Source: an uncultured Rhodocyclaceae bacterium
GTDB taxonomy: Bacteria; Pseudomonadota; Gammaproteobacteria; Burkholderiales; Rhodocyclaceae
Assembly (NCBI GenBank): GCA_964499485.1
Contig: CAZCLF010000005.1
Location: 27,335 to 91,334 of the forward strand
Length of the DNA: 64,000 nucleotides
Direction: 5' to 3'
The notes below the pieces were generated by a model that searched no databases, was not told the origin of the DNA, and was given only the letters and a program-made list of their open reading frames with translations. Below are positions 1 through 64,000 of this stretch, in pieces. The position numbers were made by a program, and so were the translations under genes. Positions within the stretch are counted from its first letter, which is position 1. Each line of letters starts with the position of its first letter.

Positions 1-391
1 CGACCGACACATCCCAGGGGTGGTAGAGATCGAGCTCCATCGACTTCTTCGCAAGCAGCTTTTCGTCGGCGAGGCCAGCCGCACTATCAGCAGCAGTGAA
101 GCGGGCTATCGAGAGCGCCGCATCAACGGTCGCGCGCAAGGCGTCAGGTGCAAAGTCGGACGAGCTGGCATGGCCACGTTGCTGCCCCAGATAGACTGTG
201 ACGCCAACGCCCTTATCGCGGTTGTATTCAATGGTCTCGACTTCGCTTTTGCGCACCGAGACGGACTGGCCAAAGCCTTCTGACACATCAACTTCGCAAG
301 CGGTAGCACCGGCCTTGCGGGCATGCTGCAACACGTCCTGAGCAAGATTGCGCAGGGTGTCCTGTGAATAATTAAAACCTGAACCGGACAT
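1..391 (-). CDS. pmbA: PmbA/TldE metalloprotease modulator, N-terminal part. The gene runs off the left window edge and is absent from the ORF track because no stop lies in the window.
   Basis: Manual reverse translation from the ATG at 389-391 gives MSGSGFNYSQDTLRNLAQDVLQHARKAGATACEVDVSEGFGQSVSVRKSEVETIEYNRDKGVGVTVYLGQQRGHASSSDF... This parallels the E. coli PmbA N-terminus (G.SVS.R.GEVE..E.N.D...G.TVY....KG.ASS.D). It is divergent from yjgA, as in E. coli. Confidence 0.8.
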   Translation of the reverse strand, partial: MSGSGFNYSQDTLRNLAQDVLQHARKAGATACEVDVSEGFGQSVSVRKSEVETIEYNRDKGVGVTVYLGQQRGHASSSDFAPDALRATVDAALSIARFTAADSAAGLADEKLLAKKSMELDLYHPWDVSV

Positions 392-472
392 ATGGACGGG
401 GATGTAGGAGGCTGGAAAGCTATAATCATACCCGTGAAGAAACCTTATAAAGACCGCCCCCTGCCGCGCGGG

Positions 473-1048
473 ATGTCCGAACCTGAAGAACTCGATCCAG
501 AATTCGACGATTCGGGCTTCTATGGCCGCCCCAGCAAATCACAACGCAAGCGTGATGTCGAAGCCTTACAGGACCTCGGCGCCAAGCTGGTTGAGCTGTC
601 CTCAGATCAGATCAAGAAGATCGAGATGCCCGACGACCTGCGCGAGGCACTGAAGGAAGCCCACCGCATCCCGCCGCGCACCGAGGGGCGCCGCCGGCAG
701 CTGCAATACATTGGCCGCATCATGCGTAAGGTCGATCCCGAACCGCTGCAAGCCGCGCTGGACAAGATCGCTGGTTTATCGGCTGCCGAGAATGCGCGCA
801 TGCATCAGCGTGAACGACTGCGTGACCGCCTGATTGCCGACGAAAAGGTGATTGAGGAAATCATCGCCAAATACCCGCACGCTGATGTGCAGTATCTGCG
901 TCAGCAACGCCGCAACGCCATTCGCGAACAAGAGCAACAGAAGCCGCCCAAGGCTTATCGCGAGATTTATCGTGTGCTGCGCGAGCTCGAAGCCGATGGA
1001 TCCAACCTACCGGTACCGACTGACGATCATGAGGAAGACGAAGCATGA
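473..1048 (+). CDS. yjgA: YjgA/DarP (DUF615) ribosome-associated protein
   Basis: The basic, helical protein carries SKSQRKRDVEALQDLGAKLVELS...LREA...R..EGRRRQLQYIGRIMR, typical of DUF615. The ATG at 473 (MSEPEELD) is preferred over the track start at 392, which abuts the pmbA start. The divergent pmbA-yjgA synteny supports the call. Confidence 0.75.
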   Translation: MSEPEELDPEFDDSGFYGRPSKSQRKRDVEALQDLGAKLVELSSDQIKKIEMPDDLREALKEAHRIPPRTEGRRRQLQYIGRIMRKVDPEPLQAALDKIAGLSAAENARMHQRERLRDRLIADEKVIEEIIAKYPHADVQYLRQQRRNAIREQEQQKPPKAYREIYRVLRELEADGSNLPVPTDDHEEDEA

Positions 1049-1635
1049 GTGGTGACCTGATCAAAATTGGCCTGGTATCCATCTCCGACCGCGCTTCGGG
1101 TGGCGTATATGAGGACAAAGGCATTCCCGCTCTGCGCGACTGGCTAAATGCGGCCCTAACGTCACCGTGGGAAGAGGCCGTCCGTTTGATTCCAGACGAT
1201 CAGCCCACCATCGAAAAAACGCTGACCGAACTCGTGGACCAGGCTGGCTGCAATCTCGTTCTGACCACTGGTGGCACTGGGCCGGCGCTACGCGATGTCA
1301 CCCCCGAAGCGACGCTGGCCGTTGGCGACAAAGTAATGCCGGGGTTTGGCGAACAGATGCGCCAAATCAGCCTCAACTTTGTCCCCACCGCCATCCTGTC
1401 CCGCCAAGTCGCAGTGATCCGCAAACAAGCGCTGATCATGAACCTGCCGGGGCAGCCCAAGTCGATTAAGGAAACCTTGGAAGGCGTAAAAGATGCGGAC
1501 GGCATGCAAGTTGTGCCCGGCATTTTTGCCGCCGTGCCTTACTGCCTAGATCTGATTGGCGCGCCGTATATTGAGACCAACGATAGTGTTGTCGTGGCGT
1601 GGCGGCCGAAGAACGCAATTCGACCTAAGGGTTGA
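1045..1635 (+). CDS. mogA: Molybdopterin adenylyltransferase MogA
   Basis: IGLVSISDRAS.G.YEDKGIPAL...LVLTTGGTGPALRDVTPEAT...MPGFGEQMR are MoaB/MogA family motifs. An ATGA overlap couples it to yjgA. Confidence 0.85.
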   Translation: MSGDLIKIGLVSISDRASGGVYEDKGIPALRDWLNAALTSPWEEAVRLIPDDQPTIEKTLTELVDQAGCNLVLTTGGTGPALRDVTPEATLAVGDKVMPGFGEQMRQISLNFVPTAILSRQVAVIRKQALIMNLPGQPKSIKETLEGVKDADGMQVVPGIFAAVPYCLDLIGAPYIETNDSVVVAWRPKNAIRPKG

Positions 1636-1642
1636 GCCATAC

Positions 1643-1670
1643 CCGATAGCGGCCTCGCAGCCACTATCGG
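1643..1670. terminator. Hairpin between convergent mogA and the PilZ-like gene; possible bidirectional terminator without a clear U-tract
   Basis: CCGATAGCGGC-ctcgca-GCCACTATCGG has 11-bp arms with one mismatch. Confidence 0.3.
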
Positions 1671-1688
1671 CATAAGCAGGGTCGGCCG

Positions 1689-3173
1689 TTACTCTGCGAC
1701 GCGTACCCGGTAGCGTCCGATCAAATAATCCGGCCCACTCTGCACCTGGCCATCAGGAAATAATTTGACGGCCTTACCTTGATCATTGAAGGTCATGGCA
1801 ATGTTGTCCTCCCATGCCGCCGCTGGTAGCACCACACGCACTTGCGCTGACGATTCCCAAGGGTCGACCAAAATGATTTCGGTCTGAATCCCGCCACTGT
1901 CGACACTCAGCGCACGGGGTTGCTTGGTGAGTGTTTCGATACCAAGCGTTGCACTACTTTCTGTATCTCGTGTGAAACGACGCACGATGCCGAGCAACCA
2001 GTTGCTTCCACCTTCTGGCTGCATCACCAGCAATGTATTGACGGACAAACGGCTGTCTCGCATAAGTTGCGCCTGCGCGCCGATGCCACCCTGGCTCACG
2101 TCTTCCACGACCCATGATTCAGCGTTGGCGTTATCGCCGCTTCCGGCCAGACAGCGGTAGGCCTGTGCAAGGCCAGACATGATGGTCATGCGCGATTTGA
2201 CGCGATGGCGCACATGGCTGCGTTGTGGGGGGATCGGCGACCAGTAGGCCGCAAGGTGATCGAGCACATCGACCACCATCTCTGCGGGATAGCTGTTACC
2301 TAGGTTGAGGCTGGGAGGTATAGCTTGTTCAGCTTGTGTCTTGAGCGCATAAGCAGCATCCAGTGCAAGGCCGGGGCTGAAATAGCGCAAGGTGGGAGCC
2401 GGTGGTGGCTTGATAGCGAGCCGCTTTGGCGGTTGAGGCTTGAGCGCATCGACCCAGTACACACTGTCTGGTCTTTCCTGATTGCCGAATACAAATTGCG
2501 GCAGCAGATGATCCAAGAGTCGCTCTGCCAGTTCGATTTCCTGAGGGAGCAGGCTGTCCATTGAAGAGGCTTGGAAGGCAAGGCTCTTGAGGTATTCACG
2601 CTCGGGCGTGGTCAGTGGCGAATTGGCGTACAGACTGACTGACTTTTGGACGACTCCGGCCTCGACAGCCGCAAGATATATCTTGCCAGCTTCTTGCCAA
2701 AACTCTGCAGTGTTCGGGCCATAGCGGAATTGTTGCCACTTAAGTAGAACCGTATGGGCATGCAGGGCCCGTGCAAACAGAACGGGCAGGCTTGCCTTAA
2801 GTGCATCTCTGATTTTGGCTGAGGCCGTTGATAACTCGGTCAGACAACTTGCGTAGGATTGGGCAAGCTGGGTCCAGTACTCGGCGCCCAAGCGCCATTG
2901 GCGCATTTCTTCATTACGCGACGTCGGTACAGCCGCTGCATAGTCACGCGCAAAACGACGTGCCGCCGCAATGAGAGTGGCATCCATCTGCTGAACAATC
3001 TCGCAACGTTGATCAAGCTCAACGAGCTGATCACGGTGCAAAGATTCCAGCAGGATCGTCGCGTCATCAAGGGCAAATTCCGGCTCCTTGCCCGCCATAT
3101 CCGCAAATAGCCGACGCGCCTCTTTGGCATCGGTGAGCGGATGATCGGATTTGGCAGAAAACAGACCCAGCAT
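1689..3173 (-). CDS. Conserved hypothetical protein with a C-terminal PilZ-like (c-di-GMP binding) motif pair
   Basis: This is a 494-aa ORF with genome-typical codon use. Residues 318-322 are RSHVR (RxxxR) and residues 358-363 are DVSQGG (D-x-S-x-x-G), the two PilZ signature motifs. I do not recognise the N-terminal ~315 aa. Confidence 0.5.
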   Translation of the reverse strand: MLGLFSAKSDHPLTDAKEARRLFADMAGKEPEFALDDATILLESLHRDQLVELDQRCEIVQQMDATLIAAARRFARDYAAAVPTSRNEEMRQWRLGAEYWTQLAQSYASCLTELSTASAKIRDALKASLPVLFARALHAHTVLLKWQQFRYGPNTAEFWQEAGKIYLAAVEAGVVQKSVSLYANSPLTTPEREYLKSLAFQASSMDSLLPQEIELAERLLDHLLPQFVFGNQERPDSVYWVDALKPQPPKRLAIKPPPAPTLRYFSPGLALDAAYALKTQAEQAIPPSLNLGNSYPAEMVVDVLDHLAAYWSPIPPQRSHVRHRVKSRMTIMSGLAQAYRCLAGSGDNANAESWVVEDVSQGGIGAQAQLMRDSRLSVNTLLVMQPEGGSNWLLGIVRRFTRDTESSATLGIETLTKQPRALSVDSGGIQTEIILVDPWESSAQVRVVLPAAAWEDNIAMTFNDQGKAVKLFPDGQVQSGPDYLIGRYRVRVAE

Positions 3174-3335
3174 GGAGCACCCCCTATTACGAATAGTTGA
3201 ATCCTAGCAGATGAGTGAATCCACACGTATTCTGAACTGAAATCCGTATTGCTTGCCAATGTGCATGTTGCTGTGACGCCACCCGCTTTACTATTAGAAT
3301 GCAGCTTCCCGCGAACCACTATTCGGAAACGCAGC

Positions 3336-4130
3336 ATGCAGCAGTACCTCGATCTGATGCGTCACGTCCTAGCGCAAGGGCATGACAAAAGCGACCGCAC
3401 CGGCACCGGCACTCGTTCGGTGTTTGGGTGGCAGATGCGCTTTAACTTGGAGGAAGGTTTTCCCCTCCTGACCACCAAAAAGCTGCACACCAAATCCATC
3501 ATCCACGAATTGTTGTGGTTCTTGCAGGGCGATACGAATATCGCTTACCTCAAAGCCAATGGCGTCCGTATATGGGATGAGTGGGCGGATGAAAACGGCA
3601 ATCTCGGCCCGGTGTATGGTCACCAATGGCGTCATTGGCCAGCGGGCGACGGAAAAGAGGTGGATCAGATCGCGCAGTTGGTGCGTGACCTGAAAGCCAA
3701 CCCAGATTCACGTCGTCACATCGTCAGCGCTTGGAATCCAGGCGACGTGCCAAAGATGAAGCTGCCGCCGTGCCACGCACTGTTCCAGTTTTATGTGGCC
3801 GACAACAAGCTGTCCTGCCAGCTTTATCAACGCAGTGCTGACATCTTCCTCGGCGTCCCTTTCAACATCGCGTCGTATGCGCTGCTCACCCACATGATTG
3901 CCCAAGTGTGCGGCTACGGTGTGGGTGATTTTGTGCACACGCTGGGGGATGCGCACCTGTATAGCAATCACTTTGAGCAGGCCAAACTGCAGCTGAGCCG
4001 CGATACACGCCCGCTCCCGACACTCAAGCTGAACCCGGATGTGACTGATCTGTTTGCCTTCCGCTTCGAAGACATCAGCATCGAAGGTTACGACCCACAT
4101 CCGCACATTCCTGCGCCGGTCGCAGTCTGA
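3336..4130 (+). CDS. thyA: Thymidylate synthase ThyA
   Basis: [36 protein letters not shown] and the PPCH active-site region are present. From the ATG at 3336 it is 264 aa, the canonical length. The track start at 3249 adds a non-homologous extension. Confidence 0.95.
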
Positions 4131-4135
4131 ACTCC

Positions 4136-5077
4136 ATGCAACTGGTCGGCGACATCGGTGGCACCCGCAGTCGACTGGCCTTCAGCAGCCCACAAGGGCT
4201 GCAGCATGTGCGCGTTTTTGCAAACGCTGATTACCCCGACTTTGCCACTCTGCTTGGTCAATTTCTCGCTGAGACGGGCGTCCGCCCACTGGGTGGTTGC
4301 TTCGCGGTCGCCGGCCCGGTGGCGGATGATGGCCGCAGCGTACATCTCACCAATCTCGGGTGGCGCATTATGCTGGATACGCTCGAAGCAGATTACAGCT
4401 TGCCTCGCCTGCACCTTGTGAATGATTTTGCGGGCGCGGCAATGGGTATTACGGTCACACCACCGTCATCGCTGATCACCCTGCAACCCGGACAACCACT
4501 CGCCGAAGGGCTGCGCTTAGTCATCGGCGCTGGGACGGGGCTCGGTGTTGCTTCGCTGTTCAAGGGTGACAGCCGTTGGCATGTGCTGCCAGGTGAGGGC
4601 GGGCATATCGGCTTTGCGCCCCAAGATGAACAACAGGATGCGCTGTGCCGCTGGCTGCGCGCGCGGCATGCACGCGTAATCGCTGAACATATAGTGTCGG
4701 GCAGTGGTCTTGCCAGCATTCACGGCTTTCTGTGCGACCAACGTGGTGTTGCCAACACGGCCGACTCCCCGGCCACAGTGGCCACACGTGCGCAGGCAGG
4801 TGAAGAGATGGCATTGGCAGCCTTTGATCTGTTCGCTTCAGTCTATGGCGCCGTTGCCGGTGACTATGCCTTAGCACGCATGGCGCGCGGCGGCGTGTTT
4901 CTCGCGGGCGGCATTGCCGCATCAAACCTCGACTTGATGCAGCGCGGCCCCTTCATGGCGGCGTTTTTGCGCAAAGGGGTCTATACCGAATTGGTTGGCC
5001 AGATGCCGGTACACGTGGTCACAGACCCACTGCTCGGCCTGCATGGGGCCGCCTGCTTCGCTGGCGAAATGGCTTGA
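4136..5077 (+). CDS. glk: Glucokinase
   Basis: N-terminal LVGDIGGT..RLA and the GGHIGFAP and FLAGGI motifs belong to the Glk/ROK-like glucokinase family. Confidence 0.85.
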   Translation: MQLVGDIGGTRSRLAFSSPQGLQHVRVFANADYPDFATLLGQFLAETGVRPLGGCFAVAGPVADDGRSVHLTNLGWRIMLDTLEADYSLPRLHLVNDFAGAAMGITVTPPSSLITLQPGQPLAEGLRLVIGAGTGLGVASLFKGDSRWHVLPGEGGHIGFAPQDEQQDALCRWLRARHARVIAEHIVSGSGLASIHGFLCDQRGVANTADSPATVATRAQAGEEMALAAFDLFASVYGAVAGDYALARMARGGVFLAGGIAASNLDLMQRGPFMAAFLRKGVYTELVGQMPVHVVTDPLLGLHGAACFAGEMA

Positions 5078-5248
5078 TCGTCCCTGTGCTGAGCTGCGCC
5101 TGGAGGCACAGTGGGGAGAGCGTAGTTATCTACATGCGTCCATAAAAATCGCTCATTTGGAATTTGCTGTGCGGAGGGCTAGTTTTAGCAATGAAGCTTC
5201 ATAGTGATCTAGTGATGCTTCGCGCTTATACCCCTTCAGGAGATACTC

Positions 5249-5659
5249 ATGGTCAGCGAGGTTAAAGCAAGTACGGCGCGCAGCAAATCTACGGTGAAAA
5301 AGGCAGTAAAAACCACAAGCAAGACAAACAGCAAAATCGACGCCACAGCAACAGCTGCCAAAGTCGCCAAGAAAGTCGCGGCTGCAAAACCTGCGCCTGT
5401 TAAAACACCTGCCAAAAAATCTTCGCCCGCTCCTAAAGCAGAGCCCAAGGTAGCGGACAAGGTAATCAAACACACCCGCAAGACCAAGATTCCAAAGCCT
5501 ATTGGCATTACTGCTGAAGCCCGCTTGCGCCATATTGAAGTCGCTGCGTATTACATCGCCGAACACCGCGGCTTTAGTGGGGGCGACGCAGCAGATGACT
5601 GGCTGGCGGCCGAACAGCAGATTGATCATCTGCTGTTGGCCGGTAAGCTGACTGGATAA
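5249..5659 (+). CDS. DUF2934-domain protein with a Lys/Ala/Pro-rich histone-H1-like N-terminal tail
   Basis: The SD-like CAGGAG lies 7 nt upstream of the ATG (caggagatactcATG). The N-terminal ~80 aa are AKP-rich (KVAKKVAAAKPAPVKTPAKK...). The C-terminus IEVAAYYIAEHRGFSGGDAADDWLAAEQQI matches the DUF2934 pattern. Confidence 0.6.
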   Translation: MVSEVKASTARSKSTVKKAVKTTSKTNSKIDATATAAKVAKKVAAAKPAPVKTPAKKSSPAPKAEPKVADKVIKHTRKTKIPKPIGITAEARLRHIEVAAYYIAEHRGFSGGDAADDWLAAEQQIDHLLLAGKLTG

Positions 5660-5680
5660 GTTATGGCTAGTGGATGGCGC

Positions 5681-7267
5681 CTACAGGGCGCTTTCTAGAT
5701 GCTTGACGAGGGTGTGTAGTTCGCCAGAGGTGGCACGCAGTCGACTCATCGCACCGCCAATGTCGCCAACAGTGTGATGGTTTTTGTCGACCAGACTCGC
5801 CAGCGCCTCCATGCTCACTGCCACTTCGTGTGAAGCATCCGACTGCTGCTGCAGCATGCGCCGAACATCGTGTGCCAATTCCATCGCACTTTGACTGGCG
5901 CGTGAAATTTGCTCCATGCTCTCGGCGGTGCCCGAAATGGATTGTGTTCCGCGACCCACCGCAGCCGTTGCAGCTTCCATGCTATCAACCGCATCATGGG
6001 CGCGAAGCTCAACCAGCTTGACCGATTGTGTGATGTCGGCTGTGGTTTGCGCGGTTCGCTCTGCAAGCTTCCGCACTTCATCCGCCACCACAGCAAATCC
6101 CCGCCCAGACTCCCCTGCACGGGCCGCCTCGATCGCCGCGTTGAGCGCCAGAAGATTCGTCTGATCAGCAATCTCTTTGATCAAGCTGGCGAACTCGCCG
6201 ATGTGGGCAATTGACTCGTGCATTTCGCGAATCGTCGCTTGCGAATCACTGACAACATGCACTACTTCCTGAATGTTCTCCGTACTCACCTGCATAGCGG
6301 CCCGGCTGGCATCGGCAGCCTTGTCGGTTGCTTCGCTGGCCTCCAGACTTTGTGCAGTGTTGCTGGAAATTTCATTCACCGACACGCTCATCTGCTCCAT
6401 GGCGGCAGCAACTTGCATCACGCGTTCAGTCTGATTCCCTGACGTTTCTTCAAGCTGCGCGATGGCCTCTTGGAGCTCCTGACTCCGGCTAGCGACTTCG
6501 CGAGCAGCCAGTAACACATCGGCAAACATCGCGCGCTGGTGAAGACGCATCGCCTCAACCTGCATAAACAACGCATCTAGCCATCCGCCCTTCGGAACAA
6601 CGCGCTTCGCTAACTGACCTTCATCCACGGCGGCCAGGGCTTCTTGTAGTGCCTTAAGGGGGGCAAGCAAGGTTTTTTGTAGCCAGACACCCGCCCCCAG
6701 CAAACCGACACACCCTGCGGCCAACAAGCTCCAGTTCGCCCATCCCTCTAGAAAGGCAGACCCAATCAGCAGGGTGAGTGTGGCCGCAGTGAATGCCCAT
6801 ACGTAGTTGGTAACCCGAGAAAGCGGCTTGAGACGTGCTGTGGGTTTAAGCGTCGCACGCCCTTCGCGAACATCCTTGTAGTGTTGCTCAATTCGCTGCA
6901 CCTCGGCTTTATCTGGTGGCGTGCGAACTGAGATATAACCAATCGATTTGCCATTCTCGGTAATCGGCGTGACAAAGGCCTCAACCCAGTAGAAGTCGCC
7001 GTTCTTAGCGCGGTTCTTGACCAAGCCCCGCCAAGGCTCATGGGCCTTAACCGTGCTCCACAAATCGGCAAATGCTGCAGGTGGCATATCAGGGTGTCGG
7101 ACCACGTTGTGGCTGGCGCCAATCAGCTCCTCGGCCGTGAAGCCACTGATGCGGATAAAGGACTCATTGGCATAGGTAATACGGCCCTTTAGATCCGTTT
7201 TTGTGACAATTGGCTTACCTGGCTCTAGAAAACGCTCTGTCTGTGTGATCGGCAGATTGGTCTTCAT
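5681..7267 (-). CDS. Methyl-accepting chemotaxis protein with an N-terminal PAS domain (Aer-like topology)
   Basis: The N-terminus [28 protein letters not shown]...F.DLW.T...G.PW.G.VKNR.K.G..YWV is a PAS domain. It is followed by a hydrophobic hairpin, a HAMP-like region and the conserved MCP signalling domain ([39 protein letters not shown]). Confidence 0.9.
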
Positions 7268-7474
7268 ATAACCCCCTTAATTTTCAGATAGTTGAGGCAA
7301 TGCACAAACAAAAATGCTAACGGGATAATGTAGGCCGCATTTTCTACGATAGAAAGAATGTAAAGTTTTTGCAAGGAATTAATAAATAATGATGTTCTTT
7401 ACATTTGCTTAATTAATCATACAGGGCGCGCGCGCTCGTGGCTTGATCCATATCAAGCCAAATGCAGCGAACTG

Positions 7475-9649
7475 CTAGGCAGCTTGGAGAACGATGAGCG
7501 CTAAGGGGGGCAAAGTCAGCGTTAGGCCGGCCGGTTGCGACATCCATGCATGCGGGCTGGCGGTGAGGCCGCTGCCATTGCCCAGATTACCGCCCCCGTA
7601 ATGGGCAGAATCGCTGTTGAAGACCTCCTGCCAATTGCCCGCAGTTGGCACACCAATTCGATAGTGCTGGCGAGGCACCGGGGTAAAATTAGCAGCCACG
7701 ACCACCACACTGCCATCGCGGGCGCGGCGTTGCCAGATCAAAACAGATTGGTCTGCATCATGGCAATCCACCCACGCAAAGCCCCCGGACTCGAAATCCA
7801 GCTCATGGAGTGCGGGAATCTCTCGGTAGAGTCGGTTCAAATCAGCGCTCATTCGCTGCATCCCTGAATGCAATGGCCATTGCAACAGATGCCAAGGAAG
7901 CTCGGTCCGATCACGCCATTCATGGCCTTGGGCAAACTCGCTGCCCATGAAGGTGAGCTTCTTACCCGGCGAGGTCATCTGATAGCTGAGCAATAAACGC
8001 AAATTCGCATAACGCTGCCACTCGTCACCTGGCATCTTGCCGAGGAGGGAGCCCTTGCCATGGACCACCTCATCATGCGAGAGCGGCAGCACAAAGTTTT
8101 CCGAGTAAGCATAGAGCTGACCAAAAGTCAGTTTGTCATGGTGATAGCGGCGATACACCGGGTCCTGCCCAAAGTAGTTGAGGGTGTCGTTCATCCACCC
8201 CATATTCCACTTCATCGAGAAACCAAGGCCACCCACATAAACAGGCCGGGAGACCTGTGGCCATGCCGTCGACTCCTCAGCGATGGTAAGCGCCCCCGGA
8301 AACTCACGGTGCACCATCTCGTTCATTTCACGCAGGAAGGCGATGGCATCGAGATTTTCTCGACCGCCATATTTGTTCGGCTTCCACTCCCCCGCTTTGC
8401 GTGAGTAATCTAGGTAAAGCATCGAAGCCACCGCATCGACGCGCAGGCCGTCGATATGGAATTCCGATAACCACCAATGCGCGCTCGACAGCAGGAAGCT
8501 GCGGACTTCATTGCGCGCATAGTTGAAGACATGCGTGCCCCAGTCCGGCTGAATTTTTTGCTGCGGATCTGCGTGCTCGTAAAGCGCCGTGCCATCAAAG
8601 TGGGCGAGCGCCCAATCGTCGGCCGGAAAGTGCCCAGGCACCCAGTCGAGCAGCACACCAATTCCCGCTTGATGACAGGTATCCACAAAATGGCGGAAGT
8701 CATCCGGCATGCCAAAGCGCGCACTCGGCGCAAAGAAGCCTGTACATTGATAGCCCCATGATTCATCGAGCGGATGCTCCATGATCGGCAGCAATTCAAG
8801 GTGCGTGTAGCCCTGCTGCTGCACATACGGCACCAGCTTATCGGCCAGTTCGCGGTAGCTATAGAAGCTGCCATCCGGATGACGCATCCATGAGCCGGCA
8901 TGCACTTCATAAATCGACATCGGTGCATGCAGCCAATCCGCAGTGGCTCGTCGCTGCAGCCAGGCCGCGTCTTGCCAGTCATAGCGGCTGCTAGCCACCA
9001 CGCGGGCGGCAGTGGCGGGGCGCTTCTCAAAGCCCCGTGCATAGGGGTCAGCCTTCGCTTTGACGAGCTCACTACCTCGCTGACGAAGCTCGAACTTATA
9101 CAGCGTACCGTCCGGCAAATCCGGCACAAATAGCTCCCAGACGCCACTGGCGCCAAGGCTGGCGAGTGGGTGGCAGCGCCCATCCCAGTGATTGAAATCG
9201 CCGATTACGGATACGCGTTCAGCATTCGGTGCCCACACGCGGAAACAAATTCCACTGACACCTTGTCTGATCTCGGTCAAAGCGCCGAGGAGTCGATACG
9301 CCTGATAGTTACTCCCTGAGGAAAACAGATAGAGGTCATGTTCGCTTGGGGAGGGCGGAAAAGCATAAGGGTCATGCACCCGAAAGGAGCGCTTGCCTTC
9401 CTGTATGTGCAGGCACCATGGTGCGGTTGGCGGTTCACTGCCATGCCACTCGAAAACCCCGCCACTGCCAGCCCGTTGCAAAGAGGTGTTTGCGCCGTCA
9501 CATTCCAGCGCTATGCTGTGCGCATGCGGATTGAAAACGCGGAGGCGCCAACCTGTGCCATGGCGGTGCAGGCCAAGTACCCTGAACGGATCATATTCGC
9601 GTGCCTCGAGGAGGGGGCGCATTTCAGCATCAAGCATTTGCATCACCAT
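7475..9649 (-). CDS. glgB: 1,4-alpha-glucan branching enzyme GlgB (GH13)
   Basis: Full-length similarity to GlgB is evident ([70 protein letters not shown]). The start is taken at one of three clustered Met codons (9649, 9643 or 9637). The track start at 9754 would overlap glgC. Confidence 0.9.
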
Positions 9650-9692
9650 TCGGATCACACTGTGCGGCCATTGTAGCCGCGGGAGCCTTGCA

Positions 9693-10988
9693 ATGTCTGA
9701 GCAAAACAACCAGAACACGGCTGGTCGACATGTCAGCCACCTGACACGCAACACTTATGCGATCGTACTCGCTGGGGGCCGTGGCAGCCGCCTGATGCAA
9801 CTGACCGACTGGCGTGCCAAGCCATCAGTTCCATTTGGAGGCAAGTTTCGCATCATCGATTTCGCGCTATCCAACTGCGTTAATTCGGGCATCCGCCGCA
9901 TAGGCGTTGCTACCCAGTACAAGGCACAAAGTCTGATCCGCCATATCCAGCATGCGTGGAGCTTCCTTGAAGGGCGCTTCCACGAAGGCGTCGATTTGAT
10001 GCCGGCACAGCAGATGATGGGCGAGGGTTGGTATCGCGGCACTGCCGATGCGGTGTACCAAAACATCGATCTGCTGCGCTACAACCGCCCCAAATATGTG
10101 CTCATCCTGTCTGGCGATCACGTTTACAAGATGGACTACGGCCGCATGCTGGCCGAACATGTCTGGAACGATGCCGAGCTCACAGTCGCCTGCATCGATG
10201 TGCCGATTGAAGATGCCAAGGGCTTTGGCGTGATGGCTGTAGACGAGGCCAATCGCGTCACCAGTTTTGTCGAGAAGCCCGCTGAGCCCCCCACGATGCC
10301 CGGCAATCCAGAGCGCTCACTCGCCTCCATGGGGATCTACGTCTTCAATGCTGACTTTCTGTACGAGCAATTACTGCGCGATTGTGCGGACGAAAATTCG
10401 AGTAATGACTTCGGCAAGGACATCATCCCGCATGTGCTGGCCAACAACCGGCGCGTCTTTGCACACAGCTTCAAGAATAGCTGTGTAGGTGGCGCCAGTC
10501 CGGATGTGCCCTACTGGCGAGACGTTGGCACCATTGATGCTTACTGGGAAGCCAATATGGAGCTGACCAAAGTGATGCCGGAGTTGAATATGTACGATGA
10601 GGAATGGCCGATCTGGACTTATCAGGAGCAGATGCCGCCCGCTAAGTTTGTCTTCGATGACGATGGTCGTCGTGGCATGGCCGTCGACTCACTGGTCTCA
10701 GGTGGTGACATCATCAGCGGTGCGACTGTGCGCCGCTCGCTGCTGTTCTCACGGGTCAATGTATACGACGGCGCATTGGTGGAAGATTCTGTTGTCCTGC
10801 AAGGTGTTGATATTGGTCCGGGGGCAAAGATCCGCCGTGCCGTCATCGATAAGCGTTGCAAAATTCCATCTGGCATGCGGATTGGATACAACCTTGAAGA
10901 AGACCGACAACGCTTTTACGTCAGCGAAAAAGGGGTGGTTCTGGTCACGCAGGACATGCTCGGTCAGCGTGCACCGCGCATCGGCTAG
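9693..10988 (+). CDS. glgC: Glucose-1-phosphate adenylyltransferase GlgC
   Basis: [44 protein letters not shown] is nearly identical in pattern to E. coli GlgC. The ATG at 9693 gives 431 aa. The track start at 9393 runs antisense through glgB. Confidence 0.92.
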
Positions 10989-11006
10989 CCTAGGTCGGTA
11001 CTCGAC

Positions 11007-12716
11007 ATGCACAAGATAGACCTTGTTTTTTTATGGCACATGCACCAACCGGATTACCGCGACCACAGTCGGCCCGGTGCACCAGAGTTCGTGCTGCCTT
11101 GGGTCTATCTACATGCCATCAAGGATTACACGGATATGGCCGCTCATCTAGAGCGGCACCCACAGGTGCGCGCAGTCATCAACTTTGTGCCGGTGTTAGC
11201 CGAGCAGATTGAGGACTATGCTGGCCAGTTCGATAGCGGCGATTTTCGCGACCCACTTCTACGCTTACTCGCCACGCCCGAGGGCGGCGTGCTTGCGGCG
11301 GAAGACAAACGCCTGCTGCTGGATGCCTGCTTCCGCGCCAACCATGCCACCATGCTGGAGCCCTTTCCTGACTACCAGCGCCTGCATGCCTTGTTTAACA
11401 GTCTGGGCAGCCCTGCGGATAACGAACCTGCGCTCGACTATCTCTCGGAGAGCTACTACTTTGATTTGGTGACGTGGTATCACCTCGCATGGAGTGGTGA
11501 ATCCGAGCGCCGTGCCGAGCCCTTGTTACAGGCCCTCATTACCAAGGGCCAAGGGTTCAGCATTGGAGATCGGCATGCGCTATTAGCGTGGATCGGGCGC
11601 ACGTTACGCAACATCATTCCGCGCTACAAGGCACTGGCCAAGCGCGGACAGATTGAGCTCTCCTGTACGCCACAGACCCACCCCCTCAGCCCACTGCTAC
11701 TCGATCTCCGTGCCGGGCAAGAAACGGTGCCAGATGCACCTGCACCGAGCGCACCAGCGTATCCGGGTGGAGGGGAGCGCGTGCGTCGCCACATTCTCAT
11801 GGCGCTCGATAGCCATACAAAACGCTTTGGCGCACCTCCGGTTGGCCTGTGGCCGGCAGAAGGCGCGGTCTCAACCGAGTTTGCGCGCCAGTTAGCGGCA
11901 GAAGGCGTACGCTGGATTGCCAGCGGAGAAGGGGTACTGCACAACAGTCTGAATAAGGCGCAGATGCAAGTTGCGCATCCTGCTTGGCAGCCGTGGAAGC
12001 TCGATCGTGCGCCGGGTCTGACATTGTTTTTCCGTGATGAGCACCTGTCCGACCTCATCGGATTTGAATACGGCAAATGGCATAGCGGCGAAGCGGCCCA
12101 TCACTTCGTCGAGCAAGTTGCCAACACCGTGAATATAGCGCCGGGCGCCGAGCATGAAGGGCAAAAGCCCATGGTCGCCGTGATTCTCGATGGCGAGAAT
12201 GCATGGGAACACTATCCCTATAACGGCTGGTATTTTTTCGAAGAGCTGTACACATTGCTCGCTGTCCATGACGGTATCCGCACTACCACCTTTGCCACAC
12301 TGCTGAACGAGCGCCCCGCGCCCAGCGCGACGCTGCCTGCGCTGACAGCCGGTAGCTGGGTATATGGAACACTCTCAACGTGGGTCGGCGACGCGGCTAA
12401 GAATCGCGCATGGGATCTGTTGGTGGCAGCCAAAGTGGCTTACGACGAAGTCATGCAAGCACGCGCGCTCAGCACCGAACAGGTCAAGGCGGCGGAGTCC
12501 CAACTCGCCATCTGCGAAAGCTCAGACTGGTTCTGGTGGTTTGGTGACTACAACCCCGGCCCCTCGGTAGACAGCTTTGATCGGTTGTACCGACGCAACC
12601 TCGCTAACCTGTATCGATGTTTGCAGCTTGATCCCCCAGCCATTCTTGATACACCTATTTCCATCGGCAGCAGTGGTCAGGCCGAAGGTGGCGGCACCAT
12701 GCGCCGCGCCAGTTAA
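11007..12716 (+). CDS. Glycoside hydrolase family 57 protein (AmyC-like alpha-amylase/amylopullulanase type)
   Basis: GH57 conserved regions are present: WHMHQP near the N-terminus, LWPAEGAVS (nucleophile Glu region) and ILDGENAWEHY (acid/base Asp region). Confidence 0.8.
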   Translation: MHKIDLVFLWHMHQPDYRDHSRPGAPEFVLPWVYLHAIKDYTDMAAHLERHPQVRAVINFVPVLAEQIEDYAGQFDSGDFRDPLLRLLATPEGGVLAAEDKRLLLDACFRANHATMLEPFPDYQRLHALFNSLGSPADNEPALDYLSESYYFDLVTWYHLAWSGESERRAEPLLQALITKGQGFSIGDRHALLAWIGRTLRNIIPRYKALAKRGQIELSCTPQTHPLSPLLLDLRAGQETVPDAPAPSAPAYPGGGERVRRHILMALDSHTKRFGAPPVGLWPAEGAVSTEFARQLAAEGVRWIASGEGVLHNSLNKAQMQVAHPAWQPWKLDRAPGLTLFFRDEHLSDLIGFEYGKWHSGEAAHHFVEQVANTVNIAPGAEHEGQKPMVAVILDGENAWEHYPYNGWYFFEELYTLLAVHDGIRTTTFATLLNERPAPSATLPALTAGSWVYGTLSTWVGDAAKNRAWDLLVAAKVAYDEVMQARALSTEQVKAAESQLAICESSDWFWWFGDYNPGPSVDSFDRLYRRNLANLYRCLQLDPPAILDTPISIGSSGQAEGGGTMRRAS

Positions 12717-12733
12717 GCCCAGCAAGGATAACC

Positions 12734-14731
12734 ATGACGATCTCCCTCCTCTTCGGCGTCCACGCACACCAACCGGTGGGTAATTTCACCGAGGTGATTG
12801 ACGATGCACATGTGCGTTGCTATGGCATGTTCATCCGTGTATTGCACAAGTATCCAGCCTTCCGATTCAGCGTACATTTCTCAGGCTGGCTGCTCGACCT
12901 CTTATACGAGCGCCATCCAGAAGACATGAAATTACTTGCGGAGATGACCGCGCGCGGTCAGGTCGAGTGGTTCGGCTCTGGTGATTGCGAGCCGGTCCTC
13001 GCCGCAATTCCGCACCGAGACCGTCTGACACAGATCGAAACCCTATCGGCCAAGATCGCCCGCTACACTGGCACACGCCCGCGCGGCGCCTGGCTGACTG
13101 AACGCGTGTGGGAGTCAGCCGTGGCTGCCTCCTTAGCCGAAGCCGGGATTGAGTATGTGGCCGTGGATGACTACCACTTCCTGTGCACCGGCGCGCGCGC
13201 CGACACGCTGGACAGCTTCTACACCACCGAGGAAAGCGGTCGCACGCTCGATCTCTTCCCCATCTCCGAACAAGCGCGTTATCGCATTCCCTTTGCACCG
13301 GCACATGAGGTCGTCGCCTGGATGGAAGATCTGGCACGACAGGGGCAGCGCGCCGTAGTGTATTTCGATGACATCGAGAAATTCGGCATCTGGCCAGAAA
13401 CCTTCAACTGGGTCTATGAGCGCGGCTGGTTGGCCCAGTTCATCGAGGGCGTCTTGGCATCTCCACTAATCCGTACCGACACGTATGCCGATTACCACGC
13501 AGCGAATACCACCAGCGGTATTGTTTATCTGCCCACCACGTCGTACATCGAGATGAACGAATGGTCGCTGCCGGGTGCGGCAGCGGGGACGTATCACGCA
13601 CTCGTGGAAAGTGAAAAGCAGCAAGGGCGCTTTGAGGCGCACAAGCCGTTCCTGCGCGGCGGCATCTGGCGTAACTTTTTCTCACGCTATCCCGAGTCGA
13701 ACTGGATGCACAAGCGCATGCTGGAGGCATCTGAACGTTATGCTGCGCTCAACCCAGCGCAGAAAACAACTGAGTTGCAGGAGCTACTGCACCGCGCACA
13801 AGCCAATGATGCGTTCTGGCACGGGCTGTTCGGTGGCTTATATCTGCCGCACCTGCGCCGCGCTATCTGGAACAACCTGCTGATGCTTGAAGCCCGCCTG
13901 GATGCTATTGCGCCGCGCCCGGCAGTCTTCAGTGCCGATCGCGATCTGGACGGGCATGCGGAAGTATTTATCGCCAACCCACAGTTGCTGGCCATCATCC
14001 GTCCCGATAGCGATGCGGCGCTGGTTGAACTCTCCAGCTACCCGCTCGCGCACAATTTTGGTGACACCCTACGCCGTTATGAAGAGGGCTATCACGCCCG
14101 TATCGTTGCAGCCGATCCGGCAGCCCATTCCGCAAATACTGAGGGTGCAGGCATTGCCTCGGCCCATGATCGAATTGCCTTCAAGCATGTCATCACGGCC
14201 ACCGATGTTGTGCCGGATGCACGCCCACGTGGCATGTTTGTGGATACCTGGCTAAGCAATAACAATGCGGACACACCGGTGTATGTCATGACCGGTGCAG
14301 CAAGCTATCGGGCCGAAAGTGAAGAAGTCACGCTGCACAAACAATATGTGATTGAACAGGACTGCCTAAAAGTCACTTACACCGCATCCTCTGCCGGCCT
14401 GCTGCAGACCGAGCTCAACCTAGCCATGCCCAGCTGTGACGGCTATGCCGGCCGCTATGTGCTTGCTGATGGTCGCATTCCCTGCGGCTTTGGGCAGGCA
14501 CTTGACCTGGAGGCAGCAACCCAGCTCAGTCTGGTCGATGGCGTGCTCGGTGGCAAAATCATTCTCAAGAGCAACCTGCCCATCCGTATCAGCGCACGGC
14601 CACACTTCACTGTGTCGCAATCCGAAGCGGGCTTCGAGAAAGTCATGCAGGCCGCAACGCTGACGCTCAGTTGGCGCGCAGCGGCAGGCCATACCTTGGA
14701 GTTAACCTTGACACCCCTAGTCGGTGAATGA
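12734..14731 (+). CDS. GH57-type 4-alpha-glucanotransferase / alpha-amylase domain protein
   Basis: GVHAHQPVGNF, AWLTERVWES (nucleophile Glu) and VVYFDDIEKFG (Asp, DD.EKFG form) are typical of GH57 glucanotransferases. The size of 665 aa also fits. Confidence 0.75.
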   Translation: MTISLLFGVHAHQPVGNFTEVIDDAHVRCYGMFIRVLHKYPAFRFSVHFSGWLLDLLYERHPEDMKLLAEMTARGQVEWFGSGDCEPVLAAIPHRDRLTQIETLSAKIARYTGTRPRGAWLTERVWESAVAASLAEAGIEYVAVDDYHFLCTGARADTLDSFYTTEESGRTLDLFPISEQARYRIPFAPAHEVVAWMEDLARQGQRAVVYFDDIEKFGIWPETFNWVYERGWLAQFIEGVLASPLIRTDTYADYHAANTTSGIVYLPTTSYIEMNEWSLPGAAAGTYHALVESEKQQGRFEAHKPFLRGGIWRNFFSRYPESNWMHKRMLEASERYAALNPAQKTTELQELLHRAQANDAFWHGLFGGLYLPHLRRAIWNNLLMLEARLDAIAPRPAVFSADRDLDGHAEVFIANPQLLAIIRPDSDAALVELSSYPLAHNFGDTLRRYEEGYHARIVAADPAAHSANTEGAGIASAHDRIAFKHVITATDVVPDARPRGMFVDTWLSNNNADTPVYVMTGAASYRAESEEVTLHKQYVIEQDCLKVTYTASSAGLLQTELNLAMPSCDGYAGRYVLADGRIPCGFGQALDLEAATQLSLVDGVLGGKIILKSNLPIRISARPHFTVSQSEAGFEKVMQAATLTLSWRAAAGHTLELTLTPLVGE

Positions 14732-14825
14732 GTCGGGCTGTGCATTTGCCGCACAAAGTGTGGCCTCAGGTAAAGTCTGACCCTATTGAATCAACTTGCT
14801 TCGCCCTTGTAATGGAACTGATGTC

Positions 14826-16409
14826 ATGGCGCTAAATTCAACCCCGGCTTGGCGTGCGCTGGTCGCACATACGGCACCGCCGCTGCCGCATTTGCGCGAC
14901 CTCTTCGCCGCTGATCCAACGCGCTTCTCGCGCTTCTCGGTCAGCTTTGACGGATGGTTGCTCGACTACTCAAAGCAACGGGTGAATAGCGAGACCATGA
15001 GCTTGCTCGGTGCGCTCTGGCAAAGCGCCGATGTGCATGGCTGGATCAACCGCATGCAAGCGGGCGCCGCAATCAACCACACAGAGGCACGTGCCGTCGG
15101 CCACACATGGCTGCGCGCGCCGCTGCCGCGACCGGAAGTTTCCGCCGTCCTGCAGCAGATGAAGGCCTTTTGCGAAGCAATTCATTCGGGCCAATGGCGA
15201 GGGGCCACGGGTGAGCACATCACCGATATTGTGAATATTGGGATTGGTGGCTCCGATCTTGGACCGCGCATGGTGACGCAGGCGCTGGGGACGCATGCGG
15301 TGGACAGCATCTCCGTGCATTACGTTGCGAATCTGGACAGCGCCGACCTTGCCGCCACGCTGAAGAAGCTGCGCCCAGCCAACACGCTATTCATTGTGTG
15401 CAGCAAGACTTTCACCACACAGGAAACCATGCAGAACGCCACCTCGGCGCGACAATGGTTAGTGGCAGCCTTGGGAGAGTTGGCGGTGGCAAAACACTTT
15501 GTCGCGGTCTCCACCAATCTTGAAGCTGTTGCCGCATTCGGGATAGACCCCGCCAATGCGTTTGCCTTCTGGGATTGGGTGGGGGGGCGTTACTCCCTGT
15601 GGTCGGCTGTTGGGCTATCGACCGCCCTCGCCATTGGCTTTGCCAATTTTGAACAGTTGCTCGCTGGTGCTGCGGCGATGGACGAGCATTTCTTCACCGC
15701 GCCAGTGGGTCAAAATCTGCCCGCCTTGCTAGGCCTCCTGCAAGTATGGAATACCAGTTTTCTGGGTGCGCCCACACAAGCGATCCTGCCCTACAGTCAA
15801 TCACTGGAGCTATTGCCCCGCCATCTGCAGCAGCTAGAAATGGAATCCAATGGCAAGCGTGTCGACCGCGAGGGCAATGAACTGCCTGCGCCCGCCTGCC
15901 CGGTCATCTGGGGTGAACCCGGTACCAATGGCCAGCATGCGTTCTATCAACTCATTCATCAGGGCGGTCGTCTGATCCCCTGCGACTTCATTGCCGTCAA
16001 AACGCCTGATTATGCGTTGGCAGGGCATCACAGCAAACTACTCGCCAATTGCTTCGCGCAGAGCGAGGCGCTGATGCGCGGCAAGACCTTGGCTGAAGCG
16101 CAGGTTGAACTCGGCCCCGAAGGTGCCGCTCTCGCCCCCTACAAGGTTTTCCCGGGCAACCAGCCCTCCACCACCTTGTTGATGCCGGCAATCACGCCAT
16201 ACTCCGTAGGTCAGTTGGTTGCGCTGTATGAACACAAGGTGTTTGTTGCCGGCTGCCTATGGGATATCAACGCCTTTGATCAATGGGGAGTCGAGTACGG
16301 AAAGCAACTTGCTGCGCGCTTGCTCCCCCTGTTGGAAGGCCAGCCTGCTGGTCATGAACTAGACAGTTCAACAGCGGGATTGATTGCGGCAAGCCTGAGC
16401 AAGCAATGA
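14826..16409 (+). CDS. pgi: Glucose-6-phosphate isomerase
   Basis: The Pgi signature regions DIVNIGIGGSDLGP, FIVCSKTFTT.ET and LE.ESNGK are present. The in-frame ATG at 14826 is preferred to the TTG at 14796. Confidence 0.92.
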   Translation: MALNSTPAWRALVAHTAPPLPHLRDLFAADPTRFSRFSVSFDGWLLDYSKQRVNSETMSLLGALWQSADVHGWINRMQAGAAINHTEARAVGHTWLRAPLPRPEVSAVLQQMKAFCEAIHSGQWRGATGEHITDIVNIGIGGSDLGPRMVTQALGTHAVDSISVHYVANLDSADLAATLKKLRPANTLFIVCSKTFTTQETMQNATSARQWLVAALGELAVAKHFVAVSTNLEAVAAFGIDPANAFAFWDWVGGRYSLWSAVGLSTALAIGFANFEQLLAGAAAMDEHFFTAPVGQNLPALLGLLQVWNTSFLGAPTQAILPYSQSLELLPRHLQQLEMESNGKRVDREGNELPAPACPVIWGEPGTNGQHAFYQLIHQGGRLIPCDFIAVKTPDYALAGHHSKLLANCFAQSEALMRGKTLAEAQVELGPEGAALAPYKVFPGNQPSTTLLMPAITPYSVGQLVALYEHKVFVAGCLWDINAFDQWGVEYGKQLAARLLPLLEGQPAGHELDSSTAGLIAASLSKQ

Positions 16410-16891
16410 TGAAATTACTGCGCTTGGCGTTGCCATCATTCCTCTTGACCGTGTTGTTCGCCCTGAGCAGCAACGCCCTTGCACAAGCTGTCACCCAAGC
16501 CGAGGCCAAAGCCTTCTTCAAACAATACGTGGCCTTGAGCGACGCCTTTGATGACGCACTGGTTGATCTTTACTCGCCCGCTGCCAGTATTGTTGGGCTG
16601 CGGCGTGAAGACAACGGCGACACGACAAAGCAGGAACTCACAGGTGCGCAATGGCAACAATTGCTTAGCTTCAATCTGGCCAAGGCCAAGAAGCGCAATG
16701 AGCGCTCGACTTACAGTCAGCTACGCTTCACGCCACAGGACAAGGCAATGAAGATTACAGCGGATCGTTATTCCATCCGCAAATGCTTTACCGACAGTGC
16801 TTACTTCATGGTGGTCGCACGCCGCGCGGATAAGCGCCTGCACATCGTCGAGGAAACCTTTGCGACCCACTTGCCGGATCAGTGCCGCTGA
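16406..16891 (+). CDS. Secreted hypothetical protein with a signal peptide, embedded in the glycogen operon
   Basis: MMKLLRLALPSFLLTVLFALSSNALA|QA is a Sec signal peptide. An ATGA overlap couples it to the pgi stop. I recognise no family. Confidence 0.5.
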   Translation: MMKLLRLALPSFLLTVLFALSSNALAQAVTQAEAKAFFKQYVALSDAFDDALVDLYSPAASIVGLRREDNGDTTKQELTGAQWQQLLSFNLAKAKKRNERSTYSQLRFTPQDKAMKITADRYSIRKCFTDSAYFMVVARRADKRLHIVEETFATHLPDQCR

Positions 16892-16912
16892 TCGGTTTTA
16901 TTCCTTTCGCCA

Positions 16913-18343
16913 ATGAACATTCTTTTCGCTACCTCTGAGATTGCACCCTGGGTTAAAACCGGGGGTCTAGGTGATGTGGCTGCTGCCTTGCCACCGGCCC
17001 TGCGTCGGGCGGGCATGGATGTACGCGTGCTGGTGCCTTTTTATCCTGCATTAGCAGCAGCCTTCCCAGATGCCCCCATCGTTGCCGAGCTACCCGCGAC
17101 CGCGGGTGCCTTCCCCGGCGCAGCCTTGCGCAGTGCCACGGCGCCTGATGGCACACCCTTGTTGCTGTTGGATTGCATGGCCTGCTACACGCGCAGCGGC
17201 AACCCGTATCTCGGCAGCGACGGGCGCGACTGGCATGACAATGCGGTACGCTTCGGCTTGCTCTCCTATGTTGCGGCATTGCTCGCGAGCACCGCAAACC
17301 CGCTTGCTTGGGAGGTCGATGTGTTGCATTGCCACGACTGGCAAACGGCACTCGCGCCTGTGTACCTGCGCTATGTGCTGAAGCCTCGTGCAAAGTCAGT
17401 ATTGACCATTCACAACCTTGCCTTTCAGGGTTTATTCGGCGCACATACTTTGCGTGAACTGGGCTTACCACCACAGGCCTGGAGCATGGAAGGCGTGGAG
17501 TACTACGGGCACCTCTCTTTTCTTAAAGGTGGGCTGCAGCATGCTGACCACATCACCACCGTCAGCCCAACCTATGCGCGCGAAATTCAAACGGATACCG
17601 ATGGCATGGGGCTGGCTGGCTTGCTGCGGTATCGCAGCCATGTGCTGACCGGCATCCTGAACGGGATTGATACTGAGCAATGGGACCCCAGCATCGACCC
17701 GCATCTGCCCGTGCATTACAAGGCCAGCACACTGGCGCGCAAAGAGGAGCTCAAAAGTAAACTGCAACATACACTAGGGCTGGCTGCCACGAATGACCGC
17801 CCCTTGTTCGGTGTCGTGAGTCGCTTGTCTGGTCAAAAGGGACTGGATCTACTCTTGGCTTGTGCAGATGAACTGATTGCCTTGCCTGCGCAGCTGGTTG
17901 TCCTGGGCAGTGGCGATGCGGCACTGGAAAATGCCTTCCGAGAACTTGCCCTTCGCCATCCGGGGCAGGTTGCCGTCAAGATCGGTTTTGATGAAGGCCT
18001 GGCGCATTTGATCGAGGCAGGCATTGATGCCTTCATCATGCCATCGCGATTCGAGCCCTGCGGGCTGAACCAAATGTATAGCCTGCGCTATGGCACCCCG
18101 CCCATCGTACGCGCGACGGGTGGCCTCGCGGACACAGTGATTGATGCAGACGACAAGACATTGGGTAACGGCTTTGTATTTAGCCGGGCTGAGCCAGCCG
18201 AGCTGTTGGCAACGCTGCGCCGTGCTGCCGATATGTGGTCCCGTTCTCGCCTATGGCGCCAATTGCAGAAGAATGGCATGGCTGCTGATCACGGCTGGGA
18301 TCAGCCAGCGCAGACCTATGTGAACCTCTACCGCGCTTTATAA
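16913..18343 (+). CDS. glgA: Glycogen synthase GlgA (GT5)
   Basis: The N-terminal SEIAPWVKTGGLGDV (KTGGL motif) and the C-terminal PSRFEPCGL.Q.Y..RYGT.PIVR.TGGLADTV are present. Confidence 0.92.
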   Translation: MNILFATSEIAPWVKTGGLGDVAAALPPALRRAGMDVRVLVPFYPALAAAFPDAPIVAELPATAGAFPGAALRSATAPDGTPLLLLDCMACYTRSGNPYLGSDGRDWHDNAVRFGLLSYVAALLASTANPLAWEVDVLHCHDWQTALAPVYLRYVLKPRAKSVLTIHNLAFQGLFGAHTLRELGLPPQAWSMEGVEYYGHLSFLKGGLQHADHITTVSPTYAREIQTDTDGMGLAGLLRYRSHVLTGILNGIDTEQWDPSIDPHLPVHYKASTLARKEELKSKLQHTLGLAATNDRPLFGVVSRLSGQKGLDLLLACADELIALPAQLVVLGSGDAALENAFRELALRHPGQVAVKIGFDEGLAHLIEAGIDAFIMPSRFEPCGLNQMYSLRYGTPPIVRATGGLADTVIDADDKTLGNGFVFSRAEPAELLATLRRAADMWSRSRLWRQLQKNGMAADHGWDQPAQTYVNLYRAL

Positions 18344-18354
18344 TCCAACACACT

Positions 18355-18870
18355 ATGTCTGAACACAATCCACAAATTATCCTCATCGCTTGCATCGCAG
18401 CGAATGGCATCATCGGTCGTACCGACAATGGCGCAGCCACTTTGCCTTGGCATCTGCCCGAAGATTTGAAGCACTTCCGCGAACTCACCAACGGCCATGC
18501 TGTGGTGATGGGGCGTAAAACGTGGGAATCGCTGCCTGAGAAATTCCGGCCACTTCCGAATCGCCGCAATCTGGTCATCTCGCGCAATCCGGACTACGTC
18601 GCCCCCGGCGCGGAAGTTTTTGATTCCATCGCTAACGCCCATGCCGCTTGTCGGAATAGCGAAAAGTTCTTTGTTATTGGTGGCGCAGAGCTCTATACAC
18701 AAGCCATCAAAGATGCGGATAGTCTGGAGCTGACTGAGTTACATCAACCCTTTGAAGGCGATACCACCTTCCCTGATTTCGACCGCGATCAATGGCAGCA
18801 GGTTTTCCGTAGTTGCCACCGTAGTGAAACCGGCCTCGACTTCGACTTCGTTAGTTACGTGCGTCGTTGA
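18355..18870 (+). CDS. folA: Dihydrofolate reductase
   Basis: IGR.......LPWHLPEDLKHFRELT.GH.VVMGRKTWESLP and FVIGGAELY are DHFR motifs. Confidence 0.9.
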   Translation: MSEHNPQIILIACIAANGIIGRTDNGAATLPWHLPEDLKHFRELTNGHAVVMGRKTWESLPEKFRPLPNRRNLVISRNPDYVAPGAEVFDSIANAHAACRNSEKFFVIGGAELYTQAIKDADSLELTELHQPFEGDTTFPDFDRDQWQQVFRSCHRSETGLDFDFVSYVRR

Positions 18871-21004
18871 TACTGCCTGACCACGCGGGGACATCAAAGT
18901 CCTCCGGGGGTAGGCCAGCTATGTGGCGTTCCCACATCATTGCATAGGCGGTTTCGATTTCACGAACACGCCGTTCTGGGCAGAACAGGTTGCTCTCTGC
19001 ATAGTGAGCAACTTTCTCTCTCAGAGCGTTCCGCCATTCTGTATCTCTTGCCATCCGTACTACCAATCGCTTGTAGTCTGCGACTGTCGAGGCAATCAAT
19101 TCTTTGAGTCCGTGTGCTGCGAGCATGCTTGCTGCCACCCGTGATACAACCTGTGTGCCTGGAGCGGTGACAACAGGAACGCCTGCACCTAAAGCGTCAA
19201 TTGTCGTTGTATGCCCGTTGTAGGCGAGCGTGTCGAGATGGATATCTACCAACTGGTAACGTGCCAAGTGTTCACGGTTTGGCTTCGGTGGAGCGAAAAT
19301 TAAACGCTCCGGATTGACTCCATGTTCCAATGCCTCTGCGCACAGGTTAGCTCTTTGTTGTGGCACCTCCTCCAACAACCACAGCACCGCCTCCGGCAGC
19401 TCTTTTAGCAACGCCATCCACACTGAAAAACTACAGGGATCCAGTTTTTTTGGTCGATGTAATGCGCCCAGAATGAGCGCGTTTGTTGGCAGTCCGCAAT
19501 CCACTCGCTGGGGCGCTCGCAATGGCTCTGGCATTTCGCAGTGATAAGAGCAGTTGGGAAGGTATGCAATGTGCTCATCCCAAAAATCACGTACTTCCGG
19601 TAAAAGAATAATGCGATCAAGCAGGGTGTAATCGATCCATGGCGCCCCTTGGGTCCCCATGAAATCCATATAGGAGATCTGGATTGGTGCAGGTTTGAGT
19701 GCCATTACCGCAGGGCGTGCATTCAACATGTACCCAGACAGGTCAATGAGGATATCGATACCATCATTCACCATCATCTGCGCAATGGCGGCTGAAGGTA
19801 AATGGGCAACCTCCCTGAACACATCAACCCCATTTTTGACACGTAATCGCTCAGGGCTATCGTTGGGCTGATCCAGGCCATAGGCGAAAACATCGAAGCG
19901 TGAACGATCGTGCCGCGCGTAGATATTTCCCATCAGGCGGGCATTCGGGTGGGGCGAAAAGCACCCAGCTGCATAAGCAATCCTCAGTCGCTCTCGCCCA
20001 GTTCGGTGGTTGCGATGCAGTCGAATATCCGCCACCTCCCGTGATGTTCGGGCTGCAATCTGGCGACACACCTGACGTCTGAGCGCATCATTAACGGGAT
20101 CCGGCATCCCCAAAGCCGTGTAAGCGGCCTCAGGAAAGTCGAGGGGGGGCGGACCCAACTTCCCATTCACGAGATCAGCGTAGCACTGAATATCTGCTGA
20201 ATAATTGCCCCACTTACATATTGACTGGTCTTCATTCAATACAAATAAAAAGACACGTTCTGGACTTGGGTCCGAGTAGCCAGTTGCAACATCATGTACT
20301 AAAGGACTTTGGTAGGTGCTGACGAGTCCGGGTTCTGCGGCTAACGCTCTGAGCCGCTCACTATAGGCCTCTCTGATCTGGCCATCAGCTGCAAGCGCTA
20401 TCGACAACGCATATCGGGCGCGATGAAACTCTGCAGACAGTGCCAGCGCTTGTCTGAATGCATTTGCCGCTTCTTTGGGTTTTGCCAACCCCAGCAACAG
20501 GTCGCCCTGATTGAAACGTATCCAAGCATCTTGAGCGTAATGTGAGACGGCATCAGCCGCGGCCTCTTGAGCCTCCGCTTGACGAGAAAGCTTTGCTAGC
20601 AGCAATGGGCGGTTACGCAAGGCACCATAATGCGACGAGCTTATTGCCAAGACTTTGTCGTAACAATGAAGTGCCGCGGCATGCTCGTTCAGTACCGACA
20701 ACACAACCCCAGTATTGAACAAGCTGTCGGTATGTTCGCTATTTACTGACAAGGCAGCTTCACATGCCTTAAGTGCCTTTTTGGGTAACTGTAAGCGTAA
20801 GCAGATATCGCTAATACGATGCCATGCCTCAATATCTGCGGGGGATTGCTCGGTCAGTATTTGTAGTGCAGCAAGTGCATCTTCAAGTGCCCCCTGAGCA
20901 TGCAATGTTCTTGCTGTTTCGCGAAGGGCCTGCTGATCTAGGCGATAGAATGGATGATCAGTTCGGGTATGCGCATAGTATGCGTCGTTCGTTTCAACAG
21001 TCAT
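18851..21004 (-). CDS. TPR-repeat protein fused to an O-GlcNAc-transferase-like (GT41, SPINDLY/COG3914-type) domain
   Basis: The N-terminal ~250 aa are TPR-like helical repeats. The C-terminal half carries the Spy-type signature ...LDTLAYNGHTTTIDALGAGVPVVTAPG....SRVAASML.A.GL.ELIA....DY..L...A.D. The start is assumed at Met17 (21004). The 3' end overlaps folA by 20 bp, convergent. Confidence 0.7.
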   Translation of the reverse strand: MTVETNDAYYAHTRTDHPFYRLDQQALRETARTLHAQGALEDALAALQILTEQSPADIEAWHRISDICLRLQLPKKALKACEAALSVNSEHTDSLFNTGVVLSVLNEHAAALHCYDKVLAISSSHYGALRNRPLLLAKLSRQAEAQEAAADAVSHYAQDAWIRFNQGDLLLGLAKPKEAANAFRQALALSAEFHRARYALSIALAADGQIREAYSERLRALAAEPGLVSTYQSPLVHDVATGYSDPSPERVFLFVLNEDQSICKWGNYSADIQCYADLVNGKLGPPPLDFPEAAYTALGMPDPVNDALRRQVCRQIAARTSREVADIRLHRNHRTGRERLRIAYAAGCFSPHPNARLMGNIYARHDRSRFDVFAYGLDQPNDSPERLRVKNGVDVFREVAHLPSAAIAQMMVNDGIDILIDLSGYMLNARPAVMALKPAPIQISYMDFMGTQGAPWIDYTLLDRIILLPEVRDFWDEHIAYLPNCSYHCEMPEPLRAPQRVDCGLPTNALILGALHRPKKLDPCSFSVWMALLKELPEAVLWLLEEVPQQRANLCAEALEHGVNPERLIFAPPKPNREHLARYQLVDIHLDTLAYNGHTTTIDALGAGVPVVTAPGTQVVSRVAASMLAAHGLKELIASTVADYKRLVVRMARDTEWRNALREKVAHYAESNLFCPERRVREIETAYAMMWERHIAGLPPEDFDVPAWSGSINDARN

Positions 21005-21038
21005 GGCAGCATGTTGCCACACTCCATTTTCTTTGCCT

Positions 21039-22022
21039 ATGTCAGCCCACACAATTCACGTCGTTGCCAGCCTACAAGGCCTAAGTGGCGCAGAAACGCA
21101 TTCAGCATCACTCGTGCGCTGCCTCAATCAAGCGGGTGCAGATGTGGTCTTCTGGAGTGATCGCAGCAGCCCTATAGTGAATCAGTATCGTGCCCATGAG
21201 ATACGTCCATTTGGGGGGGCGATGCCTCGTGGTGGCACGCTGATATTGGTTGGGGCTTATCTGAACTTGATGCCGTGGATTGCACATGCTCGCCCACAGC
21301 GACTTGTGCTCGTGTGTATTAATTCTGACCCGGTTTCTTTCCAGCGCACACTCGGGATTTTGCGGCAACCAAGTCTGCCCGATGTAGAGATCGTTTATGT
21401 CAGTTCCCGTTTACGCGACACCATGGGGCTACCGGGAATCATATGCCCGGAGATCATGGATATGGAAACCTTTTATCCTTGTGAAGACCAAGCAGAAGAA
21501 AACCGTATGGTCGTTGGGCGCCTCTCGCGAGACACTCCAGATAAGCATCACCCGGACGATCCGTCGCTCTACCGCCTACTCGTCCATGCTGGCTTCAATG
21601 TTCGCATCATGGGCGGGCTGTGTTTATCGGATACTTTAGAAAACACAGAGGGGGTCGATCTACTTCCAGCTGGAACAGTGCCGGCAGCTACCTTTCTACG
21701 AAGCCTAGATATCTTTTTCTACCGTACCAGCCCAAGCTGGAACGAACCGTCAGGTCGGGTTGTTATGGAAGCTCTTGCATGTGGACTACCCGTTGTAGCC
21801 CACGTCAGCGGGGGCTATACCGACTGGATCCGCAATGGCGAAAATGGCTTCGTCTTTCGCGAGCAAGAAGAAGCTTGGGAAATTTTAACTACGCTCAAAG
21901 CACGGCCCGATATATGTAAAAGAATGCGTAGGGCGGCTCGAGAAACGGCCAATGAATTGGCCGGTCCCGCCGCACGCGATCATTACATTTCGTGGCTCAA
22001 AAGCATCAAACCCTTTAACTAG
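21039..22022 (+). CDS. GT4-family (GT-B, retaining) glycosyltransferase
   Basis: The C-terminal EX7E motif is EPSGRVVMEALACGLPVV, followed by NGENGFVF. The start is assumed at MSAHTIHVV (21039). Confidence 0.7.
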   Translation: MSAHTIHVVASLQGLSGAETHSASLVRCLNQAGADVVFWSDRSSPIVNQYRAHEIRPFGGAMPRGGTLILVGAYLNLMPWIAHARPQRLVLVCINSDPVSFQRTLGILRQPSLPDVEIVYVSSRLRDTMGLPGIICPEIMDMETFYPCEDQAEENRMVVGRLSRDTPDKHHPDDPSLYRLLVHAGFNVRIMGGLCLSDTLENTEGVDLLPAGTVPAATFLRSLDIFFYRTSPSWNEPSGRVVMEALACGLPVVAHVSGGYTDWIRNGENGFVFREQEEAWEILTTLKARPDICKRMRRAARETANELAGPAARDHYISWLKSIKPFN

Positions 22023-23379
22023 AACTGGGTGGTGTAGTCGTCAGCGATTGCTGTTTGAAAGCAGCGGCGCCTGAGGTTACATCGCTACCGTCATTAATTT
22101 TATACACAATCCCGGCGTGGCTCGCATTCGAGCCTGCAAACAAGCCCTGCACCGAAGCGGTAGCTCCACTTCCCCCACCGGTGACGGACCCTGACATTGA
22201 GAAAGTCGAGGAGCCCCATGTCGAACCACTGTACGAATAATTCGTTGAACCAGCTTGAACTGACAGATTCAATTGAACGTTGACCGAGCCACTGCTATCG
22301 AATGCAGCTGTAAGACTGCCGCTCGTAACAGAAGCGGAACCGAGTGATGATGTCGGATTGGTATAGCCAATCAGGCTATACGTGCCGGTCATATTATGAA
22401 TACCGGTAAAGTCTGTCGTTGGCTTGCCGACTACATAGTGCAGTGAACTCAGTGCCGTGCCTGAGTTATAAGACGCAGGACTCCATAAGCCCCAGCCAAT
22501 CACGCCATCAAAGGAAAACGATCCAACCACCGTCTCAGCTTTGTAGATCGTTCCGGCATTAATCGCAGTGAGCTTAGAGGCCTCAGCGAATGTCGCGGTA
22601 ACTGAGGAGTTGGAGCCAATATCGTGGGAGCTCGCACTGTCCTTATAAGTCCATGCAGCTGCATAACCTGAGCCAGATACTAAATCGGGACCAAATAAAC
22701 TCAGCGTCCCTGACGAGTTCCGATTTTCACTCGTTGAATAAGTCACGGCCGCCGGTTCAGTTGCAGCCGCAGGCGGTAACGCCGGCCGACTTTCCGTCCG
22801 CCGAGGTTGTGAGTTGTTTCCGGTCACAATGGCTGACTCACCACCCGCGACCGTCACACAACCGCCAGCATTACATACTTCAATCGCACCTTCGCCAGTG
22901 GCGAGCGAAAGCTGACCATCTTGTCCGCCAGTGAAGCGCACTGCATATTCCGTCCCACGAATACCAATGGTGGCCACGGAGGTAGAAATGCGATAACTGT
23001 CTCGATTCGTACGGCCAACTAAGCCAGTAATTGTACGTAGCCCCCCTTTGATGAGGCTAAAGAAACCCCGCTCACCGCCATCGGACTTTCCTTCAAAACG
23101 GTAATCGTCGATCCGAAATTCGGTCTGCGGCTGGAGCGACAACATAGAGCCATCCGTGAAACGAATTTGCGCGCGTGCGCCATCGCTGGTTCGGATAGTG
23201 TCGCCAGACTCGAGTGCGCTACCCTTCCCTAAGGGACGTTGCGAACCTGTTGCTGTTACCGCGACTACAGTCCCGGCCGCAAACTCGACGCGGCCTGCGG
23301 CAGCATGCCCGATCAAAGGGTATGCTCCAGCAAGCGCCATCATGAGAATGGAATTTTTTAAGCGGAATTGAGGCTTCAT
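22015..23379 (-). CDS. Secreted FecR-domain protein with a Ser/Thr/Gly-rich linker and a TbpB/fHbp-type C-terminal beta-barrel signature; candidate Slam/T11SS cargo
   Basis: The signal peptide is MKPQFRLKNSILMMALAGAYPLIGHAAAG, with no lipobox Cys. The FecR motifs are GDTIRTSDGARAQIRFTDGSMLSL.P.TEF and IGIRGTEY. The C-terminal string GTYSLIGY...GSLTAAFDSSGSVNVQLNLSV...STFSMSGSVTG...VQGLFAGSNASHAGIVY...SGAAAFKQQ parallels the conserved strands of TbpB_B_D-type barrels. Confidence 0.6.
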   Translation of the reverse strand: MKPQFRLKNSILMMALAGAYPLIGHAAAGRVEFAAGTVVAVTATGSQRPLGKGSALESGDTIRTSDGARAQIRFTDGSMLSLQPQTEFRIDDYRFEGKSDGGERGFFSLIKGGLRTITGLVGRTNRDSYRISTSVATIGIRGTEYAVRFTGGQDGQLSLATGEGAIEVCNAGGCVTVAGGESAIVTGNNSQPRRTESRPALPPAAATEPAAVTYSTSENRNSSGTLSLFGPDLVSGSGYAAAWTYKDSASSHDIGSNSSVTATFAEASKLTAINAGTIYKAETVVGSFSFDGVIGWGLWSPASYNSGTALSSLHYVVGKPTTDFTGIHNMTGTYSLIGYTNPTSSLGSASVTSGSLTAAFDSSGSVNVQLNLSVQAGSTNYSYSGSTWGSSTFSMSGSVTGGGSGATASVQGLFAGSNASHAGIVYKINDGSDVTSGAAAFKQQSLTTTPPSSS

Positions 23380-23398
23380 GTCTTTATCCTTGCTCAGC

Positions 23399-24721
23399 TT
23401 AGAACTCTTGCCTGAGAGTCAGTGAGACGGTGTCTCGTTCATATTGGTTAAAAGCCGTATTCGAGCGCTGATCTGTACGCGAATACTGCCCCACCAGTTT
23501 GAGCGTTCTGTTCAGCGCATGGCTGATGCCTGCGCCAAAATTAAATTGCTTATCTTCCCGCTCCACCAAAAAGGTAGTGTCAATCGCCTTGTGGTTCCGA
23601 ATTTCGTAACCCAAATTAGTGAAGAGTGTTGTGTCGGTCCCCAATCGCATTTGGCCTCCCAATCGCAGCCCATAGCCATCGAGATTAAGCGAGCGTGAAG
23701 TTGTATCGCGGTGCACGGACTCTTCAAGCATGTACACGCTTACGTAGCCCAACATGCCATTTCGGAGCGCATGTGCATAAGCCCCACCCCATACCCAGCG
23801 ATTTGCGTCACGCGCAGGCTGGTGGGTATATGTCAGGTCGCTATACTGAACAAAAGCACTTACTTGATTACGCGCATCAATATTGTTTTGCCACTGAGCA
23901 GTGAAGCCGAGTGCTTCACGGAAGCGCGAATTTTCAACGTGGGCAGAACTTGCCTGGCCACTTAAGGAGTAAACGTTTTTGTCTTCTTTGTAGACCAAAC
24001 CAAGATTGGCATCTGCGGTTAGCAAGTCCACATCGCTGCGATCCTGATGCAAACGCTGCGATCCTGATGCGCCGGCTACGATCGCCAATTGCTTGTTTAA
24101 CGGGGAGCGAACATTCACCCCTGCACCAACACTGCCAAACCAGTCACCCGTCGCACGGCTCGTGTTATTGAGCGTTAATGCGAGGCCGCCGAAAGACGGA
24201 ATAGCGATTGCCGACTTGTCAGGGCCCGCATTGACATTCGTGTCGTACCCGAACGTAGCTTCAACGTAGCCAGCTACCTTGGTTTTTCCCTCATTTTCGA
24301 GGCGCTCTACGGCAACCAGAAGGTTATCAATACTTTTTTCAACATCCCCCGGCACACCCAAATTTTTGACCGCTTGCAACTCGTTGCGAGCGGATTCAGT
24401 TTCTCCTGTAGCGAGGTAAGCTCGGCCAATTTCGGCTCGAGCACGAGCGTTTTTAGGATCTTGGGCAAGAATACGTTCAAGGGCAAAGATGGCGCGCGTG
24501 TTTTGTCCGATCTCCAATGCGGCGAGGGCAAAGAGCAGATCAAAATTGACATCACCAGCACGTGTGCTTTCTTGCGGCTCAAGCAATGCGTAAGTAGCTT
24601 TAGCATCACCTGCTTGCATGAATTTTTGGGCTTGCTCTATCAGTGCGTCAGCAGCATGCGCTTGCTGCATGGATAGAGCGCAAGCGATAGCCAGCACGCC
24701 CATGCTTCTTTGGTACTTCAT
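23399..24721 (-). CDS. Outer-membrane protein with an N-terminal TPR region and a C-terminal beta-barrel: Slam/DUF560-like (type XI secretion) candidate
   Basis: The signal peptide ends AHA|ADA. A TPR-like segment follows (ALAALEIGQNTRAIFALERILAQDPKNARARAEIGRAYL). The rest is amphipathic beta-strand-rich, starts near GYVEATFGYDTNVN and ends ...VSLTLRQEF with a terminal aromatic residue. The cargo-like gene lies 19 bp downstream. Confidence 0.55.
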   Translation of the reverse strand: MKYQRSMGVLAIACALSMQQAHAADALIEQAQKFMQAGDAKATYALLEPQESTRAGDVNFDLLFALAALEIGQNTRAIFALERILAQDPKNARARAEIGRAYLATGETESARNELQAVKNLGVPGDVEKSIDNLLVAVERLENEGKTKVAGYVEATFGYDTNVNAGPDKSAIAIPSFGGLALTLNNTSRATGDWFGSVGAGVNVRSPLNKQLAIVAGASGSQRLHQDRSDVDLLTADANLGLVYKEDKNVYSLSGQASSAHVENSRFREALGFTAQWQNNIDARNQVSAFVQYSDLTYTHQPARDANRWVWGGAYAHALRNGMLGYVSVYMLEESVHRDTTSRSLNLDGYGLRLGGQMRLGTDTTLFTNLGYEIRNHKAIDTTFLVEREDKQFNFGAGISHALNRTLKLVGQYSRTDQRSNTAFNQYERDTVSLTLRQEF

Positions 24722-24978
24722 ACTCCCCCCTAGTAAATTCCCACTTACCAGAATTCTAGGGCATGTGGCGCCTCGCTAGCAACCACTAGATGCATTCAGG
24801 CCCATAAATATGTGCCTAAAATCAAATATCTACGCTTGGTGAGCGAAAAGCCAAAATCACAAGCTTTGTGAGAAAAAGGCTGACACACTCAAGCTTTTTG
24901 GTTTCCTTTTTCTCAGTTCCATAGCTATGTTGGGGCTCATGCACCACGGCAAGGCACAAACGACTGGCGGCGCACCAA

Positions 24979-27219
24979 TCAGTTGCGTACGCAGTCCACG
25001 TAATAGCCTAGGTTACCCGTGCCGTCATCCTTAACCAAACCATGAATGTCGGTTTCGAAGCCGGGGAAGCGTTCGTTGAAGTCACGGGCGAACTTCAGAT
25101 AGTTCACGATCTTCTTGTTGAAACGCTCGCCTGGGATCAGCAACGGGATACCGGGTGGATAAGGCGTCACCAGCATGGCGGTGATGCGGCCTTCGAGCTC
25201 GTCAATTGCCACGCGCTCAATCTCGCGATGCGCCATTTTGGCGAAGGCGTCTGACGGCTTCATGGCCGGCTCCATGTCCGACAGGTACATCTCTGTCGTC
25301 AGGCGCGCCACGTCGTTAGCCCGATACACATCATGGATCTGCTGGCACAAATCGCGCAGGCCCATGCGCTCATAGCGCACATGCTTGGCAACAAACTCAG
25401 GCAGCACGCGCCACAGCGGCTGGTTCTTGTCGTAATCGTCCTTGAACTGCTGCAGCGCCGTCACCAAGGTGTTCCAACGGCCCTTGGTGATACCGATGGT
25501 GAACATGATGAAGAAAGAATAGAGGCCGCACTTCTCGACGATCACACCATGCTCGGCGAGATACTTGGTCACAATAGCGGCGGGGATACCGAACTCGTCA
25601 GAGAAGTCGCCGTCGACGTCCAAACCCGGGGTAATGATGGTGGCTTTGATCGGATCGAGCAGGTTGAAGTTATCGGCCAGATTGCCGAAGCCGTGCCAAC
25701 GCTCGCCGGCCTTGAGCATCCAGCTGTCGCGCTCTTCCAAGCCCTCTTCGGACAAGTCATCCGGCCCCCAGACCTTGAACCACCAGTCCACACCCCACTC
25801 TTCGTCAACCTTGCGCATGGCACGGCGGAAATCGAGGGCTTCGGTGAGCGACTCTTCCACCAGCGCGGTTCCGCCCGGTGCTTCCATCATCGCCGCGGCA
25901 ACGTCGCACGAGGCAATGATTGAGTATTGCGGTGAGGTGGAGGTGTGCATGAGGTAAGCCTCATTGAACACATCGCGGTCGAGCTTATTGTTCTGTGCAT
26001 CCTGCACGAGGATTTGCGAGGCTTGGCTCAAACCGGCCAGCAGCTTGTGCGTAGACTGCGTCGAGAAAATCATCGACTCCTTGCAGCGTGGACGATCTGC
26101 GCCGATGGCGTGATAGTCGCCATAGAAATCGTGGAAGGCGGCATGCGGCAGCCAAGCTTCGTCGAAATGCAGCGTATCGATCTTGCCATCCAGCTCATCC
26201 TTAATCGCTTCGACGTTGTAAAGAATACCGTCATAGGTACTCTGCGTGATCGTCAGCACGCGTGGCTGCCCCTTGACCTTGCTAGCGAAGGGGTGAGCAG
26301 CAATCTTCTTTTGGATACTTTCCCAGCTGAACTCGGCTTTCGGAATGGGGCCGATGATGCCGAAGTTGTTGCGTGTCGGCATCAGGAATACTGGGATCGC
26401 GCCGGTCATCATGATGGCGTGCAGAATCGACTTGTGACAGTTGCGGTCGACGATGACGATATCGCCCGGTGCAACCGTCGAGTGCCAAACAATCTTGTTC
26501 GAGGTGGACGTGCCGTTGGTGACAAAGAACAAATGGTCCGCATTAAAAATACGCGCCGCATTGCGCTCTGACGCGGCAATCGGGCCGGTGTGATCAAGCA
26601 ACTGACCAAGTTCTTCGACCGCATTACAGACGTCAGCACGCAACATGTTCTCGCCGAAGAACTGGTGGAACATCCGTCCCACAGGCGACTTCAGAAACGC
26701 CACACCACCCGAGTGACCAGGGCAGTGCCACGAATACGAACCATCCGCTGCGTAGTCGGTCAGGGCGCGGAAGAATGGGGGTGGGAGCGAATCGACATAC
26801 GCCTTAGCTTCACGGATGACGTGACGCGCAATGAACTCAGGCGTGTCTTCATACATATGGATGAAGCCATGCAGCTCGCGCAGGATATCGTTCGGGATAT
26901 GGCGTGAGGTACGCGTTTCGCCATGCAGGAAGATTGGAATCTCGGCGTTCTTGAAACGAATCTCTTCAACGAAAGCCCGCAGCTCGGCAATTGTCTCGTC
27001 CTCTTCCATCGCCAGCTCTTCATCATCGACGGACAGAATGAATGCCGATGCACGGCTTTGCTGCTGGGCAAAGGACGTCAGATCGCCATAGCTAGTGACC
27101 CCGATCACCTCCATGCTTTCCTTCTCGATGGCCTCGGCCAATGCGCGGATACCTAGACCCGAAGCATTTTCCGAGCGGAAGTCTTCGTCGATAATGATGA
27201 TAGGAAAGTGGAAGCGCAT
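24979..27219 (-). CDS. Orn/Lys/Arg decarboxylase family enzyme (large PLP fold-type I, biodegradative type)
   Basis: The N-terminal wing domain is MRFHFPIIIIDEDF. The PLP-lysine motif is FSTQSTHKLLAGLSQAS and the family's C-terminal domain is present. The start at 27219 has AGGAG 5 nt upstream. The track start at 27255 has no SD. Confidence 0.88.
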   Translation of the reverse strand: MRFHFPIIIIDEDFRSENASGLGIRALAEAIEKESMEVIGVTSYGDLTSFAQQQSRASAFILSVDDEELAMEEDETIAELRAFVEEIRFKNAEIPIFLHGETRTSRHIPNDILRELHGFIHMYEDTPEFIARHVIREAKAYVDSLPPPFFRALTDYAADGSYSWHCPGHSGGVAFLKSPVGRMFHQFFGENMLRADVCNAVEELGQLLDHTGPIAASERNAARIFNADHLFFVTNGTSTSNKIVWHSTVAPGDIVIVDRNCHKSILHAIMMTGAIPVFLMPTRNNFGIIGPIPKAEFSWESIQKKIAAHPFASKVKGQPRVLTITQSTYDGILYNVEAIKDELDGKIDTLHFDEAWLPHAAFHDFYGDYHAIGADRPRCKESMIFSTQSTHKLLAGLSQASQILVQDAQNNKLDRDVFNEAYLMHTSTSPQYSIIASCDVAAAMMEAPGGTALVEESLTEALDFRRAMRKVDEEWGVDWWFKVWGPDDLSEEGLEERDSWMLKAGERWHGFGNLADNFNLLDPIKATIITPGLDVDGDFSDEFGIPAAIVTKYLAEHGVIVEKCGLYSFFIMFTIGITKGRWNTLVTALQQFKDDYDKNQPLWRVLPEFVAKHVRYERMGLRDLCQQIHDVYRANDVARLTTEMYLSDMEPAMKPSDAFAKMAHREIERVAIDELEGRITAMLVTPYPPGIPLLIPGERFNKKIVNYLKFARDFNERFPGFETDIHGLVKDDGTGNLGYYVDCVRN

Positions 27220-27237
27220 GGCTGCTCCTGAAAGGCA

Positions 27238-27264
27238 AAGACCCGATTGGCTCAATCGGGTCTT
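27238..27264 (-). terminator. Perfect 11-bp hairpin between dcd and the decarboxylase start; dcd terminator and/or 5'-UTR control element
   Basis: AAGACCCGATT-ggctc-AATCGGGTCTT. On the minus strand it is followed by TGCCTTTC and then the decarboxylase SD. Confidence 0.4.
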
Positions 27265-27328
27265 GAAGAAAAGTGGCTAGGGTAAAACGCTACTGTTACG
27301 AAGGTGCGTCAGCGATGAACAAGCGTGA

Positions 27329-27895
27329 TCAGATTTTGGGCAAGGTTACACCGACTTGGCCTTGATACTTGCCGCCGCGGTCCTTGTACGAGGTTTCGCA
27401 CACCTCATCTGACTCGAAAAACAACACTTGGGCGCAGCCCTCGCCAGCGTAAATTTTGGCTGGCAACGGCGTGGTGTTGGAGAATTCCAGCGTCACATAG
27501 CCTTCCCACTCGGGCTCAAAGGGCGTCACATTTACGATGATGCCGCAGCGGGCATACGTGCTCTTGCCTAAGCAGATGGTGAGCACGCTACGTGGGATAC
27601 GGAAGTATTCAACCGTGCGAGCCAACGCAAATGAGTTCGGCGGAATAATGCAGTACTCACCATTCATCTCGACAAAGGAGTTCGGATCGAAATTCTTTGG
27701 ATCAACAATGGTCGAGTTGATATTAGTGAAGACCTTGAACTCCGGCGCGCAGCGAATATCGTAACCATAGCTGGATGTGCCGTAGGACACGATCTTGCGG
27801 CCATCCACCTCACGGACAAGATCCGGCTCAAAGGGCTCGATCATGCCGTGCTGCTCCGCCATGCGGCGTATCCACTTGTCAGACTTAATGCTCAT
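27329..27895 (-). CDS. dcd: dCTP deaminase
   Basis: [23 protein letters not shown]...VSYG.SSYGYD.R is the Dcd N-terminus, and the length of 188 aa fits. Confidence 0.93.
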
Positions 27896-27920
27896 GTGCG
27901 CTTCCGGGATCTGGAAAACG

Positions 27921-27945
27921 AAAAGAGCGGATTATCCGCTCTTTT
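27921..27945 (-). terminator. Rho-independent terminator downstream of apbC
   Basis: AAAAGAGCGGA-tta-TCCGCTCTTTT is a perfect 11-bp stem with T-runs on both strands. Confidence 0.6.
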
Positions 27946-27979
27946 CGGGGTGGTGCAATAGGCTCAGATCAGGTCGTGA

Positions 27980-29068
27980 TCAGGTGTTTTGCACGACGAT
28001 ATTGGGGAACTTGCCGCTCATTTCCTTAGCCTGCTCCGCAATCTTGACCGCCACGCGGCGCGCAATCTGCTTGTAGATGGCGGCAATACGGCCATCTGGA
28101 TCAGCCACTACGGTCGGCTTGCCTTGGTCGGCTTGCAGACGGATGCTCAGATCCAACGGCAACTTGCCCAGCAGCTCAATCTCGTAATCCAGCGACATGC
28201 GCTCGCCACCGCCAGAGCCGAAGATCGCCTCTTCATGGCCGCACTTAGAGCAGATATGGATGCTCATATTTTCGACGATGCCGAGGATCGGGATTCCGAC
28301 CTTCTCGAACATCTTGAGGCCCTTGCGCGCATCCAGCAGAGCGATGTCTTGCGGCGTTGTGACGATGACAGCGCCGGTCACCGGCACTTGCTGCGCCAGG
28401 GTCAATTGAATGTCACCCGTGCCCGGCGGCAAGTCGATCACCAAGTAATCCAGGTTGTCCCAAGCCGTCTGGCCCAGCAACTGCTGCATAGCGGAGGTGA
28501 CCATCGGGCCACGCCACACCATCGGGGTCTCTTGATCGATCAGAAAACCAATCGACATGGTTTGCACATCGTAGGCTTCCATCGGCTTGATGGTCTTGTC
28601 ATCCACCGCTTCGGGACGGCCAGACAGGCCCATCATCTGCGGCTGCGACGGGCCGTAGATATCGGCGTCGAGCAGGCCCACGCGGGCACCTTCGGCAGCC
28701 AGTGCCAGCGCCAGATTTACAGCCGTGGTGGACTTCCCAACGCCGCCCTTGCCGGACGCGACAGCAATGATGTTCTTAACGTTGGGCAGCAGCTTCACAC
28801 CACGCTGCACGGTGTGTGCAACGATCTTGGCGTAAACATTGACGGTGATCTTGCCGATACCGGCGATCTTGCCGAGATGGCCCTCGACCATGTCGCGGAT
28901 CAGGCCGAGCTGGCTCTGTGCCGGGTAGCCGAGTTCGATATCCAGGCTGACATCGGCGCCATTGACCTTGATATTGCGGGCGCTACGGCTGGCAATGAAA
29001 TCCTTACCGGTATTTGGGTCGGTGATTTGCTTGAGTGCGTCCTGAATCGTCGCTTCGGTGATGCTCAT
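27980..29068 (-). CDS. apbC: Fe-S cluster carrier ATPase ApbC/Mrp
   Basis: VASGKGGVGKSTTAVNLALALA is a deviant Walker A motif. The CSKCGHEE Cys pair and the N-terminal DUF59-like region are also present. Confidence 0.92.
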   Translation of the reverse strand: MSITEATIQDALKQITDPNTGKDFIASRSARNIKVNGADVSLDIELGYPAQSQLGLIRDMVEGHLGKIAGIGKITVNVYAKIVAHTVQRGVKLLPNVKNIIAVASGKGGVGKSTTAVNLALALAAEGARVGLLDADIYGPSQPQMMGLSGRPEAVDDKTIKPMEAYDVQTMSIGFLIDQETPMVWRGPMVTSAMQQLLGQTAWDNLDYLVIDLPPGTGDIQLTLAQQVPVTGAVIVTTPQDIALLDARKGLKMFEKVGIPILGIVENMSIHICSKCGHEEAIFGSGGGERMSLDYEIELLGKLPLDLSIRLQADQGKPTVVADPDGRIAAIYKQIARRVAVKIAEQAKEMSGKFPNIVVQNT

Positions 29069-29198
29069 ATGAACTCCAATGCCAAAATACTTGAGTGATT
29101 TTGTCTAGTATACCCGACCAATGACGGACAGACCGGGCTTAGGCACGGGGCTTTGGTAAAATGGCTGATTGCCGAATCCTGCTTCCCAGCGTCCCCAC

Positions 29199-31289
29199 AT
29201 GACTGCCCCTCGCAAAATCCTCGTCACCAGCGCCCTGCCTTATGCCAACGGCGCCATCCACCTCGGCCATTTGGTCGAGTACATCCAGACCGATATCTGG
29301 GTACGCTTCCAGAAAATGCGAGGGCACAACTGTCATTATGTGTGCGCCGACGATACGCACGGCACGCCCATCATGCTGCGCGCTGAAAAGGAAGGCATCA
29401 CCCCGGAACAGCTGATTGCCCGCGTGCATGGCGAACACAGCCGCGATTTTGCTGGCTTCCACATCGCCTTTGACAACTACTACTCGACGCATTCGGACGA
29501 AACCCGCACTCACGCCGAAGATATCTACGCCAAGCTGCATGCCGCAGGCCTAATCGAGACCCGCGCCATCGAGCAGTTCTACGACCCGGTCAAGGAAATG
29601 TTCCTGCCGGATCGCTTCATCAAGGGCGAATGCCCGAAGTGTGGCGCCAAGGACCAATACGGCGACAACTGCGAAGTCTGCGGTGCCGCTTATGCACCAG
29701 CTGAACTCAAGAACCCCTACTCAGCGGTGTCCGGTGCCAAGCCGGAGATGCGCAACTCCGAACACTACTTCTTCAAGCTGTCCGACCCTCGCTGCCAAGC
29801 CTTCCTGCGCGAATGGACGCGTGGTGGCCAACTGCAAGCCGAGGCCGCCAACAAGATGCAGGAATGGCTGGGTGCCGACGGCGAAAACAAGCTCTCAGAC
29901 TGGGACATCTCGCGCGATGCGCCGTATTTCGGCTTCCGCATTCCCGGCGCTGATAACAAGTTCTTCTACGTGTGGCTGGATGCGCCAGTTGGCTACATGG
30001 GCTCGTTCCAGAACCTCGCCAATCGCGTCGGACTGAATTTTGACGAATACTGGCGAGACGGTTCGGAAACCGAGCTCTACCATTTCATCGGCAAGGACAT
30101 TCTCTATTTCCACGCCTTGTTCTGGCCGGCCATGCTTAAGTTCAGCGGCCACCGCACCCCCACCAATGTGTTCGCGCACGGCTTCCTGACGGTGGATGGC
30201 GCCAAGATGTCCAAGTCGCGTGGCACCTTCATCACCGCCGAGTCCTATCTCAGCACCGGCCTCAACCCGGAATGGCTGCGTTACTACTTTGCCGCCAAGC
30301 TCAACGGCAGCATGGAAGACATCGATCTCAGCCTCGACGATTTCATCGCCCGCGTGAATAGCGATCTGATCGGCAAGTACATCAATATCGCCAGCCGTTG
30401 TGCCGGCTTCCTGACTAAGGGTTTCGGCGGCAAGATTGCCTTCGATGCAGATGCTGAACTGGTCACCATGGCGCGTGCTGGTAGCGACACAATTGCCGAA
30501 TGCTACGAGCAGCGCGACTATGGCCGCGCCCTGCGCGAAATCATGGCGATCGCGGATCGCGCTAATGGCGTCATTGCCAGCGTTGCGCCTTGGACAATTG
30601 CTAAACAAGACCCGACCAGCCCAGCCCTGCAGGCCATCTGCTCCCAAGCACTTGAAGTCTTCCGCCTGCTCACCTTGTATCTGAAGCCAGTGCTACCGAA
30701 GCTGGCAGAGCAGGTCGAAAGTTTCCTCGGGATCCCCGCCCAAGGCTGGGCCGAAGTACCGGTGCATCTGACCAAGGGTCACCTGATCAATAACTACAGC
30801 CATCTGATGCAGCGCATTGACCCTAAGCAGGTTGAAGCACTGGTTGCCGCGAATCGCGATTCGCTCGCCGTAACGCCGGCCGTCGAACCTAAGAAGGAAA
30901 AGAAAGTGGAAGCCAAGCCTGAACAAGCTGCAGCAACAAGCAATGACAACGCCTTCATCAGCATCGATGACTTCATGAAGATTGATCTGCGCATCGCCAA
31001 GATCGCCAATGCCGAACATGTAGAAGGCGCAGACAAGCTCATTCGCTTGCAGCTGGATCTCGGCACGCTGGGTACGCGTCAAGTCTTTGCCGGCATCAAG
31101 TCGGCCTACGATCCAGCCCTGCTGATCGGCCGCCTCACCGTCATGGTTGCCAACCTCGCGCCGCGCAAAATGAAGTTTGGTATGAGCGAAGGCATGGTGC
31201 TGGCCGCATCGGATACCGAAGGTAATGCCAGTGGCTTGTACATCTTGTCGCCAGACTCAGGCGCAACGCCGGGCATGAAGGTCAAGTAA
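29199..31289 (+). CDS. metG: Methionyl-tRNA synthetase
   Basis: The HIGH-type motif is [16 protein letters not shown] is present, the zinc-knuckle is CPKCG...CEVCG, and there is a C-terminal tRNA-binding (EMAP-like) domain. The ATG at 29199 is preferred to the TTG at 29169. Confidence 0.95.
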
Positions 31290-31302
31290 CAGCTCTAACC
31301 CC

Positions 31303-31325
31303 ACCCTCTCCCCGCGGGAGAGGGT
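31303..31325 (+). terminator. GC-rich hairpin after metG with no U-tract
   Basis: ACCCTCTCC-ccgcg-GGAGAGGGT begins 14 nt after the metG stop. Confidence 0.3.
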
Positions 31326-31376
31326 AACTCTGGCTCGCCAGCGTTGCAGGCTCAATGTCCTTCTTCTTCGTAGCCC

Positions 31377-31682
31377 ATGCCTAACAACCTACCTACTGCC
31401 GCTGACATTGCACGTCGTCGCCTCACCATCTCTGGCAAGGTGCAAGGCGTGTATTACCGCGCGTCAATGGTTGAGGCTGCTCAGCGATTAGGCATCGTTG
31501 GGTGGGTACGCAACTGCAGCGATGGATGCGTTGAGGCTGTGATCGCAGGCGAAAGCTCAGCTGTCGCAGCACTGATCGCCTGGGCTCGCAAAGGGCCGCC
31601 CGCGGCAGCGGTCGCCCATGTGCGGGTGGAGCTGAGCGATGAGGAGGATTTTGATCGTTTCAGCGTTGTCGAAACACGCTGA
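31377..31682 (+). CDS. acyP: Acylphosphatase
   Basis: The acylphosphatase signatures ISGKVQGVYYR and GWVRN..DG.VEAV.G are present. Confidence 0.85.
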   Translation: MPNNLPTAADIARRRLTISGKVQGVYYRASMVEAAQRLGIVGWVRNCSDGCVEAVIAGESSAVAALIAWARKGPPAAAVAHVRVELSDEEDFDRFSVVETR

Positions 31683-31693
31683 TTACGCACTGA

Positions 31694-32611
31694 TCAAAAC
31701 ACCAAGGCGTAGCTGTAGGCTGTGCCAGCGAGCGCCGCAAAGAACACGGCCAGATGTCCCCAAGCCCACCATTGGTAGCGGCTAGCAAGCTTGGCCGGTT
31801 CCAAGTTTGAGATGAGATAAAGCCGACCATCACTCGGGTAATGCATGACGTGCAAGTCGGCATTATTGCGTGCGGCCCGATGATTGGCCTCGATTTCGCG
31901 GCGTGCCGCGCTACGCGCAAGCTCCCATTCGCGCATGCTCAGCTGGCCATCCTCATCCAGATCAAAACGCTTGAGCAATTGCGGGTGGTCGCGCTTCCAC
32001 TCAGCGAGCAAATCACGAATGTCGGCATCGCGATCCAATTGCAAATCGAGTGCGGTGCGCGTGACAAACTGACCAAGCACATAGATCCGTTCTTGGCCGA
32101 GTAGCAGCCATTGCGTATAGCGCGTATCGCCCTCGGTCCAGCTGTCCTTGCGGATGGTGATGACTTCCGCGCCATCCGGATCAATCAGGCACTCACCGGT
32201 GGCATCGCGCAGCAGAAATGAAGCGTCGGAGGTTTCGCTTCGCTCATGCTGCCACTTACCGTCATTGTCCTTGTGCTCGATGATGTAGCGGTACCAGAGA
32301 CAGGGCAGTCCATTCAGCGGTGACACCAGCGGCAGCCCCTCAAGTGGTGCGCCACGGCCAATCAGCTCAACATAACCCTGCGCCGCTGTAGCCACCTGAG
32401 AGGTAGGAGTATCGCCCACGCTGCGCCAGCGTCGCAGCGCGCCCAGCCAGCCAAAGACACTGAGCACAGCAATCGCTGCAGCCACACCCAGCCAGCCTTC
32501 CGGACTCCCTATCTCGAGACCCACAAAGACAAGGGCAAGCTGCCCGCCGGATACGACAAAGCGGCCCGCCCCATCCGACAGCCGCCATGGGCCGCCCAAC
32601 GATAATTCCAT
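31694..32611 (-). CDS. GIDE-like membrane protein with an EF-hand Ca2+-binding loop, in an operon with lemA
   Basis: Two N-terminal TM segments and one C-terminal TM segment are present. The core YVELIGRG.PLEGLPLVSPLNGLPCLWYRY...SFLLRDATGECLIDPDGAEV...ERIYVLGQF matches the GIDE (PF12483-type) pattern. DLDEDGQLSMREW fits the PROSITE EF-hand loop consensus exactly. Confidence 0.6.
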   Translation of the reverse strand: MELSLGGPWRLSDGAGRFVVSGGQLALVFVGLEIGSPEGWLGVAAAIAVLSVFGWLGALRRWRSVGDTPTSQVATAAQGYVELIGRGAPLEGLPLVSPLNGLPCLWYRYIIEHKDNDGKWQHERSETSDASFLLRDATGECLIDPDGAEVITIRKDSWTEGDTRYTQWLLLGQERIYVLGQFVTRTALDLQLDRDADIRDLLAEWKRDHPQLLKRFDLDEDGQLSMREWELARSAARREIEANHRAARNNADLHVMHYPSDGRLYLISNLEPAKLASRYQWWAWGHLAVFFAALAGTAYSYALVF

Positions 32612-33184
32612 TTAGCTGAACAACGCCTTAACGTCGACGTCGGCTTTTTCGGCCGTGGAGAATTCGAGCAAGGGTTTAGCTTCGAAATGAAAGAGTTTGG
32701 CCACAATCGCATCCGGGAACTGCTCGATGCGCACGTTGTTGATGTTCACGCTCTCGTTGTAAAACTCGCGCCGGTCAGCAATCGCGTTTTCAAGCTGCGA
32801 GATACGGGTTTGTAGCTGCATGAAGTTTTCATTGGCGCGCAGCTCTGGGTAGGCTTCAGCTACTGCGAACAAACGCCCGAGCCCTTGACGCAACAAACCC
32901 TCAGCTTCGCCCAGCGCACCAATATCTTGCTGCTGTCGCGCATCGTGCACTTGGGCACGTGCCGCGATCACGCGCTCCAGCGTGCTGGCTTCAAACTGCT
33001 TGTACTGTTTGCAGACCTCCACCAGTTTGGGCAACTCATCATGGCGCTGCTTGAGCAACACGTCGATATTCGCCCAAGCCTTGGCTACGTCATGCTTGAG
33101 CTGCACCAGCCCGTTATAGACAACTACCGCGTAGATGACGACGACTGCAATAAAACCGAAAAACAGCAGGCTGCTCAGACTCAT
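32612..33184 (-). CDS. lemA: LemA family protein
   Basis: An N-terminal TM helix is followed by YNGLV.L...V..AWANIDV.LKQRHDELP.LVE, characteristic of LemA. Its stop abuts the start of the next gene. Confidence 0.88.
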   Translation of the reverse strand: MSLSSLLFFGFIAVVVIYAVVVYNGLVQLKHDVAKAWANIDVLLKQRHDELPKLVEVCKQYKQFEASTLERVIAARAQVHDARQQQDIGALGEAEGLLRQGLGRLFAVAEAYPELRANENFMQLQTRISQLENAIADRREFYNESVNINNVRIEQFPDAIVAKLFHFEAKPLLEFSTAEKADVDVKALFS

Positions 33185-33204
33185 GGAGAAACTCCCTCAG
33201 GAAA

Positions 33205-36200
33205 CTACGGATAGATGACCTTCACGTTTTCCGGCTGCAGCCACTCGCGGAGGCTAATGAGCAGCTCATCATCCAGACGGATACGCCAAGCATCGGACAA
33301 GCCCAGCTCGACTTCCGCCTCATGATTGCGATACGCAACACGCACCGGGCAAGCGCCATTACGGTACGGTGTAAGCAACGCGCGAAGACGCTCGGCGTAG
33401 CGACCTTCAATCGAGTTGCCATTCATCGAGAGCTGTAGGGCACGAGCGAAACGACCGCGCGCTTCGCCCAGCGTCATGAGCTTTTCGGCCGTAACGCGCA
33501 AGCCGCCCGAGAAATCATCATGGCTGATCTTGCCTTCGATCAGCAGCAGCTCATCTTCCTTGATCTTGGCGCGTTCCGCATCCCACAGCTCATTAAATAC
33601 GGTGACTTCGACCTGTGCAGTCGCGTCATCGAGCATGATGATGGCCATCTTGCCGCGACGCGTCATCTGCGTACGCGTGCTGTGCACAACGCCCGCCATC
33701 AACACCGGCTCGCGCGACGGCGCGAGCTGCGTGAGCGAGCGTTTGACGAAGGGAGCGAGCTCCTTGCGATACGCATTAAAGGGGTGACCTGAGTAGAAAA
33801 AGCCCAAGGCCTGCTTTTCGTTGAGCAATTGTTCACGCTCACCCCAGCGTGGCACCTTCACATATTGCGGTGCGTGCGCGTCAGCTTCACCACCCGTGTC
33901 GAACAAGCCACTTTGCAGAGCATTACGTTCAGCTTGATCCGCTGCTTCGATAGCAATGCCAACGGAGGCAAACAACTTGTGGCGATCATCATCGATTGAA
34001 TCGAACGCGCCCGCACGAATCAGGGCCTCGACCACGCGACGATTGGCAACGCGCTTATCCACGCGCCGACAGAAATCGAACAGATCCTTGAAAGGCCCTC
34101 CCTCTGCACGCGCCTTCATGATCATCGACAGCGCCGCTTCACCCGTACCCTTGATGGAACCGAGGCCATAGCGAATCGTGCTGGCATCTGCGGGCTCGAA
34201 ACGAATGGTGCCGCTGTTCACATCGGGCGGCAGGAACTTTATGTTGTTCGCCAGACAGTCCTGGTAAAAGATTTGCACCTTATCGGTGTCGGCCATTTCA
34301 GACGACATCGTGGCAGCCATGAAGGCGGCCGGATAGTAGCGCTTGAGCCAGGCGGTCTGAAACGCGACAAGTGCGTATGCGGCAGAGTGCGACTTGTTGA
34401 AGCCGTATTCGGCGAACTTCTCCATCAGGTCAAACAGCTGCGTGGCCAGCTGCGGCTCTACACCGCGCTTAGCCGCACCATCCGTAAATAGCTGACGATG
34501 CTGCGCCATTTCCTCTGGCTTTTTCTTACCCATCGCGCGGCGCAACATATCGGCGCCGCCCAGCGTGTAGCCGGCCAGAATTTGCGCGACCAGCATCACC
34601 TGTTCCTGATACACGATCACGCCATAGGTCGACTTCAGCACCGGCTCCAGATCCGGGTGGAAATACCACTCCGACTTACCGGTTCCGCTCTGCACTTGGA
34701 GCTTTTTACGATTGATGAAGTCATCCACCATGCCTGAGCCCAAGGGGCCAGGACGGTTGAGCGCCATCAACGCGATGATGTCTTCGAAGGTGTCGCCCTT
34801 CAGGCGCTTTTCCAAGTCCTTCGCCGAGCGCGATTCGGACTGAAACACTGCGGTCGTATTGCCTGCGGCAAACAGATCGTAGGTCGGTTTATCGTCAAGC
34901 GGAATGTCTTCAAGGCGGAAGTCGGCGCGCGATGGGTCCAGCTTCTTCACAAACTCGACCGCTTCGTCGAGGATGGTCAGCGTGCGCAGGCCGAGGAAGT
35001 CGAACTTCACCAAGCCCACTTTTTCGACATCGTCCTTGTCGAACTGCGACACCACCGAATCGGTGCCCTGCGCCGCGTACAAGGGACAAAAATCCGTCAG
35101 CTTGCCGGGCGAGATGAGTACGCCACCGGCGTGCATACCAACGTTACGGGTCATCCCCTCCAGCTTGGTAGCCAGCTCCCACAGCTCAGCAACTTCTTCT
35201 TCTGCTTCAATGCGAGCACCGATCTGTGGCTCTTTCTCACGCGCCTCTTCTAGGCTGATACCGATTTCATTCGGAATCAGCTTGGCAAACTGATCAACAA
35301 AGTTGAACGGCAAATCGAGCACACGGCCCACGTCGCGAATAACCGCCTTGGCGGCCATCGTGCCGAAGGTAGCAATCTGCGAGACGGCGTGATGGCCGTA
35401 TTTGTCCTTCACGTAATTGATGACGCGATCGCGGCCGTCCTGACAGAAATCGATATCGAAGTCGGGCATCGATACCCGCTCCGGATTCAAGAAGCGCTCA
35501 AACAGCAAGTCATATTCAAGCGGGTCAAGATCGGTAATACCGAGGGCATACGCTACGAGCGAGCCCGCACCGGAACCGCGGCCAGGCCCGACCGGCACGC
35601 CATTGGCCTTGGCCCAGTTAATGAAGTCCGCCACGATCAGGAAGTAACCGGGGAAGCCCATCTGCTGAATGATGCCGATCTCGAACTCAAGGCGCTCGGC
35701 ATAGCGTGGCCGCTCTGCGTCTCGCTTTGCCTCATCGGGGTAGAGCTGCGCCAACCGGACTTCCAACCGCTCGCGCGACTGGAGGGCCATGAACTCGTCG
35801 AGGGTCAGCCCATCTGGGGTAGGGAACAAAGGCAGTTTAGGCTTGCCCAGCTCAATGGAGACGCTACAACGGCGGGCTATCTCAAGGGTATTTTCCAGCG
35901 CTTCAGGGTAGTCAGAAAACAGCTCGGCCATTTCGGCCTGGGTCTTGAAATACTGTTCTTCACTGAAATTCTTAGGGCGCCGAGGATCCGCCAGCACATA
36001 ACCTTCAGCAATACAGGTCCGGGCCTCATGTGCTTTAAAGTCGTCCCGATCCATAAACTGGATGGGGTGCGTGGCGACCAATGGCAGGAACAATTCGCCT
36101 GCTAATTGGGCGCTCGCCTGAACCAATGCTTCCTGCTGTGGCGAGCCATTTTTGCCTTGCGGGCGCTGTACCTCAATATAGAAGTTGGACGGGAACATAG

Positions 36201-36687
36201 CCGCCCACTCGCGCGCACGGGCCACCGCATCGGCCCCTTTACCGGCTAGCAAAAGCTGGCCGATATCACCAAAGCCAGCGCCAGAAAGCGCAATGAGATT
36301 GCTGTTATCGCCGTTGGCCAAGGCCACATAAGGAACTTCGGCCCGAGCGCTGGCGCGATCCCCCGCATAAGCCAGCGACAAGAGATCGCAAAGACGCAGA
36401 TAACCGGCGCGGTTCTTGGCTAGCAATAACAGGCGGGAGCCGGTACCCCGGCCGTCTCCATCCACATCCGCAATCCAGACATCGCAGCCGATCAGCGGCT
36501 TGAGGCCCTTGCCGCGCATGCCTGAATAGAACTTGACCATCCCGAACAAGTTGCCCAAATCGGTCAAAGCAATGGCGGGCATGCCGTCCGTCTTGGCCCG
36601 GGCGATTGCGTCATCAAGACGCACAATGCCGTCGGTAATTGAAAACTCGCTATGCAGGCGTAGATGAACGTATCGGGCTGTACTCAT
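33205..36687 (-). CDS. dnaE: DNA polymerase III alpha subunit
   Basis: 1160 aa. The PHP domain begins FVHLRLHSEFSI.DG, and the polymerase core motifs PDFDIDF and GLLKFDFLGL-type (GLVKFDFLGLRTLT) are present. Confidence 0.97.
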   Translation of the reverse strand: MSTARYVHLRLHSEFSITDGIVRLDDAIARAKTDGMPAIALTDLGNLFGMVKFYSGMRGKGLKPLIGCDVWIADVDGDGRGTGSRLLLLAKNRAGYLRLCDLLSLAYAGDRASARAEVPYVALANGDNSNLIALSGAGFGDIGQLLLAGKGADAVARAREWAAMFPSNFYIEVQRPQGKNGSPQQEALVQASAQLAGELFLPLVATHPIQFMDRDDFKAHEARTCIAEGYVLADPRRPKNFSEEQYFKTQAEMAELFSDYPEALENTLEIARRCSVSIELGKPKLPLFPTPDGLTLDEFMALQSRERLEVRLAQLYPDEAKRDAERPRYAERLEFEIGIIQQMGFPGYFLIVADFINWAKANGVPVGPGRGSGAGSLVAYALGITDLDPLEYDLLFERFLNPERVSMPDFDIDFCQDGRDRVINYVKDKYGHHAVSQIATFGTMAAKAVIRDVGRVLDLPFNFVDQFAKLIPNEIGISLEEAREKEPQIGARIEAEEEVAELWELATKLEGMTRNVGMHAGGVLISPGKLTDFCPLYAAQGTDSVVSQFDKDDVEKVGLVKFDFLGLRTLTILDEAVEFVKKLDPSRADFRLEDIPLDDKPTYDLFAAGNTTAVFQSESRSAKDLEKRLKGDTFEDIIALMALNRPGPLGSGMVDDFINRKKLQVQSGTGKSEWYFHPDLEPVLKSTYGVIVYQEQVMLVAQILAGYTLGGADMLRRAMGKKKPEEMAQHRQLFTDGAAKRGVEPQLATQLFDLMEKFAEYGFNKSHSAAYALVAFQTAWLKRYYPAAFMAATMSSEMADTDKVQIFYQDCLANNIKFLPPDVNSGTIRFEPADASTIRYGLGSIKGTGEAALSMIMKARAEGGPFKDLFDFCRRVDKRVANRRVVEALIRAGAFDSIDDDRHKLFASVGIAIEAADQAERNALQSGLFDTGGEADAHAPQYVKVPRWGEREQLLNEKQALGFFYSGHPFNAYRKELAPFVKRSLTQLAPSREPVLMAGVVHSTRTQMTRRGKMAIIMLDDATAQVEVTVFNELWDAERAKIKEDELLLIEGKISHDDFSGGLRVTAEKLMTLGEARGRFARALQLSMNGNSIEGRYAERLRALLTPYRNGACPVRVAYRNHEAEVELGLSDAWRIRLDDELLISLREWLQPENVKVIYP

Positions 36688-37057
36688 CCGCGAATTCTAC
36701 CCTGTGCGTCTTGATGAACAGGCCATGTTTCAAGCACCGTTTCAGGTGCGCTCGTTTCGTTCTGAGTAGATCCGCATATTTTTGCCTCACGAGTAGCATG
36801 TGGATCAATTAAGAGAGCCACCTAAAAATATAAAAAATACTACCCACCTTCCCTCTGGCAGAGCACTTTTACGAAAGTCAGGTGACGTAAAACCTCCCAT
36901 CATTAGGAAACAATGACCTCTTGTGGCTCACAAATCACAAGCTACATTGATAGTTTTTGGGGACAAAGTGCACTAATAGATAATGATTCATGTATATTCA
37001 TCACCGAATCAAGAAATAGCCGGCCTACCCGAAACTCATTAACCTTCGACGACTGCC

Positions 37058-38233
37058 ATGTCATGTTTAGCATTTCCCGGTAAGCTTAAGGCACAGGTGC
37101 CTGTTAATACGGACTACATGTCTGACGCTTACTCAACCCTCAACTCCGATACCCCCCTCGCTCAATCACCTGAAGCGCTGATTCTCCATCACGCTGGTGT
37201 AATTTCCGCGCAGCGTGACCGCGCAGAACTTGAGGTCGTTGTCATCGCGGCGATCCGAGAGGTTCTTGGGGCGGCGGGTACTGAGCTTTTCCGCGTCTTC
37301 ACGCCCAAGGGTGATTGCCTTGCTGGTCTGGTTGCCGTGGCTGATGACACAGGAAGTCGCTGTCTCGATGACGGCCTATCATGGCCAGCAAATACGGCAT
37401 CAATTGAACACTTCCCTGCCCTGCACCGCAGCCTGACCTCCGGTAACAGCATTGTTGTACCAGCCAAAGTAGGGGAGCTACACGAGCAAGTCTTTCCGAT
37501 TGTGCGCGAGGGAAATGTTTTTTTTGGCTTTGCTGTTGTACGTCATCCAACAGCGCTCAACCATCAACAACAAATCCTTGTCCAAGGACTCATCCGTCTG
37601 TTTTGCAATCAGTTGCGCATGCTGGATTACAGCGAAGTCGATACTTTGACTGGGCTACTCAACCGTAAGACGTTTGACGAGTCTCTTCTGCGGATTTTGT
37701 CGAGTCTGCAACAAGGTGATGTTGTAGCGAACGGCAATGTATTGCACCTACCGCGGCGACGTCACGGTGTCGATACGGAACAAAGTCACTGGCTTGCCGT
37801 GATTGACATTGATCACTTCAAGCAGATCAACGACACCTATGGTCACTTAATCGGTGATGAGGTGCTATTGATGATCGCCAACATGATGAAATCATCATTC
37901 CGCGCCCACGACAAACTGTTCCGTTTTGGGGGGGAAGAATTCGTCGTGGTTCTAAAGCCAACGGATCTGCGTAATGCGATGATGATTTTTGAGCGGTTCC
38001 GGCGCCAGATTGAAGACTACGCCTTCCCACAAATCGGGCACCTAACGATCAGTACCGGTTTCGCGCGCATCGGCATCCATGATCTGCCGTCGGCAATTAT
38101 TGATAACGCTGACGAGGCACTTTACTGGGCAAAGAACCATGGTCGCAACCAAGTATTCAACTACGAGGACTTGGTTGCCGGCGGGCACGTACAAAAACGA
38201 AACATTGAATCCAGTAGCGTTGAGCTGTTTTAA
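37058..38233 (+). CDS. Diguanylate cyclase (GGDEF) with an uncharacterised, possibly GAF-like, N-terminal sensor region
   Basis: LTGLLNRKTF...VIDIDHFKQINDTYGH..GDEVL...FRFGGEEFVVVL shows a GGEEF active site. An RxxD I-site (RAHD) lies 5 residues upstream. The start is uncertain (37058 or the ATG at 37118). Confidence 0.85.
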   Translation: MSCLAFPGKLKAQVPVNTDYMSDAYSTLNSDTPLAQSPEALILHHAGVISAQRDRAELEVVVIAAIREVLGAAGTELFRVFTPKGDCLAGLVAVADDTGSRCLDDGLSWPANTASIEHFPALHRSLTSGNSIVVPAKVGELHEQVFPIVREGNVFFGFAVVRHPTALNHQQQILVQGLIRLFCNQLRMLDYSEVDTLTGLLNRKTFDESLLRILSSLQQGDVVANGNVLHLPRRRHGVDTEQSHWLAVIDIDHFKQINDTYGHLIGDEVLLMIANMMKSSFRAHDKLFRFGGEEFVVVLKPTDLRNAMMIFERFRRQIEDYAFPQIGHLTISTGFARIGIHDLPSAIIDNADEALYWAKNHGRNQVFNYEDLVAGGHVQKRNIESSSVELF

Positions 38234-38267
38234 GCCCTGTCATTCGCGATGATCGCGTCTGAACCGA

Positions 38268-38891
38268 TTACTTAGACGCCCATTCGATGATCGGCAGCCA
38301 CTGTGCCCAGTCTTGGCTCGCGCGACTTTCCGACAAATCAAAAATCGTCATGCCATGCGCAGCAACCTGCACGTAGTTCTGCGTATCGCGCAGATACGTC
38401 AGCACCGGCAGATCATTGTCTTGTAGGAAGCGTTCCAGCTGCGCTGCAGAGCGCGTACGCGCATCCACACGCATGCCGACCACGCCGATAAAGGCCTGAT
38501 GCTTACGAATCGCCTTTTCTTCGAGCAGCTCATCCAAAAATTCGCGCGTCGCCAAAATGTCGAAGATCGAGGGCTGCAACGGCACGATGATGCGATCAAC
38601 CTGCTTCAGCACATGGCCCAGCTGTTTGCCATGCAGGCCCGCTGGGGTGTCCAACACCACATGTGTCGTGCCTTCAGGCGGGCGCGCGGGCTTGTCGGGA
38701 TCAACATTCCAGCTGGCAATCGGGGGCAGGGCCGTGGATCGCAGTTGCAGCCATTGACGGGAGGATTGCTGGCGGTCGATATCGCCGAGCATGACCTTAT
38801 GCCCTTGCTTGGCAAAACAACCCGCCAGATTCGTCGCGATGGTGCTTTTGCCAACACCACCTTTGGGATTCGCAATCAGGAATGACTTCAC
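38268..38891 (-). CDS. ParA/MinD-like P-loop ATPase (orphan)
   Basis: The deviant Walker A is NPKGGVGKSTIATNLA. The GTG start at 38891 has a strong AAGGAGG 6 nt upstream. The track start at 38948 has no SD. Confidence 0.75.
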   Translation of the reverse strand: MKSFLIANPKGGVGKSTIATNLAGCFAKQGHKVMLGDIDRQQSSRQWLQLRSTALPPIASWNVDPDKPARPPEGTTHVVLDTPAGLHGKQLGHVLKQVDRIIVPLQPSIFDILATREFLDELLEEKAIRKHQAFIGVVGMRVDARTRSAAQLERFLQDNDLPVLTYLRDTQNYVQVAAHGMTIFDLSESRASQDWAQWLPIIEWASK

Positions 38892-39003
38892 GCTGCTCCC
38901 TCCTTGGTTGATTTCTGCGCCGATTGTATGCCAGACAGATAGCTGCAAGCCATTGAAATGGGTGTGAAAAGCCGGCTATTGCGGTCTAGTGTGACCGCAG
39001 CGA

Positions 39004-41211
39004 CTACAGCACGTCGAGCTTGGCCACCGAGAGCGCCAGCCACTTAATGCCTGTGGCGCCGAAGTTAACCTGCACACGCGCATCGTTACCGCCACCTTCA
39101 GCGCCGATCACAACACCATGACCGAACTTAGCGTGCATGACGTTTGCGCCAATGCGCAAACCGGGCACACCGCCGGCCTCATGATCTCGCCGCACACTGG
39201 CCGACGCGCCTGCAGCGTTTTGGTACGCCGGGGCGGTGTAGCTACTGCCGCTCGAGAAGCCCCGCGTCTGCTTGGGCTTCAGCCATTTGAGCAGCGCCGG
39301 CGGAATCTCTTCCAAAAAGCGTGAGGCTGCGTTGTAACGCGTCTGTCCATGCAACATGCGTTGCTGGGAGAAAGACAGATAGAGGCGCTGCCGTGCACGC
39401 GTGATCGCCACATACATGAGGCGTCGCTCTTCTTCGACACCATCCAGCTCCATGGCCGAGTTTTCATGAGGGAACAAGCCTTCCTCAAGCCCGCTGAGAA
39501 AGACCATATTGAACTCCAGCCCCTTGGCCGAGTGCACTGTCATCAACTGCAGCGCATCATCGCCCTCGCCAGCCTGATGCTCGCCGGCTTCCAACGAGGC
39601 ATGGGCCAAGAAAGAAGCCAGCACGTTCTCATGCGTCTCCGGCGAGCCATCCTCGGCAAAGCGTTCCTCGGCAATGAAACTCGCCGCGGCACTAATGAGT
39701 TCGTCCAGGTTGGCGATACGGTCTTGGCCTTCCTTTTCGCTGCTGTAATGCTCTTTGAGCGTGGAGAGGGCAATCACGTGATCAATCTGTTCCGGCAACG
39801 GCAGATTGCTACTGCCTTCCTTCATGCGCGAAATCAGCTGGGCAAAACCGGCCAGTACGGCGCCGGGCTTCCCCGTCAACAGCGGGATCGCGGCGAACAG
39901 ACTGCAATTGTGTTGACGAGCGGTGTCTGCCAGCTGCTCGATGGAGCGGGCGCCAATACCACGGGTAGGGAAATTCACCACGCGGGCAAAGGCGGTGTCG
40001 TCATCGCTGTTGGCAATCAAGCGCAGGTAGGCCAAGGCATGCTTCACTTCCTGCCGCTCGAAGAAGCGCAAGCCGCCATACACGCGATAAGGCAGGCCCG
40101 CGCTGAAAAGGGCATGCTCCAGCACACGTGACTGCGCGTTGGAGCGATAGAGCAGGGCGATTTCGCTGCGCAGATGGCCATCGCGCACCAAGGCCTTAAT
40201 TTCCTCGACCAGCCACTGAGCTTCGTCGAGATCGCTGTAGGCTTCGAATACGCGAATCGGCTCACCCGCCCCGGCATCGGTCCACAGATTTTTGCCGAGA
40301 CGATCCGAATTGTTTTTGATCACCGCATTGGCGGCATCAAGGATATTGCCGTGCGAACGGTAGTTCTGCTCAAGGCGGATCACATTCTGCACTTTGAACT
40401 CGCGCTCAAAGTCGCGCATATTGCCGACATCAGCGCCACGGAAGGCATAGATAGACTGGTCGTCATCACCGACGGCAAACATGGCGGCACGGGCCTCACC
40501 GGTATAACCGGACATCAGGCGCAGCCAGCGGTATTGCAGCGGGTTCGTATCCTGAAACTCGTCAACCAGAATGTGCGAGAAGCGCTCCTGATAATGGCGG
40601 CGCAGCACTTCATTGCGGCTCAAAAGCTCATAAGTGCGTAGCAATAGCTCGGCAAAATCGACCACACCTTCACGCTGACACTGTTGGTCATAAGCGTCGT
40701 AAAGCTCGATGCGGCGGCGCGTGTGGTCGTCCCACGCCTCGACGGCGCCAGGGCGAATACCCTGCTCTTTCTGCGCATTGATGAAATGCTGCAGCTCACG
40801 CGGCGGAAACTTTTCGTCATCGACATTCAATTGCTTGAGCAAGCGCTTGATCGCTGCCTGCTGATCGGCCGAATCCAGAATTTGGAACAGCTGCGGCAGC
40901 CCTGCATCGCGGTAATGCGCACGCAGCAGGCGATTGCACAAGCCATGGAAGGTGCCCACCCACATGCCACGCGTATTGATCGGCAGCATGGAGGACAGCC
41001 GCGTCAGCATTTCCTTGGCGGCCTTGTTAGTAAACGTCACCGCCAGGATGCCGTGCGGTCCGACTTGCGCGGTCTGAATCAACCAAGCAATCCGCGTGGT
41101 CAGCACGCGCGTCTTTCCCGAACCGGCACCGGCCAGAATCAGGGCATGTTGCGGGGGGAGGGTAACGGCGGCGAGCTGTTCCGGATTTAAGCCGCGAAGA
41201 AGATCTGACAT
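39004..41211 (-). CDS. uvrD: DNA helicase II UvrD
   Basis: LNPEQ..AV......L.LAGAGSGKTRVLT.RIAWL is SF1 motif I. The C-terminus V.HAKFG.G.V......G...R.QV.F...G.KWL matches the E. coli UvrD tail. The start is taken at MSDLL (41211). Confidence 0.9.
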   Translation of the reverse strand: MSDLLRGLNPEQLAAVTLPPQHALILAGAGSGKTRVLTTRIAWLIQTAQVGPHGILAVTFTNKAAKEMLTRLSSMLPINTRGMWVGTFHGLCNRLLRAHYRDAGLPQLFQILDSADQQAAIKRLLKQLNVDDEKFPPRELQHFINAQKEQGIRPGAVEAWDDHTRRRIELYDAYDQQCQREGVVDFAELLLRTYELLSRNEVLRRHYQERFSHILVDEFQDTNPLQYRWLRLMSGYTGEARAAMFAVGDDDQSIYAFRGADVGNMRDFEREFKVQNVIRLEQNYRSHGNILDAANAVIKNNSDRLGKNLWTDAGAGEPIRVFEAYSDLDEAQWLVEEIKALVRDGHLRSEIALLYRSNAQSRVLEHALFSAGLPYRVYGGLRFFERQEVKHALAYLRLIANSDDDTAFARVVNFPTRGIGARSIEQLADTARQHNCSLFAAIPLLTGKPGAVLAGFAQLISRMKEGSSNLPLPEQIDHVIALSTLKEHYSSEKEGQDRIANLDELISAAASFIAEERFAEDGSPETHENVLASFLAHASLEAGEHQAGEGDDALQLMTVHSAKGLEFNMVFLSGLEEGLFPHENSAMELDGVEEERRLMYVAITRARQRLYLSFSQQRMLHGQTRYNAASRFLEEIPPALLKWLKPKQTRGFSSGSSYTAPAYQNAAGASASVRRDHEAGGVPGLRIGANVMHAKFGHGVVIGAEGGGNDARVQVNFGATGIKWLALSVAKLDVL

Positions 41212-41289
41212 GGTCGGATTATACCGGCGCCATCGACCAAGCCCGCGCATTCGGAAGGGGCCGGCTCAAAGGTAAGTTCGGTCCATTGA

Positions 41290-43959
<2,670 letters not shown>

Positions 43960-43967
43960 GGCCCATC

Positions 43968-44480
43968 ATGCGTAAGCTTCTGGCACTACTTTGCGTCACC
44001 CTGCTCACCGCGTGCGGCTTCCAGCTGCGCGGTAGTTACGCCCTGCCTTTCGACAGCCTCTACATTGCGCTGCCGGAAACAAACATCGTGCATGCCACGC
44101 TGAAGCGCAATATCGAGGCCTCCAGCAAGACACGTGTCGTTTATAGCGCCGAAGATGCTGAAGCCACGATGACCGTGCTGGCCGACCAACAACAGAAACT
44201 AATTCTGTCTCTGAGCTCAACCGGCCGGGTGCGCGAGTTCCAACTGATTCGTACCTTCGTGTTCCGCGTGCATGACCTGCAGGGCCGTGACTTCATCCCA
44301 CAAAGTACCGTGACGATACGCCGCGACCTGAGCTACAGCGATGATCAGGTGCTGGCCAAGGAAGCCGAAGAACAACTGCTGTGGCGCGACATGCAAAACG
44401 ACCTTGTGCAGCAGGTGATGCGCCGCTTGTCGCTGGCTAAGCCACCTAAATCTGCATCCGCCGATGCAACTTCGCGCTGA
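43968..44480 (+). CDS. lptE: LPS assembly lipoprotein LptE
   Basis: The lipobox is LLTAC|GFQLRG. It occupies the conserved leuS-lptE-holA position. Confidence 0.8.
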   Translation: MRKLLALLCVTLLTACGFQLRGSYALPFDSLYIALPETNIVHATLKRNIEASSKTRVVYSAEDAEATMTVLADQQQKLILSLSSTGRVREFQLIRTFVFRVHDLQGRDFIPQSTVTIRRDLSYSDDQVLAKEAEEQLLWRDMQNDLVQQVMRRLSLAKPPKSASADATSR

Positions 44481-45480
44481 TCAGCTCCAGCAACACCTGA
44501 GTCAACCGCTGGCGGGTTTGTACGTCCTGCATGGCGACGAACTGCTAACCATTGAGGCGACTGACGCGATTCGTGCCGCCGCCCGCAAGCAGGGTTACGA
44601 CGAGCGCGAGGTGCTGGTTGTAACCTCGAACTTCAAATGGGATGAGCTCACGCTGGCTGCTGGCAATCTGTCGCTGTTCGGTGGCAACAAGCTGATCGAC
44701 CTGCGCATTCCCTCAGGCAAGCCCGGTCGTGACGGTGGTGAGGCACTGCAAAAGCATGCCGCCCATCTGTCACCGGGCGTTGTCACGCTGATTTCTCTAC
44801 CCGAGCTTGACTGGCAAACCAAGAAAGCCGCTTGGTTGACTGCACTGGGCAATGCTGGGGTCATGCTGGAGCTGAATGCCCCCAGCCTGCACCAATTGCC
44901 AGACTGGATTGCACAACGCCTGGCGCGCCAGCAGCAAAACGCCCCACGCGAGGCCTTGGAATTCATCGCGACGCAGGTGGAGGGCAACCTGCTCGCCGCC
45001 CATCAGGAAATCCAAAAGCTCGGCCTGCTCTACCCTGCGGGTGCGCTAACGTCAGCGCAGATCGAGGAAGCCGTGTTGAGTGTGGCTCGTTATAACGTGG
45101 ATGGCTTGCGCACCGCCTTGCTGGCGGGTGATGCCGAACGCTGCGCCCGTCTGCTTGAGGGCTTGCATGCCGAAGATACGGCCCCACCTCTCGTCTTGTG
45201 GGCATTAGCCTCTGAGGCGCGCATCATTGCCGGTGTACGTAGCGCGGTGGATCGCGGCTTGTCATTTGACACTGCGCTGAGCAACCAAAAGGTTTTCGGG
45301 GCGCGCCAAGGGCCGTATCGCAATGCAGTGCAACGGATTTCGGCGAATGCAGCACGGAATGCCCTCTTGCACGCCGCACGCATAGACCGCATGATTAAGG
45401 GCTTGGCTCAGGGCGATTTGTGGGATGAGTTCCTGCAACTAGCCTTGCGGCTGGCCAGAACACCCGCACGGGGGGCCTGA
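44464..45480 (+). CDS. holA: DNA polymerase III delta subunit
   Basis: The N-terminus L..QL...L...Y.L.G.E.LL..E..D.IR resembles E. coli HolA, and it sits in synteny after lptE. Confidence 0.8.
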
Positions 45481-45503
45481 CACGCAGCAGGCAAAGGAAA
45501 GAT

Positions 45504-46787
45504 ATGAACGACAGACTCGATATCGCGCAATACATGGACAGCGTTGGTCAGGCCGCTCGCAGCGCCGCGACCGCGATGGCCAAGGCCGACACCAAGGCGA
45601 AAAACACCACGCTGTTGGCCCTCGCCCGCCTGCTGCGTGAACAGACCGCTGCCTTGCAGACCGACAATGCCAAGGACATTAGTGCTGCTGATTCCGCAGG
45701 ACTTGCCGCCCCGCTGGTCGATCGTTTGCGTCTGACACCAAAGGTGCTGGCCACCGTCGCCGAAGGCTGCGAACAACTCGCTGCCATGCCTGATCCCATT
45801 GGCGAAATCACCGGCGTGAAGCGCCGCCCCACGGGTATCAGTGTCGGCCAGATGCGCGTGCCGCTGGGCGTGTTCGGCATGATTTACGAAAGCCGCCCCA
45901 ACGTCACCATCGAGGCGGCTTCGCTCGCCATCAAGAGCGGCAACGCCTGCATCCTGCGTGGTGGCTCTGAGGCAATCCACTCGAATCTGGCACTGTGGAA
46001 GCTGGTACAGCAGGCACTTGTCGAAGCTGGTCTACCCGCCACGGCAGTACAGCTGGTCGAAACCACTGATCGCGCTGCTGTCGGTCGTCTGATCGCCATG
46101 CCCGAGTATGTGGACGTCATCATCCCGCGTGGTGGCAAGAGCTTGATTGAGCGTATCAGTGCCGAAGCCAAGGTGCCGGTCATCAAGCACCTGGACGGTA
46201 ACTGCCATACCTATGTCGATGCAGAAGTCGACATCGAGCAGGCGCTGGTGGTGACCGACAACGCCAAGACGCAGAAATACAGTCCTTGCAATGCGACCGA
46301 GTCGCTGCTCGTTCATGCGACCTCGGCCGCAGCATTCCTACCGAAGATCGGCGCCATCTTCGCCGCCAAGGGCGTGGAGATGCGCTGCGATGCGACGTCG
46401 AAAGTGATCCTGTCTCAGGTTTCGGGCGCGAATCTTGTCGACGCCACCGAAGAAGACTGGGGTACCGAGTATCTGGCGCCCATCATCAGCATTAAAGTGG
46501 TCAAGGATCTCGACGAAGCCATTGCCCACATCAACAAATACGGCTCTCAGCATACCGAGGCGATTCTGACCACCAATCATCCGAACGCGATGCGCTTCAT
46601 CCGCGAGGTGGATTCAAGCTCGGTCATGATCAACGCCTCGACACGCTTTGCTGATGGTTTTGAATACGGCCTCGGCGCAGAAATCGGCATTTCCACGGAC
46701 AAATTTCACGCCCGTGGGCCGGTGGGGCTGGAAGGTCTGACCTCACAAAAATGGATTGTGCTCGGCAACGGTGAAGTCCGCAGCTAA
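45504..46787 (+). CDS. proA: Gamma-glutamyl phosphate reductase
   Basis: An aldehyde dehydrogenase fold with ProA motifs: [21 protein letters not shown], and the CNA.E.LLVH catalytic Cys region. Confidence 0.93.
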
Positions 46788-47262
46788 GTATTTCAACGCC
46801 ATCGTGCCGGCGCCGGGCTTTACGCTCGGCATCAACTGCACCGATGACTGGGTGGAGGAAATCGTTTTCCTGCCGCCTCAATATGAACGCATGCCCGACA
46901 ACCCGCTGGCCATGGAAACCATGCGCCAGCTGCGGGCCTGGCTAAAGAATCCATATTTCGAGTTCGGCCTGCCACTCAAACCCAGCGGAACGCCCTTCCA
47001 GCGCAAAGTGTGGGATGAGATCAGCGCCATTCCTTGCGGCCATACGTTGAGCTATGGCGATGTCGCATCTCTCATCAAGAGCGCACCCCGTGCCGTCGGC
47101 GGCGCGTGCGGCGCAAATCCGTTCCCCATTGTCGTGCCTTGTCATCGTGTGGTGTCCAAGAGTCAAACCTTCAATGCGGGCCTCGGCGGGTTTGCGCATT
47201 CGCGGGACGGACTACACCTCGATATCAAACGCTGGCTGCTGGCGCACGAACGCAAGGCATGA
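46756..47262 (+). CDS. ogt: Methylated-DNA-protein-cysteine methyltransferase (Ogt/MGMT family)
   Basis: FQRKVW..I..IP.G.T.SYG..A and the active-site VPCHRVV are present. The start is uncertain (TTG 46756, GTG 46771 or GTG 46804). It overlaps the proA 3' end. Confidence 0.8.
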
Positions 47263-48167
47263 ACGACGCCGACGCCGCTTTGATCGATGAATTTGCCGAT
47301 GCCTTGTGGCTGGCAGATGGGCTGGCAAAAAATACGCTGATTAGTTATCGCACCGACCTCAAGGGATTTGCGCTGTGGCTCCAATCGCAGTCCAGCAACT
47401 TGATGGCGGTGGAAGGCGCAACGGTGCATCGCTATCTGGCTTTCTTGCATAGTGGTGAAAAGCCCCTGCGCCCCAACTCGCAACGTCGCCTGCATTCCAC
47501 CCTGCGCCGCTTCTATCAATGGCTGTTGGCGGAGAATCGTATCCATATCGATCCGATGCTCGATATCGAGCGGCCCATGCCTTCGCAGCGTTTTCCCAAA
47601 ACCTTATCTGAAGGACAAGTTGAGGCCCTACTCGCCGCACCTGATATTCAAACGCCACGCGGGCTGCGTGACCGCGCCCTATTTGAGCTGCTTTACGCCA
47701 CAGGTCTGCGTGTCTCCGAGCTCACCAACCTCAAGCTGTTTGAACTCAGTCTGATTGATGGTGTGGTTCGCACCCGCGGTAAGGGCAACAAAGAGCGGCT
47801 GGTGCCGCTGGGTCAGGAAGCGATTGAGTGGCTACAGCGCTACCTCGATGCCTCGCGTCCGGTGTTACTCGATGGACAGATCAGCGATCATGTCTTCGTC
47901 GGTGAGGGCACCGGTACTGGCCTGACACGCCAGATGGCCTGGGTGCTGATCAAGAAGCACGCGCTGACGGCGGGCATTCCCACAGAAAAAATCTCACCTC
48001 ATGTACTGCGCCATGCTTTTGCCACGCACCTGCTCAATCACGGCGCCGATCTGCGCGTCGTCCAGCTGCTGCTAGGTCATGCGGACATCTCCACCACGCA
48101 GGTGTACACGCATGTGGCACGGGAGCGGCTGAAGCAGCTGCATCAGGTGCACCACCCGCGTGGTTAG
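47259..48167 (+). CDS. xerD: Tyrosine recombinase XerD
   Basis: [34 protein letters not shown] parallels the E. coli XerD N-terminus. The catalytic R...HVLRHAFATHLL...GH....TQVYTH is present. An ATGA overlap couples it to the ogt stop. The track start at 47034 lies inside ogt. Confidence 0.9.
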   Translation: MNDADAALIDEFADALWLADGLAKNTLISYRTDLKGFALWLQSQSSNLMAVEGATVHRYLAFLHSGEKPLRPNSQRRLHSTLRRFYQWLLAENRIHIDPMLDIERPMPSQRFPKTLSEGQVEALLAAPDIQTPRGLRDRALFELLYATGLRVSELTNLKLFELSLIDGVVRTRGKGNKERLVPLGQEAIEWLQRYLDASRPVLLDGQISDHVFVGEGTGTGLTRQMAWVLIKKHALTAGIPTEKISPHVLRHAFATHLLNHGADLRVVQLLLGHADISTTQVYTHVARERLKQLHQVHHPRG

Positions 48168-48617
48168 CTACTGATTGCCCTTGTACTTACGGTAGGTGCT
48201 GTAACTGCCATCCTTGTTCACCAGCAACACCTTGTAGTCATGCTTGACGCCGCGATAGGCGGGGCCGTCCATGCCGGGGGACCCAATCGGCATAGCAGGA
48301 ACTGACAAACCAAGGGCTTTAGGCTTTTCCTTGAGCAAACGCTTGATTTCACTAGCCGGTACATGCCCTTCGAGTGCATAGCCCGCGATTTTGGCGCTAT
48401 GGCAGGAACCCAGACTATCCGGCATGCCGAACTCGGCACGCTTAATGCCAGTATCAGCAGTTTCATTCACTTTGACGGCAAACCCATTCTGCTCTAGATG
48501 AGTCACCCAATCCTTGCAGCAACCGCATGTTGGTGATTTCAAGACTTCAACCAGCGGCTCGATGGCATGCGCCAGGCTGCTGATACAGAACAAAAGAATT
48601 GCCAGAATATTTTTCAT
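48168..48617 (-). CDS. DUF411 (CopG-like) periplasmic metal-binding protein
   Basis: It has a signal peptide, the CGCC motif (SPTCGCCKDW) and GMP.GSPGM, typical of DUF411. Confidence 0.75.
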   Translation of the reverse strand: MKNILAILLFCISSLAHAIEPLVEVLKSPTCGCCKDWVTHLEQNGFAVKVNETADTGIKRAEFGMPDSLGSCHSAKIAGYALEGHVPASEIKRLLKEKPKALGLSVPAMPIGSPGMDGPAYRGVKHDYKVLLVNKDGSYSTYRKYKGNQ

Positions 48618-48703
48618 ATTGCGGTTACGCCAAGCAAGCAATGCGGAATAGACAGAGGCCTGCCAACCCAGTTCCCTGGGTCTTGATGCCCGACCCTCTC
48701 TAC

Positions 48704-49051
48704 TCAGCGCCCACGCTCGATCTGCACCCCCACGCGCTTAACACCGCGCGCCACACCAACCTTGGCAATTGAGATCTTGACCCACGGCGCACCAAACTCA
48801 TTGAGCATGAGATTGATGACAAACTCGCCCAGTGTTTCCAGCAGATTGAAGTGGCGTTCGTGCAGCTCTTTGCGGATGCGCTCGATCACTACCGCGTAGT
48901 CGATGGTCTTGTTGATATCGTCGTCCATCGCCGCTTCGTCGGGTACGCCAAAAGTGAGATTAAGCTCCACCATCTGGGGCGTAACGCGTTCGCGGTCGTA
49001 AATGCCAACATTGGCCTCGACACGCATTTCTTCAATGAAGATAAAGTCCAT
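48704..49051 (-). CDS. folB: Dihydroneopterin aldolase
   Basis: The FolB pattern is present: MDFIFIEEMRVEANVGIYDRER...Q....L.....TIDY; 115 aa. Confidence 0.85.
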   Translation of the reverse strand: MDFIFIEEMRVEANVGIYDRERVTPQMVELNLTFGVPDEAAMDDDINKTIDYAVVIERIRKELHERHFNLLETLGEFVINLMLNEFGAPWVKISIAKVGVARGVKRVGVQIERGR

Positions 49052-49138
49052 GCAGCTTCCCTTTACAATGCGGGCATTCTAGAGAAATAGAGAGCACAGC
49101 GGGTGCGCTAGATCAGCCTTCCTGCGAAACAACGACCC

Positions 49139-49744
49139 ATGACTACCACTACAGCGATTTTTCTCGTTCTTGGTTATGCGCTCGGCTCAGTGCCGTTTGC
49201 CATCATCGTTTCCAAGGCCTTTGGCTTGGCTGACCCGCGCACTGTCGGTTCTGGCAACCCCGGCGCCACCAATGTGCTCCGCTCCGGCAACAAACTCGCT
49301 GCGGTATTGACCCTGCTTGGTGATGCACTCAAAGGTTGGGTAGCGATGTATCTTGCGGCCAAGCTCGGTGCCGACATGTTGGGAGTCACCCTCGCCGGGG
49401 TAGGAGCGTTTCTCGGCCACGTGTTCTCCGTCTTTTTGCGCTTCAAGGGCGGTAAGGGTGTCGCCACCGCTGCTGGCGCATTCTTCGGCTTTAGCGTGTG
49501 GCTGGGCTTGAGTGTTCTCGCCATCTGGCTGGCCACGGCATTGATCAGCCGCTACTCATCACTTGGTGCAATCGTTGCCTCTGTATCGGCACCATTTGCT
49601 GCGTGGTATTTGCTGCCGCACCCGGAACAAGCGGTGGCAGTGACCTTGATCGCTGTCGTTGTGGTGCGCCGTCACCGCGAGAACATTCAGCGGCTGATCG
49701 CAGGCACGGAAGGCAAAATGGGGAAGAAGAAAACCCCCGCCTAG
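49139..49744 (+). CDS. plsY: Glycerol-3-phosphate acyltransferase PlsY
   Basis: GSGNPGATNVLR.G and FKGGKGVAT motifs are present in a polytopic membrane protein. Confidence 0.92.
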   Translation: MTTTTAIFLVLGYALGSVPFAIIVSKAFGLADPRTVGSGNPGATNVLRSGNKLAAVLTLLGDALKGWVAMYLAAKLGADMLGVTLAGVGAFLGHVFSVFLRFKGGKGVATAAGAFFGFSVWLGLSVLAIWLATALISRYSSLGAIVASVSAPFAAWYLLPHPEQAVAVTLIAVVVVRRHRENIQRLIAGTEGKMGKKKTPA

Positions 49745-49789
49745 CCCTCTAGGCCCGGCAGGGGTCAGCCCGATTCGCCGCGTGACTTG

Positions 49790-50803
49790 TTAGATGGGCG
49801 AATTGATCTGATCCAGCGGCCAACGCGGGCGGATGGCAAAAGCTCCATCGCGTTTGGGTGCCATCTGTTTCATCAGTCGTTGCGCACCGCAGAAGGCAAT
49901 CATCGCGCCGTTGTCTGTGCATAACGCCACTTCCGGGTAGTACACACGAATCTTGTGCTTAGTGGCCATGGCGTTAAGGCGCTCGCGCAAACGCTTGTTC
50001 GCGCCAACCCCGCCCGCAACCACTAGACGCGACAAACCACAAGCACGGACTGCAGCCAACGACTTGCTTGCTAGCACCTCAGTGACAGCCTCCTGAAACT
50101 CAGCCGCAAGATCAGCAGGGCTGTCGGCAGCATTGCGGACCGCGGTAAGTACTGCGGTTTTCAAACCCGAAAAGCTGAAATCGAGATCACCGCTGTTTAG
50201 CATAGGGCGGGGTAGCTTGTGCTTACCGGCCACTCCCGACTCAGCCAGCTTGGCCAGTGCCGGCCCGCCCGGATAGCCGAGATTAAGCAGCTTGGCCGTC
50301 TTGTCGAAGGCCTCGCCCGCGGCATCATCCAGAGATTCGCCCAAAAGACGATACTCGCCGATATCCGTCACTTCCATCAACTGGGTATGACCACCGGAAA
50401 CGAGGAGCGCGACAAAGGGAAACTCGGGACGGTCGGTCGCGAGCAAGGGAGAAAGTAAATGCCCTTCCAAGTGATGCACCGGCAGAGCCGGAATATCTAG
50501 TGCCGCCGCCAGCGCCTCGGCAAAGCTAGAACCAACCAGTAAGGCACCGGCCAAGCCGGGGCCCGCAGTGTAAGCAATCGCTTCGATCTCAGCCCTTGCC
50601 TTGCCTGCCTCTGCCAACACAACCTCCAACAGTGGGATCAGGCGGCGAATATGATCGCGTGATGCCAGCTCTGGCACCACGCCACCGTAAGCCTCGTGCA
50701 TCGCCACTTGGGTATGCACCGCATGCGCGAGCAGACCGGCGTCGGTATCGTAGAGCGCGATACCGGTTTCGTCACAAGAAGATTCGATACCCAGAACCAG
50801 CAT
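49790..50803 (-). CDS. tsaD: tRNA N6-adenosine threonylcarbamoyltransferase TsaD
   Basis: The TsaD/Gcp motifs [13 protein letters not shown]...EGH and LVSGGHT are present. Confidence 0.95.
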
Positions 50804-50845
50804 GAAAGATTACCTAAGCGGCCCGGCCACTAAATGACCACGCCT

Positions 50846-50873
50846 GAAAAGAAAAAGCCCCGACTCAGCGGGG
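50846..50873 (-). terminator. Rho-independent terminator of the S24-like repressor gene
   Basis: On the minus strand: GCCCCG-ctgagt-CGGGGC followed by TTTTTCTTTT, about 34 nt after the stop. Confidence 0.6.
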
Positions 50874-50906
50874 CATTGATTGTACGGCAGCGGTGTCGGT
50901 CGCCGA

Positions 50907-51614
50907 TCAGCGGCCCAGCAGGACGCGTGCCAGTACTTGCCCCACGACGGCAACACGGCCGCTGTCATCTGGAGTCTCGGCGAAGTCGGTCGGGGCGAGG
51001 ACTTCTTCGCTGAACTTGGCATTATCGCAAATCAGGCGGACTTCCTTCTTCAGGCCCGACTGTGCACGACGTACGACAAATTTATCATTCACGTGAAGGA
51101 CATACACGCCATTCGATTGAATGCGATTGACGCGTGGATCATAAATCACGATGTCACCTGAGCGCAGATAGGGCTCCATATCCTCGGACTGGATACGCAC
51201 CATCTTCACATCGCGCGGCAGGCCGATTTCACGTAGGGTCTCAGGCAGGGTGTAGATCGCGTGGCCATCTGCGGTGTTATCCGGGTGCAGATCGATCACG
51301 GCGTATTGCTCATCAACGATGTGAGCGCCGCTGCCCGCATCACCCATCACCAACTGTTCAACCGTTGTGTTGAGCGTCTTAGCAATTTCTGGCAAGCGGA
51401 ACAATTCCGGGACGCCATCGCCTCGGACCCAAGCCGTTGCCGTATTCTGGCTTACGTCAAATAGCTGGGCTACCGCAGTCACGCGGCCGTAGCCGGGCGG
51501 GATAGAGCCGCGGCGGTCTAGTGCTGCATTGAAGTTGGCCGCAAATTGACGGCGAAACTCCTGTTGGCGCTGGAGGCGCTCGTCGCCGGAATTGAGATGA
51601 ACGATGGTATTCAT
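50907..51614 (-). CDS. HTH + peptidase-S24-like (LexA/CI-type) regulator with a substituted catalytic dyad
   Basis: The HTH-like segment is VTAVAQLFDVSQNTATAWVRGDGVPELFRLPEIAKTL. The C-terminal S24 fold pattern is SEDMEPYLRSGDIVIYD...NGVYVLHVNDKFVVRRA. Compared with LexA GMSM...VKRL, the nucleophile Ser position holds Asp and the general-base Lys position holds Arg. Confidence 0.7.
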   Translation of the reverse strand: MNTIVHLNSGDERLQRQQEFRRQFAANFNAALDRRGSIPPGYGRVTAVAQLFDVSQNTATAWVRGDGVPELFRLPEIAKTLNTTVEQLVMGDAGSGAHIVDEQYAVIDLHPDNTADGHAIYTLPETLREIGLPRDVKMVRIQSEDMEPYLRSGDIVIYDPRVNRIQSNGVYVLHVNDKFVVRRAQSGLKKEVRLICDNAKFSEEVLAPTDFAETPDDSGRVAVVGQVLARVLLGR

Positions 51615-51865
51615 GTGAAGGATTCTACCCCATTAGTAAGTGAGGGCCAAGCTGCATATGGGTAAGCCCTACAGCTTGATTGGGCTTTCATCGGACACCT
51701 TGCCTTTCTTTAGGTTCCACATCCAATATCGTTTTCGTGCGCTTGATCGGTTGCTCCGCCCAAAATCATTCAATCTATTTTCGAACATTATTCCATTTCA
51801 CTTTTTGCCACAAGCCACTTTCTGAGTCATTACAGGTCGCGAAATCAATTCTTGTCAGATTTTCT

Positions 51866-51893
51866 TTGACAGCGCCGTCATAAGCGTTATAAT
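51866..51893 (+). promoter_or_regulatory. Near-consensus sigma-70 promoter for rpsU
   Basis: TTGACA (51866-51871), a 16-nt spacer, then TATAAT (51888-51893), 39 nt upstream of the rpsU ATG. Confidence 0.55.
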
Positions 51894-51932
51894 CGCCGGC
51901 TCTTTTTGTTACATCTTTTCAGGTACACCGCA

Positions 51933-52145
51933 ATGCCAGGTATCCGCGTCAAGGAAAACGAGCCGTTCGAAGTCGCCATCCGCCGCTTCAAGCGCGCGAT
52001 TGAAAAAACCGGTCTGCTGACCGAGCTGCGCGCACGCGAGTTCTACGAGAAGCCCACCGCCGAGCGCAAGCGCAAGCTGGCCGCCGCCGTCAAGCGCCAT
52101 CACAAGCGCGTGCGCAGCCAGACTCTGCCGCCGAAGCTGTACTGA
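51933..52145 (+). CDS. rpsU: 30S ribosomal protein S21
   Basis: [48 protein letters not shown]...; 70 aa, the canonical S21. Confidence 0.95.
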
Positions 52146-52183
52146 TCGGCCGCCCCGGCTTCCGGGGTCGCATCTCACTGCTG

Positions 52184-52228
52184 AAAACCTCGGCTGCCGC
52201 CTATACTGAGCGGCAACTGAGGTTTTTC
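52184..52228 (+). terminator. Rho-independent terminator/attenuator after rpsU
   Basis: AAAACCTCGGCTGCCGC-loop-GCGGCAACTGAGGTTTT forms about 16 bp with one mismatch and ends in TTTTT. It is analogous to the internal terminator of the E. coli rpsU-dnaG-rpoD operon. Confidence 0.6.
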
Positions 52229-52259
52229 CTATTCCTGTTCGACATGTAAAGCACACATC

Positions 52260-52703
52260 ATGACTCTCAAGCTCCGCATCAATGACGACATGAAGGCCGC
52301 TATGCGCGCTGGCGATAGCGTACGCCGCGATGCACTGCGTCTGCTACTGGCCGCCGTAAAGCAGAAGGAAGTCGATGAGCGCATCGAGCTTGATGATGCC
52401 GCCGTACTGGCGGTTATCGAGAAGGCGCTGAAGCAGCGCAAGGACTCGATCGCCCAGTATCAATCTGCAAACCGTCAAGATCTGATCGCGGTCGAAGAAG
52501 CTGAAGTTGCGGTGTTTTCAACCTACATGCCGCAAGCCCTCTCGGCCGAGGAAATTCAAGCCATCATCACTGCTGCCATCAGCGAAAGTGGCGCCCAAGG
52601 CGCTGCTGCCATGGGCAAGGTGGTCGGTCTGGTCAAGCCGCAGGTTGCTGGCCGTGCCGACATGGCCGAGGTCTCGCGCCTCATCAAAGCCGCGCTTGCC
52701 TAA
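52260..52703 (+). CDS. yqeY: GatB/YqeY domain protein
   Basis: The YqeY pattern is present: L..RI..DMK.AMRAGD..R...LR.LL.A.KQ.E.D. Confidence 0.85.
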   Translation: MTLKLRINDDMKAAMRAGDSVRRDALRLLLAAVKQKEVDERIELDDAAVLAVIEKALKQRKDSIAQYQSANRQDLIAVEEAEVAVFSTYMPQALSAEEIQAIITAAISESGAQGAAAMGKVVGLVKPQVAGRADMAEVSRLIKAALA

Positions 52704-52723
52704 ACCCGCCACGGGACTCGCCA

Positions 52724-54484
52724 ATGATTCCCGACAGCTTCATCCAGGAACTGCTTGATCGCGTCGATATAGTCGACGTCATTCAGCGTTATGTTCCCTT
52801 GAAAAAAGCAGGTGCTAATTACAGCGCCTGCTGTCCTTTCCATTCGGAAAAGTCTCCCTCTTTTACGGTCAGCCCAACGAAGCAGTTTTATCACTGCTTC
52901 GGCTGCGGTGCGCACGGCAGCGCCATTAGCTTCATCATGGCGCACCAAGGACTCGGGTTCATTGACGCAGTCGAGGAACTGGCCGGCAATCTTGGCCTGA
53001 CCGTCCCCAACGAAGGCCGCCAGCAAAATCCCCAATACGCGGAGAAAAAAGCCTCCCTCACCGAGCTGATGGCGAGGGCTGCTCGCTATTACAAGGATCA
53101 GCTCAAGGCATCGCCACGGGCAATTGATTATCTGAAAGGGCGCGGGCTGACAGGCGAAATTGCCGCGCGCTTCGGCCTCGGCTACGCACCGGATGCGTGG
53201 CAAGGACTGGAAAGCATATTCACCGACTACAAAGCGCCAGAGCTCGCCACCGTCGGCTTAGTCATCGACAACGAACAAGGTCGTCGCTATGACCGCTTCC
53301 GCGACCGCATCATGTTCCCGATTCTGGATGTGCGGAGTAATGTGATTGGCTTCGGCGGACGCATCATCAACCCCGAAGATACGCCCAAGTACATGAACTC
53401 GCCGGAGACACCGCTGTTTGACAAGGGCCGCGAGCTCTACGGGCTGACACAAGCCCGGCAGGCAATCCGCGACACGGACACCGTGATCGTGGTTGAAGGC
53501 TATATGGACGTAGTTGCGCTCGCCCAGCATGGTGTTGGCAATGCAGTTGCCACGCTTGGCACCGCAACCACTGGCGACCATATCCACAAACTGATGCGCC
53601 AGGCCGAGAAAATTGTCTTTTGCTTCGATGGCGACAAGGCGGGACGCAAAGCTGCCTGGCGCGCACTCGAAAACAGCCTGCCGCATCTTGCCGACGACCA
53701 CAGCATCGGTTTTCTGTTTTTGCCGCCAGAACACGATCCTGACAGTTATGTACGTGAGCATGGTGCCGCCGGTTTTCAAAAGTTGGCCGCACATCCGACG
53801 TCCCTGCCTGAGTTTTTACTGCGTGAGCTGGCAAACCCCGTAGATACGAATACCGTTGAAGGGCGCGCGCGACTGGTGCATGAGGCCAAGCCGCTAATCA
53901 CCCAGATTGCTGCCCCCTTGTTGCGCCTGCAAATCCTGAAAGAGCTGGCCTCGATGAGTGGGCTGACGCAGGCAGAAATTGAAAACCAATACGGCCTCAA
54001 GCCTGCCGCTGCACCAAATCGTCGCGCCCCACCTGCGCCACGCAGCCGCCCCAGTGCCCGCCCGCTTGAACACACGCTACTAGAAATTGTCTTGCAACAG
54101 CCCGCTTGGGCGAGTCGTCTACCGCTGGAATTGATCCCAGACACCAGCCCTGAGGCCGCGACACTACATGCGCTGGCCAACAGCTTAGAGCATGGTGAGT
54201 TACCCATGGGGGGGATTGGCCTGTTGCTGGAGCACTTCCGCAACACTCCGCATGAAACCGTCATCTCACGTTTTGCCGGTCAGTTGGCGGAAGATATTGA
54301 TCCTAGCGAGCAGGAAACCGTGCTTAACGATGCCATTGAACGCATCCGCAATGCTGGGATAGGCCAGGAAATCGCTGCCCTGACCGCCCGTGCGCGCAGT
54401 GGCACGCTGGATGCCGATGAACAACAACGCCTGATGGACCTGCTGCGCCGCAAAAACAGCTATAAGCCGATGGCAAGCTCTTGA
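52724..54484 (+). CDS. dnaG: DNA primase
   Basis: The zinc ribbon is CCPFH.EKSPSF.V.....FYHCFGCGAHG. The TOPRIM region is VVEGYMDVVAL...FDGD.AG. Confidence 0.95.
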   Translation: MIPDSFIQELLDRVDIVDVIQRYVPLKKAGANYSACCPFHSEKSPSFTVSPTKQFYHCFGCGAHGSAISFIMAHQGLGFIDAVEELAGNLGLTVPNEGRQQNPQYAEKKASLTELMARAARYYKDQLKASPRAIDYLKGRGLTGEIAARFGLGYAPDAWQGLESIFTDYKAPELATVGLVIDNEQGRRYDRFRDRIMFPILDVRSNVIGFGGRIINPEDTPKYMNSPETPLFDKGRELYGLTQARQAIRDTDTVIVVEGYMDVVALAQHGVGNAVATLGTATTGDHIHKLMRQAEKIVFCFDGDKAGRKAAWRALENSLPHLADDHSIGFLFLPPEHDPDSYVREHGAAGFQKLAAHPTSLPEFLLRELANPVDTNTVEGRARLVHEAKPLITQIAAPLLRLQILKELASMSGLTQAEIENQYGLKPAAAPNRRAPPAPRSRPSARPLEHTLLEIVLQQPAWASRLPLELIPDTSPEAATLHALANSLEHGELPMGGIGLLLEHFRNTPHETVISRFAGQLAEDIDPSEQETVLNDAIERIRNAGIGQEIAALTARARSGTLDADEQQRLMDLLRRKNSYKPMASS

Positions 54485-54560
54485 TGTATAATGATCAGTT
54501 CCCCAATTTTATTGTGCCGCGGCAGTTGCGTGGCACCATCCGGACCCGCTGAGGAAAGTC

Positions 54561-56816
<2,256 letters not shown>

Positions 56817-56866
56817 TCCTCGTACCGCTTTAACCCGGAGCGCCTGGGTCACCAAGTGCACCGGAT

Positions 56867-56943
56867 GGGCCTATAGCTCAGTTGGTTAGAGCAGAGGACT
56901 CATAATCCTTTGGTCCCTGGTTCAAGTCCAGGTGGGCCCACCA
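56867..56943 (+). tRNA. ileX: tRNA with anticodon CAU, most likely tRNA-Ile2 (lysidine type, ileX-like) rather than elongator Met
   Basis: The 77-nt cloverleaf folds by hand: acceptor GGGCCTA/TGGGCCC, D stem GCTC/GAGC, anticodon stem GAGGA/TCCTT with loop CTCATAA, T arm CCTGG-TTCAAGT-CCAGG, and an encoded CCA. A G1-C72 pair excludes an initiator. The C4-G69 and C5-G68 pairs and the TTGGTC.CTGGTTCAAGTCCAG segment resemble E. coli ileX. Confidence 0.9.
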
Positions 56944-56944
56944 A
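56897..56944 (+). repeat. attL: 48-bp direct repeat covering the 3' part of the tRNA from the anticodon stem through CCA+1
   Basis: Identical over 48/48 nt to 61121-61168 (gactcataatcctttggtccctggttcaagtccaggtgggcccaccaa). Confidence 0.9.
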
Positions 56945-56950
56945 CTAACC

Positions 56951-56985
56951 ACGCGGCTTTCGGAGACGGAAGCCGCGTTTTTATT
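56951..56985 (+). terminator. Rho-independent terminator supplied by the element for the reconstituted tRNA
   Basis: ACGCGGCTT-tcggagacgg-AAGCCGCGT followed by TTTTTATTT. Confidence 0.55.
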
Positions 56986-57004
56986 TGACCAAAGACCTAT
57001 CCCA

Positions 57005-57023
57005 TGTGCAAAATATTTGCACA
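57005..57023. promoter_or_regulatory. 19-bp perfect palindrome upstream of int; candidate integrase/regulator binding site
   Basis: TGTGCAAAATATTTGCACA lies 24 nt upstream of the int GTG. The TGTGCA half-site recurs near attR. Confidence 0.4.
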
Positions 57024-57046
57024 ATCATCCTTTGTAGGGGGCAGGT

Positions 57047-58279
57047 GTGTCGGTCTTTCAGCTCGACAATGGCCGCTGGCGGGTACAAATCAGACGTCGC
57101 GGCTTTCCCTCATTCGACAAAGTCTTCCCCACCAAGAAAGCCGCCCATGCGGCAGAAGCTGAAGTTTTGGCACAGCAATACGCCCGACCACAAGCCGATG
57201 GGATGACAGTCGCCGAAGCGTGGGTAAAGTATGAGGCGTCGTACGAGTTTTCTGCAAAGGCAACAAATACACAACGAACTGAACGTGGCCGAATCAAGCC
57301 CGTTCTTGAGGCGCTAGGGGATTACTCCCTCGCCCACCTAGAAGCATCACCATCCAGAATCTACGACTACATAGACGCACGCAGTCGGGTTATATCGACC
57401 AGAACCAAACGTCGCCTGTCAGGGACGAATATTCGCTTAGAGGTGGCCGCTCTATCGGCTGTTGTCGCATGGGCAAAACAGCGCCGCATCGTGTCTGGCA
57501 ACTTCGTCAGGCACATTGACCGCCCTAAAACGGTCAAGCGCAAGCGCAGGGTTCCCGCTGTCGAACAGGCCAAGCTTGAATCTACGTCACTCGCATTTGA
57601 CCAGCCACTGCTAGCCGAGTCCTCGCGATTCTTTCTGCTGTTGCGACTTCTTGGGGCTCGCCCAGGCGAACTGGCTGGGTTACTTCGCACCGATGCATAC
57701 CTAGAATCGAGCGAGGTCATTTTCCGTAGCACCAAGACAAAGAAAGAGGACCGTAAGGTTCACACAACGCCAAAAGCCCGGAGTTTGCTAGATACTCAGC
57801 TCCGTTATGCACATGAGAACGCTGCAGGGTCACCTTTCCTGTTTTCGACGCTTGGCTTCAGTCCTGACCGTAGCCGGCGGGAATGGAAGCGATACGACTT
57901 CAGCTATGCCGCTAAACGCTTGCGGCAGCATGGCGTATTGCCTGAAGATTTTCATCCACATGCCATGCGGCGCGAGTTCATCTCAAGGGCGATTGAGTCT
58001 GGGATGCCTTACGCAACCATACGCAAGCAAACCGGACACCACTCAACGCAAGCGATTGAAATCTACGATGAAGGACTTTCAACAGCACCGGAGATTCGTG
58101 CCGCCCTGGACAAGCATGAGCAAACAATAAATTACGAGCAATTGCTGGCCATGATGCAAAACCTTGGCCTGCCTGAGGGAGCCATCGAAAAGTTCAAGGC
58201 TGAACTCTCCGGAGAGACGCTCAAACCCGCTGGACGCATTTGGGCAACCCAGTCAATGAAGAAACACCTGCCCAAGTAG
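57047..58279 (+). CDS. int: Tyrosine-type site-specific integrase
   Basis: The N-terminal AP2-like arm-binding pattern is DNGRWRVQIRRRGFPSFDKVFPTKKAAHAAEAEV. The catalytic residues are GARPGEL (Arg), HAMRREF (H-x-x-R) and HHSTQAIEIY (His...Tyr). It has a GTG start with a GGGGG SD and sits adjacent to the tRNA. Confidence 0.9.
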   Translation: MSVFQLDNGRWRVQIRRRGFPSFDKVFPTKKAAHAAEAEVLAQQYARPQADGMTVAEAWVKYEASYEFSAKATNTQRTERGRIKPVLEALGDYSLAHLEASPSRIYDYIDARSRVISTRTKRRLSGTNIRLEVAALSAVVAWAKQRRIVSGNFVRHIDRPKTVKRKRRVPAVEQAKLESTSLAFDQPLLAESSRFFLLLRLLGARPGELAGLLRTDAYLESSEVIFRSTKTKKEDRKVHTTPKARSLLDTQLRYAHENAAGSPFLFSTLGFSPDRSRREWKRYDFSYAAKRLRQHGVLPEDFHPHAMRREFISRAIESGMPYATIRKQTGHHSTQAIEIYDEGLSTAPEIRAALDKHEQTINYEQLLAMMQNLGLPEGAIEKFKAELSGETLKPAGRIWATQSMKKHLPK

Positions 58280-58314
58280 TGATCTTCTTTCTGGGTTGCC
58301 CAAATGCGTCCAGC
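58229..58314. repeat. Perfect 24-bp inverted repeat with a 38-nt spacer, spanning the int stop codon
   Basis: GCTGGACGCATTTGGGCAACCCAG (58229-58252) is the exact reverse complement of CTGGGTTGCCCAAATGCGTCCAGC (58291-58314). Confidence 0.9.
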
Positions 58315-58323
58315 CAAATCGGT

Positions 58324-59253
58324 TTAGCAGCTTGGTGATGGATATTCCCACTGATTGTTGAATGGGTTGTGTTTTGGTCTGACTTGTACTTGCATCTTGC
58401 AGCCATTCTCGTAAGTCACAATACAGTTGCCGTTTGTACATTGTGAAGTACAGCGCAAATAGTCAGATTTTGGTCTGCAATCGTTCGACACGCTTGGCGA
58501 TGAAGGTTTGCTTACCGCTTGCGTTGCGGCCGCGATTCGAGCTTCGAGTCTTTTAAAGCTTGCGGGCGCATCCGTCGATGGTGGGTTGTGAAACTCGTCC
58601 TGGACCTTACATTTGTTACCTTGTCCGACTTTCTTTCTGCACCCACTCATTGCAGCCTCAACCGCATCAACTTTTGTTCTATTCAAACCAATCCACCCAT
58701 CGTCACCACTAAAAGCGCTAACGAACCAAGTTGGACCCGAACCAGAGAAGGTTTCAGCAATTTTACAGCTTCCTACAGAACTCCCACCCTTTTCACATCC
58801 GGCAATTGCACCCTGCTTCGCCTCTAGGTCGCTATCTGCTCCGTACACAAAATAATAGTACTTGTCACCCATCGCTAAAGCAAAATAATTGGCCCCCTCG
58901 TCCCACGCCGCATCAACTACTCTGCATTTACTGTATTTTTCTTTGCAATTACTAAGCGCGTTCTTTTCAGCCTCTTCTGGAGACTTCCTAAACGACATCG
59001 ACATCCCGCCAGCCCCTTTTGCAACGACTAGCGCTCCCGGCCCTACATTTGCACCTCCTACAATGACGCACTCCTTCGCTTTTTTAGAGCATCCAGCTAA
59101 GGCAGTCCTTTTTGCTTCCTCCGGGTTGGCGGCGTCATAGTTTATATGTGAGTAACCACTGTCTTTGCTGTATGCAACAGCTGTCCAAGCCAAGGCCTGT
59201 GAGCTCAAGACCGCGATAAAACAGCCCACGAAAATCCGAAAGCTCCTGCTCAT
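58324..59253 (-). CDS. Secreted protein with two tandem DUF4189-like domains and a 6-Cys C-terminal module
   Basis: The signal peptide is MSRSFRIFVGCFIAVLSSQALA|W. The motif ..EEA...AL..C......C.V occurs four times (NPEEAKRTALAGCSKKAKECVIV, SPEEAEKNALSNCKEKYSKCRVV, SDLEAKQGAIAGCEKGGSSVGSCKIA, TKVDAVEAAMSGCRKKVGQGNKCKVQ), as in DUF4189. The C-terminal ~55 aa contain 6 Cys. The ATG at 59253 is preferred over the GTG at 59295. Confidence 0.6.
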   Translation of the reverse strand: MSRSFRIFVGCFIAVLSSQALAWTAVAYSKDSGYSHINYDAANPEEAKRTALAGCSKKAKECVIVGGANVGPGALVVAKGAGGMSMSFRKSPEEAEKNALSNCKEKYSKCRVVDAAWDEGANYFALAMGDKYYYFVYGADSDLEAKQGAIAGCEKGGSSVGSCKIAETFSGSGPTWFVSAFSGDDGWIGLNRTKVDAVEAAMSGCRKKVGQGNKCKVQDEFHNPPSTDAPASFKRLEARIAAATQAVSKPSSPSVSNDCRPKSDYLRCTSQCTNGNCIVTYENGCKMQVQVRPKHNPFNNQWEYPSPSC

Positions 59254-59671
59254 ATACCCCCCGTCTTTGTTTTTGGTCGAAACGCTATTTGGCACTGACA
59301 GCTTGCTGCAACTGTAATAACTGCAAACATATTATGCCCATATCATTTTCTCGCACAAGCCCCATACCGCGCCGGAAATATAAAAAGGGTGGCTATACGA
59401 GTAGTGAGAGGAGGGGGCTCAATACCTCGCGCCTCACAATTTCCGTCAAGCGAGTGCCAAGGACGGACGCTGGGTGTTGCAACTAGAGGCGGGGCGGGGA
59501 CATGCTTTCTATGTCCAAAGTCTGGTTGTGTTGAAGGGGAGCAGCCCCACTTCAATGCCAAGATGACGGGCCTGGCTCCGCGTTCCAAAATCAAGGCAAA
59601 ACACGTTTCCTCACACTCTGTGGGTTTGGGGGGTGTTTTGCCTCGAATCAGGAACCTTCACCACATTCCAA

Positions 59672-59716
59672 AAATAAAAGCTCTTACCTTATTGAAAGAG
59701 CTCTTACGCCCTTTGG
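59672..59716 (-). terminator. Tandem hairpins plus T-run downstream of the 270-aa gene
   Basis: On the minus strand: ACGCCC-aaa-GGGCGT, then GCTCTT-tcaataaggt-AAGAGC followed by TTTTATTTTT. Confidence 0.4.
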
Positions 59717-59728
59717 GCGTATAAAACG

Positions 59729-60541
59729 CTAACCTTCGTGGACAACCTCCGGGGTGGGGTCTGGTGAAGGGAGGTCTGCGTTTAAAACGTCATACAAAAG
59801 CGACCACTCCGATAGCTCGCCCGCCACTAGGCTTCTGTTAATCGGCAAGTGACCTAGCCATACGTCTGATGACTGCGATTCAGACAAATAGCCAAGCTGC
59901 CACGACTCACGAAATGAGCTGACCATATATCGGAGGGCATCCTCGTTGGTCGAGACTACTAGTAGGCGAAACAGAAAGGCCCCAGATGCTAGCCGAGTCT
60001 GGGTTGCACCGCCTAGGTAGCGCTCCGCCAGCGTAACGATTTTCTGGCGCTCCTTCCTGTTCTTCCAGGCGTTCTCAATTTCTAACCAGACGAGCCCCTC
60101 CTCTGTCTCAATCAAGCCATCTGGCGTTTTCCCATCGAACGAGCTGAAGGGAGCTCGCCCTGTTTGGATTTCGTGCTCTGTCCAGACCGAGAAGCCCTCC
60201 TGCAGCTTTTTGATGAGGCACCAGTTCGCACAGGCCCGATGCAAGGCATTGCCTAGCGGCAGGTTCTGCCCGCTTACAGCGCTGACTCCTTCAGCGTCTT
60301 GGAGAAGCCGAGCCCCTTTTACCCCCAGCAAGTAGCACTCTCCGCCATCAGGAAGGGTGCGACAGATAATGAGCTTTTCGTCTAAAAGCTTACGGAGGTT
60401 GCGCCTGGCCAGCGGGAGTGCTTGACTCGCGTCCGGCCACACCAGCGCTGCAATCATGCGTGAAGTCAGCCATCCAAAACGGTGGAGGTACATCAATAGG
60501 GTATTGGCGGCGCTTTCCGCCCGGGTTCGTTTGTCAGTCAT
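59729..60541 (-). CDS. Winged-helix + PD-(D/E)xK-like protein (replication-relaxation family-like)
   Basis: The N-terminus LLMYLHRFGWLTSRMIAALVWPD...ARRNLRKLLDEKLI resembles the wHTH of Replic_Relax proteins. The centre TEHE...PDGLIE...WLEIENAWK resembles a nuclease-fold E/D...D...E.K arrangement. A GGAG SD lies 7 nt upstream. Confidence 0.45.
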   Translation of the reverse strand: MTDKRTRAESAANTLLMYLHRFGWLTSRMIAALVWPDASQALPLARRNLRKLLDEKLIICRTLPDGGECYLLGVKGARLLQDAEGVSAVSGQNLPLGNALHRACANWCLIKKLQEGFSVWTEHEIQTGRAPFSSFDGKTPDGLIETEEGLVWLEIENAWKNRKERQKIVTLAERYLGGATQTRLASGAFLFRLLVVSTNEDALRYMVSSFRESWQLGYLSESQSSDVWLGHLPINRSLVAGELSEWSLLYDVLNADLPSPDPTPEVVHEG

Positions 60542-60562
60542 TTAAGGCTCCAGTAGTGTGAG

Positions 60563-60592
60563 ATATCGAGCGCACCCATGTGCTCTCGATAT
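60563..60592. promoter_or_regulatory. Operator-like inverted repeat upstream of the 270-aa gene
   Basis: ATATCGAGCGCAC-ccat-GTGCTCTCGATAT has 13-bp arms with one mismatch, 22-51 nt upstream of the start at 60541. Confidence 0.4.
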
Positions 60593-60604
60593 GTGTAGGT
60601 ACTG

Positions 60605-60641
60605 GTGTCTTGCCGGTCTGCATCGCAGATCGGCAAGACAC
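60605..60641. other. 37-nt near-perfect palindrome/hairpin (17-bp stem, 3-nt loop) in the element's non-coding arm
   Basis: GTGTCTTGCCGGTCTGC-atc-GCAGATCGGCAAGACAC contains a single G-T position. No flanking U-tract is present on either strand. Confidence 0.5.
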
Positions 60642-61120
60642 ATGCCTAACGCCTCTTTTCCCCGCCTGGACGGCCGGCCAGAGGCTGCACACTAGGGTGC
60701 GCCACGGCAAAACTACAGCGCCTCCCCTGTGCCGCTTCGCGCCGGGGCAACCGCCTCCAGCACCTGCGCAAATGTCACGACTTGCGTCGTCACATATTCT
60801 GCTCCGGGCAGCCTATCGCTGGTCGATGACCTGGACGCAGTTGCCCCGGCGCTTACGCTTGGGGAGGCGGGGGCTACGCCCCCCACCCCTGACCGAGCCG
60901 TGGGCGGCCGCTATTTTTGGTGGGCCAAAAATTCAGGGGCGGCTCCCCCATGCAGTCGTACACCACTACATTTGTGCGATGAGTCCTCCCCAAGCCGCGT
61001 AAAAATCCACAGTGCACGCAACCTGCACATCTATCCATTTTGTGCATCTCGTGTGCAACAATTAATACACCTATCTAATTGTTTAGTAATTAAAAATACA
61101 TCTGAAAAGCAATTATTTAT

Positions 61121-61168
61121 GACTCATAATCCTTTGGTCCCTGGTTCAAGTCCAGGTGGGCCCACCAA
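61121..61168 (+). repeat. attR: the second copy of the 48-bp repeat, a non-functional tRNA 3' fragment
   Basis: Identical to 56897-56944. Upstream sequence diverges at 61120 and downstream sequence diverges at 61169. Confidence 0.9.
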
Positions 61169-61175
61169 TAAAGAA

Positions 61176-61205
61176 GGGTTCAGCCGCAAGGCTGAACCCT
61201 TTTTG
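61176..61205 (+). terminator. Rho-independent terminator, presumably the original tRNA terminator displaced by the insertion
   Basis: GGGTTCAGCC-gcaa-GGCTGAACCC followed by TTTTT, 8 nt after attR. Confidence 0.6.
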
Positions 61206-61293
61206 CTTGCCTGGTTGCCGTCTATACGCGTTGCCAGGCAGCGCTAACCACCGCACAATGACGACATTTGCTGAATCACTTTCGACCTGACTC

Positions 61294-62238
61294 ATGGCAC
61301 ATCTGCTGGCGTCTGACGCAATTCAGCTCTACCAAGACTGCGCTGCCAAGGCGCAAACGTACCTTGAACTCCCATTCGGCAAGCCCGGACGCATGCTCAA
61401 GAAATCGGTCTATGGGGAGAAATACGCCTACCGCGAAGTGACCGTGCTCTCTGACGATATTCGTCTGCGCAAACTAGGGCCGCTTGGATCGCCGGTTGCC
61501 GAGGCGGCCGATACCGTCTTTCATGCTTCAACATGGATGCCGCCAGCGATCGAACAGTTGAAATCGCATGGCTTCTACACGACCGCTCGCCAACTCGAAG
61601 AGCCCTTGGTCAATTGCTTCAATCTCGGCTTATTTGCGGCAGATGCAGTACTGATCGGGCCGCTGGCCTATTTGTTCTGGCTCAATGAATTTGGCATTCG
61701 CCCACCTGAGTACGCGCCGACCGGGCCCGACCTTGATCTAGCCCTGCCGGAGGATGTTGAACTGAGCGAAGTACAGGTCGCCTTTCTCAATAAATGCATC
61801 AAGACCAGCAACTCGCGGCTGCATGTGCATTTCGAGATGGCGGACTACACGCGCTATCTAAAAGACCGCGTCAAGCTGCCGTATCAGGCCTTGGTAAAGC
61901 GCCATTGCTTTATGGCCAATCTGCACTACCTAACGCAAGCCGCACGCCCGGCCATTGCCTTGGTGGGTGATTATCTTGTGCCGGTCAAACTCCCTGCGCC
62001 TGGCCGGGTTTATTGGCAGAAGCTGTATTGGAGCCGTCTGCCCGACAACCCTCGTGCAGAGGCCGATCGGCAGGAAGCGCAGGTTCTCGGCACCACACTC
62101 CAGCGCGTGCTCCCGGGTGAAATTGCAACGGCGGCCGTTAGTCTGCCCACTCAATGGGCCCGCCAGTTATCAGCAGACAAAAAGCTGCTCGGCATGCTTG
62201 GAACGCATAGCGCAGCCCAACTGCTCGCCATTGACTAG
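61294..62238 (+). CDS. Hypothetical protein, possibly a GSU2403-family nucleotidyltransferase-fold protein
   Basis: Three patterns fit my recollection of that family: N-terminal LY......F.K.G...KK.VYG.KYAY.....LGP.GSP; central AVLIGPLAY...G......TGPDLDLAL (minimal NTase G..A..../D.D-like); C-terminal VPVKLPAPGR...KL..S. This was not verified by a search. Confidence 0.35.
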   Translation: MAHLLASDAIQLYQDCAAKAQTYLELPFGKPGRMLKKSVYGEKYAYREVTVLSDDIRLRKLGPLGSPVAEAADTVFHASTWMPPAIEQLKSHGFYTTARQLEEPLVNCFNLGLFAADAVLIGPLAYLFWLNEFGIRPPEYAPTGPDLDLALPEDVELSEVQVAFLNKCIKTSNSRLHVHFEMADYTRYLKDRVKLPYQALVKRHCFMANLHYLTQAARPAIALVGDYLVPVKLPAPGRVYWQKLYWSRLPDNPRAEADRQEAQVLGTTLQRVLPGEIATAAVSLPTQWARQLSADKKLLGMLGTHSAAQLLAID

Positions 62239-62307
62239 CCGGCTCACAAACGGCAGCTTCTGCATTACTATGCACGCTTTACGTTTTTCGCTTATTTCCT
62301 CCTTTTA

Positions 62308-63834
62308 ATGAGCCTACAGCCCCGCCACAAACCAAATGCCCGCGCTATCAGTGTGATGATGGCTTCGGCTACCCTCTTTCTTTCCGGGTGCGTTACGACC
62401 GGCTATCACGATCAAGTTTCCGGTTCCCTGAACGCAGCAAAGAGTGGCGCTGTCGATGTCGCACTGAGCAACCTTGAACAAAGCAATCCGGGGAAAGATA
62501 AGGATCTGCTCTACTTTCTGGAAAAAGGTGAGTTGTTGCGCATGAAAGGCAGCTACCCAGAAAGCCGTGAAAACTGGCTACAGGCTGATAGCAAAGTGCG
62601 TGAGTGGGAAGATGCTGTGCGCACCGATCCGGGCAAGCTGGCCGGCGATATTGGTTCATACCTGATCAATGATACGACCCGCCGTTATGATGGCCGTGAT
62701 TACGAAAAGGTGATGCTGAGTGTGCGCATTGCCCTCGACCATTTGGCACTGGGTGATTGGGGCGCCGCGCGGACCGAAATCAAGAAGATGCATGAGCGCG
62801 AAGCGATCATCGCCGACTTCCGCTCCAAAGAACTGGATAGCGCCAAAAAGCAGGCCAGCGACAAGGGCCTGCAAGTTACCTCTTACAAAGAGCTGAATGG
62901 CTACCCGGTAGAGACGCTCGATGCGCCGGAAGTGCGTTCACTCAAAAACGCCTACGAATCCGCATTTGCCAACTACCTGGCCGGCTTTGTGTACGAAGCC
63001 TTGGGCGAACCCTCACTCGCCGCCGCGGGTTATCGCAAAGCCATCGAAATGCGTCCGGGCGAAAAAATACTGGAAGACTCACTCAAGGGGTTGGATCAGC
63101 GTACCGGTCAAGTGCGTGGTCGCAAGGAAACTGGTGTCGATACGCTGATCGTGGTCGAATCCGGCAATGCGCCAGCGATTCGCTCGCGCACGCTGCCCAT
63201 CCCCCTTCCAATTCCTTCGCGGGGCGGCCTGCAAGTCGTGATGACCCCGCTGTCGTGGCCAGTAGTCGAGCCAGTGGGTCTGGATGGCCTGATCAACACG
63301 ATCAACCTGAACAACAAGCCACTGCCGATCAGCCTGATCACCAACGTCGACCACATGGCACGCCGCGCTATCTCTGACGAAATGCCGGGCATCATCTTGC
63401 GCTCGTCGATTCGTGCCATCGCCAAGGGCGCTGCGCAAAAAGCGGTGCAAGACAACGCATCCAGCGCGGGTATGTTCGGCGCGGTACTGAGTATTGGTGC
63501 TAGCGTAGCGGCGGTAGTCTCGGAAAAAGCGGATGAGCGCAGCTGGCGCAGCCTACCGGCGTTCTACTCCGTTGGTCGTACTGTACTGACGCCAGGCACG
63601 CACACCCTGACACTGAACACGACCGGCGGCACGGTCACGCGTGAAATCCAAGTTTCCGGCAAGCATGCTGTCGTCGTCGTCCGCGGGACCGGCAACAGCC
63701 TGTATCTTGCGCAAACACCTTATACAGCACTGCCTACGCCTGTAGTAACCGCGCCAGAAGCTGCCATCAAGCCTGCTGCGCGTAAGAAGCAAGCTGACTC
63801 CACCAAACCTTCAGCGAAGGAAAGCACGAAATGA
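62308..63834 (+). CDS. Outer-membrane lipoprotein, TPR-like (COG3014-like uncharacterised lipoprotein family)
   Basis: The lipobox is ATLFLSGC|V. Helical repeats appear in the first half, and the C-terminal region is beta-rich with a basic tail. The family assignment is from memory only. Confidence 0.5.
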   Translation: MSLQPRHKPNARAISVMMASATLFLSGCVTTGYHDQVSGSLNAAKSGAVDVALSNLEQSNPGKDKDLLYFLEKGELLRMKGSYPESRENWLQADSKVREWEDAVRTDPGKLAGDIGSYLINDTTRRYDGRDYEKVMLSVRIALDHLALGDWGAARTEIKKMHEREAIIADFRSKELDSAKKQASDKGLQVTSYKELNGYPVETLDAPEVRSLKNAYESAFANYLAGFVYEALGEPSLAAAGYRKAIEMRPGEKILEDSLKGLDQRTGQVRGRKETGVDTLIVVESGNAPAIRSRTLPIPLPIPSRGGLQVVMTPLSWPVVEPVGLDGLINTINLNNKPLPISLITNVDHMARRAISDEMPGIILRSSIRAIAKGAAQKAVQDNASSAGMFGAVLSIGASVAAVVSEKADERSWRSLPAFYSVGRTVLTPGTHTLTLNTTGGTVTREIQVSGKHAVVVVRGTGNSLYLAQTPYTALPTPVVTAPEAAIKPAARKKQADSTKPSAKESTK

Positions 63835-64000
63835 AATTACGCACGTTTATCCTCGGTGCCGCTGTTGCACTCGGTTCACTGAGCCTGCCAGCCAGCGCCC
63901 AGACCATCGCCTCCAAGGTTGAGCAGCTCGGCAGTGCGCGTTACGTCACCGTCTCCGGCCTGATGGCTAAGGAGCGAAATGGTTTTCTGATGCTGCAAAT
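63831..64000 (+). CDS. Secreted protein, 5' part only (runs off the window); possibly YcfL/DUF1425-like
   Basis: An ATGA overlap couples it to the upstream stop. Manual translation gives MKLRTFILGAAVALGSLSLPASA|QTIASKVEQLGSARYVTVSGLMAKERNGFLMLQ, which has a signal peptide. Confidence 0.35.
   Translation, partial: MKLRTFILGAAVALGSLSLPASAQTIASKVEQLGSARYVTVSGLMAKERNGFLMLQ

What the first reader, a model, noticed from the sequence alone, without database searches (positions are those of the whole stretch)
22015..24721. Slam/DUF560-like outer-membrane protein paired with a secreted FecR-domain protein carrying a TbpB/fHbp-type C-terminal barrel signature: a candidate type XI secretion pair with non-canonical cargo
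Two genes form a minus-strand operon with a 19-bp gap. The upstream 440-aa product has a signal peptide and an N-terminal TPR-like region. It then has a long amphipathic beta-barrel that starts around GYDTNVN and ends in ...LRQEF. That is the architecture of surface lipoprotein assembly modulators (Slam, DUF560, T11SS). The downstream 454-aa product has a Sec signal peptide without a lipobox and a clear FecR domain (GDTIRTSDGARAQIRFTDGSMLSL, IGIRGTEY). A low-complexity S/T/G linker follows. The last ~135 aa contain the ordered strings GTYSLIGY / GSLTAAFDSSGSVNVQLNLSV / STFSMSGSVTG / VQGLFAGSNASHAGIVY / SGAAAFKQQ. These mirror the conserved strands of the 8-stranded barrel found in TbpB, LbpB, fHbp, HpuA and hemophilin (..G.FFG..A.E.aG.f ... 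GaFGAkkQ), which is the Slam-recognised domain. Characterised T11SS cargo are host-metal or heme-acquisition and immune-evasion proteins. To my knowledge a FecR-type sensor-like domain exported this way, and as a non-lipoprotein, has not been characterised. No TonB-dependent receptor, sigma factor or anti-sigma TM segment accompanies it here.
Basis: partly seen in the sequence, partly recalled or inferred. Interest (0 to 1): 0.72.

Follow-up and report, generated by a model that had tools for sequence, protein, structure and literature searches.

The report
Slam-type secretion pair with FecR-domain cargo
Two adjacent genes encode a Slam-family (type 11) outer-membrane exporter and a protein built like its known cargo but carrying a new FecR-type front domain, a pairing conserved in many environmental Betaproteobacteria, where cargo for this secretion system has been largely unknown.

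Summary
The 440-aa protein is a DUF560/SlipAM outer-membrane protein: 54.9 bits over the full profile, an N-terminal TPR region, and 14 strands in a confident model. The 454-aa protein has a signal peptide without a lipobox, a FecR domain, a roughly 40-residue disordered linker, a β-rich handle and an eight-stranded barrel. Foldseek matches to solved structures are almost all validated Slam cargo: TbpB, HpuA, fHbp, hemophilin/HphA, NHBA and LbpB. A Slam-type gene lies in 77 of 80 loci from different species.

- The barrel resemblance holds for fold only. Pfam, a PDB profile search and hhalign against fHbp all fail.
- Non-lipidated Slam cargo is already known.
- The supposed low-complexity linker is mostly a folded handle.

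New findings:
- The pair sits in a 6-kb hypervariable cassette with an OGT-type GT41 and a GT4 glycosyltransferase.
- Relatives carry one to six barrel copies.
- The FecR module is the most conserved part and keeps the Gly-Thr motif.

I rate it a new variant of a known kind. Secretion itself is untested.

The parts
23399..24721 (-). Slam-family (T11SS, DUF560) outer-membrane protein, 440 aa
   Evidence: PF04575 at 54.9 bits covering profile 4-288/288, plus TPR_19. AF2 model pLDDT 89.9. At least 120 homologue clusters, some named 'surface lipoprotein assembly modifier' by NCBI.
24293..24604 (-). Periplasmic TPR region of the OMP (residues about 40-143)
   Evidence: Pfam TPR_19 and TPR_16 hits at residues 63-119. 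Helices 40-143 in the AF2 model.
23402..24280 (-). Predicted 14-stranded β-barrel of the OMP (residues 148-440), ending in an invariant Phe
   Evidence: 14 long strands by DSSP on the AF2 model. Best TM-scores are to the 14-stranded OmpG, CymA and FadL. F440 is invariant.
22015..23379 (-). Predicted T11SS cargo, 454 aa: signal peptide, FecR domain, linker, handle, 8-stranded barrel
   Evidence: Starts 19 nt after the OMP stop codon, with an AGGA ribosome-binding site.
23299..23379 (-). Sec-type signal peptide without lipobox (residues 1-27, MKPQFRLKNSILMMALAGAYPLIGHAA|AG)
   Evidence: Read directly from the sequence: basic n-region, hydrophobic core, no Cys. Low-pLDDT helix at 10-19. No dedicated signal-peptide predictor was available.
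22795..23298 (-). FecR-type β domain (residues 28-195) with invariant G142-T143 (ATIGIRGTE) and C169/C174
   Evidence: PF04773 E=3e-15. Foldseek 4m0n anti-sigma factor, TMt 0.48-0.50, rmsd 3.5. Invariant columns. Most conserved module, 63% mean pairwise identity.
22675..22794 (-). Pro/Ser/Thr-rich disordered linker (residues 196-235), variable in length
   Evidence: pLDDT <50 at 206-220. 32% mean identity, with poly-Pro insertions in homologues.
22420..22674 (-). β-rich handle/pedestal domain (residues 236-320), with the GVIGWGxW motif
   Evidence: pLDDT >90, strands across 236-318. Aligns with TbpB lobes and hemophilin in Foldseek.
22036..22419 (-). Eight-stranded soluble β-barrel (residues 321-448), the presumed Slam-recognition domain
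   Evidence: Eight strands at pLDDT >90. Foldseek hits to TbpB C-lobe, NHBA C-domain (TMt 0.58), fHbp, HpuA and HphA. 36% Ser+Thr and 4.5% charged residues. 1,255 representative proteins carry this domain.
21039..22022 (+). GT4 glycosyltransferase (327 aa), convergent with the cargo gene and overlapping its 3' end by 8 nt; probable accessory gene
   Evidence: Pfam Glycos_transf_1. Gene call. At the same position in 15 or more loci. Lies inside the variable cassette.
18851..21004 (-). TPR + GT41 OGT/SPINDLY-type protein O-glycosyltransferase (717 aa); probable accessory gene
   Evidence: PF13844 at 246.6 bits. PDB matches: OGT 1e-66, XcOGT 1e-56. Lies downstream of the cargo on the same strand in about 38-45 of 80 loci, including loci without the ldc/dcd flank.
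19001..24983 (.). Hypervariable cassette (Slam, cargo, GT4, GT41) between conserved housekeeping flanks
   Evidence: blastn against L076: flanks 88-93% identical, interior only 63-74% in patches. Protein identity is 100% for ldc and dcd, against 48-56% for the four cassette genes. GC 0.52-0.54 versus 0.57-0.58 in the flanks.
24753..24782 (-). Sigma-70-like promoter match upstream of the OMP gene (weak)
   Evidence: 9/12 consensus match. Such matches are no more frequent here than in shuffled sequence, so this is only a positional candidate.

Best explanation
This is a type 11 (Slam-family) secretion pair.

**Proposed pathway**
1. The 454-aa protein is exported by Sec and its signal peptide is cleaved by signal peptidase I. 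It has no lipid anchor.
2. It is kept unfolded in the periplasm.
3. Its C-terminal handle plus eight-stranded barrel is recognised by the adjacent TPR and 14-stranded DUF560 outer-membrane protein, which moves it across the outer membrane.
4. Outside the cell, the barrel and handle act as the secretion scaffold ('pedestal'), and the N-terminal FecR-type β domain is the functional 'effector'.

**Shown here**
- The identities of the domains.
- The predicted folds.
- The operon arrangement.
- The conserved adjacency.

**Inferred by analogy with TbpB/Slam1 and HphA/HsmA**
- Translocation itself.
- Its direction.
- The role of the barrel as the targeting signal.

**Weaker inference**
The linked OGT-type GT41 and the GT4 may glycosylate this Ser/Thr-rich protein. 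The whole 4-gene cassette may then diversify because its product is exposed on the cell surface.
For: **The outer-membrane protein**
- DUF560 above Pfam's cut-off over the full profile, plus TPR.
- A 14-strand AF2 model at pLDDT 89.9.

**The cargo**
- The AF2 model has pLDDT >90 over residues 225-448, with a handle and exactly eight strands.
- Foldseek top hits are TbpB (5e-7), TbpB C-lobe (TMt 0.47), HpuA, fHbp, A. baumannii and V. harveyi HphA, NHBA (TMt 0.58) and LbpB. These are the validated Slam cargo (compare).
- 2 of 23 family members weakly touch PF22829 HphA_C.

**Linkage**
- 19-nt gap with ribosome-binding sites.
- A Slam-type gene lies in 77 of 80 species loci, always on the same strand.
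- The two genes are replaced together in the cassette swap against L076.

**Family behaviour**
- Longer relatives have 2 to 6 handle-barrel lobes, like the bilobed TbpB and LbpB.
- Known cargo families also share no sequence similarity with each other (PMC5449769).
- Non-lipidated cargo is established for HphA.
Against: - No experiment was done. Secretion and surface exposure are inferred.
- The barrel matches no sequence model of known cargo: Pfam gives nothing at E<=10, a PDB profile search gives 0 hits, and hhalign against fHbp gives probability 0.3%.
- Foldseek TM-scores at domain level are moderate (0.47-0.58), and I could not model the barrel on its own.
- No solved Slam structure was available to compare the OMP model with.
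- The OMP does not hit PF24575 TPR_Slam.
- One locus (L025) has the cargo gene without a Slam nearby.
- The FecR module is the most conserved part. That fits a periplasmic partner-binding role at least as well as an exposed effector role.
Confidence: 0.75

Rival explanations
1. **Tethered, membrane-spanning topology.** The Slam exports only the C-terminal handle and barrel. The FecR-type N-domain folds in the periplasm and cannot pass, so it acts as a retention plug as in LapA-type adhesins. The Pro-rich linker threads through the barrel. The result is a non-lipidated but surface-anchored protein, possibly able to pass information across the outer membrane.
For: - NCBIfam NF033682 (LapA retention module) matches residues 31-92 at E=1.8e-8.
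- The FecR module is the most conserved part, and the handle, barrel and linker are the most variable. That pattern fits a periplasmic module and an exposed module.
- An invariant C169/C174 pair could form a periplasmic disulfide.
- The linker is 40 or more disordered residues, long enough to span the membrane.
- About 19 loci encode an extra barrel-less FecR paralogue just upstream of the Slam gene. It would stay periplasmic and could pair with a retained FecR domain.
- Slam is reported to take cargo by a C-terminal motif (PMC9090332).
Against: - The retention-module hit is below the curated cut-off (34.7 versus 50 bits).
- No LapG/LapD-type release system and no periplasmic signalling partner is conserved nearby.
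- Known T11SS cargo is either fully released or lipid-anchored.
- Nothing computed here bears on topology directly.
Confidence: 0.17
2. **Periplasmic partner, no translocation.** The FecR-domain protein stays in the periplasm and docks on or regulates the TPR-barrel OMP. It would be a FecR-like sensing module that has lost its anti-sigma part.
For: - FecR domains normally work in the periplasm, next to outer-membrane proteins.
- The G142-T143 motif matching the FecR/FoxR self-cleavage site is invariant.
- FecR is a frequent neighbour of T11SS genes as a regulator.
Against: - There is no transmembrane or anti-sigma segment, no FecR_C domain, and no sigma factor, TonB-dependent receptor or kinase in conserved neighbourhoods.
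- This reading leaves the confidently modelled TbpB-type handle and barrel, and their duplication to 2-6 lobes, unexplained.
Confidence: 0.05
3. **Polysaccharide export.** The cassette makes and exports a glycan. The TPR-barrel OMP would be a BcsC/PelB/PgaA-like polysaccharide porin and the FecR-barrel protein an accessory.
For: - The best Foldseek E-values for the OMP are to BcsC (1e-13), with PelBC also listed.
- There are weak NCBIfam hits to BcsC, EpsL and PgaA.
- Two glycosyltransferases lie in the same variable cassette.
Against: - DUF560 is matched over its full length, above the curated cut-off.
- The model has 14 strands.
- No polysaccharide synthase, flippase or polymerase is conserved nearby.
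- The GT41 is a protein O-glycosyltransferase type.
- Methyloversatilis and other loci keep the Slam-cargo pair without any glycosyltransferase.
Confidence: 0.03

Closest known systems
HphA/hemophilin with HsmA (Slam-dependent, non-lipidated hemophores; Acinetobacter, Haemophilus, Vibrio, Stenotrophomonas)
   Same: - The cargo is Sec-exported, cut by signal peptidase I and has no lipobox.
- It has an N-terminal functional part followed by a C-terminal eight-stranded barrel.
- Its gene lies next to its own Slam homologue.
- Foldseek hits 7re4 and 8gm3, and the only Pfam trace is HphA_C.
   Different: - There is no TonB-dependent receptor, heme oxygenase or iron regulator in the neighbourhood.
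- The cargo carries an extra 170-residue FecR domain and a long linker ahead of the handle.
- Barrel sequence similarity is not significant.
- The hosts are environmental Rhodocyclaceae and Burkholderiales.
TbpB/LbpB with Slam1 (Neisseria, Moraxella, Pasteurellaceae surface lipoproteins)
   Same: - The cargo is built from handle plus eight-stranded barrel lobes. These give the best Foldseek hits.
- Relatives have 2 to 6 lobes, like the bilobed TbpB.
- The OMP combines TPR and DUF560.
   Different: - The cargo is not lipidated.
- There is no transferrin or iron context.
- No match to PF01298.
- The OMP does not hit PF24575 TPR_Slam.
[quoted passage not shown]
   Same: - PF04773 domain, with structural similarity to 4m0n.
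- The Gly-Thr motif is invariant (G142-T143 in ATIGIRGTE), as at the FecR Gly181-Thr182 and FoxR Gly191-Thr192 self-cleavage sites.
   Different: - No cytoplasmic anti-sigma domain, no transmembrane helix and no FecR_C domain.
- No partner sigma factor or TonB-dependent transducer.
- The domain follows a cleavable signal peptide directly.
HMW1A/HMW1B/HMW1C of Haemophilus influenzae (two-partner secretion with a GT41 glycosyltransferase; from my own knowledge, not checked here)
   Same: The three-part logic is the same: a secreted protein, a dedicated outer-membrane transporter and a GT41-family glycosyltransferase, encoded together and inherited as a block.
   Different: - The transporter is a Slam/T11SS, not a TpsB.
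- The GT41 is the OGT/SPINDLY type with TPRs, not the HMW1C N-glycosyltransferase type (NGT model at only 13 bits).
- Glycosylation of the cargo is not shown, and N-X-S/T sites are not enriched.
LapA-type RTX adhesins with an N-terminal retention module
   Same: The N-terminal roughly 60 residues of the FecR domain match the retention-module model at E=1.8e-8. The layout is also shared: a C-terminal secretion signal with a potentially plugging N-terminal domain.
   Different: - That system is type 1 secretion and has no periplasmic intermediate.
- The hit is below the curated cut-off.
- No LapG/LapD-type genes are nearby.
Leptospira LipL45/Lsa33 (FecR-domain surface lipoproteins)
   Same: They show a FecR-type domain in proteins annotated as surface adhesins (NCBIfam hits at E=5e-8 and 2.5e-6).
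   Different: - They are spirochaete lipoproteins with no Slam and no TbpB-type barrel.
- The hits are far below the cut-offs.

Membership tests
Slam / T11SS outer-membrane protein (DUF560, PF04575) | DUF560/SlipAM domain above the curated threshold | tested here: met
   54.9 bits against a cut-off of 22, E=1.2e-14, profile positions 4-288 of 288.
Slam / T11SS outer-membrane protein (DUF560, PF04575) | N-terminal periplasmic TPR domain (PMC5449769) | tested here: met
   TPR_19 E=1e-9. Helices 40-143 in the AF2 model. The Neisseria-type PF24575 TPR_Slam model itself was not hit.
Slam / T11SS outer-membrane protein (DUF560, PF04575) | 14-stranded membrane β-barrel (PMC5449769) | tested here: met
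   The AF2 model (pLDDT 89.9) has 14 long strands across 148-439. This is a prediction only, since no solved Slam was available for comparison.
Slam / T11SS outer-membrane protein (DUF560, PF04575) | Encoded next to a protein with a handle plus eight-stranded barrel | tested here: met
   19-nt gap in the window. A Slam-type gene lies in 77 of 80 loci.
Slam / T11SS outer-membrane protein (DUF560, PF04575) | Required for translocation of its cargo across the outer membrane | not testable with these tools
   Needs a co-expression or knockout secretion assay.
Slam/T11SS cargo (TbpB-like fold) | C-terminal eight-stranded soluble β-barrel | tested here: met
   Eight strands across 330-448 at pLDDT >90. 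Foldseek hits to TbpB, fHbp, HpuA, HphA, NHBA and LbpB. The outward-facing residues are polar, with 36% Ser+Thr.
Slam/T11SS cargo (TbpB-like fold) | β-rich handle/pedestal preceding the barrel | tested here: met
   Strands across 236-318 at pLDDT >90. Whole-lobe alignment to the TbpB C-lobe 5kkx over 248 columns.
Slam/T11SS cargo (TbpB-like fold) | Sec signal peptide (lipobox optional) | tested here: met
   By inspection only: MKPQFRLK, then a hydrophobic core, then HAA|AG, with no Cys. Conserved in 41 homologues. No signal-peptide predictor was available.
Slam/T11SS cargo (TbpB-like fold) | Sequence membership of a known cargo barrel family (PF01298 TbpB_B_D, PF08794 lipoprotein C, PF22829 HphA_C) | tested here: not met
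   - No Pfam hit at E<=10.
- 2 of 23 relatives hit HphA_C weakly, at E=0.006.
- The PDB profile search found 0 hits.
- hhalign against fHbp gave probability 0.3%.

The barrel is therefore a new sequence family with the same fold. Known cargo families also lack mutual sequence similarity.
Slam/T11SS cargo (TbpB-like fold) | Slam-dependent surface display or secretion | not testable with these tools
   Experimental.
FecR-type anti-sigma factor / sigma regulator | PF04773 periplasmic domain | tested here: met
   56.8 bits. Foldseek 4m0n.
FecR-type anti-sigma factor / sigma regulator | N-terminal cytoplasmic anti-sigma domain and a transmembrane helix | tested here: not met
   The FecR domain starts at about residue 28, straight after the signal peptide. 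There is no room for such a segment.
FecR-type anti-sigma factor / sigma regulator | Partner ECF sigma factor and TonB-dependent transducer in the locus | tested here: not met
   None appears among the conserved neighbours in 80 loci or in the window flanks.
LapA-type retention module (NF033682) | Match above the curated cut-off | tested here: inconclusive
   E=1.8e-8, but 34.7 bits against a cut-off of 50, residues 31-92.

The most novel reading that the evidence does not exclude
The FecR-type N-domain is not an exported effector. It is a periplasmic retention and coupling module, homologous to LapA-type retention plugs. The Slam barrel would then be permanently threaded by the Pro-rich linker.

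The product would be a lipid-free, surface-tethered protein that spans the outer membrane. Its variable handle and barrel lobes (1 to 6 of them) would face outward, and its conserved FecR domain, which may self-cleave at G142-T143, would face the periplasm.

In addition, the co-inherited OGT-type GT41 (with the GT4) would O-glycosylate the Ser/Thr-rich protein in the cytoplasm before Sec export. That would be a type 11 counterpart of the HMW1ABC logic.
Probability: 0.15. Interest if true: 0.85.

Novelty: new variant of a known kind. Interest (0 to 1): 0.62.

Why it matters
**Why T11SS specialists would care**
- All experimentally validated type 11 secretion cargo comes from one animal-associated cluster. 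The field states that most T11SS outer-membrane proteins have no known or predicted cargo (PMC12282271).
- This finding supplies a concrete, widely conserved cargo class for environmental Betaproteobacteria, including wastewater genera such as Propionivibrio, Azonexus, Dechloromonas, Accumulibacter, Azospira and Methyloversatilis.
- The cargo has a previously unlisted FecR-type effector domain.
- Its barrel is a sequence family that Pfam does not model. The family has 1,255 representative proteins, with up to six lobes per protein.

**Why it is testable**
- Cultured hosts exist: Azospira oryzae DSM 21223 and Methyloversatilis universalis FAM5.
- The E. coli co-expression assay is standard in the field.

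**Further leads**
- The linked OGT-type glycosyltransferase bears on a question the T11SS authors raised themselves, namely whether T11SS cargo is glycosylated.
- The cassette-like replacement points to selection at the cell surface.

Tried and rejected
**Sequence tests of the barrel**
- Pfam on the isolated C-terminal 225 and 141 residues at E<=10: no hits.
- phmmer of the whole protein and hmmsearch of the barrel profile against PDB: no hits.
- hhalign of the barrel profile against the fHbp barrel, whose sequence I verified as 100% identical to 1ys5: probability 0.3%.

**The outer-membrane protein**
- Foldseek found no solved Slam, only generic 14- to 18-stranded barrels and the TPR-barrel exporters. 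It could not confirm 'Slam-type' beyond the strand count.

**Glycosylation and co-evolution leads**
- N-glycosylation lead: N-X-S/T sites are not enriched (6 observed against 3.7 expected, p about 0.11). The GT41 is OGT-type rather than HMW1C-type.
- Co-evolution test: cargo-Slam identity correlates at r=0.74, but correlations with the housekeeping ldc are 0.62-0.84, so the signal is mostly phylogeny and uninformative.

**Neighbourhood leads**
- Search for receptor, sigma or kinase partners among conserved neighbours: only housekeeping genes and antisense shadow ORFs turned up.
- A PEP-CTERM/vWA-like ORF upstream in L007 looked like the DUF1194 link reported for marine T11SS. It occurs in that locus only.

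**Other checks**
- Rfam scan of 18-26 kb: nothing.
- Promoter and terminator scan: not above the shuffled expectation.
- Assigning the OMP to one of the ten published SSN clusters failed, because the stored supplementary table is truncated.

Full report
**1. The observation**

Two minus-strand ORFs lie exactly where stated: 23399-24721 (440 aa) and 22015-23379 (454 aa). They are separated by 19 nt. AGGA lies 8 nt before the second ATG, and GGGGGGAG lies just before the first ATG. No related copy exists elsewhere in the window.

**2. The outer-membrane protein**

- Pfam gives PF04575 SlipAM/DUF560 at E=1.2e-14. The score is 54.9 bits against a cut-off of 22, covering profile positions 4-288 of 288. 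It also gives TPR_19 at E=1e-9.
- At least 120 homologue clusters of 35-63% identity exist, mostly in Rhodocyclaceae. NCBI already names several of them 'surface lipoprotein assembly modifier'.
- An AlphaFold2 model built on 38 homologues has mean pLDDT 89.9. It shows helices at 40-143 followed by 14 long strands at 148-439.
- The terminal Phe and the GYDTNVN motif are invariant.
- This matches the published definition of Slam: a periplasmic TPR domain plus a predicted 14-stranded DUF560 barrel (PMC5449769).
- Foldseek found no solved Slam. The best TM-scores are to the 14-stranded OmpG, CymA and FadL, and the best E-values are to the TPR-barrel exporter BcsC.

**3. The 454-aa protein**

- The N-terminus reads as a Sec signal peptide with no cysteine.
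- PF04773 FecR covers residues 60-166 at E=3e-15.
- An AlphaFold2 model built on 41 homologues has mean pLDDT 84.8, and above 90 over residues 225-448. It divides the protein as follows:
  - FecR β domain, residues 28-195;
  - disordered linker, about 196-235 (pLDDT <50 at 206-220);
  - β-rich handle, 236-318;
  - exactly eight strands, 330-448.
- Foldseek against the PDB returns TbpB (best E=5e-7), the TbpB C-lobe (TMt 0.47-0.48), HpuA, fHbp, A. baumannii and V. harveyi HphA, the NHBA C-domain (TMt 0.58) and LbpB. Those are the validated Slam cargo.
- The FecR-type anti-sigma structure 4m0n matches the N-domain (TMt about 0.5, rmsd 3.5).
- So the protein has the three-part plan described for T11SS cargo: effector, pedestal and C-terminal barrel (PMC12282271).

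**4. What is not supported**

- The barrel has no significant sequence match to any known cargo family:
  - no Pfam hit at E<=10;
  - no PDB hit with a 23-sequence profile;
  - only 2 of 23 relatives touch HphA_C, at E about 0.006;
  - hhalign against a verified fHbp barrel gives probability 0.3%.
- This is not disqualifying. The known cargo families are themselves reported to share no sequence similarity.
- Non-lipidated Slam cargo is already established as HphA/hemophilin. Only the FecR effector domain is new.

**5. Conservation of the pairing**

- A scan of one genome per species found 591 genomes with a relative, and the best 80 loci were fetched.
- tblastn finds a Slam-type gene in 77 of the 80 loci, always on the cargo's strand:
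  - in about 70 it is directly upstream, with a gap of 213 nt or less;
  - in three it is directly downstream;
  - in two another gene lies between.
- Of the three loci without a Slam gene, two have no upstream sequence on the contig. One (L025) is a real orphan, sitting between ilvA and a lytic transglycosylase gene.
- No TonB-dependent receptor, sigma factor or kinase recurs in these neighbourhoods.
- In the literature, FecR appears next to T11SS genes only as an iron regulator listed with sigma-70 domains. None of the roughly ten published cargo architectures has a FecR domain.

**6. Extent of the barrel family**

- An exhaustive profile search finds 1,255 representative proteins at E<=0.001, and 499 at E<=1e-10.
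- They carry one to six barrel copies, in proteins up to 3,351 aa.
- Of ten sampled, six have an N-terminal FecR hit, four of them above Pfam's cut-off. Pfam never recognises the barrel.
- Variants of about 700 aa visibly contain two handle-barrel lobes, like TbpB and LbpB.

**7. Wider context: a variable cassette**

- In about 38-45 of the 80 loci, a TPR plus GT41 gene follows the cargo gene on the same strand. An opposite-strand GT4 often lies between them, as in this window (GT4 at 21039-22022 on the plus strand, GT41 at 18851-21004 on the minus strand).
- This includes loci that lack the ldc/dcd flank (L018, L063, L077, L080).
- The GT41 is OGT/SPINDLY-type: human and Drosophila OGT at 1e-66, XcOGT at 1e-56.
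- Against L076, the flanking DNA is 88-93% identical, and the ldc and dcd proteins are 100% identical.
- Between window positions 19001 and 24983, however, only patches of 63-74% identity remain. The four proteins there are 48-56% identical.
- GC content also dips there.
- The four genes therefore behave as one replaceable module.
- Within the cargo, mean pairwise identity is 63% for FecR, 42% for the handle, 44% for the barrel and 32% for the linker.
- The barrel region is 36% Ser+Thr with few charged residues. N-X-S/T sites are not enriched.

**8. Mechanism**

The best-supported reading, with confidence about 0.75, runs in five steps:
1. Sec export of the 454-aa protein.
2. Cleavage by signal peptidase I.
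3. An unfolded periplasmic intermediate.
4. Recognition of the C-terminal barrel by the Slam-type OMP.
5. Translocation across the outer membrane.

These steps follow TbpB/Slam1 and HphA/HsmA.

- Shown here: the domain identities, predicted folds, operon arrangement and conserved adjacency.
- Inferred: translocation itself, and the final location of the protein.

The main alternative concerns topology. The conserved FecR module may stay in the periplasm as a plug, with only the variable lobes exposed. Four things point that way:
- it matches the LapA retention-module model at E=1.8e-8, though below the cut-off;
- it carries an invariant Cys pair;
- it carries an invariant Gly-Thr like the FecR/FoxR self-cleavage site;
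- about 19 loci add a barrel-less FecR paralogue upstream of the Slam gene.

Glycosylation of the cargo by the linked GT41 and GT4 is an inference from co-inheritance only.

**9. Verdict**

- The OMP is a member of a known family.
- The cargo has the known cargo fold, but its barrel is a new sequence family and its effector domain is unreported.
- It comes with a new accessory context and is found in environmental bacteria, where T11SS cargo has been an open question.
- I rate it a new variant of a known kind, with interest 0.62.

Noticed in passing
window 19001-24983; L076 6403-12385: The Slam, cargo, GT4 and GT41 genes form a hypervariable cassette. Against a near-identical genome, the flanks are 88-93% identical at DNA level and ldc and dcd are 100% identical as proteins. 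The four cassette proteins are only 48-56% identical. GC is also about 4-5 points lower than in the flanks.
   Followed up: yes
window 18851-21004 (-) and 21039-22022 (+): A TPR plus GT41 OGT/SPINDLY-type protein O-glycosyltransferase and a GT4 enzyme are co-inherited with the secretion pair in many genomes. This raises the possibility that the Ser/Thr-rich cargo is glycosylated. The longest-ORF calls for the two genes overlap at 21003-21052, and gene callers use the shorter starts at 21004 and 21039.
   Followed up: partly
L007 5950-6624 and about 19 other loci (e.g. L010, L011, L014, L038, L046, L067): A short paralogue lies immediately upstream of the Slam gene. It has a signal peptide, a FecR domain and a Pro-rich tail, with no handle or barrel. 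It is absent from this window.
   Followed up: partly
window 22951-22956 (cargo residues G142-T143 within ATIGIRGTE): The Gly-Thr pair is invariant across 41 homologues. It lies within the stretch that matches the part of FecR containing its Gly181-Thr182 non-enzymatic self-cleavage site. I did not verify that the alignment columns correspond exactly.
   Followed up: partly
P0241, P0291, P0302, P0305, P0340 and others; P0016, P0002, P0104: Relatives carry 2 to 6 tandem handle-barrel lobes, in proteins up to 3,351 aa. Some barrel-containing proteins (P0248, P0262, P0343, P0356) show no FecR domain at all.
   Followed up: partly
P0024, P0053, P0061 (MALAAC...), P0117 (VIAC) in alignment A1: A minority of homologues have a lipobox-like L-A-A-C or V-I-A-C in the signal peptide. 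The family may therefore include both lipidated and non-lipidated members, as hemophilin-like cargo does.
   Followed up: no
L025 8001-9419: An orphan cargo gene sits between ilvA and a lytic transglycosylase gene, with no Slam-type gene within 8 kb on either side.
   Followed up: yes
L017 5237-9416; L072 3191-9389: In Candidatus Desulfobacillus denitrificans (L017), a second, shorter cargo-like gene sits between the Slam gene and the full-length cargo gene. In L072, an opposite-strand FecR-like gene intervenes.
   Followed up: no
L007 4866-5390: A PEP-CTERM protein with a vWA/DUF1194-like motif lies upstream of the locus, recalling the DUF1194 link reported for marine T11SS. tblastn finds it in this one locus only, so it is probably incidental.
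   Followed up: yes
window cargo residues 31-92 (23104-23289): The first half of the FecR domain matches NCBIfam's LapA 'retention module' model (E=1.8e-8, 34.7 bits, below the cut-off of 50). It also matches the Leptospira FecR-domain surface proteins Lsa33 and LipL45.
   Followed up: partly

Follow-up and report, generated by a model that had tools for sequence, protein, structure and literature searches.

The 64,000-nucleotide stretch of Rhodocyclaceae DNA analysed here (the window) carries a tRNA-Ile2(CAU) gene whose 3′ part recurs some four kilobases downstream, which raises the question of what kind of element lies between the two copies and how so small a unit might spread. We propose, with a probability of approximately 0.7, that positions 56945-61168 (4,224 bp) represent a recently acquired, non-autonomous element which is a minimal version of the small integrative elements of a Betaproteobacterial family with an RNA-protein core module.

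Insertion at the tRNA-Ile2(CAU) gene

The insertion site comprises the following features:
56867-56943, plus strand: tRNA-Ile2(CAU) (ARAGORN and Rfam), restored on insertion, the final 47 nt belonging to attL
56897-56944, plus strand: attL core, the 48-bp repeat, starting in the anticodon loop and ending one base beyond the tRNA 3′ end
56951-56985, plus strand: element-borne intrinsic tRNA terminator (scan: 12-bp stem at 56951-56978 and a T-run)
61121-61168, plus strand: attR core, the second copy of the 48-bp repeat
61174-61205, plus strand: terminator that originally served the tRNA, pushed downstream by the element (scan: hairpin at 61174-61201)

The tRNA gene directly follows rpoD and is assigned to the Ile2 type by elimination among the three CAU tRNAs of the genome, namely, the initiator, the elongator Met and this copy, which displays C4-G69/C5-G68. 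A sequence-only reading of this DNA had described a perfect 48-bp repeat, derived from the 3′ part of this tRNA, as bounding the element, and the two copies indeed match at all 48 positions (100%), lie 4,224 bp apart and enclose 4,176 bp, the likelihood of a chance 48-nt match within 6.5 kb being negligible. An exact empty site, for which a comparison of related genomes had been suggested, was found in a genome of the same genus (G005), where the end of the left flank and the start of the right flank occupy adjacent bases, the right flank being 84% identical over 2.8 kb. The terminator at 56951-56985 is missing from this empty site, and the hairpin at 61174-61201 is homologous to that which directly follows the tRNA there, in agreement with the earlier view of one terminator provided by the element and one displaced original. 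The integrase was not found in the other seven genomes of the genus, and the G+C content is 0.46 to 0.55 within the element versus 0.55 to 0.64 in the left flank. As to mechanism, the element's own tyrosine integrase would have acted on a 48-bp attP core with the same sequence as the 3′ part of tRNA-Ile2, recombining it into the tRNA gene next to rpoD. The insertion regenerates the tRNA and supplies it with a new terminator.

Integrase, gene content and DUF4189 cargo

Between the att cores, the following features were recognised outside the region immediately upstream of ORF270:
56985-57023, unstranded: promoter-like sequence TTGACC-18-CAAAAT in front of int, sharing bases with two TGTGCA hexamers
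57047-58279, plus strand: tyrosine integrase, 410 aa, GTG start (PF00589, E=1.3e-16; PHROG_1 integrase, E=3e-42)
58229-58314, unstranded: perfect inverted repeat of 24 bp that covers the int stop codon, where int and the DUF4189 gene converge
58324-59256, minus strand: DUF4189 cargo protein (PF13827, E=4.5e-17, two stretches)
59257-59728, minus strand: intergenic region with the ORF270 3′ hairpins and T-run, the 5′ flank of the DUF4189 gene and inverted repeat I4
59729-60541, minus strand: ORF270, 270 aa, winged-helix and PD-(D/E)xK-like domain (AlphaFold, PDB and PF13814 matches)
60951-61120, unstranded: attP arm, rich in AT, in which TGTGCA occurs three times, at 61024-61029 (minus), 61041-61046 (plus) and 61052-61057 (plus)

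The integrase gene starts 102 nt past attL, which agrees with its earlier placement just inside attL (103 bp). Its catalytic set is complete (R205, K230, H305, R308, H331 and Y340); among 19 homologues, R205, K230, R308 and Y340 never vary and H305 and H331 hardly do. Its pN/pS value, calculated against a variant copy from metagenome run SRR27710302, is 0.11. The gene is intact and under purifying selection, and the frameshift which had been named as an argument against mobility is not seen. Together with the hexamers on the left side (57005-57010, plus; 57018-57023, minus), five TGTGCA copies lie within approximately 100 bp of the att cores, compared with 0.77 per kb in the window, and the clusters flanking the core are probably arm-type integrase sites. 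The inverted repeat at 58229-58314 is probably a bidirectional terminator or stem. We infer that the element is competent for excision and is transcribed.

The element encodes int, a double-DUF4189 protein and ORF270, and its non-coding DNA amounts to approximately 1.05 kb, in line with the three ORFs and roughly 1 kb reported previously. The DUF4189 protein begins with a segment that, judged by eye, resembles a signal peptide, its C-terminal module is rich in Cys, and a homologue of its gene occupies the equivalent position in the variant element L089. Hairpins and a T-run directly follow the ORF270 stop codon (~59660-59725, minus strand), representing a terminator which is conserved in L090. 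No HTH_17 protein and no recognisable excisionase was found in the element, as the sequence-only reading had stated. Similarly, the element yielded no replication gene passing its family cut-off, no recognisable transfer gene and no packaging, capsid-size, interference or primase/replicase gene, while no VirB4 was detected in the genome. The further claim that no ORF of 60 aa or more resembles a replication or conjugation gene needs one correction, as ORF270 weakly resembles the replication/mobilisation family PF13814 Replic_Relax (E=0.004, 17.6 bits, below the Pfam cut-off of 25.3).

ORF270 and the structured element upstream of it

At least 293 homologues of ORF270 were identified, in which E122, E124, K138, D141, E154, E156 and K160 are invariant, and PF13814 is matched at E≤0.1 by 26 of 32 homologues. 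The AlphaFold model (pLDDT 92.9) finds winged-helix matches in the PDB and full-length fold matches among Bacillus phage proteins of approximately 274 aa. NCBIfam yielded no match for ORF270, and PHROG none for ORF270 or the DUF4189 protein. Against the same variant copy, pN/pS is 0.18, and both ORF270 and int are intact genes under selection. A tblastn search of 72,556 plasmids returned a single weak match, and this near-absence, coupled with the weak PF13814 score, argues against an ordinary plasmid-type relaxase. ORF270 is, on the basis of these comparisons, presumed to be a distant Replic_Relax/MOB_C-like protein.

Immediately upstream of ORF270, on the minus strand, lies a structured element (60642-60950), which is separated from the gene by a leader:
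60563-60641, minus strand: ORF270 leader, with an operator-like inverted repeat and a 17-bp hairpin (I8)
60642-60858, minus strand: structured element domain B (CM R1, 146.6 bits, E=7e-34, full length)
60859-60950, minus strand: structured element domain A, a three-way junction and a GGGGC/GCCCC hairpin

The leader contains an inverted repeat of the GAGCAC..GTGCTC type (60563-60592) and the 17-bp hairpin (60605-60641), and the block AGCACAAGGGTG and an equivalently placed hairpin are conserved across loci. Domain B consists of a long-range 19-bp helix around hairpins, followed by three more stems, two of which are capped by CCUA and GUCCA loops. In domain A, 19 of 24 pairs are compensated, with a covariation of 0.570 versus 0.179 when shuffled, a value reached by none of 500 shuffles. 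Plain MAFFT alignments gave 19/24 and 32/40 compensated pairs with covariation values of 0.57 and 0.56, compared with ~0.15 to 0.18 for shuffled controls and ≤0.16 with slid partners, and the observed values were again reached in 0 of 500 shuffles. Across the 53 sequences of the CM alignment, pairing holds in 95.1% of cells, and compensation is seen at 34 of 40 pairs. On the strand of the gene, G-U outnumber A-C pairs by 64:11 (CM alignment) and 61:26 (MAFFT), an excess which favors RNA while still being compatible with a function as single-stranded DNA.

The structured element precedes every close ORF270 homologue for which upstream DNA is available, at approximately 80 loci in Betaproteobacteria. 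A CM built from 25 loci located it upstream of ORF270 in 38 more metagenome contigs (26 once near-duplicates were removed; E values of 1e-12 to 1e-45), and, within the order, the structured element and close ORF270 homologues occur in precisely the same three genomes out of 301. Rfam 15 contains no match to it, and this widely conserved pair of an RNA-like element and ORF270, being undescribed in databases, is the new part of the finding. Part of what the sequence-only reading had termed structured non-coding DNA is, beyond that description, a conserved covarying element tied to ORF270. The copy in the window lacks a further 5′ domain of ~110 nt which is present in most relatives and whose place is occupied by the attP arm at 60951-61120, and it could be partly decayed. 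A scan of the minus strand upstream of the structured element revealed no clear sigma-70 promoter.

A family of elements sharing the module

A variant int/DUF4189/ORF270 unit, 88 to 95% identical and in the same gene order, is present in the unrelated metagenome run SRR27710302 on a contig which begins at the tRNA 3′ end, so that the search for the 4.2-kb unit elsewhere was successful. More broadly, ORF270 homologues adjoin tyrosine or serine recombinases, and the module is accompanied in its relatives by unrelated recombinases and usually by a replication gene (Phage_GPA, Replicase or DUF3987). Locus L066 combines the same integrase family, the same tRNA(CAU), the RNA element and an ORF270 homologue with GPA, while L064 shares the layout of the window (tRNA, int, middle region, ORF270 at the far end) but harbors Replicase in the middle. 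With a limited query set, no nearby recombinase was found in 22 of 33 well-flanked loci, at least one of which contains a divergent integrase carrying DUF6538. Integrase relatives of 56 to 59% identity carry a distant ORF270 homologue (27 to 29%) behind a related hairpin-rich region, a sign that it has long been inherited together with the core of the element. The same genome also possesses a second, divergent RNA/ORF270-like module, located in an island with a P4-like integrase, an HTH_17 AlpA-like protein and DUF3987. Restriction-modification, HipA, ParE/Phd and AbiEii genes are frequent neighbors of the module, and integrase-less islands bearing the same 48-nt tRNA-Ile2 repeat in genomes G040 and G037 indicate that decay does occur at this site.

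It is proposed that the common core of the family is the module, rather than the recombinase, which alternates between unrelated tyrosine and serine types. The module comprises a structured element of ~310 to 520 nt directly followed by the winged-helix and PD-(D/E)xK-like ORF270, and the sense-strand location of the former makes an RNA leader or partner RNA its most likely nature. In the window, the DUF4189 gene, with its signal-peptide-like start, stands in place of the family's replication module. As replication, packaging and transfer genes are lacking, spread would require a helper or transformation. Given the missing replication gene, and a genome in which no VirB4-type T4SS was detected, it may be stranded. 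Our preferred guess is that the module serves the element itself, in DNA processing or control under its own regulation, and that ORF270 would bind the inverted repeat of its own leader and/or the repeated hairpins of the C-GUCCA-G type.

Alternative explanations

The locus might instead represent a decayed, immobile remnant of an int/RNA/ORF270/Rep element, one that shed its replication module, and possibly an excisionase as well, and was kept for a host benefit of the DUF4189 protein or the RNA/ORF270 module. This account is possible, if doubtful: no Rep, Xis or helper was found, the 5′ RNA domain is missing and the islands of G040 and G037 lack an integrase, but the 48-bp repeats are still perfect, int and ORF270 show purifying selection between copies differing by 5 to 12% in DNA, the site is empty in a sister species and the three-gene unit, being also present in a second sample, persists as a unit. 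Rather unlikely, in our estimation, is an integrative mobilisable element in which ORF270 is a MOB_C-type relaxase with a restriction endonuclease fold, the structured region is or contains oriT, acting as DNA that is extruded or folded as a single strand, and a helper conjugative element supplies the pore. CONJscan equates PF13814, the family touched by most ORF270 homologues, with MOB_C (PMC5357655), and MOB_C relaxases, such as TraX of pAD1 and MobC of CloDF13, adopt a PD-(D/E)xK fold; in Gram-negative bacteria, ICEs and mobilisable elements carry them (PMC12857230). ORF270 shares the winged-helix and PD-(D/E)xK architecture, the acidic and Lys residues presumed to be catalytic never vary, Bacillus phage proteins of a type linked to CloDF13 MobC (PMC3357382) have a matching fold, and the conserved non-coding region lies directly upstream, in the usual place of oriT; the element is also minimal and helper-dependent, as are relaxase-less “iOriT” islands (bioRxiv 10.64898/2026.01.13.699239). 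The sub-threshold Pfam score, the lack of an NCBIfam match, the near-absence from plasmids and a host devoid of VirB4 and T4SS speak against this, as do the covarying helices, which number more than 10 and show an excess of G-U on the sense strand, unlike a duplex oriT with a simple inverted repeat and nic site, and the HUH protein (GPA) of many relatives, itself a possible relaxase or Rep.

That the RNA and ORF270 are accessory cargo, i.e., a defence, abortive-infection or toxin-antitoxin-like system of nuclease and structured RNA on many kinds of island, is considered unlikely. Its pairing with unrelated recombinases and replication genes, its defence- and toxin-related neighbors and its patchy spread (3/301 genomes) would fit; PADLOC, however, returned no match, the module holds a fixed position beside the recombinase or an att end, its distant counterpart is retained with the 56 to 59% integrase relatives, and it is the sole function other than integrase and cargo remaining in the window's element. 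A P4/PICI-type satellite packaged by a helper phage is improbable, since the small size, the tRNA integration and the typical satellite front end of the island with the second module are offset by the lack, in the window's element, of alpA/xis, primase/replicase, capsid-size, packaging and interference genes, of PHROG matches for ORF270 and the DUF4189 protein, and of a recognisable cos or pac site. The preferred reading, a minimal non-autonomous integrative element, retains part of both earlier suggestions (a mobilisable or satellite-type element, or a decayed island), specifying a replication-gene-less relative of Phage_GPA/Replicase/DUF3987 elements.

Comparison with known systems

The element resembles tRNA-targeting islands with P4-int-like or Xer-like tyrosine integrases in its insertion in the 3′ part of a tRNA, the repeat of the tRNA 3′ end, the position of int beside attL reading away from the tRNA, a G+C content below that of the flanks and an empty site in relatives. 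It differs in its size of only 4.2 kb, the lack of an excisionase-like gene, its single-copy, essential target and the undescribed RNA-protein module which fills most of the non-integrase space. The Bacillus phage Replic_Relax-like proteins (for example, phage G gp146 and orf200 of phage 0305phi8-36; PMC3357382), which are often found beside integration genes in temperate phages (PMC3357382), share with ORF270 a length of ~270 to 285 aa and a two-domain fold (Foldseek E=7e-7 to 7e-5, TM ~0.5, 10 to 16% identity), yet belong to a different phylum and have no known associated structured RNA.

No variable guide-like segment was identified in the structured element, and it has no sequence or structure match in Rfam 15. 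With large structured RNAs of mobile elements (HEARO/omega RNA with IscB, bridge RNA with IS110, ROOL and GOLLD) it shares the arrangement of a structured RNA candidate of several hundred nucleotides beside a DNA-acting protein, a mobile-element setting and a patchy distribution, although the partner here is a winged-helix/PD-(D/E)xK protein rather than the HNH/RuvC nuclease or DEDD recombinase of the IscB and IS110 systems.

Insertion site and boundaries of the integrative element

The 4.2-kb unit resides in a tRNA(CAU) gene (positions 56867 to 56943) located directly after rpoD (54561 to 56816) and is bounded, as had been claimed from the sequence alone, by a perfect direct repeat, the two 48-nt copies of which (56897 to 56944 and 61121 to 61168; 100% identity) are 4,224 bp apart and span the tRNA from the anticodon loop to the 3′ end. 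Only three CAU tRNAs are encoded by the genome concerned (2.46 Mb in 97 contigs, 99.96% complete), and because the other two are of the initiator and elongator-Met types and the target carries the C4-G69/C5-G68 acceptor-stem pattern, which is associated with recognition by TilS, the designation of the target as tRNA-Ile2 is justified.

An unoccupied version of this site is present in a genome of the same genus (G005), in which rpoD and an identical tRNA are followed at once by the sequence found here after attR, including the terminator at 61174 to 61205. The empty site is contiguous to the base, with the left flank ending at position 832 of the corresponding contig (L034) and the right flank, which displays 84% identity across 2.8 kb, beginning at position 833. 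The earlier proposal of two terminators, one borne by the element and one representing the displaced original, is correct, the tRNA of G005 adjoining the displaced one, and the ORFs and the amount of non-coding DNA are likewise as first described. The G+C content of the element (0.46 to 0.55) contrasts with that of the left flank (0.55 to 0.64). No further copies of the element were found in its own genome, and no close integrase homologue is present in the other seven genomes of the genus, where the best matches have an E value of 1e-9 and 25% identity. The unit is a genuine, minimal, non-autonomous integrative element, for which the interpretation offered by the sequence-only reading was right in essence.

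Just outside attR, positions 61294 to 63834 encode two proteins with weak matches, one of 314 aa (NTP_transf_8) and one of 508 aa (TPR, below the Pfam cut-off). The two proteins are retained in G005 (89 to 94% amino acid identity), and the DNA following the tRNA in the other four genomes of the genus examined does not match the attR flank of the window; this is a variable region and not part of the element.

Integrase, recombination signals, and related islands

The 410-aa integrase (PF00589, E = 1.3e-16; PHROG_1 match) harbors the catalytic R-K-H-R-H/W-Y set (R205, K230, H305, R308, H331, and Y340), and these six residues show full or almost full conservation across 19 homologues, the identities of which extend down to 36%. 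The hexamer TGTGCA is present in 49 copies across the 64 kb, five of which are located within approximately 100 bp of the two att cores:

57005 and 57018: TGTGCA copies on one side
61024, 61041, and 61052: TGTGCA copies on the other side

Two of the five overlap a promoter-like site for int, and the att-adjacent copies are candidate arm-type integrase binding sites; the recombination machinery looks functional on the basis of these features. A six-frame PF12728 search of the genome detected no HTH_17-type excisionase inside the element, and a tblastn search with the small ORFs of related elements gave no match to it, in line with the previous statement that no ORF of 60 aa or more resembles an excisionase. 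Where int and the DUF4189 gene converge, a perfect inverted repeat of 24 bp (58229 to 58314) extends across the int stop codon, such that the last int codons form part of a long stem.

A variant of the 4.2-kb unit is present in run SRR27710302, where two Logan contigs encode an integrase and an ORF270 (the 270-aa protein at 59729 to 60541 on the minus strand) with approximately 95 to 96% protein identity to those of the window. The int contig begins at the tRNA 3′ end (CCACCAA) and displays 88% DNA identity over int and the DUF4189 gene. The pN/pS values between the two copies (0.11 for int and 0.18 for ORF270) indicate that both genes are under selection.

More than 100 integrase homologues (45 to 59% identity) were identified in Betaproteobacteria, and those examined adjoin a tRNA(CAU) with the same anticodon arm. 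The associated islands are of two kinds. The first comprises 4.8 to 7 kb and consists of int, optional MmeI-type restriction-modification cargo, a distant ORF270 homologue (312 to 315 aa, 27 to 29% identity, E = 1e-10 to 1e-13), and approximately 1.1 kb of G+C-rich non-coding DNA. The second, represented by the locus L066, harbors int, an ORF of 193 aa whose start resembles a signal peptide, the structured element described below, an ORF270 homologue, and a Phage_GPA gene. In the related loci L091/L092 (10261 to 13167), islands bearing the MmeI-type cargo are located at a tRNA(CAU) downstream of hrcA.

A conserved structured element upstream of ORF270

Alignment of the DNA upstream of ORF270 homologues revealed invariant blocks in loci with unrelated integrases and replication genes, and these blocks were also apparent over 29 loci. 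The corresponding structured element of the window, downstream of which lie the CTAYAC/GCACAAGGGTG block and an inverted repeat (60563 to 60592) of the ORF270 leader, consists of two domains, whose covariation was measured on structure-blind MAFFT alignments:

60859 to 60950, minus strand: domain A, 19 of 24 pairs compensated, covariation of 0.570 versus 0.179 when shuffled
60642 to 60858, minus strand: domain B, 32 of 40 pairs compensated, covariation of 0.562 versus 0.151 when shuffled

None of 500 shuffles reached the observed covariation on any measure, and slid controls gave values of at most 0.16. As an independent test, 25 loci were used to build a covariance model of domain B, which located the element in 38 further metagenome contigs (26 after removal of near-duplicates; E values of 1e-12 to 1e-45), low-G+C lineages included; the matches were on the strand of the gene and preceded the ORF by approximately 100 to 170 nt. 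When all 53 sequences were pooled in one alignment, the share of paired cells was 95.1%, compared to 67.6% after shuffling, with compensation at 34 of 40 pairs. Covariation supports at least 64 base pairs in the structured element.

Because G-U/U-G cells exceed A-C/C-A cells (64:11 in the pooled alignment and 61:26 in the MAFFT alignments), the functional strand is the sense strand of ORF270, a result that favors an RNA. A single-stranded-DNA promoter of the Frpo type was judged unlikely since the folded strand is the sense rather than the template strand. Plus-strand ORFs of 140 and 172 aa within the arm were rejected as genes, as the stems covary and the codons do not; apparent ORF conservation, including that of a 174-aa ORF in the relative L064, is attributed to conservation of the RNA-like sequence itself.

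Many hairpins of the structured element present similar loops (GUCCA, CCUA, and CCCA) closed by C-G. The element measures approximately 310 nt in the window and in relatives reaches approximately 520 nt and may exceed 600 nt; the window copy is devoid of a 5′ domain of approximately 110 nt which is present in most relatives, an AT-rich att arm being located there instead. Rfam 15 returned no match at E ≤ 1 for positions 56000 to 62000 of the window or for three complete relatives. Linkage to an ORF270-type protein is strict across approximately 80 loci, and among 301 sampled genomes of the order, the RNA is present in three, at one copy each, these being exactly the three with close ORF270 homologues. 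Cultured strains of Paraburkholderia, Rhodoferax, Vogesella, and Hydrogenophaga are among the carriers. The structured element is a strong candidate for a new large structured RNA, and what is added to the sequence-only reading is that the non-coding arm and ORF270 are one conserved module.

Divergent versions of this module were also encountered. In the loci L091 and L094, the 1.1 kb in front of the distant homologues of 312 aa has a G+C content of 70% and is dense in GCGTCCAGC, GCCCTAGC, and CCCCAG hairpins; the domain B model produced no significant match in the distant islands L091 to L094, where the same hairpin-loop motifs were seen by eye. The window's own genome also encodes, on contig C8 (9908 to 10720), a second protein distantly paralogous to ORF270 (E = 4.5e-24 against the family profile), upstream of which lies a region rich in hairpins, again with GTCCAG loops. 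The C8 island (approximately 9300 to 14767, outside the window) also encodes a P4-like integrase of 411 aa, an HTH_17 AlpA/Xis-like protein, and a DUF3987 replication-type protein. Given these versions, the RNA-protein partnership predates, and extends beyond, the family that the covariance model detects.

Relationship of ORF270 to the MOB_C/Replic_Relax family

At least 293 homologues of ORF270 were identified at 48 to 57% identity, none of which bears a functional name in the source records, and E122, E124, K138, D141, E154, E156, and K160 are among the residues invariant in the family. The AlphaFold model (pLDDT of 92.9) comprises an N-terminal winged helix and a C-terminal alpha-beta-beta-beta-alpha-beta core. 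In a Foldseek search of the PDB, residues of approximately 4 to 84 matched the winged helices of MarR, PadR, and AspA, which was the only part matched, with no PDB nuclease among the hits; a PDB sequence-profile search gave no match. Full-length fold matches in BFVD were to Bacillus phage proteins of approximately 274 to 283 aa, including gp146 of phage G (E = 7e-7, TM of 0.54) and a protein of phage JL. Proteins of the gp146 kind have been linked to CloDF13 MobC and, in temperate phages, adjoin integration genes (PMC3357382).

PF13814 (Replic_Relax), the family labelled MOB_C by CONJscan (PMC5357655), matched ORF270 with an E value of 0.004 and a score of 17.6 bits, which is under the cut-off of 25.3, and was reached at E ≤ 0.1 by 26 of 32 ORF270 homologues (best, 1.5e-5). 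MOB_C relaxases have been reviewed (PMC12857230), and PF13814 has been placed in the PD-(D/E)xK superfamily (PMC3424549), from which literature the fold assignment of ORF270 was taken. The core order in the model and the invariant E122, D141, E154, E156, and K160 are shared with MOB_C, as is, in the model, the N-terminal winged helix; in contrast, ORF270 lies below the curated threshold and has no NCBIfam match. From the sub-threshold PF13814 score, the homologue and fold matches, and the cited family literature, ORF270 is a distant relative of this superfamily rather than a demonstrated relaxase.

ORF270 is nearly absent from plasmids, with one weak match among 72,556 records. PHROGs and PADLOC returned nothing for ORF270 or the DUF4189 protein, the sole PHROG match in the element being the integrase.

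Comparison with known element classes and proposed role of the module

In relatives, the module is paired with one of three replication-type genes, namely, Phage_GPA, Replicase (PF03090), or DUF3987, none of which was detected in the element by Pfam search and tblastn. L064 shares the layout of the window: int points away from the tRNA, ORF270 points inward from the opposite end, and the section between the two contains Replicase and two small ORFs in L064 and the DUF4189 gene in the window. Short metagenome contigs carrying relatives displayed no terminal overlaps indicative of circularity.

The catalytic set, the tRNA-3′ repeats, and the empty target site are shared with tRNA-integrating elements of the tyrosine-integrase type. 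Assignment as an integrative mobilizable element (IME) would call for a relaxase and/or an oriT, ORF270 being, given its sub-threshold PF13814 match and those of 26 of 32 homologues at E ≤ 0.1, at most a candidate relaxase, and for a helper conjugative system, of which the element's own genome harbors none as judged by PF03135 (VirB4/TrbE), which had no match in it. Phage satellites of the P4-like or PICI type differ in that the element is devoid of an AlpA/Xis-type regulator, a primase-replicase, and helper-interference or packaging genes.

We propose, at a probability of about 0.3, that the structured element and ORF270 form an undescribed ribonucleoprotein or RNA-controlled nuclease module representing the real conserved core of small integrative, usually replicative, elements of Betaproteobacteria. 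The large RNA, through its repeated C-GUCCA-G and C-CCUA-G hairpins, would recruit or regulate the winged-helix/PD-(D/E)xK enzyme, which would in turn process the DNA of the element itself or that of a competitor. The role of the module could be element control or DNA processing, MOB_C-like mobilization, or that of defense-type cargo. If the proposal is true, the module would add a new class to the large RNAs of mobile elements, and its protein partner would be of a new kind. Large RNAs that are associated in bacteria with the enzymes of mobile elements have repeatedly proved to act by new mechanisms, omega RNAs and bridge RNAs being examples. A tRNA-integrated islet is in itself ordinary. Natural members of its family could hardly be much smaller than this one, which has an integrase, a single cargo gene, and a single conserved module, and its minimal content makes it a clean system in which to ask what the module does, with a bearing on the persistence and movement of minimal “hitcher” islands.

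Other features of the region and of related sites

Within the window, a gene encoding HTH_3 and Peptidase_S24 domains (LexA/CI-like; 50907 to 51614) is located between tsaD and the rpsU-yqeY-dnaG-rpoD cluster. An island of approximately 7.7 kb bearing ORF270 and the RNA was found at tRNA-Ser(TGA) in L119 (326 to 8122), together with two tRNA-Ser genes, and its 602-aa DUF6538 protein is likely a divergent integrase.

Two further genomes of the order harbor islands at tRNA-Ile2 that are bounded by the same repeat of approximately 48 nt as the element of the window: one of 8.8 kb in G040 (L043, 2282 to 11110), with perfect repeats and two giant RHS/Hint-type toxin-like proteins, and one of 3 kb in G037 (L042, 2108 to 5144), with two PEP-CTERM proteins. 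Neither contained an integrase homologue or integrase-like ORF according to tblastn and reading of ORF translations, and both may be decayed or moved in trans.

In G022 (L044, 9413 to 9765) and G015 (L041, 6931 to 7408), a group I intron (RF00028, 58.8 bits in G022) interrupts the anticodon loop of the tRNA-Ile2(CAU) gene that follows rpoD, such an intron in this tRNA being known for Azoarcus. These intron-split relatives carry additional 5′-half copies nearby, and G022 has an uninterrupted 48-nt att-like copy 8 kb away.
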